Part shown: piece after piece, positions 1-64,000 of the stretch
Numbering within the stretch: the first letter of the stretch is position 1
Layout of the letters: every line of letters begins with the position of its first letter
NCBI GenBank assembly: GCA_951406725.2
Contig: OX597824.1
Span: 44,888,001-44,952,000, forward strand
Source: Octopus vulgaris
Taxonomy: Eukaryota
Length of the DNA: 64,000 bases
Reading direction: 5' to 3'
Program-made: the position numbers and the translations under genes
Notes under the pieces: model-generated
Seen by the model: only the letters and a program-made list of their open reading frames with translations
The model's database searches: none
What the model was told of the DNA's origin: nothing

Positions 1-739
1 TTTAGAAATTAAGATACAGCATATAGCCCCAGTAGAGTACAGATTTAGTGACTTGCACTAAAGCTCCCTCTTTAACTATTTTTTAACATATTTATTGGAG
101 AAATGATAATAAAAATTTGAATGAATCTGTGAAAAACATATTTGACAATTATCTTATTAAACATCCTTAATGCTGTTGTCTTTGATGTTTTTCTCACAAT
201 AATTAAATTATTAAATCGCTGTATCATTTTGAGAATTTTTTGAAAATTTTCCTAACTACCAGTTTTTTTTTTGTTTTTTTTGTCCTCCTCAAATGTATAT
301 TATAGAAAATTTTATTATTATAACTATATATGTATGTGTTTTTCCCTTAATATTGATCTGGTATTTTTGTTTTGTTATAAAAATTTCTTTATCACCATCA
401 GTCTAACCACTTATGTGGATACAACAGTAAGATAGTTTTTTATATGGTTGAAGGATCTTTCCAGTGTTAACTTTTTACAAATTCTTGTATTCTCCCCTGG
501 CGTTTATTTCCTCCACCAGTTCCATGTATATGTAACTATATTTTGTATGTTACCCTCAAGCAAGGCTCCATCTCAAATAAATTCACTTTGAGATTTCTTA
601 CTAAAATTTGATTGCTTTCTGCAATCCTGTCCAATTCTTCCATATACAAAATGTGTCTATGTTCATGTTTGTGTGTCTACATATGTGCGTAGGACTGGGT
701 GAATGTATGCATGTATACATGACTGTCTCTATACAAATA

Positions 740-910
740 CATGTGTGTGTGTTATATAGGTTTATGTATGTATGTATTTGGGTGTGTGTTTATATGCATA
801 TATATATATATATAAAGATGAGTTTTTGAATGGATGGATATATGCACATATATATTTATATATATGTGTGTGTGTGTGTGTGTATTTATCTTTGAGTTTA
901 TGTTTGTATG

Positions 911-949
<39 letters not shown>

Positions 950-952
950 GCA
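740..952. repeat. (TA)n/(TG)n/(CA)n microsatellite block
   Basis: Directly visible. Similar blocks at 5170-5470, 6059-6090, 6245-6375, 13220-13310 and 14085-14260. Confidence 0.9.
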
Positions 953-1559
953 CCTAGTCATTAATCAGAGCCACATGAACAGGGTGTTCTTATATTAGAA
1001 CAACAAATGATATATTCGCTGATGGTGCACAATGATGCCAAAATGCATGTGTTCTACAGTCTGATAATCTCAAACATAATCCAATATTGTGTTTTTGCGC
1101 ATGTTGTCAAAAAGGTGAATTTTTCTCTTGAGTTAATTTCTGCAGCATGACCTTCCATGTCTGAGTAAACACAAATATGCTTAACATAATTCTACACTCT
1201 TATATTTCATTCCATGCTGCTTAGTACACCACTGATTAATTCCAGCTTGATAAAGCTTTGCACTCAAAAGCAAATCTACTATTTGTTGGTTTAATATAAG
1301 AACAACCTTTCATTAGTGGCTATGAAGAGTGACTTGGTATTCATAGTTGATGATGCACAATAATGCAGAATCACGTGCTTTGTGGTCTGACATCATTCAT
1401 AGCCCAATTGTTTCACACATCTTTTTAATAAGTATTCTCTTGAGACAATCTCTGCAGTGTATATCTTTTTATGACTGAATATACATAAACATGTTAAGTA
1501 TGGTTATGCAAGCTTATATATATATATATATATACATACACATGCATGCACACATACAA

Positions 1560-2750
1560 TAGGAACTGATGAGCTGCAGGCTGCACCAAGCTCTAATATC
1601 TGTTTTGGCATGGTTTCTTCAATGACTTGCCCTTCCCATATGCCAACCACTTTAGAGAGTGAACTGGAGTGCTTTTCTGTGGTACCAGCACTAGTGAGGT
1701 TACCAAGTAGTTGCAAAACAAGACCCTCCCCCTCATCTGAGTTGGGTATTATATTGAAGATGAAAGTGTTATATAGGACAGGAACAGGGTCTTGCTGCAG
1801 AGGTGAATACATGGCATCCACAGTTGGAAAGAGAGAGAAAATAGCGATAGAGGAACAGAAAAAAGGTGGGTGGGTAGGTAAGGATGCAAGGATGTTTTGT
1901 GATTAGAGATGAGGAATGTGGAGGATGCAGTGTGAGGAAGGAAAAGTGAAGAAAATAGGTGTGGGTAATGGAGATGGAGGAGGTAATAAGGGACACTAGT
2001 TGGGATGCAATGAAGTAAAGGGGGATAAATATTTGCCACACCTGAGTAGAGCTACAGTTTGATGACTGGTTGGGTGTTAGATGATTAGTTGTAGGGAAAG
2101 GCTTGATGGAACCTCATTTTTGCTGAGATGATCTAGTCTTTTCAAGCATAGCATATTGACATTCATTTCAATCGTTAGTCATCTCTTTTATGGAGCTCAG
2201 CATTTTGAGTTTGGTCTTCACTACTTCATCCTACATTTCCCTGGGTCTTTCTATTCTACATGTTGCATCCATGTTAAGCGATTAGCACTTCTTTATATAG
2301 TTGTTTTCATTAATACCAGCACAAGCTCTTGCATGCCACACCTGATGCCGCTTATCCCTAGTATTTTTTTCTCAACACATTTGCACACTGCCATATATGC
2401 AAAATGTTGTTGCATATCCAGTGGAGCATGCTAGTTTCCTATCTTCCTCATCTTCACAGCCCACTTTTCACAACCATCTAGCATTGCTGTTTATGCACAA
2501 GCATCCTATAATCTGACTTTTGGTCTGAGAGATAGGCCTTTTGTTACTAACAGAGGTAATAGCTCTCTGAACTTTCTCCAGCCAGTTCTTATTTCAACGA
2601 CTATATACTCAGCACATTTCTCTCAACTATTAATTAGGTCTCCTTGGTAACAGAAACTATCTATTACCACTAAGGATCCTCTCTGGCATTTCAGATCCAT
2701 TTCTCGTATGCTCCTAATTTTCATTGCACCTACACATCTTCCACAGAGAA
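1560..2750 (-). mobile_element. Old, decayed RTE copy (3' UTR plus RT C-terminal remnant)
   Basis: 2430-2745 resembles 9660-9970 (ggccttttgttactaacagaggtaatagctctctgaacttt). 1570-1700 resembles the RTE tail motif. Confidence 0.65.
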
Positions 2751-2929
2751 AGTCTAGTTTTTATTATAGTTTGCTCTGAGTACACTATATACAATTTCTA
2801 CCTACACCTCTCCTACATATTGAACAGGACCATTTACCTGAAGGGATTAGTATCCTGTCTGCTTTCTTGCTTTCTAGAACTTCAGCCTTTGCTAAAGGAA
2901 AGACCTAACCCATACTCTGAATTCTCTTA

Positions 2930-4280
2930 GCTTCAAGGTCACAATAGAAACCAACCTGAAGATAGTTGATTTCTTTGATGTGACTTTTGACTTGGAATCC
3001 AGTGCCTATAGGCCTTTTAAGAAGCTGAATGGGAAGCTGGCATACAATAGCACAGCTTTCTATCATTCAGCTGTTGTGTTCAAGAATTTAGTGAAGGGTG
3101 TCAGCAGAAGAATCTCTGACCTGTCTTCAAGTGAAGAGATTTTTGAAGCCACTGCTTCAAACTACAGCAAGGCTCTGGCTGCCAGCTGTTTTAAGGATGG
3201 GATTAATTACCTGACTTTAACCCCACTGAAAGAAAACACCATCTGAAATTATTGTGGTTCATATCCATTTCTCCCTAACATAAAAGCTAGTGTGGGTAAG
3301 ATCTTCCTTAACTTAGTGGATAAATGCGTTTCCCTTATGAATTGCTTCCATAAAATAATAGACACACTTTAAAAGTTTCTTTTAGCTGTGCATCCAATAT
3401 AAAGAAAATATTAGTAAGTAGACTCACACCTTAGACAGAGGCAACACCACATGTTCCCTTAACAGCTACTGCAACACAGAGTTGTATATGAGACGCAGGT
3501 GACATCAAAGGACTCCAGCAGGCAGTCAAACATGCAACAAATCCTTTCACAACCAGACTTAACAATTTTCTTTAATATTTAGGAGAGATGCAATGTCACA
3601 ACTCTAGCTAAGCATTTATAGTCATTGAAGGAAAGTATCAAGTCAAGAATCTTGGAGATGTGCAAGACTTATATTACAATTAGCAGAAAGTGCAGACTAT
3701 GTCTAACTGAGAAAAGATTTGTGTTAAAAAACTCTCTTCACTCAGACACCTATCTAAACTGCAAGAGCAAAATTTTTAACCTAGCTCACATGAGAGAAAA
3801 TATGTATTGTCTTACCTAGGAGATCCACCATGATTATAAATGCTAAGTCCTCCATTATCAGTTCATCTACCACTACATTTTGAGAGCCAACACAGATTTG
3901 ACCAAAACCATACACAAACATATGTATATGCTCCCATATGTGGGGTTAAAGATTTGGGTACCCACTTGCTTCTACATATATCAACCTCTTCAAAATACCT
4001 CCTACATGCTTATTAATCCAGCACACCTTTGCTGCATCACATCTTATTCAGGTTTTTTGGCAGACAAGAGACATACCTCTTTATAAATCCCTTGCTTGTC
4101 TTCCATGACTTTTCATAACATATCTTTTTCATAACACCCACAAACTAGAAGTGACAATTTTCTCCATACCTGCCATTTCTGATGAGTTGAGTTGTATAAC
4201 TGTCTCATTACTTAATATTTGGTGCAAAACCAATTGGTAAGATTGACAGCAATGGATCCATAATACCGTATATTTCAATG
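2930..4280 (+). mobile_element. Penelope-like element, decayed (RT thumb, GIY-YIG C-terminus, 3' end)
   Basis: TIETNLKIVDFFDVTFDL..YRPFKK..VSRRISDLSSSEEIF, then GKIFLNLVDK..LKVSFSC and KCRLCLTEK..LN.KSKIF, typical of PLE ORFs. Hammerhead-like core at 4176-4244. Confidence 0.8.
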
Positions 4281-4879
4281 AATATATCCACTCTATTGAC
4301 AAATATACATATGCCTATATTTTCTGACTTATGAATGCTTGGATAAATATCTGTTTCTCATGCAGGCATGGATTGGACGGTTCAACAGGAGCCAACAAGC
4401 CAAAGAATTGTGTCATGCTTCAATGTTTACTTTAGCATGGTTTCTATGGTTGAATGTGCTTCCTAACACCTTCCATTTTACAGATTGTACTGAGTGCTTT
4501 TTTTGTGGTACTGTCATTTTTGCAGTCACCAATTGGCACATATGACACGACACCTCTACTGTGCAGGGAAATAGTATTGGGGACTCAGAAAGCAAGATAG
4601 AGGGTGTCTTACTAAAGTGGAAATACATGACTTCCCCAGCTGGAAAAAAAAAAAGTGAGGATGTACTCACAAAGTACATGGTGAATGTAAGAGAGTGAAA
4701 GGGATAGGTCAGAAAAGGGAGTGAGTGGCATATGACAAATAGTAGATATGGGGGTAGAACACAGTGAAAGGGGAATGCAAGTGGAGGCATGGTCACTGGT
4801 AAGGAAATAGAAGTGGGTCAAGAAGGTGATAAGGGGCAATATATTCATATATATGTGTGTATACATGAATATAGATGCT

Positions 4880-5020
4880 GCCTTGGCTTTATAAAAGAAG
4901 ACAAGGCCAATATTGAACAGGCAGGCACAGCCATAGTGGCTGCAGTTGAAGGTCTGGTCAGGATTTGATGATGTAGTGTTGCAGTTCTTCCTCCTGCGCC
5001 TTTCATCTTTGAGAACCACC
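4880..5020 (-). mobile_element. RTE/BovB-type ORF C-terminal fragment
   Basis: LKDERRRRK...TFNCSHYGCACLFNIGL resembles the terminal C2H2-like motif of RTE ORFs. Confidence 0.45.
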
Positions 5021-5331
5021 CAGCATATATGTGTGTATGTATATATCTCTATAAATGTACATATATTATTTGTAGCAATGTAGGTGTTCTAATACCCTTT
5101 GTCATATTTAATGACAATTATAGTTTTCCTTTTTGGTAACACATTGCACGCTGCTGATTATATTATTTATATATTTGTATGTGTGTGTATGAGAATCTGT
5201 ATATATATATGTATGTATATATATATATAATATACATTTTGACATCTATTTTCCTAAACATGTATGTGTAGATGTGTGTGTATTTGTGTATATGTATACA
5301 TTTATATGCATGCATATCTATTCATATATGA

Positions 5332-5362
<31 letters not shown>

Positions 5363-6056
5363 TTTATATATGAATGTATACATATATGCATGTGTATGCA
5401 TCTATACATGTATGAATGAATGAATAAATATATATATGTGTATGTATTAATGTTGTTTATATGTATAGCTATATTTAAAAAATGTTTCAAGTATGAGTTA
5501 AAGAATCTCTCAATCCATTTATGTAGACTTCATATTTATTTTAACAAAGAAATTGATAGTGATTTTGAAGCTTCAGCTCCCTTGTCTTTATGAGACTGTA
5601 AAGTTTATTCTATTTTCCAATTTTCTCATATTTTCTAGTTCACTTGTAGGTGGGCCATACAATTTGAAAGTATGTGTAGTTTCATAGTATATTTTTGGTG
5701 GGTAAAGAAACATTTTTATGGATGGTTTAACTGTATGAGAAAACATAAGGTATAGTGGAAACCGTCGATAACTATTTACACTAAAAAAATATACTAGTGA
5801 ATCACATTAACTTTGAAAATAATATTCCTGCACCCATAAGCATATATATATATATATATATAATTGGTGTGGTGATGCAAACAGGAAAAATAGAACTCAA
5901 AATATGAGTGTATGTATATTTGTATATTTTTATTGATATTTAACAGTAAGCAACAGAGTGACCCAAGGTCTGAGAGTTTCATGTGTTAGCACTTATCTAA
6001 CTTGATAATGCAAGAAACTCTCAGATCTTGAGTTACTCTGTTGCTTCTGGTAAATA

Positions 6057-6091
<35 letters not shown>

Positions 6092-7394
6092 TGCTTGGAA
6101 AACCTTACAGTCTGCCAAGAGCACTGAGCTGAAAGTTTGAAGCCTTTTCTTTGTTATAAATATGTGTTACATGTGTGTATATCATCATTTAATGTTCACT
6201 GTTTCAAGCTTGCATGGGTCAGATGGAATTTGTTGAGGCAGATTTATACATATATATATATACATGTTATATAAATACACACATGCACACACACATATTT
6301 GTATATACATACACACATGTATATATACACACACATATACAGAGAGGGAGAGAGATAAATGTGTGTGTGTATGCATGTAAATGTTTTTAGCCAAGATTTT
6401 CTTTTCTTTTTTCGATTTTTTTTTTACTTGTTAAAAAAATATTCTTTTGATATTTTCAATTGAGAAAAGAAAAAATTTGACTTGGAATGGTCAAAAAAAC
6501 TAAATAACAGCATATATAGTTTTTTTATTTACCTGGCACAAATTTTTTTTGATAGAAAGAAAACATAGTTTATTGATTCTTTACCAAATGTCATTGGTAT
6601 TTTATTCCTCCAGAAAAATTAAATATTAAGTCAACTGCTGCAGGATTTGAACTCAAAATATGAGGCACAGATATGATTTAGGCAAAAAAGTTAGTTCAGC
6701 TTTTTATTATCTGTAGTGTCAACCAGTTACTTATGACATTACAAATAATATAGAGCTGTCTCTAGTGTTTATGATGATGAAAATGATTATGATGATGATA
6801 ACAATAATAATAATGATGATCTTTATTAAAAGATGTTGAAGCAGTTAAGCTATTTTTAATTGAAGAAATCTTCAAACACTGCCATTCTGGCTTTAAAATA
6901 TACATCCAGTTATTGAATAAAAGCCAACTTTTCATTTGATTTGTTTTGTCTGTTATTTTTTGCTAAGCATTCTTTTCATTTAAAATAGAAATATCAAAAA
7001 AAAAAAAAAAAAACTTAATTGATAGAAAATATAGTTTCTAATTTTCTTTAAGTTTTATTAAGTATTTATTTCTGTTTGTCCATCTCTGTGTCTGTGTTTA
7101 TGCATGTATGTAAAAATACAAAAGTATATATTGATGTAAAATTTACATAAAATGCATCTTTTCTTGTTTTTAATGAAACACATTTGTAGTTTAGCGCTGG
7201 ATGAACCCTCATGGAGCAAAACCTATGATCAAAGGTATTATAACCATGTCCATCTTGTCATTTTTGGTAGATGTAGGACTACATTACCACATTGTGTCTT
7301 GTCCTTAAATTTTTAGTGGTTTCAAAGACCACATAGAAATTAAACAGTTTAATCCTTTTTTATTACCAAGTACTAATCATACCTACATCTTCAT

Positions 7395-8130
7395 AGACAA
7401 AGATGGCATTCAACCTCTACTAGACAAAGCGCAAGCTATTGAGGACATTCCTCCTCTGACTTTCCATCAGTTACACCACTTCCTTGGCTTACTTAACTTC
7501 AATCATTGATTCATTCCTGACTGCGCTGGATTCTTGTTTCCATTCACCGAGCTTCACAAGAACCAATCCATGAAGAATGAAACCATTTCACTGACTCCTA
7601 TTCAAACTGAAGCTTTTGACACTGTAAAACATGAGCTCTCTAAAGCATCTCTCCTTGCACATCCTGTCTCCGATGCAAAGCTTTCACTTATGGTGGATGC
7701 ATCAGACACTGCAATCAGTGCTGTTTTACAGCAATTTTATCAGCAACACTTGCAACGTGCTTTTTTCTCTCGGCAGCTAAAACCTGCTGAAACATGTTAT
7801 AGCATGTTCAGTCATGAATTGTTGGCAATTCACCTTTCGGTGAAGCAGTTCCAACACATCCTTCACTATATATACTGATCACAAACCTCTTACCTTTGCC
7901 TTGTGGTCCAAGCCAGAAAAGTACTCACCAAGAGAAACTCAACACCTTGATTTTATATCACAATTCACCAATAATATTCAACTCATCTCCAGTGCACAAA
8001 GCACTGCTGCAGATGCATTGTCCCATCTGCTGATTAATTCTTTAGCATCCACTGCAGATATCAACCTGAATATTTTTTTCCTCTGAGCAACTTCCTCTGG
8101 ATCCAATTAAGAAATCTTCTTCCAAATTTG
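7395..8130 (+). mobile_element. Ty3/Gypsy pol fragment (RT C-terminus, RNase H)
   Basis: DGIQPL.DK..AI, LAHP...L.VDASDTAI.AVLQQ, FFSRQL.PAET.YS...ELLAI, TDHKPL, ADALS, with stops and frameshifts. Confidence 0.85.
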
Positions 8131-8299
8131 TGACATCATCATCATCATCATCATTTAGCGTCCGTTCTCCATGCTAGCATGGGTTGGACGGTTCAACTGG
8201 GGTCTGTGAAGCTGGAAGGCTTCATCAGGCCCAGTCAGATCTGGCAGTGTTTCTACGGCTGGATGCCCTTCCTAACGCCAACCACTCCGTGAGTGTAGT

Positions 8300-9255
8300 G
8301 GGTGCTTTTTACGTGCCACCTGCACAGGTGCCAGACAGAGCTGGCAAACGGCCACGAACGGATGGTGCTTTTACGTGTCACCGGCACGGGGCCAGGCGAG
8401 GCTGGCAACGGACACGAACGGATGGTGCTTTTACGTGCCACCAACACGGGGGCCAGACAGAGCTGGCAAACGGCCACGAAACGGATGTTGCTTTTACGTG
8501 TCACCGGCACGGGGGCCAGGCGAGGCTGGCAACGGGCACGAACGGATGGTGCTTTTACGTGTCACCGGCACGGGGGCCAGGCGAGGCTGGCAACGGGCAC
8601 GAACGGATGGTGCTTTTACATGCCACCGACATGGGGGCCAGACAGGGCTGGCAAACGGCCACGAACGGATGGTGCTTTTACGTGTCACCGGCACGGGGGC
8701 CAGGCGAGGCTGGCAACGGACACGAATGGATGGTGCTTTTACATGTCACCGACATGGGGGCCAGACAGGGCTGGCAAACGGACACGAACGGATGGTGCTT
8801 TTACATGTCACCGACATGGGGGCCAGACAGGGCTGGCAAACGGCCACAAACGGATGGTGCTTTTACGTGTCACCGGCACGGGGGCCAGACAGAGCTGGCA
8901 AACGGCCACGAACGGATGGTGCTTTTACGTGTCACCGGCACGGGGGCCAGGCCAGGCTGGCAACGAACACGAACGGATGGTGCTTTTACGTGCCACCTAC
9001 ACAGGGGCCAGACAGAGCTGGCAAACGGCCACGAACGGATGGTGCTTTTACGTGTCACCGGCACGGGGGCCAGACAGAGCTGGCAAACGGCCACAAACGG
9101 ATGGTGCTTTTACGTGTCACCGGCACGGGGGCCAGGCCAGGCTGGCAACGAACACGAACGGATGGTGCTTTTACGTGCCACCTACACAGGGGCCAGACAG
9201 GGCTGGCGAACGGCTACGAACGGATGGTACTTTTACGTGTCATCTGCACGGGGGC
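8300..9255. repeat. 61-62 bp minisatellite in the RTE 3' UTR (about 16 units)
   Basis: GGTGCTTTTACGTGTCACCGGCACGGGGGCCAGRCRRRGCTGGCAA(A)CGGCCACGAACGGAT recurs every 61-62 nt. Confidence 0.95.
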
Positions 9256-9304
9256 CCTGATGTTGATCGACCTCAATTTGGTTTGATCTTGATTTTGACT
9301 GTTC

Positions 9305-11146
9305 TCACTGGTCTTGCCGGGTTTTCTCACGCACAGCATACCTCCAAAGGTCTCGGTCACTGGTCATTTCCTTGGTGAGACCTAAATTTCGAAGGTCGTG
9401 CTTCACCGCCTCGACCCAGGTTTTCCTGGGTCTACCTCTTCCACAGGTCCCCTCAACTGCCAGGGTGTGGCACTTTCGCACACAACTATCTTCAGCCATT
9501 CTCATCACATGACCATACCAGCGCATACGTCTCTCTTGCACACAACAACTGATACTTCTTAGGTTCAACTTTTCTCTCAAGGTACTTACACTCTGTCGAT
9601 TATGAACACTGACGTTACACATCCATCGGAGCATACTAGCTTCATTTCTTGCGAGCTTACGCAAATCCTCAGCAGTCACAGCCCAAGTTTCACTACCATG
9701 TAGCATGGCTGTACGTACACATGCATCATACAGTCTGCCTTTTACTTTGAGCAAGGGGCCTTTTGTCACCAGCAGAGGTAAGAGCTCTCTAAACTTTGCC
9801 CAGGCTATTCTTACTCTAGCAGTTATACTCTCAGCGCACTCGCCCCCGCTACTGACTTGGTCACCTAGGTAACGGAAACTATCAACTACTTCTAGCTTTT
9901 CTCCCTGGAAAGTGACGGAAGTTGGTCTCAGAGCATTTTCAGTGTTAATTGTTCCTGAGCATCTGCCACATACAAAAACCATCTTCCTAGTTAGCCTTCC
10001 TTTGACATTGCTGCACCTCTTATGTGTCCATAGCTTACACTTGGTGCATCTTATAGAGTTTCTACCTACACCTTTTCTACAGATCGAGCAGGGCCATCTA
10101 CCTGAAGGCGTTTGTGATTGGTCTACCTTCCTACTTATTAGGACTTTGGTTTTGGCTAGGTTGATTCTAAGGCCCTTCGATTCTAAACCTTGTTTCCATA
10201 CCTGAAACTTCTCCTCTAGTTCTGAAAGAGACTCAGCAATTAGAGCAAGGTCATCAGCATAGAGGAGCTCCCAGGGGCATCCTGTCTTGAATTCCTCCGT
10301 TATTGCCTGGAGGACTATGATAAATAGGAGGGGACTGAGGACTGAACCTTGGTGGACCCCAACCTCTACCCTGAATTCTTCACTGTACTCGGTGCCAACC
10401 CTCACCTTACTAGCAGCGTCTCTGTACATGGCTTGTACAGCTTTCACTAACCATTCATCTATCCCTAGTTTCCTCATTGACCACCAGATGAGGGATCGGG
10501 GGACCCTGTCGAAGGCTTTCTCCATATCAACAAAAGCCAGGTATAGGGGCTTGTCTTTGGCTTGGTATTTCTCTTGCAGCTGTCTTACCATGAAAATAGC
10601 ATCAGTAGTACTTTTCCCTGGCACGAACCCAAACTGCATCTGATCTAGGCTAACTCTCTCTCTAATTAGTTGGGCTATAACCCTCTCCATAACCTTCATT
10701 ACCTGATCCAGCAGCTTGATACCCCTGTAGCTATTTGTATCTAGGGCGTCACCTTTACCTTTGTAGCAGCTGACTATTATGCTACTACACCAGTCATTGG
10801 GAATGACTCCTTCGTGTATCACCTGGTTAACTATACGGGTGACTAGGCTATAGCCGACACTACCAGATATTTTGAGCATCTCTGCAGTAATTCCTGATGG
10901 GCCTGGGGCTTTCCCTGTTTTCATGCTTTTAATTGCCTTATCTACTAAGGAACTGTCAACTCGGATTGCTGGTCCCTCTGTTGGGTCAACATTCGGCAGA
11001 CTCTCTTTATCCCATTCATTTTCCTCATTCAGCAACCTTTCATAGTGGCTTCTCCAAACCTCTCTCTTTGCATCCTCATTTAGCGCAAGTGAGCCGTCAT
11101 CCGTGCGAACACATTTTTCTCCTACCACGTCACGATTCTCTCTCAC
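9305..11146 (-). CDS. RTE reverse transcriptase (613 aa) with internal Cys/His zinc finger
   Basis: Non-LTR RT motifs QFGF, FVDMEKAFDRV, GVHQGSVLSPLLF, YADD and FRYLG. CSIC..CTKC..H.RC..CGRC lies between YADD and FRYLG. RTE-type C-terminus (LHGSETW, RWYGHV, GRGRPRKTW). Confidence 0.92.
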   Translation of the reverse strand: MRENRDVVGEKCVRTDDGSLALNEDAKREVWRSHYERLLNEENEWDKESLPNVDPTEGPAIRVDSSLVDKAIKSMKTGKAPGPSGITAEMLKISGSVGYSLVTRIVNQVIHEGVIPNDWCSSIIVSCYKGKGDALDTNSYRGIKLLDQVMKVMERVIAQLIRERVSLDQMQFGFVPGKSTTDAIFMVRQLQEKYQAKDKPLYLAFVDMEKAFDRVPRSLIWWSMRKLGIDEWLVKAVQAMYRDAASKVRVGTEYSEEFRVEVGVHQGSVLSPLLFIIVLQAITEEFKTGCPWELLYADDLALIAESLSELEEKFQVWKQGLESKGLRINLAKTKVLISRKVDQSQTPSGRWPCSICRKGVGRNSIRCTKCKLWTHKRCSNVKGRLTRKMVFVCGRCSGTINTENALRPTSVTFQGEKLEVVDSFRYLGDQVSSGGECAESITARVRIAWAKFRELLPLLVTKGPLLKVKGRLYDACVRTAMLHGSETWAVTAEDLRKLARNEASMLRWMCNVSVHNRQSVSTLREKLNLRSISCCVQERRMRWYGHVMRMAEDSCVRKCHTLAVEGTCGRGRPRKTWVEAVKHDLRNLGLTKEMTSDRDLWRYAVREKTRQDQ

Positions 11147-11544
11147 ACACTGTCTTGCTATACGAAATACCTCAAGTCTTTCATCCTCACGGCGCAGGAC
11201 ATTAGCAAATTTTTCCTATCTGCTTCCCCTCTGGCTAAATAAACCTGCCTCCTAGCTTCCCTTCTTGCAGTCTGATACACTTCCCTGCTACCACCGTTCT
11301 TCCAGTCCTTCCAAGCCTGTTTCTTTTGTCTAATAGCCCTGTCAACAGTATTGTTCCACCACCACGTTATTTTGGGTCTTGTGGGGACTTTGCACCAGCC
11401 ACAGATCTGGTCAGTGGCTTTCAGCAGGTTGTCCCTTAGAAGCGCCCAGTTATCTTCTACCCCATGTGTAGCTATGCCCCCTTCTATTTCGTCGAAGGCT
11501 TCAAGTAACGACGAAATAGAAGGGGGCATAGCTACACATGGGGT

Positions 11545-12490
11545 GCAAATTCAAATAATTCCGCCATGCCAACCAGATCCTGTGTGATGTATCATCAGAT
11601 TCAACTCATCCCTTCGTTCCAGAGACCCATAGACAAGCTGTTTTTGAAGCCCTGCATAATCTACTGCATCCTGGAGCCTCAATCTCAGTGAAGCTTGTTA
11701 CAGCTAGATTCTTCTGGCCAAACATGAGGCATGATATCACTGACTGGTCTTGATCTTGTCACTACTGTCAAAGGTTAAAAGTGCATAAACACATTTGTGT
11801 ACCCCTCGGCACCTTCAGCACACCAGACACACATTTCCACTACATCCACATTGATTGTGTTGGACCCTGCCCTGTCAGTCAAGTATATACTTACATCCTT
11901 ACTAGTATTGATCGTTACACTTGCTGGCCTAATTGATATTTCTGCTTACTCTGTAGCACGAGCCCTGGTATCGAGCTGGATATTGCATTATGGTGTCCAT
12001 AGCACCATCACTATTGACCATGGTAGACAGTTTGAATCCCATCTCTTCTCAGAGCTTACCAACATCATTGGTGCTCAACAGGTACGTACTACAAGTTACC
12101 AACCTGCATCTAACAGAATGGTGGAGGGTTTTCATTGACAGTTGAAAGCTGCATTTCATGCTTATCTTAATAATCAATGCTGGATCAAGTACCTCCCCAT
12201 GGTACTCCTTGGCATTTGAACTTTGTTCATGGAAGATCTCAGATACTCCCCAGTGGAGCTGCTGAACGGTGTTTCATTGTCTTTATTGGGGCAGATGCTT
12301 GCCCCAGTAGATTTATTGACTCAGGATCCTGTGTTTTATGTGAGCCACCTTTGAACATATCTTCCCTACCACTGTTGAACACTTGGCACCAAACCATAAA
12401 ACATACAGTCCCAAGGTTTCATGGTCTCATAGACCCACATTTTTGTCAGAAATGATGCCATGAGAAGTCTTCTCACCCAACCATACCTAC
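11545..12490 (+). mobile_element. Ty3/Gypsy integrase fragment (continuation of 7395-8130)
   Basis: HHCC region LH..HPG...FFWPNM...C..CQ, and core HIHID.VGP, TITIDHGRQFESHLF, RTTSYQPASNRMVEGFH. Confidence 0.85.
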
Positions 12491-12607
12491 ATCTTCATAG
12501 ACAGAAGTAGAACAAAAAGTAAAGGATATGAAAGGCAAGTTGACAATCTTTGTGTGCAGGAGAAAATTTGAATGGACTATTCTCCCTGAATTCACTAGAT
12601 GAAGATT

Positions 12608-12830
12608 TTATGCTACAGAAACATTTCTAATCACTAGGTTTGAGCCTTCAATTTCCACAACTTCATATACCCACTTCCGATTACATCGACACTCAGTGCC
12701 ACACTTTTCAGAACCACATTTGTTACATGGAAAATGGCATCCTGGACAGTCCTCATCCAAACAATCACAAACATCTTTACTGTTGTCAAGAAGTCGACCA
12801 GTTTCATCATACATTTGGTTGGTTTCTATG
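12608..12830 (-). CDS. ARL14EP: Duplicated copy of the ARL14EP terminal exon (alternative last exon or orphan/pseudo-exon)
   Basis: Near-identical to 35063-35285, with an intact tatcag| acceptor and the same phase. Visible differences are two synonymous changes and ATGAAA>ATAGAA. Confidence 0.7.
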
Positions 12831-13259
12831 CTGATATTGAAAATGAAGAAATAAAAAAAAATTACAGAGATCTACATGCATAGCAAGTGACCTGATCTGA
12901 GATCGTGTGCTGGAACGAAAACAATTGCAGGAAGGAAAGTGTTTATAAGCCATTTAAGAAACACACAAAATCTGTTAGATTCACTTCAACATTTATATTT
13001 GATTTGTCAAAATATTTGCGTTGCTTTGAGACCGCAATCTGTTCACTGACAAAATTCCGTGCTTCCTCCCTGCAATAAAAAAAAATATGTCAAATCAATT
13101 TGAATAGCTTTCAAGAAAAATATTTAATATTTTACAGAAATATACTTTGGTAATTGAAACTTGAGATGAATAAAATTACAATATATTGAAATATATTTGT
13201 TATATTGCACTCTCTCTCTTTATATATATATATATATATATGTATTTAAATATATGTAA

Positions 13260-13299
<40 letters not shown>

Positions 13300-13319
13300 T
13301 TATGTATATGCATAAATAG

Positions 13320-14082
13320 AGGGTGTTGCCATTTTATATTTTTAATTCCGTGCATTGCTTGTTTTTGATTTTGTCAACTACACAGTATGGTAGGGCCAGT
13401 TGGGCACAGTCTGTGAGAAAAACAGCACCATGATGCAATTCACTCTGCCAGAAATTTGGAAATGACATGCTGTACTGCTTGGCATTCACGTTGGAAGCTC
13501 CAGTACGAACACATGTACCAAGAGTGATAAAAATCAAACATGCAGTCAACATCATGGGATTTGAAGTGATCGCTAGTGATGGTGAAATTATGCCTTCATT
13601 CATCTTCCCACACAGCCTCAGACTCAATACGGAGGCCTACATAAAGTGCCTGGAGGAGGTAGTGCTGCCCTGGGTCAAGAGGGTGGCTGCTGGAAGACCC
13701 TATGTCTGGCAACAGGACTCTGCACTATGCCATACAAACAGAAGAACCCAGTCATGGCTGTCAGATAATTTCTGCAACTACACCACCCTTAACATCTGGC
13801 CACCTAACTCCCCAGACTGCAACTCCCTTGATTATTATGTGTGGGGTGCAGTTGAGTGAGAAACCAAGAAAACTCCTTGTAACACCAAATATGAACTGAA
13901 GGTAAGGATTATGGCAGTATTCACCAACTTAAACAAGGAGACTGTCCAAAACAGTTGCAGGAGATTCTGAAATCGTCTGGAGGCTGTGGTTGAAGTCAAT
14001 AGTGATTTCATTGAATAAATTTACTGTATAGTATCTCAAGATATTTTTATGTAATTTTGGTAAATATATGTTAAAATGAGAT
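13320..14082 (+). mobile_element. DD37D (maT-type) Tc1/mariner, internally deleted; duplicated copy
   Basis: VWQQDSALCH...WPPNSPDCNSLDYYVWG has 37 residues between the second and third Asp. Termini are damaged. Confidence 0.85.
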
Positions 14083-14737
14083 GTGTATGGGTGTATATAT
14101 GTATGCATGTGTACATGTGTAAATATATATATATATATATATATGTACATATTACATGTACATCTATATGTATATAAATACATCTTTACATATACATGTA
14201 TATATATATACATTTGTGCAGATGTATATATGTATGTATGTATGCCCGTATATATGTGAGATAATAGTTTCACTTTAATGGTTTCAGTATTAAATTGAAA
14301 CTGTTAAAGTGAAAGTATCTGACATTGCAATAGAGAGATGTTATTGTTTCACTTTTGACATGTAATACTGGAATAGTGGAGAAGATATGATATTGCTGTG
14401 GGCTCGCACTAGGCAAGAAGTTAAAAATTTTGGGGCCTATGACACTACATGGACCCTAAGTAAGGCATGTGCAGTTCTGAAGTTTTAGGGATTCACACAG
14501 ACACACATTCTCATCTTTATATATATAGATTACAATGTTTGATTATTAAAATATATGTCCATACTTTTTTTAACAGTCGCTTATAATCAATGCACACGTG
14601 AGATAAGATGAACAGGATAGCTTGGAAAATTTAAACATTTTGTAGAGATACGATCACGAAAGACAAAAAAAGAAAAAAATTGTAACACCCCACTCAAATC
14701 AATAACAGGTAGAATACATTTCCAGAGAAAATACTGG

Positions 14738-15176
14738 GGCCCTGAAAATGGCCATTGTAGAAGCAGAAACTCCTGCCACTTAAACTTACATCACGAATAT
14801 GGCGGACGAGTTGGATATCTTTAGGCATGATGGTCACTCGTTTGGCATGGATGGCACACAAATTAGTATCTTTGAAAAGACCGACTAAATAAGCCTCACT
14901 AACTTCTTGAAGAGCCATCACAGCAGAGCTCAGTAAACCAAAATCTGTCTTGAAATCCAGAGCGATCTCATGTACAAGACGCTGTAAGGGAAGCTTCCCG
15001 ATAAGTTCAGTAGATTTTTTGGTAACGTCTGATCTCACGGAGAGCTACAGTACCTGGATGTAATGATGAGGTTTTTTAACACTGCCTGTTGCCAGGGCAC
15101 TCTTCCAGGCTGCCCTAGTGGAAAGTTGTTTACTAGGAGCTTTTCTTCCGGTAGATTTACGAGCCGTTTGCTTTTG
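14738..15176 (-). pseudogene. H3: Histone H3 pseudogene with degenerate stem-loop
   Basis: [15 protein letters not shown]...[15 protein letters not shown]...[38 protein letters not shown], with frameshifts and no start codon. Stem-loop GGCCATTTTCAGGGCC at 14738-14753. Confidence 0.93.
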
Positions 15177-15239
15177 CAAATGTCTTCAGTGGCTGATAAT
15201 TCTGGTTGATGCCAACAACAAACAATAGGTGCACATGGC

Positions 15240-18200
15240 AGAATTTCTTTACTTGCCTAAAGAGGCATACTTAGAGGGGAAAGAACAAGGTCAGTCTTTA
15301 CACAGGGGTGGGGTTACAATCATAAACCAATACAATAAATCAGAAAGAAAAATTAAATGATTAAAATAGAGTTCTTGGGTTTTTATTTAACCTCCGGTTT
15401 TTTTTTTCCTTAGTTTTTTGTTCCTTTTCTCCTTCTTTTTCACCTTGACCTGTTACACTTGCACGGCCCCATTCACTCTCAGCTTGCTTACAACAGTTAT
15501 CCATCTTTTCTCGAACACTCTTTGAGGCAGACAGATTTTTCTTGTCAGGTGGATCTTTCTTTTCTCCAGATGGATCTTTCTTGTCAGGTGGTAGTTGAAA
15601 TAGCTTACCAACCCGTGTCCAGAGATAAAGTTGTCTATCTCAATTCCTTTTGCATATGCCATCCACACTGTGCCTTTCAGTATGGCAACTACGCAGAGAA
15701 AAGATGCCTTCCTTTCCTTATTAAAGGAGGAAGGTGGTACGACCTTAATCATGGACTCAGTCAAGAGCCGTACGCTTTCTGCATCTGAAATAGTTGTTTG
15801 ACATAGGTTATCAATTCCCTCAGCTCCTCACAATGTACAAAGGCGTGTGTGACAGTTTCACTCACGCACCCACATCTCGGGCATATGGGGCAGGTGCCGA
15901 ACTCGTGTCTCAACAACCTCTCTCGAACCGGTAAGGCCGATTAGTAGCACAACTAAGCTAGGGATTTCTGGAAATTATCCTGATACCTTGGCCCGAATGT
16001 CCTTCCAAACAGGCTAGTTAGCTGTTCCTCATCGAAGCCTAGAGCCTCTCCTAGGGCGTCGTCAGACTCATACTTTACCAACCCTCTATAAAAATCTGCA
16101 GTGGTAGCCCTGCTGCCATTCACCCGTTCTAGGTCTCCTGCTTGATTTATGTGCCTACATGCCGAAGGAACGTCAATTGTGGGAAAAGGAGCTTGGCATG
16201 TGGTGACCACACCTGTTCACCATCCAGGTAGTGCCAGAGATGTCTCAGCCTCAGCGCATACTTGTACATCATCAGCCAAGGCATCCTTGTGGTTTCTAGC
16301 AGCTGATGGAGCACCTCACTAGTGGTGTTTTCCCTTTCCACAAAAAGCAGAAAAGGATCCATTCCAATTTGGTCAGCCACAAACTAGGACAAGGCATGAC
16401 GGTTAGGCGGTAGGTTATTACAGATGCTATAAACACCTGTACAACCTGGGCCCTCCCTAGCAAGGATAACATCCTCCGAGACCAGGTCTGGGTTATGGCC
16501 GTCACCTTGCCTCAGTTTTTCTCCACCTGGAGATCTGGTCCAAACCAGACTCCAAGCAGTCTAACTGGGCCCTCCGTCCAGCATCCAACAACACTGTTGG
16601 AAGGCATCGGCTTACCATGCCAGGTGCCAAGTTGCAAGCCGACTGATTTATCCTGGTTAATTTTTGCTCCTACAACCGCTTCGTATCCTTTGATGGAGTC
16701 TTCTACACGAGGTAGTTGCCCTTCATCAGACACGATGATGGTGACACCATCCACATATGTCGTCGCCCCTCTACCGTAACATAGATCACGTGGGTCTGCC
16801 CCCCCCCCCCATATTCCCCAATCTCTCAAGGCCAATACATACAGGAGTGGGGACAGGGGGCAGCCCTGGTGAACTGAGTGCTCGATCACGAATGTGTTTG
16901 AGAAGAACCCGTTCACCCGGACAACTGATTCGATGTTGCTATATAAGGTTTCAATCCAACCATGGAAAGTCAGGCCCAGTCCAATTGCCAAGCGGACCAC
17001 CACCAGATACCGATGGTCAACCCTATCAAATGCCTTAGACAGGTCTAAATTCACCAGTGCCCCATCTTTACCAGGAACTTTACCCACCCACTCTGTGGTG
17101 TAGAAAATGAGGTGAAGGTTGTCGTGTATCGTCCTTCCTGGGATGGCACATGTCTGCGTCTCTCCCACCAGGTCGCCCACGACAAGCCTCACTATCTTGG
17201 GTAACACCTTGGCCAAAATCTTTAACTCTGTGTTGAGCAGAGTTATGGGCTGAAAATTATTAATGTTACCCCCTTGCTCAGGTCCTTTCTGATCAGTGTC
17301 ACCACTCCTCGGCTCACGGATTTGGGAATTCTCCCATTCTGTTGCCAATTCGCGTATACACCTGCCAGTATGTTCCCGAGCAAGTCTGGCATACTTTTAT
17401 AAAATACGATAGACCATCCAATCCCTGCAACTTGTCCCCGGGTCACTTGGAAAGCACCTCTATAACTTCCGCAGCCGTGATTGGCCCTTCACAGCACTCA
17501 GCATCACGTTCCGAGAGACGCAGGCTGCTGGCTAGGAAATCCTGAAAGGCATCCCCATGGTCCGAACAACGCAGCAAAGTGCTCGCGATAGGCCTTACAC
17601 ATCTCTTCCTGTCCTTGGATCTCCTGTCAATGTTCATTTACCACAGACTTTATCATAGCATCTATGCCATGTTGGGTTTCTACTGAATGAGCCCACCCGG
17701 CAATGTTGATACCCTCATGACCCAGTGCACGTACTTTTGTCCGAACTCCGCATCCTTTGTGTTTAGCATTGAGGTGTCGGCCCAAGGCTGATCTCACCGC
17801 CAAAACTTGGGGTGCAGAGCCCATTCTCAGCGCCTCTTTTAACGCCTTAACTAGATCCCTTTCTACTCTAGTCTGTTCTAGACTCAACTATTTGCTAAAT
17901 CTAATAGACTCAAGTTGAATGGCTCTTTTGACCACCAGTTAACACAGTGCTGGTTAGTGCCCTCATTACTATCATCTTAATCTGGCTACGGTAGGTTTCG
18001 CAATCCAATAGGAACTTGTTCAACTTCCAATAGCCAGATCCTTGTCTATGGATCTTATCTATATGCATTCTGCACGTCACTAATTTGCGATCTATGTAGG
18101 GTACATAGGTGAACTGTGGACAACTAAAACTAGACTTATCTCTAGCATTAACTATTATCCTGTCTAGATACGACCTGATTAATCCGTCATTATTACTTTA

Positions 18201-18350
18201 AGTCCACATTGGAATGCTCTGATTGCCAAGTCTGAATCGATCTGCCAGCCTAAATCGCTTCAGCAGATTGACGAGGCGCGAGTTACATCTTCTATCATTC
18301 GAGCCTACGCTATCCTGGCGTGCATCCAGAATAGTGTTAAAGTCACGCAT
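15240..18350 (-). mobile_element. Tx1/L1-like LINE ORF2, decayed (APE part, RT, zf-RVT)
   Basis: DFN..LD, YLDRI, GYWKLN, PITLLNTELKILAK, DLSKAFDRVDH, HQGCPLSPLLY and CPRC..ET..HA..HC, with many stops. Confidence 0.88.
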
Positions 18351-18730
18351 ATTCAAACAACCTATACACAGTGTAGCCCTGTCATAAACCGAAAAAGAAG
18401 GAAAGTAGAGCTTACCTGCTCTTTCATCTTTCGAGGAGGAATGTTCTCAGTATTACAAAATAAATAATGTTTACGGCAGAAATTGTATTCACCTCAATAG
18501 ACGTCATTGATTGGTTGAAATTGCCGAAATGCAAGAAATTAAACAACAAATAGCTTACAAACTACAGAATTTTCTCAAGAAAGCTAAGAGAAAAAGATGT
18601 TTTATGTAACACACTACCAGTATACGAAGTTTAAAAGTGTTTAGTTACAAAGAAATCTTTTTAAAAATCTGCCGGTCAAAGTGAAAAGATCCAAAAATGA
18701 TTAATTTTGTATTTTTTAAAAAACCCATTG

Positions 18731-19135
18731 GATCTTTTCGGTTTGAACGGCAGTTTTAACATAATTTCTAGGTAACTAAAAAATTTTAAACTTCATATAC
18801 TGGTAGAATGTGTTTATAAAACATCTTTTTCTCTTGGCTTTATTGAGAAAATTCTATAGTTTGTAAGATATTTGTTGTTTTTTTTTCTTCAATTTCAACC
18901 AATCACTGACGTCCATTGAGGTAAAAAAAAAAACATTCTGTGCCGTATGAATATGTCCCTCGTTTAAGAAACAGATTGGGTTTATTTACATTTGTGAAGA
19001 AAAAAAGATACCCTTCCCCCCACCCCTAATCCTAAAACAGATTGAAATGCAATAGATCGATACTAAGGTCATAATTATGGGTGACAATTTCATATGACAC
19101 CGCTAGAAAAAACTGCCGTTCAAACCGAAAAGATC
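18731..19135. mobile_element. MITE with 27-bp perfect TIRs
   Basis: GATCTTTTCGGTTTGAACGGCAGTTTT (18731-18757) and AAAACTGCCGTTCAAACCGAAAAGATC (19109-19135). A diverged partial relative lies inverted at about 18470-18692. Confidence 0.85.
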
Positions 19136-19399
19136 TGACCCATCTATTTGCATACGCGCACTCGTGCTAGGTAGTCGTGGAAGGATCGACTAGTTACGAC
19201 TAGCTAGCGCGGATGCGCAAGTACACGAGTGCGCGCACCGGGAACACTCTTCTTAAATAGTACCGTATATTCAATTGTTCCGATACTTAACACAGTTCAA
19301 ATTCACCAAAAGCGGTAATGTACAATTTATATATCCTTCCCCTTTGGGGGAGGATAACAGTTTCACAATGTTTATCACACAAAAATTTTTAACGTTTCC

Positions 19400-20250
19400 T
19401 TACGGGAAACCACAATAAACAAATCCTGCAAGTAGGCAACAAATTTCAGGCGCACATGGCGGAGCGTAGCCCATACCTCCTGTTCAAAAAATCCCTGACC
19501 TGGCAGTGCTACAGGAATGCATTACCTGTTCGCGATAAGTTATCCAGGCACGGTTTGTCAGTGCCACCGACATGTCCAAGATGTGGACTGAACGTTGAAA
19601 CAGTTCAGCACGCTTTTGTACAATGTCGGGAGCTATCTAGCTTGATAAGTTACGTAGTACACGTGTTGTCGCATCTGAGACGAGTACAGCTGTCGGCTGG
19701 ATCTATAATAAAGATGATACCGCCAACTGAACTCACAAAGGAAGGTAGGGCTTATTTTTACTGTACGGTTGCAGTACTGAAAGAGTGTGCATGGAGGACT
19801 AGAATGGAAGGTTTTGTGACAGGGTCCTTCGTCTCACGCACCCGTTTGCTATATTACTTCAGATATCTGAAGAGCAACATGGGGTTGGAGAGGAAGATCC
19901 TGCCACCGAGTGAATACGAAAAACGATGGAAGGACGTGATGAGATAGGTGGGTGTTAGTAACCCAGCTTAATCATCGAAGAAGGAAAAACTAGTTGCTGG
20001 ACATTACAGGCTGCCGGGTTCAAATTTTGAACCTGCTATTCTTTTTCCTTTTTATGTTATGTTCTTTAGTTTTAATTTTAAAAAAACCACAAAAGTTCTC
20101 GTTTTAAAGGCGAAAGTAAGCTAATGATTCGTTTATTTCATATTATAATTAAATTTTTAAAAGTTTCATTCGAACTCATGTAACATTTTTGTATTTATCT
20201 GTTTTGTTATGTCCTTTTCTACGTTCGATCTCACGATCATAATAAAGATT
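19400..20250 (+). mobile_element. Tx1/L1-like LINE 3' fragment
   Basis: WQCYRNALPVRDKL..TCPRCG..ETVQHAFVQC (zf-RVT), a T-rich 3' UTR and AATAAA near 20240. Confidence 0.8.
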
Positions 20251-20396
20251 TTAGCTCCTACTTTATCTATAGGTAGTACTGTACTGTACAATAACAATCA
20301 AACTTCCCGCAAAGAATTTGGTGCTGTTGCTGAACAACCAAACAAAATTGTTGAAAGTCACGTGAATTATGTTCATTGTTGTTTTCTGCTACGTCC

Positions 20397-20565
20397 GTAT
20401 TGAAGGTATTTTTTTTGAGAATGTTATCTGCGGCGTGGTTAGTATGTCAAGAGAAGATTGTCGTTGTTGTGGATGTTGTTCTGTTAAAAGACAAGAACTT
20501 TGGTTTTGGAGGTTAAACCTTTAATTTCGACTATTCTGAATAACAGCCTTTTTTAGGACCACCCA
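20397..20565 (+). pseudogene. H4: Histone H4 3'-half pseudogene with degenerate stem-loop
   Basis: gtattgaaggtatttt..gagaatgttatc...gatgttgtt..ttaaaagacaa..ggttttggaggttaa reads VLKVF.ENVI...DVV..LKRQ..GFGG*, followed by AAC AGCCTTTTTTAGGACC ACCCA. Not in the ORF track. Confidence 0.75.
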
Positions 20566-21633
20566 CTCTTTAACGTTAAATTTTCTCAACAAACTATTTG
20601 TATTTATGTTACGTTTTACCTTACCCGTTTTATTTCTTTGAAAGAATTTAGTCGGTTCTGTCTTTTGGATCGTGCGTGGGAGGTATATTTTACATATTTG
20701 TAAAGTACCGATCGACATCAAGTGTTGTGAAGGGTAAGTTATAATATCGAGCATCCAACGTAGCCCCACAAGTGTGTCCCGACTTTTACTATATTATCGT
20801 AATCTACTGTAAAAAAATAAAATTGGGTACAATGTTTTTTTTAGAAATTTCAAATCTCATTTTGTAGACGTGTCAGTAAGTGTGCAAGCCCACTAATTGA
20901 GGAAACAAAGTCGACTCGGTAACAAATACTCTTGGGGGTTAGCGGTACGCTATGTTTATCGATACAAAATTTATATTGTCCGCGTGTTTTAGTCACTGTT
21001 AAAACAACTTTCAAGATATAGTTACTCATGCAGTTAAAGAGAAGAAATTGAAATTAGATTACTCATTTTACCCCATTTTAGACAGTGGGGGAAAAGAAGG
21101 AAAGACTTCCGTCCCACCCATTTTCTCCCAAATTTGTTTATTAAAAAAAAGATTTTTTTTTTGCCAAAAACCCGTTTTCGGATACGGAGGTTCCGGAAAA
21201 TTGCCAAAAATCAACCGGTGTTGGTATGTTTATGTCCCCGTGGCTATACCGACAGCAGTAGGAGGCGGCGATTCGTTCGGCTAAAATTTTTCAAGGCAGT
21301 GCCCCAGCGTAATGACTGAAGCAAGTTAAAAACAGATTACATGAATTATATTTAATCGAATCACATTAGCTGGGAATTCGTGTCGAGTGCTGCGGCCGGT
21401 TTTTCACTTAGTCTAAATTTATCGTATAGTTTGTTTACCACTTTTATTATCTTCAACTTCATTTTTAGTCACATTTGTCAATACACGATTAACGGTTCTT
21501 GATGCTTCCGTTCCCAGTTTCTACAGCATGGGACGAGCTAACACACAAATTAATCAATTGTCGCTATCTTCCGTTAAATAGGATCCAGATACTGTTGGTA
21601 GCTGCTTACACGACGGCGATAAAGCAGCGTGCG

Positions 21634-21729
21634 GTCACGTGATTTTCTAGGCAATCAATTTCCACCAATGACAGAGCTAAAATGAATTACAGAAAACGAG
21701 CTGGTGAGCCTACCTGTCAACTATAAATA
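21634..21729 (+). promoter_or_regulatory. H2B promoter (E-box, CCAAT, TATA)
   Basis: GTCACGTGA 21634-21642, CCAAT 21665-21669 and TATAAATA 21722-21729, about 50 nt before the ATG. Confidence 0.7.
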
Positions 21730-21779
21730 GAATTGTCTGCGCGTTGCTTTCTTGAATCATCTGATTCTAACTACTAAGG

Positions 21780-22154
21780 ATGCCACCCACTACAGCAGCA
21801 GCGTCAAAAGGAGCAAAGAAAGCCGCTAAGGCTAAACCTGCGCGTTCTGGGGATAAGAAAAAAAAGAGGAAGAGAAAGGAAAGTTATTCTATCTACATCT
21901 ACAAAGTGTTGAAACAAGTTCACCCCGACACTGGTATCTCCAGTAAAGCTATGTCTATCATGAACAGTTTCGTCAACGATCTGTTCGAAAGAATAGCTTC
22001 TGAATCTAGCCGCTTGGCTCATTACAACAAACGGTCGACCATCAGTAGCCGTGAAGTACAGACTGCTGTCCGTCTTCTCCTTCCAGGTGAATTAGCCAAA
22101 CACGCCGTCTCTGAAGGTACCAAGGCTGTTACCAAATACACAAGCAGCAAGTAG
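21780..22154 (+). CDS. H2B: Replication-dependent histone H2B
   Basis: Intact intronless 124-aa ORF ([28 protein letters not shown]...[12 protein letters not shown]) with a TATA box upstream and a stem-loop downstream. Confidence 0.98.
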
Positions 22155-22188
22155 AAAGTTACTAATGCCTGTTTTAGGTGAAAGCAAC

Positions 22189-22204
22189 GGCCCTTTTCAG
22201 GGCC
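22189..22204 (+). terminator. Histone mRNA 3' stem-loop (SLBP site)
   Basis: AAC-GGCCCT TTTC AGGGCC matches the consensus, 35 nt after the H2B stop. Confidence 0.95.
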
Positions 22205-23147
22205 TACAAAATGTCATATGTCATCTCTCGAGTCGATAAATGTGCTTCGTGTTAATTTATAAGCGTTTTCATGTATTATTCTGATTCTTAGGTTGTAGTT
22301 TTTGACACATTGCAGCAGCTACTGTCCCATCTGGAAAGTACCAAAAGTGAACTAATTAATCACTGGGGAAAAAATACTTTAGCGTTGTTAGTTTACACCC
22401 ACCCCCACGAGTTCAAACTCTGGCCCCAATATCCGGATTTAATTATTGGGATCGGGTTAGTAAGTTACGGCAAACGTCTCTTCAACGCGATAACACTTGG
22501 TCTCGGTATATAGAAATTAAGATTTTTTGGATGTAAGATGAAATCCTTATTTTACCTCTGGCTGGGTGCTTCTTTTGGATTACGATGTTACTTTTCATAG
22601 GAAAATGTTGGGAGCGAGGGTCCGGAATGTCCCGACACAAAATAATTGGTAAACAATGACCTGGTACAAAACGAAAGCAATTCGATTGAGCGAACCGTTA
22701 GGAAATATTTTAGATCTTCCAGTATGCTTTTATGTTGTCCTCCGTTTTGCATTGAGGGATTCCGGCGAACATTTGTTTACGTTGTACGACAACTTAAACA
22801 AAAGCTTCGTAATGTAACATCGACGATGTGCCTGCAAAATTTCACTAAGAGTATACATTTTAAAGAAAGTTAAAATAGCCGATAGGGTATCAAACTAATG
22901 TAACTTGATGGTAATTACACCTCTACGAATTCTAATCATCCCTTGCATTTTATCCCTGCGGAATCAAGTTATTGTGATACTGTGGTGATAGCAGTACTCG
23001 CAGCAGTAGTGACGGTTGTGAAAAAAAAAGTAGTAGTAATTGTGGTAGTGGTAATAGATAGAGCAAAAGGATACGTGCATCCATTTCGGATGATGGTAGG
23101 TATGGGGAACTTTTTTTACCAAGTACTCATAGTTGGTGGGTGGGGAA

Positions 23148-23860
23148 CTAATGCAGGTTCGCACCTCTTCTTGAAAAATGCATTTTTTATAAAAAATTAT
23201 TTTCGGATTCTTACGTTTTAGATATCGGAGATTACGAAAATGCAAAAAAAAAAAAAAAAAATTTCACCCCCTCCCCCAATTAAATTTTTGATTTTGTTTT
23301 CCTTCAAAGAGATCGTAGCGAACTGACGAACATATGCAAATAGAAATTAAATAGACAAAAAGATTAAAGTGAAAAGAATTAGCGTTTTACTTGTTTGCCT
23401 TAAATAATTTAATGTTAATTAAATCTACATCATTTTATGAGAAACAAACATTCATGCTTAATAATTAGTGTTATAAAGTTTAATAAGGGGCTCAAATTTC
23501 ACCCTCTCCCCAATTTTAAATTTTTCATCCATTTATTTATCTATTTATCCCTGTCCGATTATTCATAAAATACATCTGTCAACTAAATGTGGCAGTCCAA
23601 AAGGTGTTACTGTTGTTTTTAGCCCCAGGAAGACATATCTATCTCTTTATACACATATCTATATGCTTATTGAACTTAAAATTTTGAAAACATGGTTTCT
23701 TAACATAGGGAAAGAAAAATTTCGAAAAAGTTCAAAATTTTAAGGGGGGAGGGGGTAGTGAGGTGTTAAAATTTTTTTTTTATATTCGTTATCTTGGACA
23801 TCTAAAACGTAGGAAACCGAAAAAATGCATTTTTTAAGGAGAGGTTCGAAACTGCATTAG
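23148..23860. mobile_element. Foldback/MITE with long imperfect TIRs
   Basis: CTAATGCAGGTTCGCACCTCTTCTTGAAAAATGCATTTTT... is mirrored by ...AAAAAATGCATTTTTTAAGGAGAGGTTCGAAACTGCATTAG over more than 100 bp. Confidence 0.8.
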
Positions 23861-24488
23861 CATGGAATGCTTGTGTTAATTTATCAAGTATTCTTCTGGG
23901 CTTTTTTCCAAGTCACTAGTTGGAACATACATATGGACGGTTTCTTGCCTGCTACAATTAGAAGGGGAAAAAATGTATATACCAAAGGTTTCAAAGATAA
24001 ATTTCTGATTTTTGTTTTTTAAATGGGAGAAATATGATGGTTACTTGCATTGATGAGCACATACTTTGCATTGCACACAATCAAATTTCTGCAAACACCC
24101 ACAACAAAAACATTGCAGGTTCGTTAAGACGCAAAGCAGGGCTATTTGGTTAAGACGTTCATTTCCCAACTATGTTGTTCTGGGTTCGATTCCAGGGTAC
24201 AGCACTTTGGTTGAATGTTTTCTACTGTAGTTTCAGACTACAGCTACTGTATAGGATAATTGGCCTTTACACAATGCCTTGTGAATGAATTCTGTAGAAG
24301 TTTCTTGTGTTTTATGTTGCAAATTGTAGCCTCTTAATCTAAAATGTAACTTAGCAATTCGATAAGAGATCCCTAAAATAAATATGGAATGTAATATATC
24401 GAAGGTGATGTCTAAGAATGATGAAAGACCCACACAACTACGAGAAGAGTAACGTCATACATTATATAAGGTATAAAGAGGGTTCATA

Positions 24489-25045
24489 CACTACCGTCAG
24501 AAATTAATTAGCACCCTTGATTTGCTCACCATGAAGCATGGTGGGGGTGGTCTGATGGTGTGAGGGGCGTTCAGCTACAGTGGTGTTGGGCGGCTCTATG
24601 CCGTCAAAGGCAACATCAACGCAGCAAAGTACGTTGAGATAGTACGGGATACCTCTTTGGTGGCGAGGAGTACGTGCTGGCCAGTCACCTGACCTGAACC
24701 CTATTGAGAACCTCTGGAGTCGATTGAGTAGGGATTTGAATGTGCAGCAATACAGGAACCGACATGAGCTGTTTGGGGCACTTCTTGCTGCATGAGGGGC
24801 CATCCCTGCACAGTACCTGCAGGCACTCATAGACAGCATGCCGACCCGCGTAACAGCTGTCATTGCTGCCAAAGGAGGAGCAACAAGATATTGACTAAAT
24901 TTCACGATTAATAACAATTATGTGGTGTGCTGGGATATGTTTTAATAAATTTTTGATTAAAAACGAGTTCGTTTCTGATAATAAGTTAATTAAATTAAGA
25001 AAATGTAGAAATTTGAGAAGTGCTAATTAATTTCCGACGCAAGTG
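24489..25045 (+). mobile_element. Tc1-type transposon, internally deleted
   Basis: TA|CACTACCGTCAGAAATTAATTAGCAC ... GTGCTAATTAATTTCCGACGCAAGTG|TA. Remnants KHGGGGLMV.GAFS, SPDLNPIENLW, SMPTRVTAVIAAKGGATRY. Confidence 0.9.
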
Positions 25046-26708
25046 TATGTAAACCTAAGAATTACAGACATACACACATTTATGGTAGAAATATTTAGAG
25101 AATCAGAGAGCAATGACTTCAGGAGTTTCTTAACTGAAATAAAAATAAAACAGCTGTCCTTTCCATCTCTACAGATTTCTTTCTTTCCATCGTAATGTTT
25201 TTAAAGTAAGGAAAAGTGATTTCTCAATGCTCTGATCCTATTTTGAGGTGTAAATAGTTGAAGAGAAGAAAAGCTAGATTTTAATTTTATGTGCCATGAG
25301 TGCATTTGAAGCTAGATCAAACCTCACATAACAGTGAATCTTTCTTTGAACATTTTTCACTTCTGGCAGGAAAATAGATGTCAAATAAAGTATTCAACAT
25401 CTTAACACAGCTATCAAATAATAGTAGTTACTGTTATGCATCTAGGACACAAGTGTTACAGAATGTATGGTCGATGAACTGAAATTTTGACATAGATGGT
25501 ATATGTCACACTTTTATTTGAGGACAGCAATGTTTGAAGCCACAGAATTGTGTGTCAGCCCTAATTTTGAACTGGAACCAGTTTCAAGAAAATTTTATAA
25601 TTGAAAGTTATTGCAACAAAATAGGAAGAAAAAAGTTCAGGGGAGGTAATTAAGTATTTTCTTATAACATGAATTATCTATTACGACCCTTGGACTAATA
25701 TTATTTTGAGAAGCAATAAATTTGGAACCATTCTCCTTTGTAGTTTTTTTAAAGCTTGTTTTACCAGATGACTAACAAAATTTGATCTGAAATTTAGATT
25801 TATTGTGGCAGAATCATATTAGTCATACATATTATTAAAGTTCAAATCTTGTTTGGATTGACTTAACCTTTGATCTCTCTGGGGTTGATCAAGCAAATAC
25901 AAGACAAGTATCAGAGTTAATTAACTTTATCCCACCATTTTCTAAAACTTTAATCCCTTTATCATATTTGTTGAAATACATACTGCCTTTGTTTTAATTT
26001 TGAAAAATGAAGAGTTTAATGAAATGGCTTTGTCATTATTTAGCTGATGTTTGGAACATAAGTTCACATGAAATTTTGAAGGAAGGTTATAATTTAGATC
26101 ACTTTAAACAAGAAGTTTGTATCATAGAAATACAGGCAGGATCAACACAAAATTGATTTTCATACAAATGTAAGGTCAATTATTTTTGCAGTTGATAAAA
26201 CAGATTCGCTCAGTATATCACTGATATTCAATGATACTAAAGTAATGAAAGTAATTTTTAGTGGGACTGAACTCAGAACACTTAAAAGATAAAACTAAAT
26301 ATTGTAATGCATTTTCTGTCTCAATCACACTTATTTCAAACAAACAACACTGAAAATAAATTTAATCCTATATTTAAAATTTTTTTTATTGTAATAATTT
26401 TAGATGTAGAAAAGTTTCAGATGATGTCAATAATTTAAAGATGAGATTTTGTTAATAACATTTTTACGTGAAGAACTATTTTCATTTGTTGTAATCACCA
26501 AATAGAACAAAGAAACCTCCCAGAAGGTTGTGTGTATTTGGTCTTGATTCTCAGTTGTATTTATATCATTATATTTATACCCTACAAATGATATGATCAG
26601 CACAAATCCCTCTCCCTTTTCACTTTTGGAGTTGAATCCTCAGCCTGCCAGAAGCCAATTAGTTCCTCCATAGCACTCATTCCTAATTTTAACCTCAGAC
26701 CAAATCCA

Positions 26709-26913
26709 TTCTACTATAAGTACAAGGCCTGAAATTTTGGGGGAGAGGACTAGTTGATTACAGTGATCCCAGTGTTTCACTGGTACTTATTTTACTGACC
26801 CCAAAAGGATGAAAGGCAAAATTGACCTCGGAATTTGAACTGAGAACGAAGTGACAGGCGAAATACCGCTAAGCATTTCATCCAGCGTGCTAACGATTCT
26901 GGCAGCTCACCGC
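26709..26913 (-). mobile_element. tRNA-derived SINE
   Basis: The minus strand begins GCGGTGAGCTGCCAGAATCGTTAGCACG (A-box-like) and contains GTTCAAATTCC (B-box-like). Degenerate relatives lie near 6570-6680 and 27800-27950. Confidence 0.7.
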
Positions 26914-29639
26914 TGTAAACCTGATAAAATGGTCCATAGGACAGTGGCCTTGAAGATGAAATCGTTGATCAAGTGCAAAGTTTTAACTTCCTTGAGAAAG
27001 CATGTAACTTCAATCCATAAATATGGAAACAGCAGTACATCATGAAATACAGTCTTGTGAGTTGAACTTTAGTTTTTTTCTCATTCCTCTGACTAAAATA
27101 TGAATATTGTATACAAAACAACAATTGGGAAGAATTTACTTGTACCTCAAAGCACCACCAAATTTGACAATCAGTTCAGTCAAACCAGGAAAATCATTTA
27201 CAAAATAAAGGTTGCACCATAAAGTTCTCGATTATGAAATATGTCAAAGATGGCCCAATGAAAATTTTGTTTTGCATTTAAAATAGCAGAGGGAAAAAAA
27301 CTTAAGTTACAGAATTTTTAGATTATAAAAAAAATTCATCTTCATTGCACTTCTAAACTACTGACATACATATGGCTTAAAAAGAAAAAGGGAGAGAGGG
27401 AGATTTTGATTCAACAAGAGAATTGTTTGAAATTAAGACCTTTTCTTTATCAATTATTTTCCATGTCAAATAAAGAGCTTGCAATGATCATGAGCATATC
27501 GCTTCCTCAGAACCAAGTCATTAAAAATAACAGTAATAATAAATACATGGAAATAGCAGCAAAATCAGCTTCAGATTATACCCTTTTGTCTCAAAACAAA
27601 AGGAGTTGGAACACATTAAATAAAGCAGTTTTTTTTAATGACTTGGTCTGGAGAAAGTATGGAAGGTGGACATGAAATGGTGATGTTTTCATATTTTAAA
27701 GGACAGGAGTGAAATGGTTACAATTGCGAATAAAATCCAGCACCCTGCAAACTAGAATCTTACCCCTATTATTACTATTATAAATATTAAAGCCACAGCA
27801 TAATAAAAACCTAACAATGTTGGATTAAATGCCTTACAGTGTTAATTACATCCCTTTACATTGCAAGTTCAAATCTTACTGGAATTGACCTTGTCTTTCA
27901 TCCTTCCAAGGAAAAAAAAACAAATAAAGTTAATTCTAACATTTGATTAAACCAAGTACATGCTTCCTGTAAAATGTTTAACCTTGAGTTTAAGTTAAGA
28001 GCTGATTACATTTATTATTCCACTTGTTGCAACATATTTGAGTGTTATGCTTTTAACAAGTATAGAATAAAGTTAAAAACAGAATTGAAATCTTTAACAT
28101 TATAAACCATGGACTTTTCATAGGTCTTACAAGCTATTATTGTTGGAAGAATAATTTATCACAGATAGTTTAGACAGCTTATAGAATCAACTTTGATTCT
28201 TCAAGCTTCTGCAGTCAATCCATGGCAAAATGATTTTCCTTTCCAATCTATAAAGACCATAACAATACCTGTAATATACTGATGCTGATTCCACCCACTA
28301 GTTTTCTCTTGTAAAAATCTGACTTAGGCCTAATCAAAATGAATCAACATCATACTGATTATAAAGAAGACTGTGACATTTGCCTCATCAGGAAGTTGTT
28401 AGCTCCCTGCACTCCTACCCAGCAATTTATATTCTCAAGTGAAACTATTTTATTTTGAAGAGATTAACAGGAGTATTTCTTATTTTTTCTGTCATCCACA
28501 CAAATGAAAGAGATTTTAAATATATTTCCAAAATGCTGGTATGTCAAATTTATGAAATCCTTAAGACAAAACTGAAGATATGAAAAAGATTGGGTTTATG
28601 TTTATTAATACTTCATACAAGACTTAGAGGTAGGAATGAAGACTGAAACAAGTCTCATGTTTTGTATATAAAATGCAGCAGTTACAAAGTCACTGTTAGT
28701 GTATGCTGATGATGTAAGGGTTGAATGTTTGCCATAAAAACAGTGATGAGAGTTCAGTTACTTCAGCTTTTACATATACTAATTTGAAAACAGAAGCATC
28801 ATAGACTAAGTTTGTACTACTAAATTATTTCCAAATGTATAGCTGTATATATGGAAAGAGATGGATGAGGATATGCACAAGGACAAAATTTATATATTAA
28901 CAAGACAATAGTTCAGAAGCAATGAACCAAATTAGATGGTACTTCAATGGTTAAGGCCATTTAAATCCTACATAAGGTATATTTTGCTTTTCATTTATGC
29001 ATAATCAATAAAACAAATGGCTTAGGTGATAGGGCACTGGACAACAAAGAAAGCAGTAATTCTTATCCTGTGACCAGCACTGAAATAACCAAGACAGCTT
29101 TCAATGTCTGAGTCCGTCTACCTCTAGGGTGATACAGAGGATTGGGCAGCTGAAGCAAGACTTTATCTTGAGAGGTTTCAAAGCCTGTAACTACGATAAA
29201 TTAAAAGATTAAAGCATGAAACTTTGTATGTTTGTCATAACATAAGACAAGATGTTATTAAATCCATCATTAACAGTTATAACTGATTGGAAATGGATGC
29301 AGAAGTCTCTTTGTCTGATCCACATTTAAAAACCTGAATGCCTTGTAAAAGCAGACTTCAACATAAAGAGGTGTTATATTGGACTTGTCCTTAAAACATT
29401 AACTGCCATCCACTGATAGTCCATTGCAAGCTTCACACAACTGCCATATGCATCACTGGTGGTACATCTTCATAATTTGAGAAGATATTTTCTGTATATT
29501 GACATTGTTTCAAGGGTATTTAAATAACATGCATGCTAAATATTAAAGTTTAATTATGAAATATTGTAAAAATGCCAAAAAATACATTTTCTTGTAAATA
29601 AACAATATGCAGTGTGACTGCATGAAATACATGGCATTG

Positions 29640-30065
29640 CCAGTAAGTTCCAGTAACAGGCAGTGGCAGTTTAATGTGTTAATGATATCTCTTCCTCATC
29701 AGATCCAAAAGACATGGATTCAGATTTGATGAGTTAGAAGGTTCGATTTCTTTAGGAATAAACAGTGGAAGTTTCATCTTGAAATAATTTTGAACTCAGT
29801 GCTGGTGTTAATCTCATTTGAATCATAATGTTTAATAATCCATGGCATCAGAAATTTATCAAGGATGTTTCAATACCCAGCTGTGTTGTTAAGACCTACT
29901 TTGCTGACATGAGGTTGAACTACATGTCTGTCTTTTGCAAGAGCTTCAAACACCATAATCACGGTTGGATTCTTACTTTGCATGACAGCAGGAACATTGG
30001 AAAGCTTGAATGCAATAACCATGCAGTTGTGACAATTGATGATGTGGTCAACAATAAAAGTCTGT
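29640..30065 (-). mobile_element. Old mariner (maT-like) transposase fragment
   Basis: KQTFIVD...N.HN...VPAVMQSKNPTVIMVF..GL..T.GY..L....PWI and PSNSSNLNPC. Confidence 0.55.
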
Positions 30066-31225
30066 TTCTCTATGTCCCCCTCCTTCCATAACCACCATCG
30101 CCATATATAAACGAGCGAACGCATAATCGGTAACTCCACTCGCTTCCAAATCCCTAACGAAGAAATACGCACAGCTCATGAACGGTTAAAGTTAAGAAAT
30201 TCTTCTTTCAACCTCGCTTTCCTCTTCCTTCTATCTTTGCACGTATCATCATTATTCTTTCATTATTCTTCGATTACCCTCTCATTATATTGTTCTTTCA
30301 GTACTCTCTCATTATATTATTCTTTCAGTACTCTCTCACTATATTATTCTTTCAGTATTCTCTCATTACTCTGTCTAGCTCAAATATGTTTTTCATTTAG
30401 TCTTGTCTCCCTGTTGCTCCCAGTTCATAGCTACCTATCTTTCCCCTAAAAATTTCACTTTCTCAGATTTTTCAAACCTACTTTCTTGCTCACACGATTA
30501 ACGGAACCTCTTCCTAGTTTATGGACTAGTTAGATTGCCTGACGAACTCAGATTTTACCTTTTTTGCCCCAAGTCTATATTAGTTATCAAATAATAAATA
30601 TTATCGACACTGCCGTCCCCTTTCAACTATGCTAGCCAAAGTTCCTCACACCGCTTCCTCCCACATGTTCCTTGACCACCTCTCTCCCCCCTCTCTAACT
30701 AACCCTATCTCTCTCCCTATGTCCCCCTCTTTCCATAACCACCATCGCCATATATAAACGAGCGAACGCATAATCGGTAACCCCACTTGCTTCCAAATCC
30801 CTAACGAAGAAATACGCACAGCTCATGAACGGTTAAAGTTAAGAAATTCTTCTTTCAACCTCGCTTTCCTCTACCTTCTATCTTTGCACGTATCATCATT
30901 CTTTCATTATTCTTCGATTATTCTCTCATTATATTGTTCTTTCAGTACTCTCTCATTATATATTCTTTCAGTACTCTCTCACTATATTATTCTTTCAGTA
31001 TTCTATCATTACTCTGTCTAGCTCAGTAACATGCCATTCATGTAAATTATTCTTTCAGTATTCTCTCATTACTCTGTCTAGCTCAAATATGTTTTTCGTT
31101 TAGTCTTGTCTCCCTGTTGCTCCCGGTTCATAGCCACTCATCTTTCCCCTAAAAATCTCACTTTCTCAGATTTTTCAAACCTACTTTCTTGCTCACACGA
31201 TGAACAGAACCTCTTCCTAGTTTAT
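30066..31225. repeat. Tandem duplication (about 650-bp period) with internal 27-bp pyrimidine-rich repeats
   Basis: CTATGTCCCCCT..TTCCATAACCACCATCGCC at about 30070 and 30717. Internal (TATTCTTTCAGTACTCTCTCATTATAT) units. Confidence 0.85.
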
Positions 31226-31404
31226 GGTGCACCCGCCCTCCCACCCCCTTCACACATGCCGGAAATTCCTATTCTTTGCCATCCCGGGGTTGCTTCCCAT
31301 GAAGACTGCAAATGCTCTTTCACCATCCCTACCCCTAGTCTCGACCTATGTAAGGTAATGTCCATACAGTGCAAAATATGAAAGGCTAGTGTTATGCAGG
31401 TTGA

Positions 31405-33258
31405 ACTGAAGGAGAAATACCTAGCCAAAGATAAGCCCCTGTACCTGGCTTTTGTTGACATGGAGAAAGCCTTCGACAGGGTCCTCCGATCCCTTATCTG
31501 GTGGTCAATGAGGAAACTAGGGATAGATGAATGGTTAGAGAGAGCTGTGCGAGCCATGTACAGGGACGCTGCTAGTAAGGTGAGGGTTGGCAACGAGTAC
31601 AGTGAAGAATTCCGGGTAGAGGTAGGGGTTCACCAAGGCTCAGTCCTCAGCCCCCTCCTATTTATCATAGTCCTCCAGGCAATAACGGAGGAATTCAAGA
31701 CAGGATGTCCTTGGGAGCTCCTCTATGCCGATGACCTTACTCTAATTGCTGAGTCACTATCAGAACTGGAGGAGAAGTTTCAGGTGTAGAAGCAAGGATT
31801 AGAATCGAAGGGCCTTAGAGGCAATCTAGCTAAAACCAAAGTCCTAATAAGTAGGAAGGTAGACAAATCACAAACGCCTTCAGGTAGATGGCCCTGCTCG
31901 ATCTGTAGAAAAGGTGTAGGTAGAAACTCTATAAGATGCACCAAGTGTAAGCTATGGACACATAAGAGGTGCAGCAATGTCAAAGGAAGGCTAACTAGGA
32001 AGATAGTTTTTGTATATGGCAGATGCTCAGGAGCAATAAACACTGAAAATGCTCTGAGACCAACTTCTGTCACTTTCCAGGGAGAAAAACTAGAAATAGT
32101 TGATAGCTTCCGTTACCTAGGTGACCAAGCCAGCAGCGGGGGCGGGTGTGCTGAAAGTGTAACTGCTAGAGTAAGAATAGCTTGGGCAAAGTTCAGAGAG
32201 CTCTTACCTCTGCTGGTGACAAAAGGCCTCTCGCTCAGAGTAAAAGGCAGACTGTATGACACGTGTGTACGAACAGCTATGCTACATGGCAGTGAAACAT
32301 GGGCTGTGACTGCTGAGGATATGCATAAGCTCGCAAGAAATGAAGCCAGTATGCTCCGATGGATGTGTAATGTCAAAGTACCTTGAGAGAAAAGCTAGAC
32401 CTAAGAAGCATCAGATGTGGTGTGCAAGAGAGACGTTTGCGCTGGTGTGGACACGTGGCGAGAATGGATGAAGATAGTTGTGTGAAAAAGTGCCACACCC
32501 TAGCGGTTGAGGGAACCTGTGGAAGAGGCAGACCCAGGAAAACCTGGGACGAGGTGGTGAAGCACGACCTTCGAACTTTAGGTCTCACTGAGGAAATGAC
32601 TAGAGACTGAGACCTCTGGAAGTATGCTGTGCGTGAGAAGACCCGGCAGGACAAGTGAGACCATAACCCGTGGCCTTCTACACGGGATGTAGCCAGTCCA
32701 CTTATGCATACCTTCCCTTCTTGGGACACAAAACTCCACTTGTGAAGACCTGTTGAGGCAAGTGAGAATCAGAATCAAAATCGATCAATGGAAATTGCAG
32801 CTGAGTTACCAGTGCCGGTGGCACGTAAGAGAACCATCCGAACGTGGCCGTTGCCAACGCCACCCCGACTGGCCTCATGCCGGTGGCATGTAAAAAGCAC
32901 CGTCCGTTCGTGGCCGTTGCCAGCACCTCCCTGACTGGCCTCGTGCTGGTGGCACGTAAAAAGCACCATCCGTTCGTGGCCGTTGCCAGCCTCGCCTGGC
33001 CCCCGTGCCAGTGGCACATAAAAAGCACCATCCGATCGTGGCCGTTTGCCAGACTCGTCTGGCACCTGTGCCGGTGGCACATAAAAAGCACCCACTACAC
33101 TCATGGAGTGGTTGGCGTTAGGAAGGGCATCCAGCCGTAGAAACATTGCCAGATCAAGCTGGGCCTGGTGCAGCCTTCTGGCTTCCCAGACCCCAGTTGA
33201 ACCGTCCAACCCATGCTAGCATGGAAAGCAGACGCTAAATGATGATGATGATGATGAT
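31405..33258 (+). mobile_element. Second RTE copy, 5'-truncated and disrupted
   Basis: Same family as 8135-11494 in the opposite orientation. Stop at 31787, deletion near 32375, about five minisatellite units at 32810-33090, (GAT)n tail at 33240-33258. Confidence 0.92.
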
Positions 33259-35062
33259 TCTAACTTTCCCATCATTTACATTAGATAGCTGAGAAATTTT
33301 GGGGTCATCTAAGCCTTACTAGCTTTAGATTAGGCTGTGAGAATACTTTATCATCTACAAATATATGACTTTATACCTAAGTAATTATTAACAATCCTAG
33401 CTATTGTCTTCCTACTCACACCATGATTTTTAGCAAGCTTGGTTAAGCTGGTGATGGCTTTACTTTAAATCAACCAAAAGGAATGGTGTTGGTATATTTG
33501 TGATTGCAACAGGTATCATCAAATGAATGCAGAACATCTCATGTAGTCTTAGCTAAGCTAGAGTATGTTAAACTGTTACTTTTACAGAATCTGTTATTGG
33601 TAATAATGAATGTGAGCTACAACAGGTGCAGCTCATTTCACCAAAAGTATTTTGTTGCAGTGATTCTACAATTCTAGCACAATCATCACAATCTGTCATG
33701 TAAAGCATTAAATTAATATCTTAGACTTGATATATACTAAGGTACTTATTCAGATATAACATTTTGAAAACTGTCTCAATTTAGCTACCCAAATTCTATA
33801 AGTAGCATCAGTATAATCAAATTAATGAGTGTTCCATTGGCTATGCAGTGTTGAGCTAAAATATTTCCATGAATAGAGCTATTTGTCATAGCTCAGAATT
33901 TTATCTAATAGTGTTATTTATATTTCTCATCTGCTTCATATTCTAGCAATTTGATTTAAACGCTAGCCCATTTGAACTGAGGGATCCAGAAAATATTTGC
34001 TTTAGTAGCATTATGTCACATATTACTGGTTCTTTTTCTATTAACTCCAGCCTCCCAGTAAACTGAATCATTTTATAGTTTGATGTTATAAATTTAACGC
34101 TCTACCAATTCAGTCAACTAGTTTGAAGATAAATGACAAAACAAAGGGATTTAGTGTTACATTTGAAAGCATTTACAATACTATATATCAGACAATATTA
34201 TTCCATTAAATATCTTATCTTGTGATTTGTGGGGTTCTGAACTTTGCAAAGATGAACAATTGTCACACATACCATAACAATGCACTTCAAAATTTGATAA
34301 AATGAAAATAAATTAATAAAATGTAAAATTGAGTGGCACTGATCGAAATATGACTGAGGTAGTGGTGCTATCATTGCATTGTAAAAAAAAAAAAAAAAAA
34401 AAGGTAAAACGTTCTCATTTTACCAACTGTTATGAAGAGGAAGGTATGGTAGCAAACAAACCACAGTAACAATATCAAACAATCCAACTCACTGAATTTA
34501 AAGTTGTGATTATAATAATGTAAACTAATACGCTGTTTAGAAACTTTCTGGTAAGTTAATATCTTGCTACAATTGAATAAGCTGTTTCTTCTGCATGTAT
34601 GGCAGGGTCATAAAATAGTTACCATAGTTACTTGTAATTTACTAGGAACAAGGGACAATAAAACTGCATACCTGACATCTTGAATTTGTCCCATACTAAC
34701 TTAATTAATCAGTTGGTTCTTTTATTGCCATGAATCTTCTCTATCACACATAGCTGTAGCTAACTAACAGCAACAACAACAATGACAATACTGGCAAGTA
34801 TAACAACATAAGTCCATATTGTAATGTGAAATGAAATGAAGTTCAGGGCGGATGTTGATTGATGTTAGTTGATCAATGGTCATTGGTTTGCAATGAAATG
34901 GAAAAAAAAATGTAATGAGTTTTCATTATATATGGCAGATTATGTGATATGTAAAGCAGAAGTAGAACAAAAAGTAAAGGATATGAAAGGCAAGTTGACA
35001 ATCTTTGTGTGCAGGAGAAAATTTGAATGGACTATTCTCCCTGAATTCACTAGATGAAGATT

Positions 35063-35285
35063 TTATGCTACAGAAACATTTCTAATCACTAGGTTTGAGC
35101 CTTCAATTTCCACAACTTCATATACCCACTTCCGATTACATCGACACTCAGTGCCACACTTTTCAGAACCACATTTGTTACATGGAAAATGGCATCCTGG
35201 ACAGTCCTCATCCAAACAATCACAAACATCTTTGCTGTTGTCAAGAAGTCGACCAGTTTCGTCATACATTTGGTTGGTTTTCATG
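35063..35285 (-). CDS. ARL14EP: ARL14EP-like gene, terminal exon (ARF7EP_C cysteine-rich domain)
   Basis: Acceptor atatcag|C. MYDETGRLLDNSKDVCDCLDEDCPGCHFPCNKCGSEKCGTECRCNRKWVYEVVEIEG matches the ARL14EP C-terminal CDCLDEDC-GC-CxxCGS-KCG-ECRC-RKW-YE signature. Candidate AATAAA on the minus strand at 34721-34726. Confidence 0.92.
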
Positions 35286-35499
35286 CTGATATTAAAAATG
35301 AAGAAATAAAGAAAATATTATTTCAAATCATATTTGAATAGCTTTCAAGAAATATATTTTTACAGAAATATACTTTGGTAATTGAAACTTGAAATAAATA
35401 AAATTACAATATATTCAAACATATTTGTTGTATTGCACTCTCTCTTTATATATATATGTATATAAATATACGTGTGTGCATTTAGTATATGCATAAATA

Positions 35500-36991
35500 C
35501 AGGGTGCAATGGGTAAATTGTCGCCATTTTATATTTTTAATTCCGTGCACTGCTTGTTTTTGATTTTGTCAACTACACAGTATGGTAGGGCCAGTTGGGC
35601 ACAGTCTGTGAGAAAAACAACACCATGATGCAATTCACTCTGCCAGGAATTTGGAAACGACATGCTGTACTGCTTGGCATTCACGCTGGAAGTTCCAGTA
35701 CGAACAGATGTACCAAGAGTGATAAAAATCAAACATACAATCAACATCATGGGGGTTGAAGTGATCGCTAGTGATGGCGACATTATAATAAAATAATAAT
35801 AATAATAATAATGAAATTATTGTATACAGTGCTCAGGTGCACCACAACTTGTCAGAAAGTGCATATAAAGTACATGCAGTAATGTAGAAATGTCTGGAAA
35901 GCGAACAATGTATGAGTCAGATACATGCTTGTGTGTGTATGGAGGGGAGAAAATCAAGTGTAGTGTTGGCGAATCTCAGGAAGCATGGAAGTTTTGAAGG
36001 ATGCAGTGCTCCGACAACTAACAACTGATGCCGGCAGTTTGTTCCATGCTTTAGCAACTCTCAGTGTGAAAAAATGTTTCCTGAAGTCATGGGAGCTGTG
36101 CTGTTTTCTTACTTTGTAAATATGTCCACGGGTGTTAGATAGGTGGAGTTTGAAAAGGTGCTCAGAGTTATTGTTTGTACGATGGTTGATAATTTTATGG
36201 GTGTCTGCCAAGTCAGCTGCCAGATGTCGGAGTTTCAATGTGTCCATGCCCAGGGAAGTAAGGCATTCAGGATATGGCAAATGACTGATGGAGGGTATTC
36301 TTTTGGTTGCACATCGCTGAACAGCTTCCAGATGACTGATATCCTGGGCAAGATAGGGGTTGCAGACCGGTGATGCAAATTCCAGGTGAGGTCTTACCAT
36401 AGCTTTATAAAGCCGCAGATAGATAGCCCGAGAGCGGCTCACAAAGGATTTGGTGAGTGATGCCTTCATTCATCTTCCCACACAGCCTCAGACTCAATAT
36501 GGAGGCCTACATAAAGTGCCTGGAGGAGGTGGTGCTGCCCTGGGTCAAGAGGGTGGCTGCTGGAAGACCCTATGTCTGGCAACAGGACTCTGCACTATGC
36601 CATACAAACAGAAGAACCCAGTCATGGCTGTCAGATAATTTCTGCAATCACACCACCCTTAACATCTGGCCACCTAACTCCCTTGATTATTATGTGTGGG
36701 GCACAGTTGAGTGAGAAACCAAGAAAACTCCTTGTAACACCAAAGACGAACTGAAGGCAAGGATTATGGCAGTATTCACCAACTTAAACAAGGAGACTGT
36801 CCAAAACAGTTGCATAAGATTCCGAAATCGTCTGGAGGCTGTGGTTGAAGTCAATAGTGATTTTATTGAATAAATTTACTTTATAGTATTTCAAGATATT
36901 TTTATGTAATTTTGGTAAATATATGTTAAAATGAGATGTCAGTGTTATTTTCATTTTAGCGTAATTTAGACAATATATTCACTGTACCCTG
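35500..36991 (+). mobile_element. DD37D mariner with TIRs and TA duplication, interrupted by CR1
   Basis: TA|CAGGGTGCAATGGGTAAATTGTC ... GACAATATATTCACTGTACCCTG|TA, with the same transposase remnant as 13320-14082. Confidence 0.88.
35785..36452 (-). mobile_element. CR1-type LINE 3' fragment
   Basis: LYKAMVRPHLEFASPV.NP..LEAVQR.ATK..NTRGH.YK...RKHFFT.RV..AWNKLP, with an (ATT)n tail at 35785-35812. Absent from the 13 kb copy of the mariner. Confidence 0.85.
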
Positions 36992-37239
36992 TATGTGTGT
37001 GTGTATAGGCAAAAATTATTGTTTCAAGAGTACACAGTAGACAAGGTGTATAACTGAAAGGTTATACGTAATATCCTATTACTCTGTATCATATTGTTTG
37101 TAACCTAATCTTGGGTTTCTTTAACCGAAATTTAGTGTATATTTGATTTCAGAAGGTAAAAATATCAGATAAACTATTTATCAATTATCTATTTATATCT
37201 CAAATGTTTAAAAAAACAACGTACCTATTATATAGAATA

Positions 37240-40200
37240 CTATCACTATGACCCGGCGTTGCCGAGTTTAGTGCTAGTGCATCTCAAGAACGACGGGCTT
37301 GTGTTTGTTCTGCGGTTTCGTCTGCCCTTGCGCTGGCCATGGCAGCGGCATCTCAAGAACGACGGGCTTGTGTTTGTTCTGCGGTTTCGGCTGCCCTTGC
37401 GCTGGCCGTGGCAGCGGCATCTCGAGAACGGCAGGCCTATGTTTGTTCTGCGGTTTCGACTGCCCTTGTTTTGTCTGTGGCAGTGGCATTCCAAGCTAAT
37501 CGAGTAGCTCTGTCTAGGGGTGCCTCATTGGCCCTTCTGGCCCTCTTAGCTTCTGAATCAGCCGTCTTTCTTCCAATGCGAGCTCTCTTCTTTGGGGGCA
37601 TTTTGGCAATTTATTGAAATTAGTGAACTTTAAATGGATTTAGTTTTTGTGGACTAAGTGAGATAGCTTGGGGCAACCGATAAGCACACGATTTTAAGTA
37701 ATGGCAAAGCAATAATCAAAACGATAATGGCAGAAGCGGTACCCAAATGGAAAACAAAGGGCTATTTAAAAACAGTAAAGAAATCGTAGACAGGTTTCAA
37801 GAACAAAAACTGTTTACTGTGCTTGTAGGTTGGTGAAAACATTGGCTGCTCAAAAGAAGCAATAATCAAAAAGTGGGATCAAACACGAAAACGTCTATTT
37901 TTATTCAAAAAAATGATGCCGAACTATGGCAAATTCCCTAATTAACACTTTGGTTAATCAAAAGAAGCAATAATCAAAACGTGAACTGATATCAAGCAAA
38001 AAAAGGTTATTTTTATGCAAAAAAATTGGGGTCAAACTGCAGCAGATGCTTTAATTAAGTGTTAATTGATGAGTTGCTAGGCAAAAATATGGCCTGGCAG
38101 ACCCAAGTAAAAGTGATAGGTAAAGTGGAATTTTATGAACAAAGCTTGTGATCAGTAACGGAAACTGAGTCATGAAGCATAATTGTGAAAAGTGTTTGAG
38201 TCTGGGCACCAAAGCATGCATCCTCATGCTTAATTAGCACATTGAATCTTATTGGATAATGATCTAGTACACACAAATCCAAGGCTGCGCATCTAAGGTC
38301 AAACGTTTACATATGTCCCTCAGCAGCATTGGCCAGTACACGCACATGTTCAAGGTCATACGCAGTGCCATGCTCATGCACATGATGACTAAGTGTCTAT
38401 GTGGGAAAACGCTCTTTGTGGTGTTTGATACACGGGTTAATTAATTAGTGGAAAGTGGATTCAAGTTAGAAAAACATAGGGCATTTGTGAAGTGTAAAAC
38501 CCAATCAATTTGCAGTAGCAAACAAAAAGCTTATTATGTGGAAGTTAAGGCTAAAAGAAAACATTGTAATTCAATTTGAATGGGGAAGCCTGTAAGGGAT
38601 TGTTATGGGCCAACTCTAATCAAATTAAGATTTCACACACCATAAGTAATAACCTGAGTACCCTTGTCACATGCTATGTAGATAGCGAATGATTTGACCT
38701 CAGGCTGAATGCGAACTCAACAAACGATGGTTATGTGTATTTTCAAAATCATGCTGTGGTGCAGTCAAATTCGAGTTTTTTGCTTTCTTCTTCCTCTTTT
38801 TTTGACCGATTATGACATGTGCACAGTTCCGCTAACTGAAAGCTTCATATCATGTGCTTGTTCGTTTCTGGTGTTTCAATAAAAAGTTCTTACTTAATCA
38901 AGGTAGTGCAGAAACACTGTATGACTCGTGAGTTCTAGCCTTGAATTGTCTTAGGTACTGGTGTGCTTCTGTTTGGTTAGGCTTTTTACAGATAAAGATT
39001 ACTTCATTTTGAGCTAAATCCCTTTCTTTGTTTTCGGAAATTATGCTTGCCTTTCCATCGCATATGTTTTTTAATGCGTTTGACTGAGCCCATTCAGAGG
39101 TGCAGCTGCACTGGGTAATTAATCATTGCAAATTTAGTGGCTTTGTTGAAGGTGATGGGGGAGCATGTTAGAAAATTGATAAAGACCACCACCATGAAAG
39201 CAAACCTTCACCAATAAAATGAAATGAATAAACAGGGCTGACAAAGTTATCCAATTTCCTAGCAAGCGGAAAAATGTGACTGGAAATTAATTAGCATCTC
39301 AATTTTCACTCGTATCTCAAAACACAAAAGCATGAAATTTCGCTTAAGAAAATCTTTGTATCTTAGGTCATTCGTACCTCAAGTTAGGGCTAAAAGAAAA
39401 GGTTGCAGTCAATTTAAATGCGGAAATCCTCAAGGAATAGTTTTATTGAGTTTCCACTGATTGATTGGCAATTTTGGTAAACTTGAATCAAATTAAGATT
39501 TTTTGCACCAAAAAGATCACCTTGATAACCCTATGTCCCTGCTGTGTAGGTAGCAAATGACTCGATCTTAGGCTGAATGCAAATAAAAATAAATGTTTTT
39601 TATGAATATCCCTTGGTGGGGGTCAACTTACCCATTTTTCATTTTTAATCCTACTTGAATAAAACATCCTGGGCTCTTGCTGGATAACTTAAATCAACCG
39701 AAAGCATAAAAGTAAAGCCCTTGCTAAATAGATTCACTGAATAGGCTCCAACTCTTTTATGGCATACTTAAGGAATGATAGCATATCAAGCATATTTGGT
39801 CTTTCGTGAAAATCCCGCTCTCTTGTCATTCACTTGGTCTAACTCGTTAATTATTCCCTGCATTTCTCAAATCAAAAAAGCATGCACGTTTGAAAGCCAA
39901 AACACATGATAACACGTCTTCGCAAAACACAAAAATGCACTGAGTCATACAGACTGTCTGCAAATGTGCACGCACATTCAACTGTCAAGGGTAAAATTAT
40001 CTCTGTCCAATCAAAAAACAGCTGGCAGTCTATTGGCGTATCTAGCTGTACACATGCACTGTGTACAAATATCTATGTTTTAGCAATTTTATATGGATAT
40101 GCCCATAACTTATGGGCATAAGGGGTCGGTTTATCAATTTTTTTAATGGCTTTCTGGGGTGACTGGGGAAATGAAAAGATCTTCACGACCAACCTCAGAC

Positions 40201-40296
40201 AGTTTTGAAAGCCCATAGAAAATGCGAGCTTTTTACATGAAAAACTGTGGATTTGTATAAAGGACACAGACATTTTGCTGTTTATAGATATAGAGA
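37240..40296 (-). mobile_element. Non-autonomous Helitron
   Basis: 5' end A|TCTCTATATCTATAAA at 40296. 3' hairpin ACTCGGC-AAC-GCCGGGT followed by ...GATAG|T at 37240. Carries a RepHel N-terminus remnant (MPPKKR..., three 69-bp repeats). Confidence 0.75.
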
Positions 40297-41913
40297 TATA
40301 AACTTATTTCATAGATTAAATTTTAAAATAATTCTCTAAAGTAAAATATTATAGCTGGTTCTGTTCCACATTTGTATAAACATAAATGTTATACACACAG
40401 ACACTTGAACCTGTAACTGTTTCAAGTGCATATATTAATTTAGTTTCTGCCTGGCCAGCTTTTGCACAAATCAGTAAATGTTTTGCTTATAAATTTCTAT
40501 ATTAGAACAAGCATTTTTGGTTTGGCTCAGAACATCTGTAGTATTTGTTACTGAGGAGATCAAATCAGGTTGAAACAGTGAATCTGGTGATCCACTAGCA
40601 TTCTGAAGAAAGCCTTATATTTTTAACACATAAATCTCTAAGCAGTTTCACTGAAACAAAATAATACAGCTAGTGCTGATTCACTTTTGTATATACATTA
40701 TATTATACACACAATATTAACCTTATCTTTAGATATGAAAGCAATTTTAATATTCACATCTTCATCATATTTCAAATGGCTTGTTTCAAATTCAGTCTGG
40801 TACTAATTTGCACTCCCAGGATGACAAGCAGTCACTCTGAATGAAACATCACGTAAGTAAAAAATAAAAAAAATTTCATCTCTAAATACAAGGTTAATAT
40901 CTTCTATCTTTTACTTGTTTCAATCATTCTACTGTGGTCATGTGGAGGCTCTACTTTGAATGAGTCAACTCCAATACTTTGTTTTTAAAACCTGGAACTT
41001 TTATTCTAATCTCATTTGCAGAACTACTAAGCTATAAGGACTGAAACAAATCAACACTGGTTGTCAAATGGTGGCATGGGGGACACACATGACAAGCTTC
41101 TTTTATTTCTGTCTATCAAATTCACTTACCCAAGGTGTCATGCAGTGGGACTGAACCCAGAACTATGTGGTGCAAAAGCAAACTTCTTACCACATAAAAA
41201 AATTGAAACCTACTAACAATAATTTATTTCAGATATTTATACACTTAATATTTAATATTGAGATTTTATATGTATTTGGACAATACACTTTTCAGTTTTC
41301 ATCTCCCTGGGTACCAGATAATCTACATTAACATCCTACTTGGTAAGAGTCTTAGCCCTCAAGAGTCCTAAAACGAGAGGTATGTCTCTCAACTCTTCAA
41401 TGTTATAAAAGCTACGATAAGTCCCACCATACAGCAGCATTTTCTGGTAATGAATATGGATAGAAAGATGTTATTTGTATCAAAGAATGTTTTGTTTTCT
41501 CTATTTTTAAAATATGCTGCCAGACCATAAAAAAAAAAATAAAGACAAAGAAATGCTAACAGAAGTTTGTGTGATGTTAAAAAAACTAAAAGGTTCCTTC
41601 TTAAATTCCCACCAAGTTAGTGACACAACAAAGATATTTCCTAAAACTCAAACTGAACAAAAACTGTTTAGCCCTTTTAATATCAACCCACATAAGACTA
41701 TGTGCCTCCAAGTGCTCATATTTAAATTAAAATCTTAAAACAAGAATGATAAATTGAGATTTTCATTGGTCAACTTCAACACAACATAATACCAATATAT
41801 AAAGTTATAGTCAATCTATTCTTCAGAAATAAAGTCACAAAAGCAAATTTGATTAATGGCCACAATATTGAGAAATAAAATACATTCAAGAATGAAAAAT
41901 ACAGAAAACGTAC

Positions 41914-42035
41914 TTCTCTCGATAAATTCTTCGGTTCATTTTACGCATTTCTCTGCTACTTTTTTCTGGATCAAAATCTTCCATAAATTTCACAGAATTG
42001 ATAGGAGAAAGCATTTTCAAATGCTTGCCAACATC
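41914..42035 (-). CDS. ARL14EP: ARL14EP-like gene, internal coding exon
   Basis: Acceptor ctcttttaaatag|GAT and donor AA|GTACGT. The 122 nt encode DVGKHLKMLSPINSVKFMEDFDPEKSSREMRKMNRRIYRE plus 2 nt, resembling the F-x-P-E-x-x-x-R-E-x-R segment that precedes ARF7EP_C. Phase 2 joins the 35285 exon in frame (AA+C = Asn). Confidence 0.85.
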
Positions 42036-42079
42036 CTATTTAAAAGAGTACAACATAACAATAATTTCTAGTATGTATG

Positions 42080-42113
<34 letters not shown>

Positions 42114-44017
42114 ATTTTGATGTAAAAAAAAAACAGTCATGGCAGTGTGGATAAGAAGCTCGTTCAGCCCCACTGTATGGCACCTTGGGCACACAGTGGC
42201 AAACAACCAAGCACTTTAGAGTTTATAGCATGCTCTATTGAAATAAACAAAATCCTATGCTACCTTAACTATAAAAGATAGCAAAAAATGCAACATGTTT
42301 TACATAGGCTGCAACATTTACACATTTCTTATATTCATTAGAGCTCAGAAACATGACAGACTTGTCTAAAAGGCATTCTATCAACACAGATTAACCACTG
42401 ATTAACAGTCACCATCATCTTGACTATTTATTAATAGTTTATTGTATTAATATTGCTATCTACTCATCTTTGTGCATCTTTGACATGTGTAGTATTGTAA
42501 ACACTTTAGCTCTCAATGCAAAATTTCTAGTTAGTGATTAGGGTTTTTTTTTAAAAGAAAAAATAAGCTGGAATATTAAATTTGCGGTAAAGAAGTTTGT
42601 TTCTTAACCATGTGATTCACATGGCACCTTCGGTAAGTGTTTTCTACTATAATGCAGAGCTTACCAAAATTTTGTGAATAGATCCAGCAGACAGTGTGTG
42701 TGTGTAGGAGTGCTAGTGTCTCCTTGTCTAGACATTGCACAATAGTTGTCAACAAGCAACACTATCATACAAACTTGTTTGTTTCCAATCTTTCGCATAA
42801 CATGTCTAACCATAGAGAAAATATCTTATTTGGGAACAAGTGAAAGTTGGTGACAAGGAGGGCATCCAGTGGTAGGAAATTTACTTCAACAAATTCTATC
42901 TGATCCATCCAAACATGGAAAAGTGGGCATTAAAATGATGATGATGATAATGAAATATTGAACAGATCATTTTTCTCTAACTTGGCATTGTTAGGCTACT
43001 TTGATTACCTTCCTATTTTTATACTGTTTAATGATTTAAATAAACTACAAGATCTTATGCCACTACAACTATAATAGATAAAATATTTATTCCACATTAA
43101 GTTAACTGCTAGATCTTTATGTGTTTGCGATAAAAGATCAGCACTATTGTTGTACAGAGTGAAAGGATTGTAGTTGTGATGTTTGTGCCTTTTCTGATAA
43201 GTATTAGTAGAATAGGTGCAATACCTAAGACAAGAGTCAAAGCTGACTTGCATAATATAGTTTGCCAGGAGCTTACTACCCGCATGGCAATTCTTGACAG
43301 TTATAATCATTATTATCACCAATAATAATAATAATTATATATTATAGTATATTATTCCAGTATGTACAGGAGATAACTCTAGACATGTTTTGGTCTTATA
43401 CCTGCTCAGCAAAGCATAAACTTGTCAAAGCAGTGATCATTAACTTAACTACATTTTAATACTGATGGTGTTCCTGAATAAAAGTGCTAATTTTCTCTCA
43501 AAGTGTTGGCATAGCTGTATGGTTTAGAAATTAGCTTCGCAACCATATGGTTTCGGGTTCAGTCCCACAGTGCAGCACCTTGGATAAATGTTTTGTACCC
43601 AGACAAACCAAAGTCTTGAGTAAATTTGGTAGACAGAAACTGAAAGAAGCCCATTATGTGTGTGTGTGTGTGTATGTTTATATTTGTGCTTTATGAAAGA
43701 CGCTTGCTACAAGCAGTGTTGCTGCTGTTACTTCTACTGACAACAAATTTCCCACTCAATTCACACCTTCAAAGATGTGTGAAATAAGAGATCCTTTACT
43801 TGAAAAACAAGCAAAGGTTAACACAGAAATAGCATACAACTGTTGGATGCTGAATATGCCTAACACATGCTAGCATGGAAAAGGGATGTAAAAACAAATG
43901 AACACAAGTATAATATTGTACATCTATTTAGTAATTGTCTTATCACTACTTTAACAAGTATAGAGAAATTTACATTTTACTGATGAGGTTTAGAAAGCCT
44001 GAAATAAAGCTCACACT

Positions 44018-44444
44018 AACTTAGCTATTATTCTTCTGCCGATGGTATCTTAATAATTCATTCCCTAAAATAGCTGTTTTATGGTATTTAGTGTTAAGTT
44101 CAAATTCAGTCCAAGTCAAAAGACTCATATTCATAAAATATGAACAAATCATTATTTACTGGAGTTGACATTGTACCTACATAGAAGAGTGGTAAGTAGA
44201 TATGGGAAAGCATTGAACCTTGCAGTAACTACCTTACTGCAAGGTTCAATGCTTTCCCATATCTACTTACCACTCTTCTATGTAGGTACAATGTCAACTC
44301 CAGTAAATAATGATTTGTTCATATTTTATGAATATGAGTCTTTTGACTTGGACTGAATTTGAACTTAACACTAAATACCATAAAACAGCTATTTTAGGGA
44401 ATGAATTATTAAGATACCATCGGCAGAAGAATAATAGCTAAGTT
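44018..44444. repeat. Perfect palindrome, 211-bp arms, 5-nt spacer
   Basis: 44018-44228 is the reverse complement of 44234-44444; the spacer is CTACC. Confidence 0.95.
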
Positions 44445-45639
44445 CCTTCGAGTTCAAATCCTGCTTGGGTTAACTGCACCTATCAATCCCTCTACAAGAA
44501 AATACTCCATATAGTAACTATTACATCCACTATGGCTACAGTAAGGATGACTGAAGAAGGAAAGCTAGGGACACAGGCAGTATTTAGATAGAGCTGCATA
44601 GAGAGAATTATAGTAGCATTAGTACTAAAAACAGAGAGAGGACATTGATTAATATTGTTTAATCTAAATTGTTCGTTTATTTTTATCATTCGTTTTTACA
44701 TCCATTTGTCTATGCATGCATGGGTTAGATGAATTTGTTTTTGAGGCACTGCTTTATAGTCAAATGTCCTTCCTGTTGCTGACCCTTACCTGTTTTTCAA
44801 GCAAGGGTCCTTTTATTCCACATGGCTTCAAAAGAGTAAAGCAAGCAAATGATGTGTTGACAAGAGAACTGACAACATTGCACATATGTAACAACTTTCA
44901 TAGAAGTGAGCAAAATGTAAACAAACATGCACACATTTTATAGATGTGTATATATGACAGTTTTCTTTCAGTTTCTGTCTACCAAATACACTCATAAGGC
45001 TTTGGGGGCTTTGGCCAACCAGGAGCTATAGTAGAAGACACCCAGAGTGCTACAGAGTGGGACTGAATCCCTAAACCAGGTTGGGAAGAGAATTTCTTAC
45101 CCATACAGTCACACCTTCCTCTGTACAGAACTAATTTATTAATTTTTACTTTTTGAACTTGGAAGCATGGTCTGGTAATATTCATTCTTCATGTTGAAAA
45201 TTTAGCTTGACACACAGTTAAAATGGTGCAGCTTTAAAATTTTTCAGATAAGGTACAGTTGCTGAAGTGCAGTAGTTACATTTGGTTAAGCGAGTCTGCA
45301 ATATAATAAAAAAATGTCTCATTTCATTTACAATGTTAGTATCCTTGGGAAATGTATAAATGCCAAAACAAAATGGCATCACAGTCAGTTTTAGAAAGTA
45401 GAATGGTTACTGCTATCATGCGAAGTCATAATCCACTTTTGAACTCCTAACTCTCCTGATTTTATTTTTCATCTTGCTTATCCCTCAAAACTTTGTATAA
45501 GAAAGCAATGAACATGACAATTTCATGATATTAAGACATGTCTAGGAAGGGATATGTCTTGTCTGAAAACACCACTACCATCCAATTTCAGTTTGTTTTA
45601 TCACAATATCTTATTAGTGTTAGGTTTCATTTTGAATAA

Positions 45640-48600
45640 TAATAATACTTTCTTTATTGGCCACCAGGGCCAAACACAAAACATAAAAGATGATACACAG
45701 ATGAGGGACAGTGGCGTTAAACGTGTAAACAGCAAAAAAAAAAAAAATTAACAAGGAGATTAAACCAACAATGTACTTCCCCAATAGGGGGGAGTTCCAC
45801 CGAGAGGTGAGCTCACACACTTTCGACACCCTAACACCAAAGGCCCCTAAGGTAGGCACACCTCTCTTCCTCATTCCATCCGGTCTACAGGCGCACACTT
45901 AGAGTAGGCCCATTCACATGGGCCATTCTTGCCACATTCATCCACCTTTCAACAAACTGACTGGGTGACAGCACCTCTCTCTCCAGCCTCACTTTCCTTT
46001 TCAGGTAGAACCTGAAAAAGTCAATGAGGCTTTTGCCATAGCCACCAAACAGAGAAAAACTGCTTGTCCTTCCCAGCCAAAGGAAGGAGGCAGGATGATC
46101 TTCACAATGGACTTGGACGATAGCCGGATCCATCCTACACGTGACAATAACTGTTCAACAAAGCTCCACAAGGCAGCAATGTGTGGACACTGTATGAGAG
46201 CATGCAGAACAGTTTCATTACTCTGCATGCATCTCAGACAAGCCCGTCTGACTGCATACCTATGCCTGTAAAGCTTATTGCGAACTGGCAGAGCCCTCTG
46301 GTATCACTTCCAAGCCAGGGATTTCTGAAAGTTATCCATAGGCCCCAGCCCAAAAGTCCTCCGGAAGAGGCCAGCCAGTTGATCCCTCCCGATGTTCAGA
46401 ACCTCTCTGAGAACATCATCACTCTTGTCCTCCACAGAACTCCAAGATAGAACTTCCACCGACCACACTGCCTGACTGGACAAGGGCCGTGAGCACTTGG
46501 AGACACTCTAGGTGCCAAGTGCCCTGCCTTGGTCTATGCCTGATCCAGGACTGTAGACATGTCAAGGAGATGAGCTAAGGAAAAGCACTTTCAACAAACA
46601 GTAGCCATACTTGCTCACTGTTAAGGTATTACCAGAGATGTTGCAGCCTCAGTGCATGTCAACCATGCATGCCCAGTCCTCCACGCAATGAGTGCTGATA
46701 GCAAATGGACTGTCTGACAAGTGGTACCTGTCCCTTCCACAGGAAGCGCACCAGCCTGTTCAGCCATGAAGTCAGGCAGTAGTACATGATGGATGCGATG
46801 TATGCATTCACCACCTCCACCTGACCTTTCAAGGACAGCTTCCTCTCGGCCCATTTCTGGGTGAGACTGGCCATCCTGTTTGTCACCTTACCCCAGTTCT
46901 TGTCCACTTGGAGGTCCGGACTGAACCAGACCCTGAGGAACTTAACCAGTCCTTCCATCCAGCACCCAACAAAGCTGTTGGTTGGCAAGGATCTGCCTCT
47001 CCAGGGGCCAAGCTGCAGACCGACTGACTTCTGTTTAATCATTGCTTCTGTCACCACTTTGTATTCCCTTAGGGTAGTGCCAACCATCTCAATTTCCGAG
47101 ACATCCAACACTATCACAGTGACTTCGTCTGCATATGCAGACACAAATCTTTCGCATCTTAGTTCACTTGGGATGCCCCTCAAAACATCCAGCTTCCATA
47201 GAAATGGCTTGAATATCAGTACATAGAGAAAAGATGAGAGTGGGCATCCTTGACGGACTGAACATGCGATGCTAAACGATTCCAACAGGTGGCTATTTAC
47301 TTTGACCAACGAACAGATGTCACTGTACATTGCAGTGATCCAACCTCTGAAAACAGGACTGAAACCAGCCACCTTAAGGACAGCCTCCAAATACTGATGG
47401 TCAATCCTATTGAAAGCTTTCGATTGATCCAAATTGATTAGGGCCCCACCTATGCCAGGTTCTTTACCAACACCTCTCTATGATGTATCGCGTGAGGTAG
47501 AGATTGTCGTCGATAGATCGGTTGAGGATAGTGCAAGTCTGTTCATCACCCACCAGTCTGTCAATGACAAGCGCCAACCTCTTTGCTAACACATTGGCCA
47601 AAATTTTGTAATCTGCATTTAGCAGAGTTACAGGCCTACAGTTATCAACAATGTGCCCCTTGTTCAGATCCTTTCTCAGTAGTACCACCACATCATGGCT
47701 CACAGATCTGGGGATTTTCCCGTTCTGCTGCCAGTTGCAGAAAACACTGCAAGAGCTCACCAAACAAGTCTGACATATGAATATAAAGCTTGAAGGGCAG
47801 ACCATCTAATCCTGGAGATTGCCCCTTCGTGCAACTAGCCAACGTGTCACATATATCTTCAGCTGTTATCAGCATTTTGCAGAACTCCACATCACTGGCT
47901 GAAAGCCGCAGCATACCATCAAGGTTGGCGCAAAGAGGTTGGCGCTTGTCATTGACAGACTGGTGGGTGATGAACAGACTTGCACTATCCTCAACCGATC
48001 TATCGACGACAATCTCTACCTCACGCGATACATCATAGAGAGGTGTTGGTAAAGAACCTGGCATAGGTGGGGCCCTAATCAATTCACCACCATGTGCCCT
48101 GAACAGTTCAGCAAAGTGCTGCTGAAATTCCGCACAAATCTGCATCACTGTTTTTTGCTGTTCTTGTTGCATTTGTGGTGTGAGTTTCCTTTCAGGGTTT
48201 TGGTGTTTGTGGTGCTTTAGTTGATGACTGTGGTGCTGCAGGAGTTGTCTAAGTGTCTGCATTTGTTGTGGGTGTATGTGTAGTTTCTTTGTTATCTTGT
48301 TTTGGTGTAGGACAAGATGTCTCGCCTCTGTGACTTCTTTTCAGTTTTTTGGATTTACTCTGTTTCCCCTCATCATCACTTTTTAATGTGGTTGAACCAA
48401 TGTCTGCTGCAACCTCCTCCTCTCTGTGTGGAAGTGAATTTGTGTTTGTATGTGTATCTTTTCCTGCATCCTTGTTTGTGAGAGGTGGGGTTGTTGAGCT
48501 TGGTTGCAAGGAGTTAGTTTTCGTGGTTGACCTCTCCAACAGTTTTCCTGCTGGTGTTGTTGTTACGCCTCCCACTGCTGCCACCATTGTTGCTATTTTT

Positions 48601-49590
48601 GCTGCTTTCCCTGTTGTTGGTGGTGATCTCTCTACAGCTGGTGCTGTTTTTTGTTTTCCAAGCCCTGGTATTGGTGTCAACGGATGTCTACAGGCACTTG
48701 TACCTTTTCGCTGAGGACAGTGCGCTTGTAGGTGTATTGCTTCACCACAAGCAAAGCAATGAGGCAGACATGGTCTGGGATGTTCTCCAAGTCTTGTGGT
48801 TTTTATCCAGGACTTCTAAGAGGAGAGTGTTGCTGCCCTCTGCGATCGTGCATCCCACAAACCGCCATATGTTGATATCTGGTGTTATTCCGTGGACTCA
48901 AACTTTCATTGTTCTTTTGCCTATGTACGATTGGTACATTATAAGCTGGTCACTTTTACAGGCTCCCACCGAATGCTTCATGGCCAGATCTTCTGTTTTA
49001 AAAAGGACCAAGATGGTACCAAAACTTCAGTCTCTTTGAATGCATTCGACATCCTCTCTGATTGATCTCTGCCATCTCTGCCGAGATACACCTATACTTT
49101 ACTGTCCTCTTCTCAATTTCTACCTCCACTTTGGCTGGGATTGCAAGGTTTGCCTAGGTTTTTTCTCTTTTTATGAGTTTGCGGGCCAGGGCTAACATCG
49201 CTTTTGTTGTCATTTTGCAGATGCTGCTGCAAATCTACTTGTTCTGCTCTCCCTGTTGATGGTGGTAGTGGAATTGTTCACATTGTTACTACTATTGTTA
49301 CTTCCAAATACACCTGCCTCTCTGTTGCTGGTGTTGACATTGGTATTGGCTGTGTTCTCATCAATATTTTTGTTGTCGCTATTCATTCTGTTAAGCTTCT
49401 CTGTTCCATGTTGTTGGAGTTGTTATTTTCTGTGTTGATATCAGTTATCATAGTATTTTCCACATTATTTCTGTTTGAGGAGTAGGCAGTTACAATTTTG
49501 TTCTCTATTCGACTATTGAGTGATTGTATGTTCCCCATTGTGTTGCTTTTCTCTGTTGTAATACTTCTCTGTTCTTTTACAGTTGCATGT
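45640..49590 (-). mobile_element. Tx1/L1-like LINE with ORF1 remnant and RT
   Basis: ORF1 CCHC knuckle CFACGEAIHLQAHCP (about 48705-48765). RT motifs PGLDGLP, RPVTLLNADYKILA, DQSKAF, RQGCPLS, YAD. Endonuclease region deleted. Confidence 0.87.
47432..48084. repeat. 155-bp inverted duplication inside the Tx1 element
   Basis: 47930-48084 is the reverse complement of 47432-47586. Confidence 0.9.
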
Positions 49591-49594
49591 ACAT

Positions 49595-50102
49595 TGTTTT
49601 GTCTTGGTATAAAAGATGGGCTACAGCAAATATTCTGCTCAATACCACAGATTTACTTGTCAGTTGTTTGACCATAACCAGTTGACCATGTCTCTTAGTG
49701 GCTGACGATATGTGCATCTCTGACTACAAGCAGGAGTAGTTGGGGAGCATCATAGCTGTGTGTTGAAAGGAATTCTTGGAGGTTTGGATAATTCACCTTT
49801 GGAAACATGGGTGGTTCGTTCAACATCCTTAAACAATCCTTATTCAGGGACCTTTTGAGCGGGATGGGCTACTCGACCAGAAGAAAATTCTAACTGGGCC
49901 CCACCTGCAAGGTCATGCGTTGTTTATCTTGATATGAGATCACCATATCGTGCACGTTTGGTTGTGATGAATGTGCCTGGTGTACCCTTATCAAACGGGT
50001 AGTCATGATGGGTATACTGGGCTTCGTATATTTTACCCCAGTGTCACTTTGATGGCATGCACTGCTCTCTCACTCAATAACAACAACAACAACAACAATA
50101 AT
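49595..50102 (+). mobile_element. 3' UTR of a non-LTR retroelement ending in (AAC/AAT)n (possibly R4/Dong type)
   Basis: Non-coding GC-richer block ending CTCTCTCACTC-AATAACAACAACAAC. The clade assignment is from recall only. Confidence 0.4.
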
Positions 50103-53100
50103 GTTCAAAGATCCATTTTAACACTTCTGTGTTACCTTCTGGATGAGAACTTCTGTACTGGCAGTTGGTATTACAATTTTTTTGTCATGTTTAGGAGACC
50201 CATGGAAATACTCTTTATGTGTCTGACTAGCCACCTTCAAGCTTTTAAATTTTTGACCAGTAGCATTAAGTTATAATTGTGTATTATATAAGTGTTAAGT
50301 TTTGAGTTACATACTGCTATTAAGATATTGATTCTATAACTAACTTCTATTCCTTTTTGTTATGTTTTGTTTTCTTTTTTTGTACTGGTAGTAGGGATAT
50401 TTTAAATAAGATGCTTTTTCATATAGTGTTTTACTATCACAATTAGATTTATAAATGTTTGTTTCTTAAACTATTTTTCTCATCTTGGATGTATTGCTGA
50501 CAGAATGTATCAGTTGGTATTCTCTTGAGTTGTTTTTCAGAGATTGAACCTACAGCCTTTATTGCTGTATTGACTAACTTGTCTTTTGTTCTGGAAGACT
50601 AGCCATTTATAGTTTATTAACAGGTTTGCTGTTTGTTATTGATGGGAGATTTCTAATGTTCCAGCTTTTGATATTACTTTATGATTAAGTGTAATGCATA
50701 TTGTATCCTGTTCAACATAACAAGCTTTTCAATGATGTATTCAGCTATTCAATTGCTTAGCTGCTATTTATTTACTTTGTGTGATTCTTTTTTGTTTTTA
50801 ATAGATGTTGCGTCTGTTGTTAAAATTTGTTTGCCTGTTATTCCTGTACCAAATTATTAAAATGTCTATTTCAGACATTAATGATCCATTTAATCCTATT
50901 AATTGCTTTGTGCAATATGACTTTTAGGTAAGGACCCAGGTGAAATGACTGCTCCATTCTTAATCATAAATGTAGGAACAATAAATTGATATCAGTATAC
51001 ATTTTTTAACCACTAAAAATTCCTATACATGCATACAAGTAGTAAGTGGTCAAACAAGTACAATTATAAAAAAAAAAAGCAGCAATAAAAACTAAAACAA
51101 GTTTGTTTTGAATAGCACATATCTAAATGAGAAGCTGTTCCTAATACACACATATGCAATATTTGCTTTTAAAGTTAGAGTACTGAAATTAATGGGGTGA
51201 ATGCAGTATAGTAAAATTATTCATCTTAAAGATGTATCAAATAATCCTGATTAAAACATTTAAGAAAACTCCAGGATAAATTATTTGATAAAAAGATTTT
51301 ACTTAAAAACTGAAAATTATATATTTTCCCTAAACTTATTAACTCGCTTTAATTTAAATCAATTTCTTTTTTAATCTACATTATCTTTACAAACTACAGC
51401 CTGTCATTTAGTGCATGCTAGCCACATATCCATTATATTAACACCACATATAAGAGAGAAATTACTTGTTTAATATCTATTGTTTCTAGCCTTCACAGAT
51501 GTTATCACTCTAATAAGTTCCCACTACATCAAACAATCATATTTTCACAGTTATCACCTAATTGCTATTTTGTGTTAACATCACCAAAAAACAACAACCA
51601 TATCCACTATCAACACTTCACTATTTACAAACACCATTCACCATAGCCATCTTCATTGATGCTCATCCTCCTCTGCCATCAATATGAGCACCCACAACAA
51701 CAAATAACTCTTTAAAGGGTTTTTTTCTCCCTTTCAACAGTAATTTATTTTTTCTTTGAAGTTTCCATTGAAAATCATTTCCTATATGCACAATACCTTG
51801 CATCTCAAAAAAGGCATGCATTTACATCCATAATTCAACTGGTTGCTCCTATTCAAAAACTTAGCTGTTGCAGGTGTTGTTTAGACTCAAATCAATTTTG
51901 ATTAAGCAGGCCTATGGTCAATAGCATTCTAGTCATGGCCACCCACTCTTTTTAGTGGTGTGTAGGGCAAGATTATTTAATGTCTCCTTTCCTTATTTAA
52001 GATAACAGAGTGTGGTGATTTGAGGACGATTTGCCTACTATGTCAAATAACCAAACAGTGACACTCTCATTAGCTTATATTGCAGATGTTTCTATAAAAG
52101 TTAAGAATTTGGGAGTGGCAGAAGGAAATTTAGATTAAAAAATAAAGCAAGTGGATACAACAGGATGGCATAATTCACTGCTATAAACAACAATATTGTA
52201 ATGAGCCAAAAAGGTTATTCAATCTGTTACAAATAATTATATTGGAAACATCTAGTTTTAGGAATACAAAGACAATGGATGGTCATCGTTGGAATAACTT
52301 TGATCATAGGCCTGTTGAATCAAAACTGATCTAGAGCTAAGTAACAATATTATTATAAACAGACAAGTGTTTTCATTTATTGGCTTGCAGAGATTAGATT
52401 ATGTCCATGAGAAAACACACATGCTGAGCAGACTGAAAACTGGAGTTATACATTCCCTCTAGCAAACTTCAGAGGTACATGAAAATAATGATAATTATGT
52501 TTTGGTCACATAAACAGAAAGCAACAAATTTAGAGTAAAAACTAATTGATTACATCAACCCCAATATCACCATCATCAACATTTAACAGGCGTTTTCCTT
52601 GCCGGCATGGTTAGGACGGCTTGATAGGAACTAGCAAGGACAGGGGCTGCACCAGGTTTCATAGTTTGTTTTGGCTTGATTTCTACAGCTAGATGCCCTT
52701 CCTAATGTCAACCACTTTACAGAGTGTACAGGGTATTTTTTACGTAGCACAATCACCAGTATTTTTACATGGCATCAGCACTTACTTTATGATTAACATA
52801 AGGAAAATCTAATAGCAACAAAACAATTTCTTTAAACAAATTTTTTGATAATTTTAACCTCAAAGTTATGAGTTTTCCTACTGTAATATCCAGGTAATGA
52901 CATGCTGCTCTACATCAAAAAATGAATTGCTAAACCTATCCTAATAGTATCCACATCACATATCAAACCAGAATGGCTCCATCAAAAACAGATGTGGAGT
53001 AAAATGGGAGTCAAAACCCATGACAATGTTAAGTGCTAAACACTCTAAACCAGTAATTGTGTTAAACTGGGTGGTGTGTTAGACCAACCTTCCTTTCTCT

Positions 53101-54772
53101 GACATCACATTGTGAACAACATCAAGTGACTTCCACAACAAGCACTATCTGATGTCATGGAGTTTTCATGTAAAAATAGAAATGTAGTTTCAAGTTCTCT
53201 TTCAATTTTTTTGTAAACAAAACACTATTTTGTCAGCCGGATACAAATTTGACACATCTACCTGGGTACTAAGAGCAAAGAGCTGGGACATACACAACAA
53301 AGCATTTTTCCCTTTGTTCTAACAATTCTATCAACCCATTGTCAAAGACTTGTGTTATATTTCATTGACCTTTATCACAGACAGAATTAATTCATTAAAA
53401 AGCTGTCTGAAGAACTGAAGACAAGAGTGAGAATGCATTAAAAGATGCATCTTTTAATGTGTCTCACTCTTCAGTCATCTCAAGTTGTACTCAATATTCT
53501 TAGATATGTCCTCCTACTTTATCACTACTACTCTTTGTTGTGTAATGCCTCATACCATCAACTTTTGCAAAACCATCCAACATATGTGTATGGAAAAATG
53601 AATATGGATTATTAAGAATAGGAAAATAAAAATGGAGGTTAAAAAAAAGTTCTTTCCTATGTTCATTTGAATTTAAAGGACACATCACTGAAGGTGTCAA
53701 GATATGGTTGAGAGATCATCATGAACAGTGAACATATGTTGAGAGTGTGTTACTAAAATATATACAGTAGTTTTATTTGTTTCCTATTTACTGTACTCTC
53801 TATATATATTCTACTGCCAGTTAAACAGATGGTACATATGATAGCTAAATATATAGAGATTTGATTACTGATTTATTATTACTACATAGTTAAAATGAAT
53901 GGAAAAATCTTTTTATTTTAACATGTCTAGAAATAGAGAATGAAAGAAGTTTTAGAACTATATGTGAATATAACTGATGTTAATTACTTGATATTTTGGT
54001 TTGTATAAACATGGGCAGAAAAAAATATCTAACAGTTGTCTTGTGCTTACTGAAATGATTAAAATAGTATCAGTAATGGAGCTAATGTTGTCTTTTCCTT
54101 CTCACCACAGGTAAAATATTTCTCATTAGACTTTTGATGCTTACTGCAGTAAGTTAGTGTCAACACATTAACACCAACATCAAACTATTGCTTTCTGACA
54201 TCTCTGAGTTTAAAAAAATCTTTTCACGTCTGTTTAGTGGTTCTCAACCCTATTGTGGAAAATATGGCAAAAATTAGGCTTTGCGGAGGAGGTGTAATAG
54301 AGCGAAACCTGTCTAGATTTGTCTCCCCTACTTGAGCTAACACCTTTGCTTCCATGCTTAAGTATTTCTTAATTCAATTTATTTTTTAGCTTATTAGATT
54401 TAAATATGTTAACGATAACTTAATTATCATTTAGAAAGATATTTAGTTCAATGTGTTAACAAGATGTGTATTTACATGTAACTGGCAAAAGTGGCTGATG
54501 AAAATGTCTGATCTCAGCTCAATGATAACTTCTCTGGCTTTTCTCGTTCTTTCTCTACTCCTATGTAGCAGCAAACATTTTGTCTTAAATTTAAGTACAT
54601 GCATATAAAGAATTCTAATAAAGATGATTTTTTTAAAATTGTCACGACAAAGCAATCTTACAGCCATCGAGATATGGAAGAAAAGAATAAATAAAACGGA
54701 GCAGATGAATGAATTTTAAATAAGTGGTTCTTCTGAAGTATATGGAAAACAATCTAGAAAGATGATACTTAC

Positions 54773-55189
54773 AGTCTCGGAGAAATTCCGCCTTAAAAAT
54801 CTTGTGTACCAATTCGTTGTTCCAGCAAAATCCAAGATCTTTTTCATTTTGGCAATAAGCCGGCCCTTTTCAATGATCATTTCACGAGTCAGCTCGTTGA
54901 GTTTACCATCGGCATGAATACCATTTATCCACCCAGTTAATTCTCTGTCCATTTCTTGCACTTTTGTAAGCTGGCGACCGGTTTTTTTCGGAGGGGTTAC
55001 TTTAACACTCGCGATCGAACTGTCTGAGGACACACTCAAAGTGTTCTCTTCTGTCTGGCACTGCTTGTCAATATCATTACTATTGGAGTAATCAGATTTC
55101 GGGGAAACTGGAACACTATCATCATTCGAACTTTTGGATGTGTTATTGGTCTTATCCATCGTTGTTGTTTGTTCTTCGTCTTCAAGCAT
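54773..55189 (-). CDS. ARL14EP-like gene, first coding exon: Ser/Asp/Thr-rich N-terminus plus CENP-B/Tc5-type HTH
   Basis: ORF from ATG 55189, with an in-frame TAA upstream at 55238-55240. EMDRELTGWI...LTREMIIEKGRLIAKMKKILDFAGTTNWYTRFLRRN aligns by eye to the second CENP-B HTH (LEGLLIAWF...LKEKALRIAEELGMDDFTASNGWLDRFRRRH). Ends at a canonical donor ACT|GTAAGT, phase 0, 417 nt. Linkage to the downstream exons is inferred from phase compatibility. Confidence 0.7.
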
Positions 55190-55846
55190 TTCAGAAACTG
55201 AGTGTCTTCGGCTTATAGTTACTTTGTCTGTCCCATTTTACAGGTAGTTTTCTTCTTTGCAAGCTTTTCGCAATCTAACAGAGGAGGCCAAAAGCCTATT
55301 TAAAAGTGATATTAGCAGCGATTCCATTGTTAATAGAAGAATGACTGAAAAATCAAAGAATGGAAAACGTTCCGAGGCTAATTCCTTTGTTTTATCAACA
55401 CTACTTGGTTACAAGTTCAATTTTTCAGTTCGATCTCATTTTAGTCAGTCGCTTTATTTGTTGTCTCTAAGTGTTCATTCATTGCTTCTGAGCTACTCTT
55501 TGCAAGTCGATGGCTCCTCTCTTGTTCTGGCGTTTAAATACACGCGAGTAAGACAGTAGGAGCATTATAATTCTTTCGATTGTGATTTACTCAGAATCTT
55601 CTATTTTCGTTTAATATTTATTAAAAAAAAAAAATACACACACACAGGGGAGAAAAAAAGACTACAAGTATCAACGATTGTTATGGTTGGTTTGCATTAA
55701 ATGAATGAATTAATGTATGAATCCGAAACAATTTTCTAGACCAGTGAGTAGACATAAATTTGTCAGTAGTAAACATTTGGCAAAATTGTAAGTTCCACTC
55801 ATTTTGTTTTGATCGCTCAGAATGCATGCTGCTAAGCGAGACTTTG

Positions 55847-56098
55847 AAAATGGCGCTGAACAACAAAGCATATTAACTAATCATGTTAAACAAAGACTCC
55901 TGTTCTAATTCACAAAATTCAAGAAATCCTAAGCAATGATTCTGTTGATAAAAATAAAATATAAAAAACGAAAGATAAAATAAACTCAAGTAAATCGCTC
56001 TACCTAATTCAATATTCCAAATTTGCCAACGGAAGTTCTTTAGCAAGTACGCATGCGCAGAGAGGTAGGAATTCTAAAGAATGGAAGCAGACGTCAAT
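55847..56098. promoter_or_regulatory. Candidate housekeeping-type promoter of the ARL14EP-like gene
   Basis: CpG-containing cluster about 0.7-0.9 kb upstream of ATG 55189: YY1-like AAAATGGCG (55847-55855), ETS-like CGGAAGT (56030-56036), NRF1-like TACGCATGCGCA (56048-56059) and CRE-like GACGTCA (about 56090). Confidence 0.45.
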
Positions 56099-58029
56099 AT
56101 CTCAACATTAATAGAATCTTTTAACTATATTCATGTATATGTGTTATAGATGAAGAGAAAAAGAAACTATTCGATTAATTTAGATTTATTATTGGTATTA
56201 AAGTGTAAAATTTCGTGAATCGTCTTTATTTATATACAAATGCTCAGACTTCCTGATGTTCTAATTTTATTGCACGGCTAGCCATGTGATACATTAGGCG
56301 GCGAGCCAGTATAGATATGAATCATCTTCTCACTTATGAGAAAATTAATGTCTTCTTTCCAGTTTTTCGTCAGTCACGAGGCAATCTAAGCAGATATAGT
56401 AATGTGAAAAATATTGTTAGAATAAAACCATTCTGGATCGATTATTTCTGCGTTTTAGCTATGGTTGACTGGTTGAGTCTAGGTTATCGCATGTTGCTAT
56501 TACTACGCAAAGGAGTCTTCATTATTTCGTTGAAGAACTATATTTTGTCTTCGAAACATATGCACTTATACATTCTAAAGCGGCTACAAAAGCTTTATCG
56601 GTTGTTATACTGATGAGGACAACTAATCACTGACTTTATGATCATATGTAACTACTAATCATTCCTTTAAGTACAAGTATTTTTTATTAATAGATTGAAT
56701 GTAGACCCTTATATTACTGTTTTCAGTTTCACTGATCCTAGAAGAATGAAAACTACAACCAAACCAAGAGATATTTGAAGAGGGTCCGCAATGCTTAAAG
56801 TATCAACTGTGGCATAATGACTTGGCAAATTCACTTTATGATGAAGACATAATTGATAGTGATAGTAGTTTTGATGATGATAGCAATGATAAAGAGGATT
56901 TATTTGTTAGCACATGTAATCTGGAACAAGTTGATCATAATTTTCCCTATGAAATGAAAAAAAAAAGATTAGCAATATATTATTACTTTGACAAAAGAAC
57001 ATATAAATTAAGGTATTGTGGTTAAGATAGACTTAAAGAATCACCATACAACAGTCCAGATCAACAAGTAGCACATACTTTACATTAATATTAGAATCAC
57101 ATCTGCCAGCTTATCCCTTGAACTCATGCCAATTTTGTAATTCCATATTTTATAAAGCTTTTGGAGCAAAGATATGCCATTTCTTCTTTTACTAGCAATA
57201 TTCCAAACTAGGTCCTACATGAGCTTTGTAAAGACTTGGTAGTTGTTGGGGACTTAAGTATTTTCTGACTCTGAGTTGGAAGGCAAGTCTTAGCTATGTT
57301 ATAGATCTGCATTCATCAACAGAGATCCTCAATGATGGTGAGGCCTAGCATTTGTAGTGATATTGAGGGTTCTATTTACATGTTAATGCTTAGTTAGGGA
57401 TGGGTAGGACTGGCACTATACCCTAAGAAAATTAGGTGATTATTTATGGTGCTAAAATCTGGAGGTGCTACACAAATTCTGAACAAGTTAAACAAAACTT
57501 TGTAATTCAGGTAAAAATGTAAAATCTCAGTAAGAGAACAGATGAAGTGAATCCTGGTGGAGATGAAAATGTGGGATAGAGTTGGGAAGATGAAAGGATC
57601 ATGTGATGTTATGACTTGTCAAATAATTTAGAATGAGGCATTTAAAATTTTGCTAGATAACAGATTTATTCAGAAATATTAAATTTCTAAATATCTCATA
57701 GAGATATGTACGGTGGTGGAGCGATAGAGTGGTTGTATACTGTCAACTTAACGTGACAGTCCTGTAAGGGAGCGGTGGTGTAATTCCCTTACAGGACTGT
57801 CACGTTAAGATTTATTCAGTGATATGTATAATCATAAAACAACAGATTTCTGGTTTGCAAGTTAGTTATAATTTTTTGACTGCGTTTTTCAGCTGACCTA
57901 AAAAAAAGATTGATGACTGGAGGAATTTGAAGAAAAAATTCTTAAAGGGAGCACACAATGCAGGATTGGGAGAAGGGGGAACACTGCAAAGGCAAGTGAA
58001 TTGTAGGTTTGAGAGAAGCAGGTGTATAC

Positions 58030-58530
58030 TGTAAGGCTAGGAGAAGAGGGCTCGTGTTGTAGAGCTGGGAGAAAGAGCTCATGTTGTAGAGCTGGGAGAA
58101 GAAAGTTCGTATTGTAGGGTTGGGAGAAGAGGACTCATGTTGTAGGGTTGGGAGAAGAAGGCACATGTTGTAGGGGTGGGAGAAGAGGGCTTACATTATA
58201 GGGCTGGGAGAAGAGGGCTCACATTTCAGGGCTTGGAGAAGAGGGCTCACATTGTAGGGCTGGGAGAAGAAAGCTCATATTGTAGGGCTGGGAGAAGAGG
58301 ACTCATGTCATTGGGCTGGGAGAAGAGGGCTCATGTCATAGGGCTGGGAGAAGAGGGCTCATGTAGGGCTGGGAGAAGAAAGCTCCTGTTGTAGGACTGG
58401 GAGAAGAATGCTCACATTGTAGAACTGGGAGAAGAGGCAGCACATTTAAGAGCTAGAAGAAATTGAGTAGATTGTAGGCCTGGGAGAAGGGGACACATGT
58501 TGTAGGACTGGAGGAAAGGGGTGAACATTG
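58030..58530. repeat. 28-bp G-rich minisatellite (about 17 units)
   Basis: TTGTAGGGCTGGGAGAAGAGGGCTCACA-like unit with a 28-nt period. Confidence 0.9.
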
Positions 58531-58599
58531 TAGGACTGGCCCCAAAGATAGGAAGCAATTATTTTTTATTTTTAGATGTAGTAATTGTGTTTTTGTGCT

Positions 58600-59550
58600 G
58601 TTGAAAGAGAGACAATTGGAACAGCCTCATTAGGGAATGTTTTTATGGTCTCTGTTCATGGTGTTAGTGTAAGTTTGAAGTTGAGTGTGGATGATGCCCA
58701 GGTATGGAAGATTAGGGAAGAATAAAGACTAGTGTTATTTGCATAGGGGTGGGTGTTGGTAGAGGTAATGGTATGGGTATGTAAGTTATAGATGAATATG
58801 AAGATTGATGTGGATTTCAAAACAACCTTGAAGCACACTAGAATTGACTAAGTTTAGATTGGGGAGAGAGAGAGAGAGAGTTCCATCAGCACATGTTATG
58901 GTGCTGTGATCTGACAGGAAACTTCTGATCAAGAACTGAGAGATAGAGGAAGTCCATAAACAAGAAGTTTAGTTTGAAGATTCATGGGTCAGATATGGTC
59001 AAATGTTTTACTGATGTGCAATAGCACTGTATTCACCAAATTTTTCTCAGCCGAGGACCTCCTGGTGAGTGATACAGGCGGGTTTGATTTTATGAAAGTC
59101 ACACTGGTGGACATTAAGAGAAAGAGGGATTCTAAGTATTGGACAAGATGGTTGTTAATGACTATTTCCATCACCTTTCAGATATTGGAAATGAGAGCAA
59201 TACAACAATAGTTGGTAGAGTCAGAGGGTTTATCCTTTTTGGGGAATGAGATATACCACACACTTCAAAAGATTAAGATAGCTTGAGATAGAGAGATTAA
59301 TAGATGAGAGAGAGAGAATTTAGTCGAGCTCTTGGTTGCATGGTTTGAAAAAATTATTAGGGCCAGTGGCTTTGATGGTTTGAAATGACAGATGATGCTT
59401 TCAGTATTGAGCCTGATGAAGTGGAAGGGAAGTTTCGGAGGAGATTTAACTAGTGTGTGTATTGTAGAGTTGAATGCAAACCGGGTAGCAAATGTTGGGG
59501 TATTTTTTCAGAACTATTGTGTTTTTAGACATGGCCAATAACTTCCAAGT
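58600..59550 (-). mobile_element. Old CR1/Jockey-like RT fragment
   Basis: MEIVINNHLVQYLES..LL..HQ.DF and ISKTFDHI.P..LQ.KL, resembling the DISKAFD region. Heavily decayed. Confidence 0.55.
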
Positions 59551-60118
59551 TGAATGCCTCTTCCCTCCCTGCCCCCCCACCCACTCACAGAAAGACAGAT
59601 AAATCTATAGTATATATATAAAATTGAGTTTGTGTGTGTGTAGACATTTATGTTTTTTATAGAAATCCACATTCAATGCCTGATTGACCTCAAATTTTAT
59701 ACACATACTCAGTGCACTACTACATTACAAATTTCCATGGCCAAACTTTTATTCAAACATACTAATGCTAAACTACACCATTTGGAGCACTAACATTTTA
59801 GTTTCTTGCCAAGTCCAGTGTTTAAAGTTGTGCACCCAAATCCATTCTTAGACACTGTTCATTCCTAGACAGAGATCACTGCGTTTCTGCATTGAAAAAC
59901 ACTTCAAGATGTTGAAGCCTACATACTGACTGCAGTACCATAAATCCCTTGAAACTTCGACAGTGAAAATATTGCATTTTTGCTTACTGCATTCAAAGTG
60001 GACTGAAGTCAGGGCGATATTTGAACTCAGTTAATGCAGTCCACCCATGTACCAATTTACATTGCACTTAGCTCGATACACTGTGTATGGAATCAGCAAA
60101 AAATTGCAGTATTTATAT

Positions 60119-60414
60119 TACTCTTTTACTTGTTTCATTTGACTGCGGCCATGCTGGAGCACCACCTTTAGTCGAGCAAATCGACCCCGGGACTTATTCT
60201 TTGTAAGCCCAGTACTTATTCTATTGGTCTCTTTTTGCCGAACCGCTAAGTGACGGGGACGTAAACACACCAGCATCGGTTGTCAAGCGATGGTGGGGGG
60301 ACAAACACAGACACACAAACATATACACACACACATATATATATATATATACATATATACGACAGGCTTCTTTCAGTTTCCATCTACCAAATCCACTCAC
60401 AAGGCATTGGTCGG
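60119..60414 (-). mobile_element. SINE with internal (TA/TG)n, nested in the Helitron
   Basis: Related to 40905-41195 and 43505-43680 (ttctttcagtttc..ctaccaaatccactcacaaggc; tacttgtttca...actgcggccatgctggagc). Confidence 0.65.
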
Positions 60415-60675
60415 GTTGACATTTCATGGGATTTCCGGTAGCTTCTCCCAATAATCAATTTCAGGTTAGACTCAGTAGTAAGACCGCTACTACAACATTA
60501 TTTGTGACTGCTACGGCGCACATGTTACACTCAAACGTCCTATAGCAAGGAGAGGCCACTTTCCAGCTTTCGATGGATGTCTTACCTTTCATTGCTATCT
60601 TTTCTTTGAGGAGACCCTGGTCTACATTATCCTACAGAATTATGCATTTCACACCGTGGGAAAAGGCAGAACAGT

Positions 60676-61606
60676 TCAACTGGGGTCTGGGGAGCCCGAA
60701 GGCTGCACCAGGCCAGTCAGATCTGGCAGTGTTTCTACAGCTGGATGCCCTTCCTAACGCCAACCACTCCGAGAGTGTAGTAGGTGATTTTATGTGCCAC
60801 CGACACAGGTGCCAGACGAGGCTGGCGAACGGCCACGCTCGGATGGTGTTTTTATGTGCCACCGACACAGGTGCCAGACGAGGCTGGCAGACGGCCACGC
60901 TCGGATGGTGTTTTTATGTGCCACCGACACAGGTGCCAGATGAGGCTGGCGGACGGCCACGATCGGATGGTGTTTGTTACGTCCCCAAAGCACGGAGGCC
61001 AGTCTATGCGGTACTGGCTACGGCCACGTTCGGATGATTTTCTTGTGTGCCACCGGCACTGGTACCACAAAGATACAAATTCCATTGATGTTCATCTATT
61101 TTGATTTGTTTTGATTTGATTTGATTTTCACTTGCCTCAACAGGTCTTCACAAGTGTCACAAGAAGGAAGGTATGCACAGGTGGACTGACTACGTCCCAG
61201 GTAGGGGCCACGGGTTATGGCCTGACAGAACAACTAACCATCTTCGGATGGTGTTTTTATGTGCCACCGACACAGGTGCCAGATGAGGCTGGCGAACGGC
61301 CACGATCGGATGGTGTTTGTTGCGTGCCCACAGCACGGAGGCCAGTCGATGCGGTACTGGCTACGGCCACGTTCGGATGGTTTTCTTGTGTGCCACCGGC
61401 ACTGGTACCACAAGATACAAATTCCATTGATGTTCATCTATTTTGATTTGATTTGATTTGATTTTCACTTGCCTCAACAGCACTTGCCTCAACAGGTCTT
61501 CACAGGTCTTCACAAGTGTCACAAGAAGGAAGGAAGGTATGCACAGGTGGACTGACTACGTCCCAAGTAGGGGCCATGGGTTATGGCCTGACTAGTCTTG
61601 CCGGGT
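60676..61606 (-). mobile_element. RTE 3' UTR fragment, internally duplicated, inside a Helitron
   Basis: Carries the minisatellite units and the GATGCCCTTCCTAACGCCAACCAC tail motif. Flanked by a 60-bp direct repeat (60616-60675 and 61607-61666). Confidence 0.85.
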
Positions 61607-64000
61607 CCTGGTCTACATTATCCTACAGAATTATGCATTTCACACCGTGGGAAAAGGCAGAACAGTGTTAACGGGTTACCATTGACGGGTTAGCCACTTA
61701 TTGCAGTTCAACTGTGATATGATCTCCATTGCATAACCACCCCCCATCTCATGACCTCGGGCAATTGGCCATCCCCTTATGCACGTGTTCATGTGTTCCT
61801 CCCGGTTATTTGACTTACAGGATCGATTTCTCTGTTGCAATGGCTCGTCCATTTGCTCCTACAAGCAAGCAACCTTCTTGAAATCTTTCTTAGAAGTCCT
61901 CCTGGTTAGGATAGTGCTGTGAATCCCACATTTCAGAAACACATCCAACCATTCGATTACTCTGCCTTCCACCCACTTCCCTCATGGTAAGTTGGTCATA
62001 GCCACTATTCAGTTTTTGCTTACTTTCCTTTTGCAAAGATATACCCTTTACAGTTTAAACTGTTGCTACCCATTGTGTGCAATTGCTCATTAACTCTGCT
62101 TTATTAAGACTTTCCATTATTTCTGCCCCTCTTACACTCTTTTTCTAGGTAAATGCCTCCAAAGAAAAGACCTTTTGTCGGACAAAGAACACTGGAAGCA
62201 GTTCAACAAGCAAGAAGGAGGTCAAGCAGTCAGCCTGACAGAACAACTAACCATCCATTACCGGTGTCACCTGTGTCCCCATTCAACTACTGGTGTACTG
62301 TCCGTCGGCTATGCAAAACAGCTTCACAAGTTGCTGCTCGAGCGTCCGAGAGTGAAGACCAGCATGCTGATTGCAAATCTTAAAATGCTGCCACCTGCGC
62401 TGCTGAAATGGAAGAACAGCATAGCCTGTGTCTGCTTTGAAATGCCAAAGCAACTGCTGCTGCCCAGGCTAATGCAACAGAAGGTCAACGAGCACTATGC
62501 TGGTCCCGTGATGTGGCAGCAAGGGCTCCCACACAAGCTGCCGAACCCGAACAACGACGTGCTCAACAACGGTCTGGCAATACAGCCTCAACAGCGTCTG
62601 CCTGAGCTGCTGAAACACAAGAACAGCATTCATGACAGCAGTCACATAATGCTGCTTCAATTGCGTCCATGCAAGCTAATGAATCTGAACAGCAACATGT
62701 TCAACGACAGTCCAGCAATGCAGCCTCTGCAGCTGCTGTTTGCAATGCCAGAAAAGGGGTCTTCCTCATGCTCATATCCTAATTTGGTTGTCCACATGGA
62801 TTGCATCCAATGCAAGTGACAATTTGATCTCAGCCGACTTCCCTGACCCCGCTATCAACAGATTATTGCCTCGGCAGTGAAGTGTACATGTTCACCCGGG
62901 TCATCAAGAATGCTTCTACCTCTGATTGCTGCTTCATGAGGTAAGGGGTCAGCAAGAAATCCCCAAAACAATTCCTCCAGAAAACACAATCCGGGCACGA
63001 TGGGTACCCTCTGTACAGGCGAAGGAAACCAGAGGACAGTGGATTCACAGCACATGTTGGTCCGTATGAAGTAGACAACAGATGGATAGTGCCTTACTGC
63101 CCAATCCTGTCGAAGGCATTCGATGCTCACATAAATGTCGAGCTCTGCAATTCTGTAAAGTCCATCAAATATGTATGCAAGTACATCAACGAAGGCTCTG
63201 ATGCTACTGTGTTCAGCCTGCAACCAGACGGAGTCTGAGATGAAATAACGCAATACCAAGTAGGCAGGTACATAAGTAGTAATGAAGCCTTCTGGCACAT
63301 TTTGGGGTTTCCACAGCATCAAAGCATCCACCAATCCAGCAGCTTGCAGTGCACCTTGAAAGCGGCCAGCATGTGTACTTCACCACTTCCACTGCTGCTC
63401 AACTGATTGAGCAACCAAAAGATACAACACTCACAGCTTTCTTCAAACTCTGCCAGGTAGACCTGTTTGCGCAAGATCTGCTTTATCCTCAAGTCCCATC
63501 ATACTACACATGGAGTAAGTGTAAGTGGCAGTGAAGGAAGTCAGGCTGAACCGTTGATGGTTACTCTGAGATTAAATTTGATTATTGCCTCGGCAGAGTG
63601 TACATGTTCACCCGGGTCATCAAGAATGCTTCTACCTCTGATTGCTGCTTCATGAGGTAAGGGGTCAAAAGTCCTTCAACTAATTAAAGACCATGAATAG
63701 CCATACATGTGGAGAGCCTGCTTACTACGTGGGCTGCTAGAAGACGGTGCACAGTGGGATGCTACATTTGTGGAGGCTGCTGTTTCACAGTCACCGAAAC
63801 GTCTCAGAGCTCTGTTTTCTGTACTCCTGCACATTTGCCAACTTTCCGATTCCCATTCATTGTGGTTAAAGTACAGACATGACCTATCAGAAGACTTCCA
63901 TTACCAGGCCCAACTGCATCATACCTACTTGCCTGCTGAAAATAATTTCATTTACAACTGTGCTTTACTTGACATAGAGAACAAAACTGTTTCTCTGGGA

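Follow-up and report, generated by a model that had tools for sequence, protein, structure and literature searches.

An octopus ARL14EP-family gene carrying a Tc5-type helix-turn-helix exon: a candidate DNA anchor for SETDB1

The window, which is the whole 64,000-nucleotide stretch of Octopus vulgaris DNA that was analysed (GCA_951406725.2, contig OX597824.1, positions 44,888,001 to 44,952,000), carries a minus-strand gene with three coding exons of 417, 122 and 223 nt. Its two introns are of the GT-AG type (donors GTAAGT and GTACGT; acceptors TAG and CAG) and lie in phases 0 and 2, and the spliced exons give a single stop-free reading frame of 253 residues. This product is identical throughout to P0001, annotated by NCBI in both O. 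vulgaris and O. sinensis, and the identical Octopus entries bear the name 'ARL14 effector protein-like'. The three-exon structure proposed in the original prediction from the DNA letters alone was thereby borne out. The features, numbered from the first position of the window, are the following:

54773..55189, minus strand: coding exon 1 (residues 1–139), with the ATG, a low-complexity Ser/Thr/Asp linker, a basic linker and a single Tc5/CENP-B-type helix-turn-helix (HTH); phase-0 donor GTAAGT
54773..54988, minus strand: Tc5 HTH plus basic linker (residues 68–139), probably related to Passer-type pogo and under purifying selection as judged from sequence conservation
41914..42035, minus strand: coding exon 2 (residues 140–180), start of the ARF7EP_C domain, with the usual FxNPG motif altered in the window copy
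35063..35285, minus strand: coding exon 3 (residues 180–253 plus stop), a cysteine-rich domain (CRD) matching 8HFP chain A, in which G210 and R228 are the counterparts of human G218 and R236
42036..54772, minus strand: intron 1 (12.7 kb), rich in repeats and containing the remains of a LINE; neither a DDE nor a TIR remnant from a donor element was found
35286..41913, minus strand: intron 2 (6.6 kb), with repeats
12502..12864, minus strand: orphan copy of exon 3 together with the acceptor AG and the 3' flank, 98% identical in nucleotides, the exon copy proper spanning 12826–12608

The orphan duplicate lies 22.5 kb downstream of the gene in the same orientation, and no copy of exon 2 was found near it; it is possibly an alternative last exon or a dead duplicate. 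Contigs from runs X1 and X9 end at the exon-1 donor, and one X17 contig starts there. These runs are presumed to be RNA, a label that is itself a guess, and their contigs hint weakly at single-transcript evidence for the window locus itself.

A Pfam scan of the spliced protein matched ARF7EP_C (PF14949) at residues 143–240 (E 5e-34; 117.4 bits against a cut-off of 27) and HTH_Tnp_Tc5 (PF03221) at residues 79–135 (E 0.002). Both domains had been anticipated; the former was recovered clearly, whereas the latter scored 18.6 bits in the window copy, under the gathering cut-off of 22.2, compared with 20.5 bits in the second paralog (C22) and 25.7 bits in the protein P0004 of a relative. The scan yielded no match to DDE_1, to a KRAB domain or to a C2H2 array, and none at E 1 to a first HTH (BrkDBD/CENP-B_N). 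Scan and exon structure together confirmed the proposal that an HTH exon is spliced to ARF7EP_C with no DDE domain in between. In the surroundings, tblastn gave no convincing match to a DDE remnant within 84 kb around the gene or 40 kb around C22, and the element L042, TIRs included, had no nucleotide match around the gene; very old remnants could escape such detection.

The class of the exon-1 domain was supported by profile comparison with the Tc5 HTH (hhalign, 97.4%, E 1e-11, 57 columns), by the ESM Atlas (0.95; Tc5 in 23 of 30 matches) and by a library search in which all eight matches beyond the gene's own relatives were Tc5 proteins. The homology spans all three helices, and both conserved tryptophans, W20 and W60, are invariant in 18 rows. 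A model built with pogo HTHs matched CENP-B on DNA (1HLV; probability 0.99, TM 0.72, rmsd 0.9, E 1.1), a comparison that is partly circular. Foldseek and VIA matched the model derived from the two paralog HTHs alone (pLDDT 81) only to generic helical bundles, and the two-sequence HTH profile found no PDB relative. By homology, the domain is one Tc5/CENP-B-type HTH. The 15 lysines and arginines among the 72 residues of the HTH plus basic linker are compatible with the predicted DNA binding.

The best relatives of this HTH within the octopus genome are of the Passer type, among 30 Tc5 loci of 149 matches. Three of them are copies of one family in which the Tc5 and DDE_1 domains are preceded by an HTH-like stretch and the terminal repeats are flanked by TA. 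In the tree, the HTH falls within a Passer-like clade (98/97), on a long branch of 2.5 changes per column; its sister grouping (93/94) was not starred. The pogo locus L031 was excluded from alignments A3 and A4 on account of a stop codon. Capture from a Passer-type pogo transposase is thus the likely origin as far as sequence can tell. The closest library matches to the HTH are mostly proteins with several HTHs and without DDE, so the donor could already have been a domesticated gene.

The C-terminal part retains the hallmarks of the ARL14EP family (C11orf46 in human, ARLE-14 in worm; PF14949; 8HFP). Exon 3 matches 8hfp_A (E 8e-23), all cysteines of the CRD are kept, and so are the equivalents of human G218 and R236, the human numbering having been set via the Myotis protein P0083 and the CRD limits 209–237 given in PMC6739341. 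The FxNPG motif is lost in the window copy and kept in C22. According to the same source, deletion of the CRD weakens and R236H abolishes SETDB1 binding by human C11orf46, and the protein represses via SETDB1 when tethered by dCas9. A SETDB1 gene is present in the octopus; it was found with the Tudor_4 profile, and the Pfam MBD, Tudor_5 and Pre-SET profiles did not recover it. Its MBD exon has 8hfp_C as best match (E 1e-6).

The complex of the octopus CRD with the SETDB1 MBD, the latter folded as two exon pieces, was predicted with a score of 0.44, compared with 0.01 for the best control, with at least 90% of contacts agreeing between runs and a partner pLDDT of at least 75. In the benchmark, 51 of 78 solved pairs attained the mark, as did 2 of 108 mismatched pairs, and passes at 0.60 or below comprised only 5 of the 78 solved pairs and all four passing mismatches. 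The pass may reflect memory, because a like complex has already been solved. The prediction thus points weakly to binding of the SETDB1 MBD by the octopus CRD.

The second paralog, C22, has the identical fusion, introns and phases, and a third copy in the genome is intronless and CRD-only. Both intron-containing ARL14EP genes found in the octopus genome carry the fusion, and they are its two HTH-bearing fused loci. The fusion also occurs in Argonauta and in one further relative, whose fused reading frame (P0004) was recovered from 117 Logan contigs, none longer than 2028 nt; in members P0071, P0072 and P0075 of the same cluster the sequence continues into an intron at that position, and the relative's fusion is therefore spliced. 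The architecture was found in four of the 110 ARF7EP_C clusters recovered, none of the four named outside octopods, so it is lineage-restricted and not common across invertebrate ARL14EPs. N-termini are highly varied or short among the ARL14EP proteins compared. Six other invertebrate clusters bear a THAP domain in place of the HTH, with such forms in oyster, scallop, sea cucumber, damselfly and copepod, some of them as alternative isoforms, which hints at repeated capture; an insert in P0014 was left unnamed by the Pfam scan. In one mammalian protein, Myotis P0083, the N-terminus is different and Cys/His-rich, as the original prediction had stated for vertebrates. A search for a transposon origin of this vertebrate-type N-terminus gave only unnamed Atlas clusters (0.91) and no copy in an own-genome search.

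In the comparison with C22, synonymous sites have reached saturation (pS 1.06), which precludes dN/dS, and pN is 0.20 in the HTH, 0.14 in exon 2 and 0.05 in exon 3. The HTH is identical at 65 of 65 positions in O. bimaculoides and at 59 of 65 in Argonauta, compared with 62 of 67 and 24 of 67 for the linker (Fisher p 0.06 and 2e-11, respectively). This conservation places the HTH under strong purifying selection.

We favour, at somewhat better than even chance, the explanation that this spliced ARL14EP with its probably Passer-captured HTH serves as a DNA anchor holding the H3K9 methyltransferase SETDB1 on fixed host sites. In an ancestral cephalopod, a pogo element would have inserted upstream of exon 2, and splicing in phase 0 from a donor directly after the element's second HTH would have joined it to the ARF7EP_C exons, with the first HTH, DDE and TIRs dropped; the fused gene would then have duplicated prior to the Octopus/Argonauta split. 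The CRD would bind the non-canonical SETDB1 MBD, as the human protein does, and the basic linker plus HTH a short DNA motif, which would increase SETDB1 residence and H3K9 methylation there. Ancient pogo ends may have given rise to the bound sites, which need not be today's elements. A single HTH may give little specificity; CENP-B uses two. Counting against the anchor are also the HTH score under the Pfam cut-off, the long branch, the loss of FxNPG in the window copy and the non-targeting behaviour of worm ARLE-14.

In an unlikely alternative, the HTH merely raises SETDB1 residence on chromatin, either by clamping DNA or nucleosomes non-specifically or as a protein-contact module, and replaces the N-terminus with which vertebrate ARL14EP binds histones. 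In the worm, ARLE-14 gives MET-2 stability on chromatin and does not target it (PMC6105299, PMC8850192), human C11orf46 binds H3 independently of its CRD (PMC6739341), ARL14EP N-termini vary widely, and the octopus HTH is single; however, conservation of the recognition helix and the basic linker is on a par with that of exon 2, presumably beyond what a generic clamp needs. Somewhat less probable still is that the HTH recognises pogo/Passer terminal repeats and silences them in the manner of KRAB zinc-finger proteins, as the original prediction had ventured. A young Passer-type family is indeed present, with copies 94–96% alike and a 27-nt terminal sequence that has 53 exact genome matches against none for the reversed control, and the captured HTH is similar to that of this family in the region of the recognition helix. 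Moreover, KRAB-transposase fusions repress sequence-specifically (bioRxiv 2020.05.07.082677), and only the Tc5 HTH is apparent in some Passer transposases and in POGZ (PMC7386202). Yet the captured HTH is only about 25–29% identical to that family and sits on its long branch, the first HTH is absent, and two genes do not make an expanding, fast-evolving repertoire; the HTH is single, nearly invariant in octopods with no arms-race signature, and far from today's elements, which makes a guard function against present pogo ends the less likely role. A KRAB profile search of the octopus genome returned no match and, having no working positive control, is uninformative. The broader proposal of a pogo HTH attached to an H3K9 adaptor thus gains from the fusion, the selection, the CRD residues and the SETDB1 gene, while its KRAB-like part is somewhat disfavoured. 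The second fused paralog, the intronless third copy, the orphan exon-3 duplicate and the THAP-ARF7EP_C forms of other invertebrates had no place in the original prediction.

We regard as quite improbable a function unrelated to SETDB1, for instance in the cytoplasmic ARL14-myosin role that gave the family its name, or that the window copy is a decoy for C22. A cytoplasmic function of vertebrate ARL14EP is published (mentioned in PMC6105299), and the FxNPG motif is changed in the window copy, but the CRD cysteines and the G218/R236 equivalents are all kept, a DNA-binding-type domain suggests the nucleus, and MBD binding is weakly predicted. That a stray transposon fragment was joined on paper to an ordinary ARL14EP is hardly credible: the guessed RNA label of the runs would allow it, but it is largely refuted, being opposed by the identical NCBI models, the same junction in C22 despite saturated synonymous sites, the relative's fused frame on short contigs and the purifying selection.

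The anchor reading finds its nearest precedents in the tetrapod host-transposase fusions (KRAB-transposase, KRABINER, SETMAR) described by Cosby et al. (bioRxiv 2020.05.07.082677), where a transposase DNA-binding domain on its own exon is likewise joined by splicing to a host domain that regulates chromatin, and selection has maintained the product. The octopus gene differs in being from an invertebrate, in having a SETDB1-MBD-binding type of CRD rather than KRAB or SET as host domain, and in a transposase part that is N-terminal and cut down to one HTH; with such a host domain it would reach SETDB1 without KAP1. 'ARL14EP' is absent from the main text of that preprint. POGK and POGZ, described as Passer-derived in PMC7386202, share the likely donor family and the fusion of a Tc5 HTH to host domains (KRAB, zinc fingers), but they keep the DDE domain that the octopus gene lacks. 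CENP-B and the octopus CENPB-type factors, reported by Mukherjee and Moroz among pogo domestications in Octopus (PMC10027918), belong to a common HTH family, whereas the fusion has one HTH and neither a BTB nor a DDE-like domain. The gene's two O. bimaculoides accessions, and two of its short motifs, were not found in the five supplementary files of that paper. Within the ARL14EP family, the octopus has a Tc5 HTH in place of the vertebrate Cys/His domain and is set apart by two fused paralogs plus the CRD-only copy. Unlike KRAB zinc-finger repressors, it has neither KRAB nor a C2H2 array, and its two HTH loci are nearly invariant.

The terms ARF7EP and ARL14 do not occur in the main text of PMC12062965, which screened for domains found together with TE domains, and a literature search, subscription journals being outside its coverage, found no published account of an ARL14EP-transposase fusion. 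The octopus gene extends the known host-transposase fusions with a new combination that was not found in print. A bolder reading, less likely than not, is that ARF7EP_C corresponds in invertebrates to KRAB: as a small module recruiting SETDB1, it would have acquired DNA-binding domains of transposases through splicing time and again (a pogo HTH fixed in octopods, THAP elsewhere) and would give KAP1-independent, sequence-directed H3K9 methylation. For the question of how SETDB1 is targeted to DNA in animals without KRAB-KAP1, the octopus fusion offers a testable two-domain candidate, and the scattered THAP-ARF7EP_C forms suggest that the same solution arose several times. If true, this repeated capture of THAP and HTH domains would make transposase capture a feature of invertebrates as well as of tetrapod KRAB genes.

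The window gene was modelled as three minus-strand exons with GT-AG sites, which encode a Tc5/CENP-B-type helix-turn-helix (HTH; exon 1) and ARF7EP_C (exons 2 and 3), the latter ending in a cysteine-rich domain (CRD; exon 3). Introns of phases 0 and 2 and a single 253-aa open reading frame (ORF) were recovered exactly as the original prediction had placed them.

55189-54773, minus strand: exon 1
42035-41914, minus strand: exon 2
35285-35063, minus strand: exon 3

The product is identical to stored protein P0001, entered in NCBI as ARL14 effector protein(-like) from Octopus vulgaris and O. sinensis, and the O. bimaculoides member, labelled "HTH CENPB-type domain-containing protein" in UniRef, differs at five positions, every one within the N-terminal linker. 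The gene model was thus already in databases; a literature search for the octopus fusion gene found no paper. An in-frame upstream ORF of 29 codons lies at 55238-55327 (minus strand), with a TAA 48 bases ahead of the ATG. Intron 2 holds a decayed element (37250-39040), which we take to be Helitron-like, with a 69-bp tandem repeat and charged repeats encoded on the minus strand; contigs from three runs, representing a roughly 92% identical copy, overlie it. Remnants of LINE reverse transcriptases and one RNase H fragment of LTR type were found at 9305-11550, 16512-17396, 46659-48340 and 7510-7878, along with a perfect 155-bp inverted pair (47432-47586 and 47930-48084) and two histone-related features.

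21771-22154, plus strand: histone H2B ORF, intact
14694-15044, minus strand: histone-fold (H3-like) fragment, degenerate

Transcription was assessed with sequencing runs whose RNA label is a guess, none being recorded as RNA. Contigs of X1 and X9, RNA-guess runs from two studies, matched exon 1 without differences and broke off at 54772, i.e. at the donor plus one G, which equals the first base of exon 2; beyond it they carried 558 and 436 more letters, and exons 2 and 3 require 345. These ends faintly hint at splicing at the window locus. In the large run X15, one contig continues through the intron (52700-55199), and an X17 contig starts exactly at donor 54773, without the shared G, and may branch to another acceptor. 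Stronger transcript evidence came from a relative, P0004, whose fused 297-aa ORF was found in 117 Logan contigs, each of at most 2028 nt; P0071, P0072 and P0075 of the same cluster run into the intron precisely where the HTH ends.

The window carries a real gene, under selection and restricted in lineage. In the genome, four sites match the CRD exon and two match the HTH, the second of these being a complete paralog on contig C22 (P0005/P0128, 317 aa).

C22, exon 1: ends at 27285945, phases as in the window gene
C22, exon 2: 27279861-27279740, in a gene with two 6.1-kb introns

Comparison of the two paralogs shows saturation at synonymous sites (pS 0.83-1.06), and pN is 0.14 in exon 2, 0.05 in exon 3 and 0.20 in the HTH, a value that at such pS speaks against the neutral evolution of exon 1 named in the original prediction as a refutation. 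HTH and linker identities were 65/65 and 62/67 to O. bimaculoides (Fisher p 0.06), 65/65 and 58/67 to P0002 (p 0.003), and 59/65 and 24/67 to Argonauta (p 2e-11). The FxNPG motif is kept in C22 as in bivalves and altered in the window copy. A further gene, L004 (G000:C2:57464k), conserved in three Octopus species, is intronless and encodes 259 aa with a basic, low-complexity N-terminus and the CRD, the HTH and exon-2 motif being absent; it is likely a retrocopy. In a CRD tree, the window copy pairs with P0003 of Argonauta (100/100), and one group (89/95) unites the intronless copy with all four HTH forms, so that the fusion likely predates the paralog duplication, and the duplication the Octopus-Argonauta split. 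Within the window, a local duplication (12502-14084 versus 34957-36939), which includes flanking repeat pieces, carries an orphan exon 3 with its acceptor AG (12502-12864, 98% identical); with three changes in 216 coding bases and the acceptor intact, it is a possible alternative last exon. No second exon 2 copy was found in the 84 kb around the gene.

In the HMMER check of the HTH, P0004 exceeded the Pfam Tc5 cut-off, and the window copy, at 18.6, fell below it (22.2). A two-paralog profile matched one made from 14 pogo HTHs of octopus (97.4%, E 1e-11), the ESM Atlas gave Tc5 at 0.95 (23 of 30 matches), and among 1.84 billion representatives the ten HTH matches comprised two own relatives and eight Tc5 proteins, five with BrkDBD and none with DDE. 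The structural model built with pogo HTHs in its alignment (pLDDT 86) matched DNA-bound CENP-B best (prob 0.99, rmsd 0.9 over 57 columns, E 1.1), which is partly circular given that alignment; a model from the two paralog sequences only gave no informative structural match. The octopus genome contains at least 149 Tc5 matches, and among 30 of these loci the best HTH relatives were L036, L042, L037 and L041. The last three are ~2-kb elements, 94-96% identical, with Tc5, DDE_1 and TA-flanked terminal repeats, with 53 exact copies of a 27-nt end in the genome; they are a young Passer-type pogo family. Their terminal repeat contains an internal repeated unit. BrkDBD plus Tc5 is described as the Passer hallmark (PMC7386202); Pfam BrkDBD was found in the related L021 and was not called in L042 at E 0.001. 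In a tree of 34 HTHs, the four fused HTHs fell within a Passer-like clade (98/97), adjoining L037/L041/L042-type elements (93/94, unstarred); the branch leading to them has a length of 2.5. The HTH is thus likely of Passer-type ancestry. As the original prediction noted, no DDE follows it in the protein, and neither a first HTH nor a DDE or terminal repeat was found around the window or C22 genes. It may have been captured directly from a transposase, or else by way of a gene domesticated earlier. Separately, P0120-P0124 and P0126 carry three to eight repeated pogo DNA-binding units without DDE, suggesting multi-HTH domesticated factors.

Exon 3 matches ARL14EP of PDB 8HFP. The ARL14EP CRD is reported to bind the non-canonical MBD of SETDB1/2 (PMC13108219); SETDB1 binding by C11orf46 is weakened by CRD deletion and abolished by R236H, and dCas9-tethered C11orf46 represses a promoter via SETDB1 (PMC6739341), an engineered counterpart of the action proposed for the octopus gene. 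Equivalents of human G218 and R236 are retained in all three octopus genes (window, C22, C2). An octopus SETDB1 gene was located, its MBD divided between two exons and the MBD exon matching 8hfp_C best.

G000:C7, about 443-477 kb (L050-L053): SETDB1 gene with Tudor, MBD, Pre-SET-like and split SET exons

Prediction of the CRD-MBD complex, with the MBD as two pieces, zinc included, the supplied alignment unused and a similar complex already solved, gave 0.44 versus 0.01 for the best control (contact agreement at least 90%, partner pLDDT at least 75), a mark reached by 51/78 solved and 2/108 mismatched pairs and, at 0.60 or below, by 5/78 solved pairs and all four passing mismatches. The model is weakly consistent with binding of the SETDB1 MBD by the octopus CRD.

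ARF7EP_C proteins were sampled, not censused, by two word-seeded searches, the second scoring 7999 candidates of at least 297 aa. Among at least 110 distinct clusters, the HTH occurred in four, three labelled as octopods, in line with a lineage-restricted rather than common fusion; of 145 stored proteins rescored, 131 had the CRD, and ten of these matched the pogo profile, each a member of one of the four HTH clusters. THAP scored above cut-off in six clusters (P0008, P0010, P0029, P0080, P0094, P0105), from Crassostrea virginica, Mizuhopecten, Apostichopus, Ischnura, Lepeophtheirus and one JGI record. The oyster and scallop forms are annotated as isoforms alongside THAP-less ones, near relatives are annotated without THAP, THAP-THAP identity is 22-34% (longer alignments), and the CRDs intermingle with THAP-less ones. 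This pattern would fit repeated capture through alternative splicing, a route described in tetrapods (bioRxiv 2020.05.07.082677), with host THAP genes as another possible donor; the forms may also be partly gene-model errors, as one Apostichopus model without THAP would suggest. Other N-terminal modules (in P0006, P0018-P0021, P0079 and P0095, among others) included a C4-finger-like domain in decapod crustaceans (P0084, P0097, P0099, P0100), an unnamed Cys cluster in Lingula and clams, and, by eye, modules like the vertebrate Cys/His domain in hemichordate and tick.

The original prediction proposed silencing of pogo ends. Its core, a selected fusion with a CRD of the SETDB1-binding type, stands; policing of present-day pogo ends is possible, though the less likely reading, since there is one HTH, which hardly varies and lies far from present elements. 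We lean slightly towards the fused protein having been domesticated as a DNA anchor of SETDB1 whose role in the host is fixed, the HTH anchoring SETDB1 on DNA via the CRD. Against such site targeting, worm ARLE-14 is reported to stabilise MET-2 on chromatin, but to be dispensable for its placement (PMC6105299, PMC8850192). The gene is of the same kind as known host-transposase fusion genes, with a new host partner and lineage. More speculatively, and with rather less confidence than the anchor, ARF7EP_C may be a recurrent invertebrate counterpart of KRAB.
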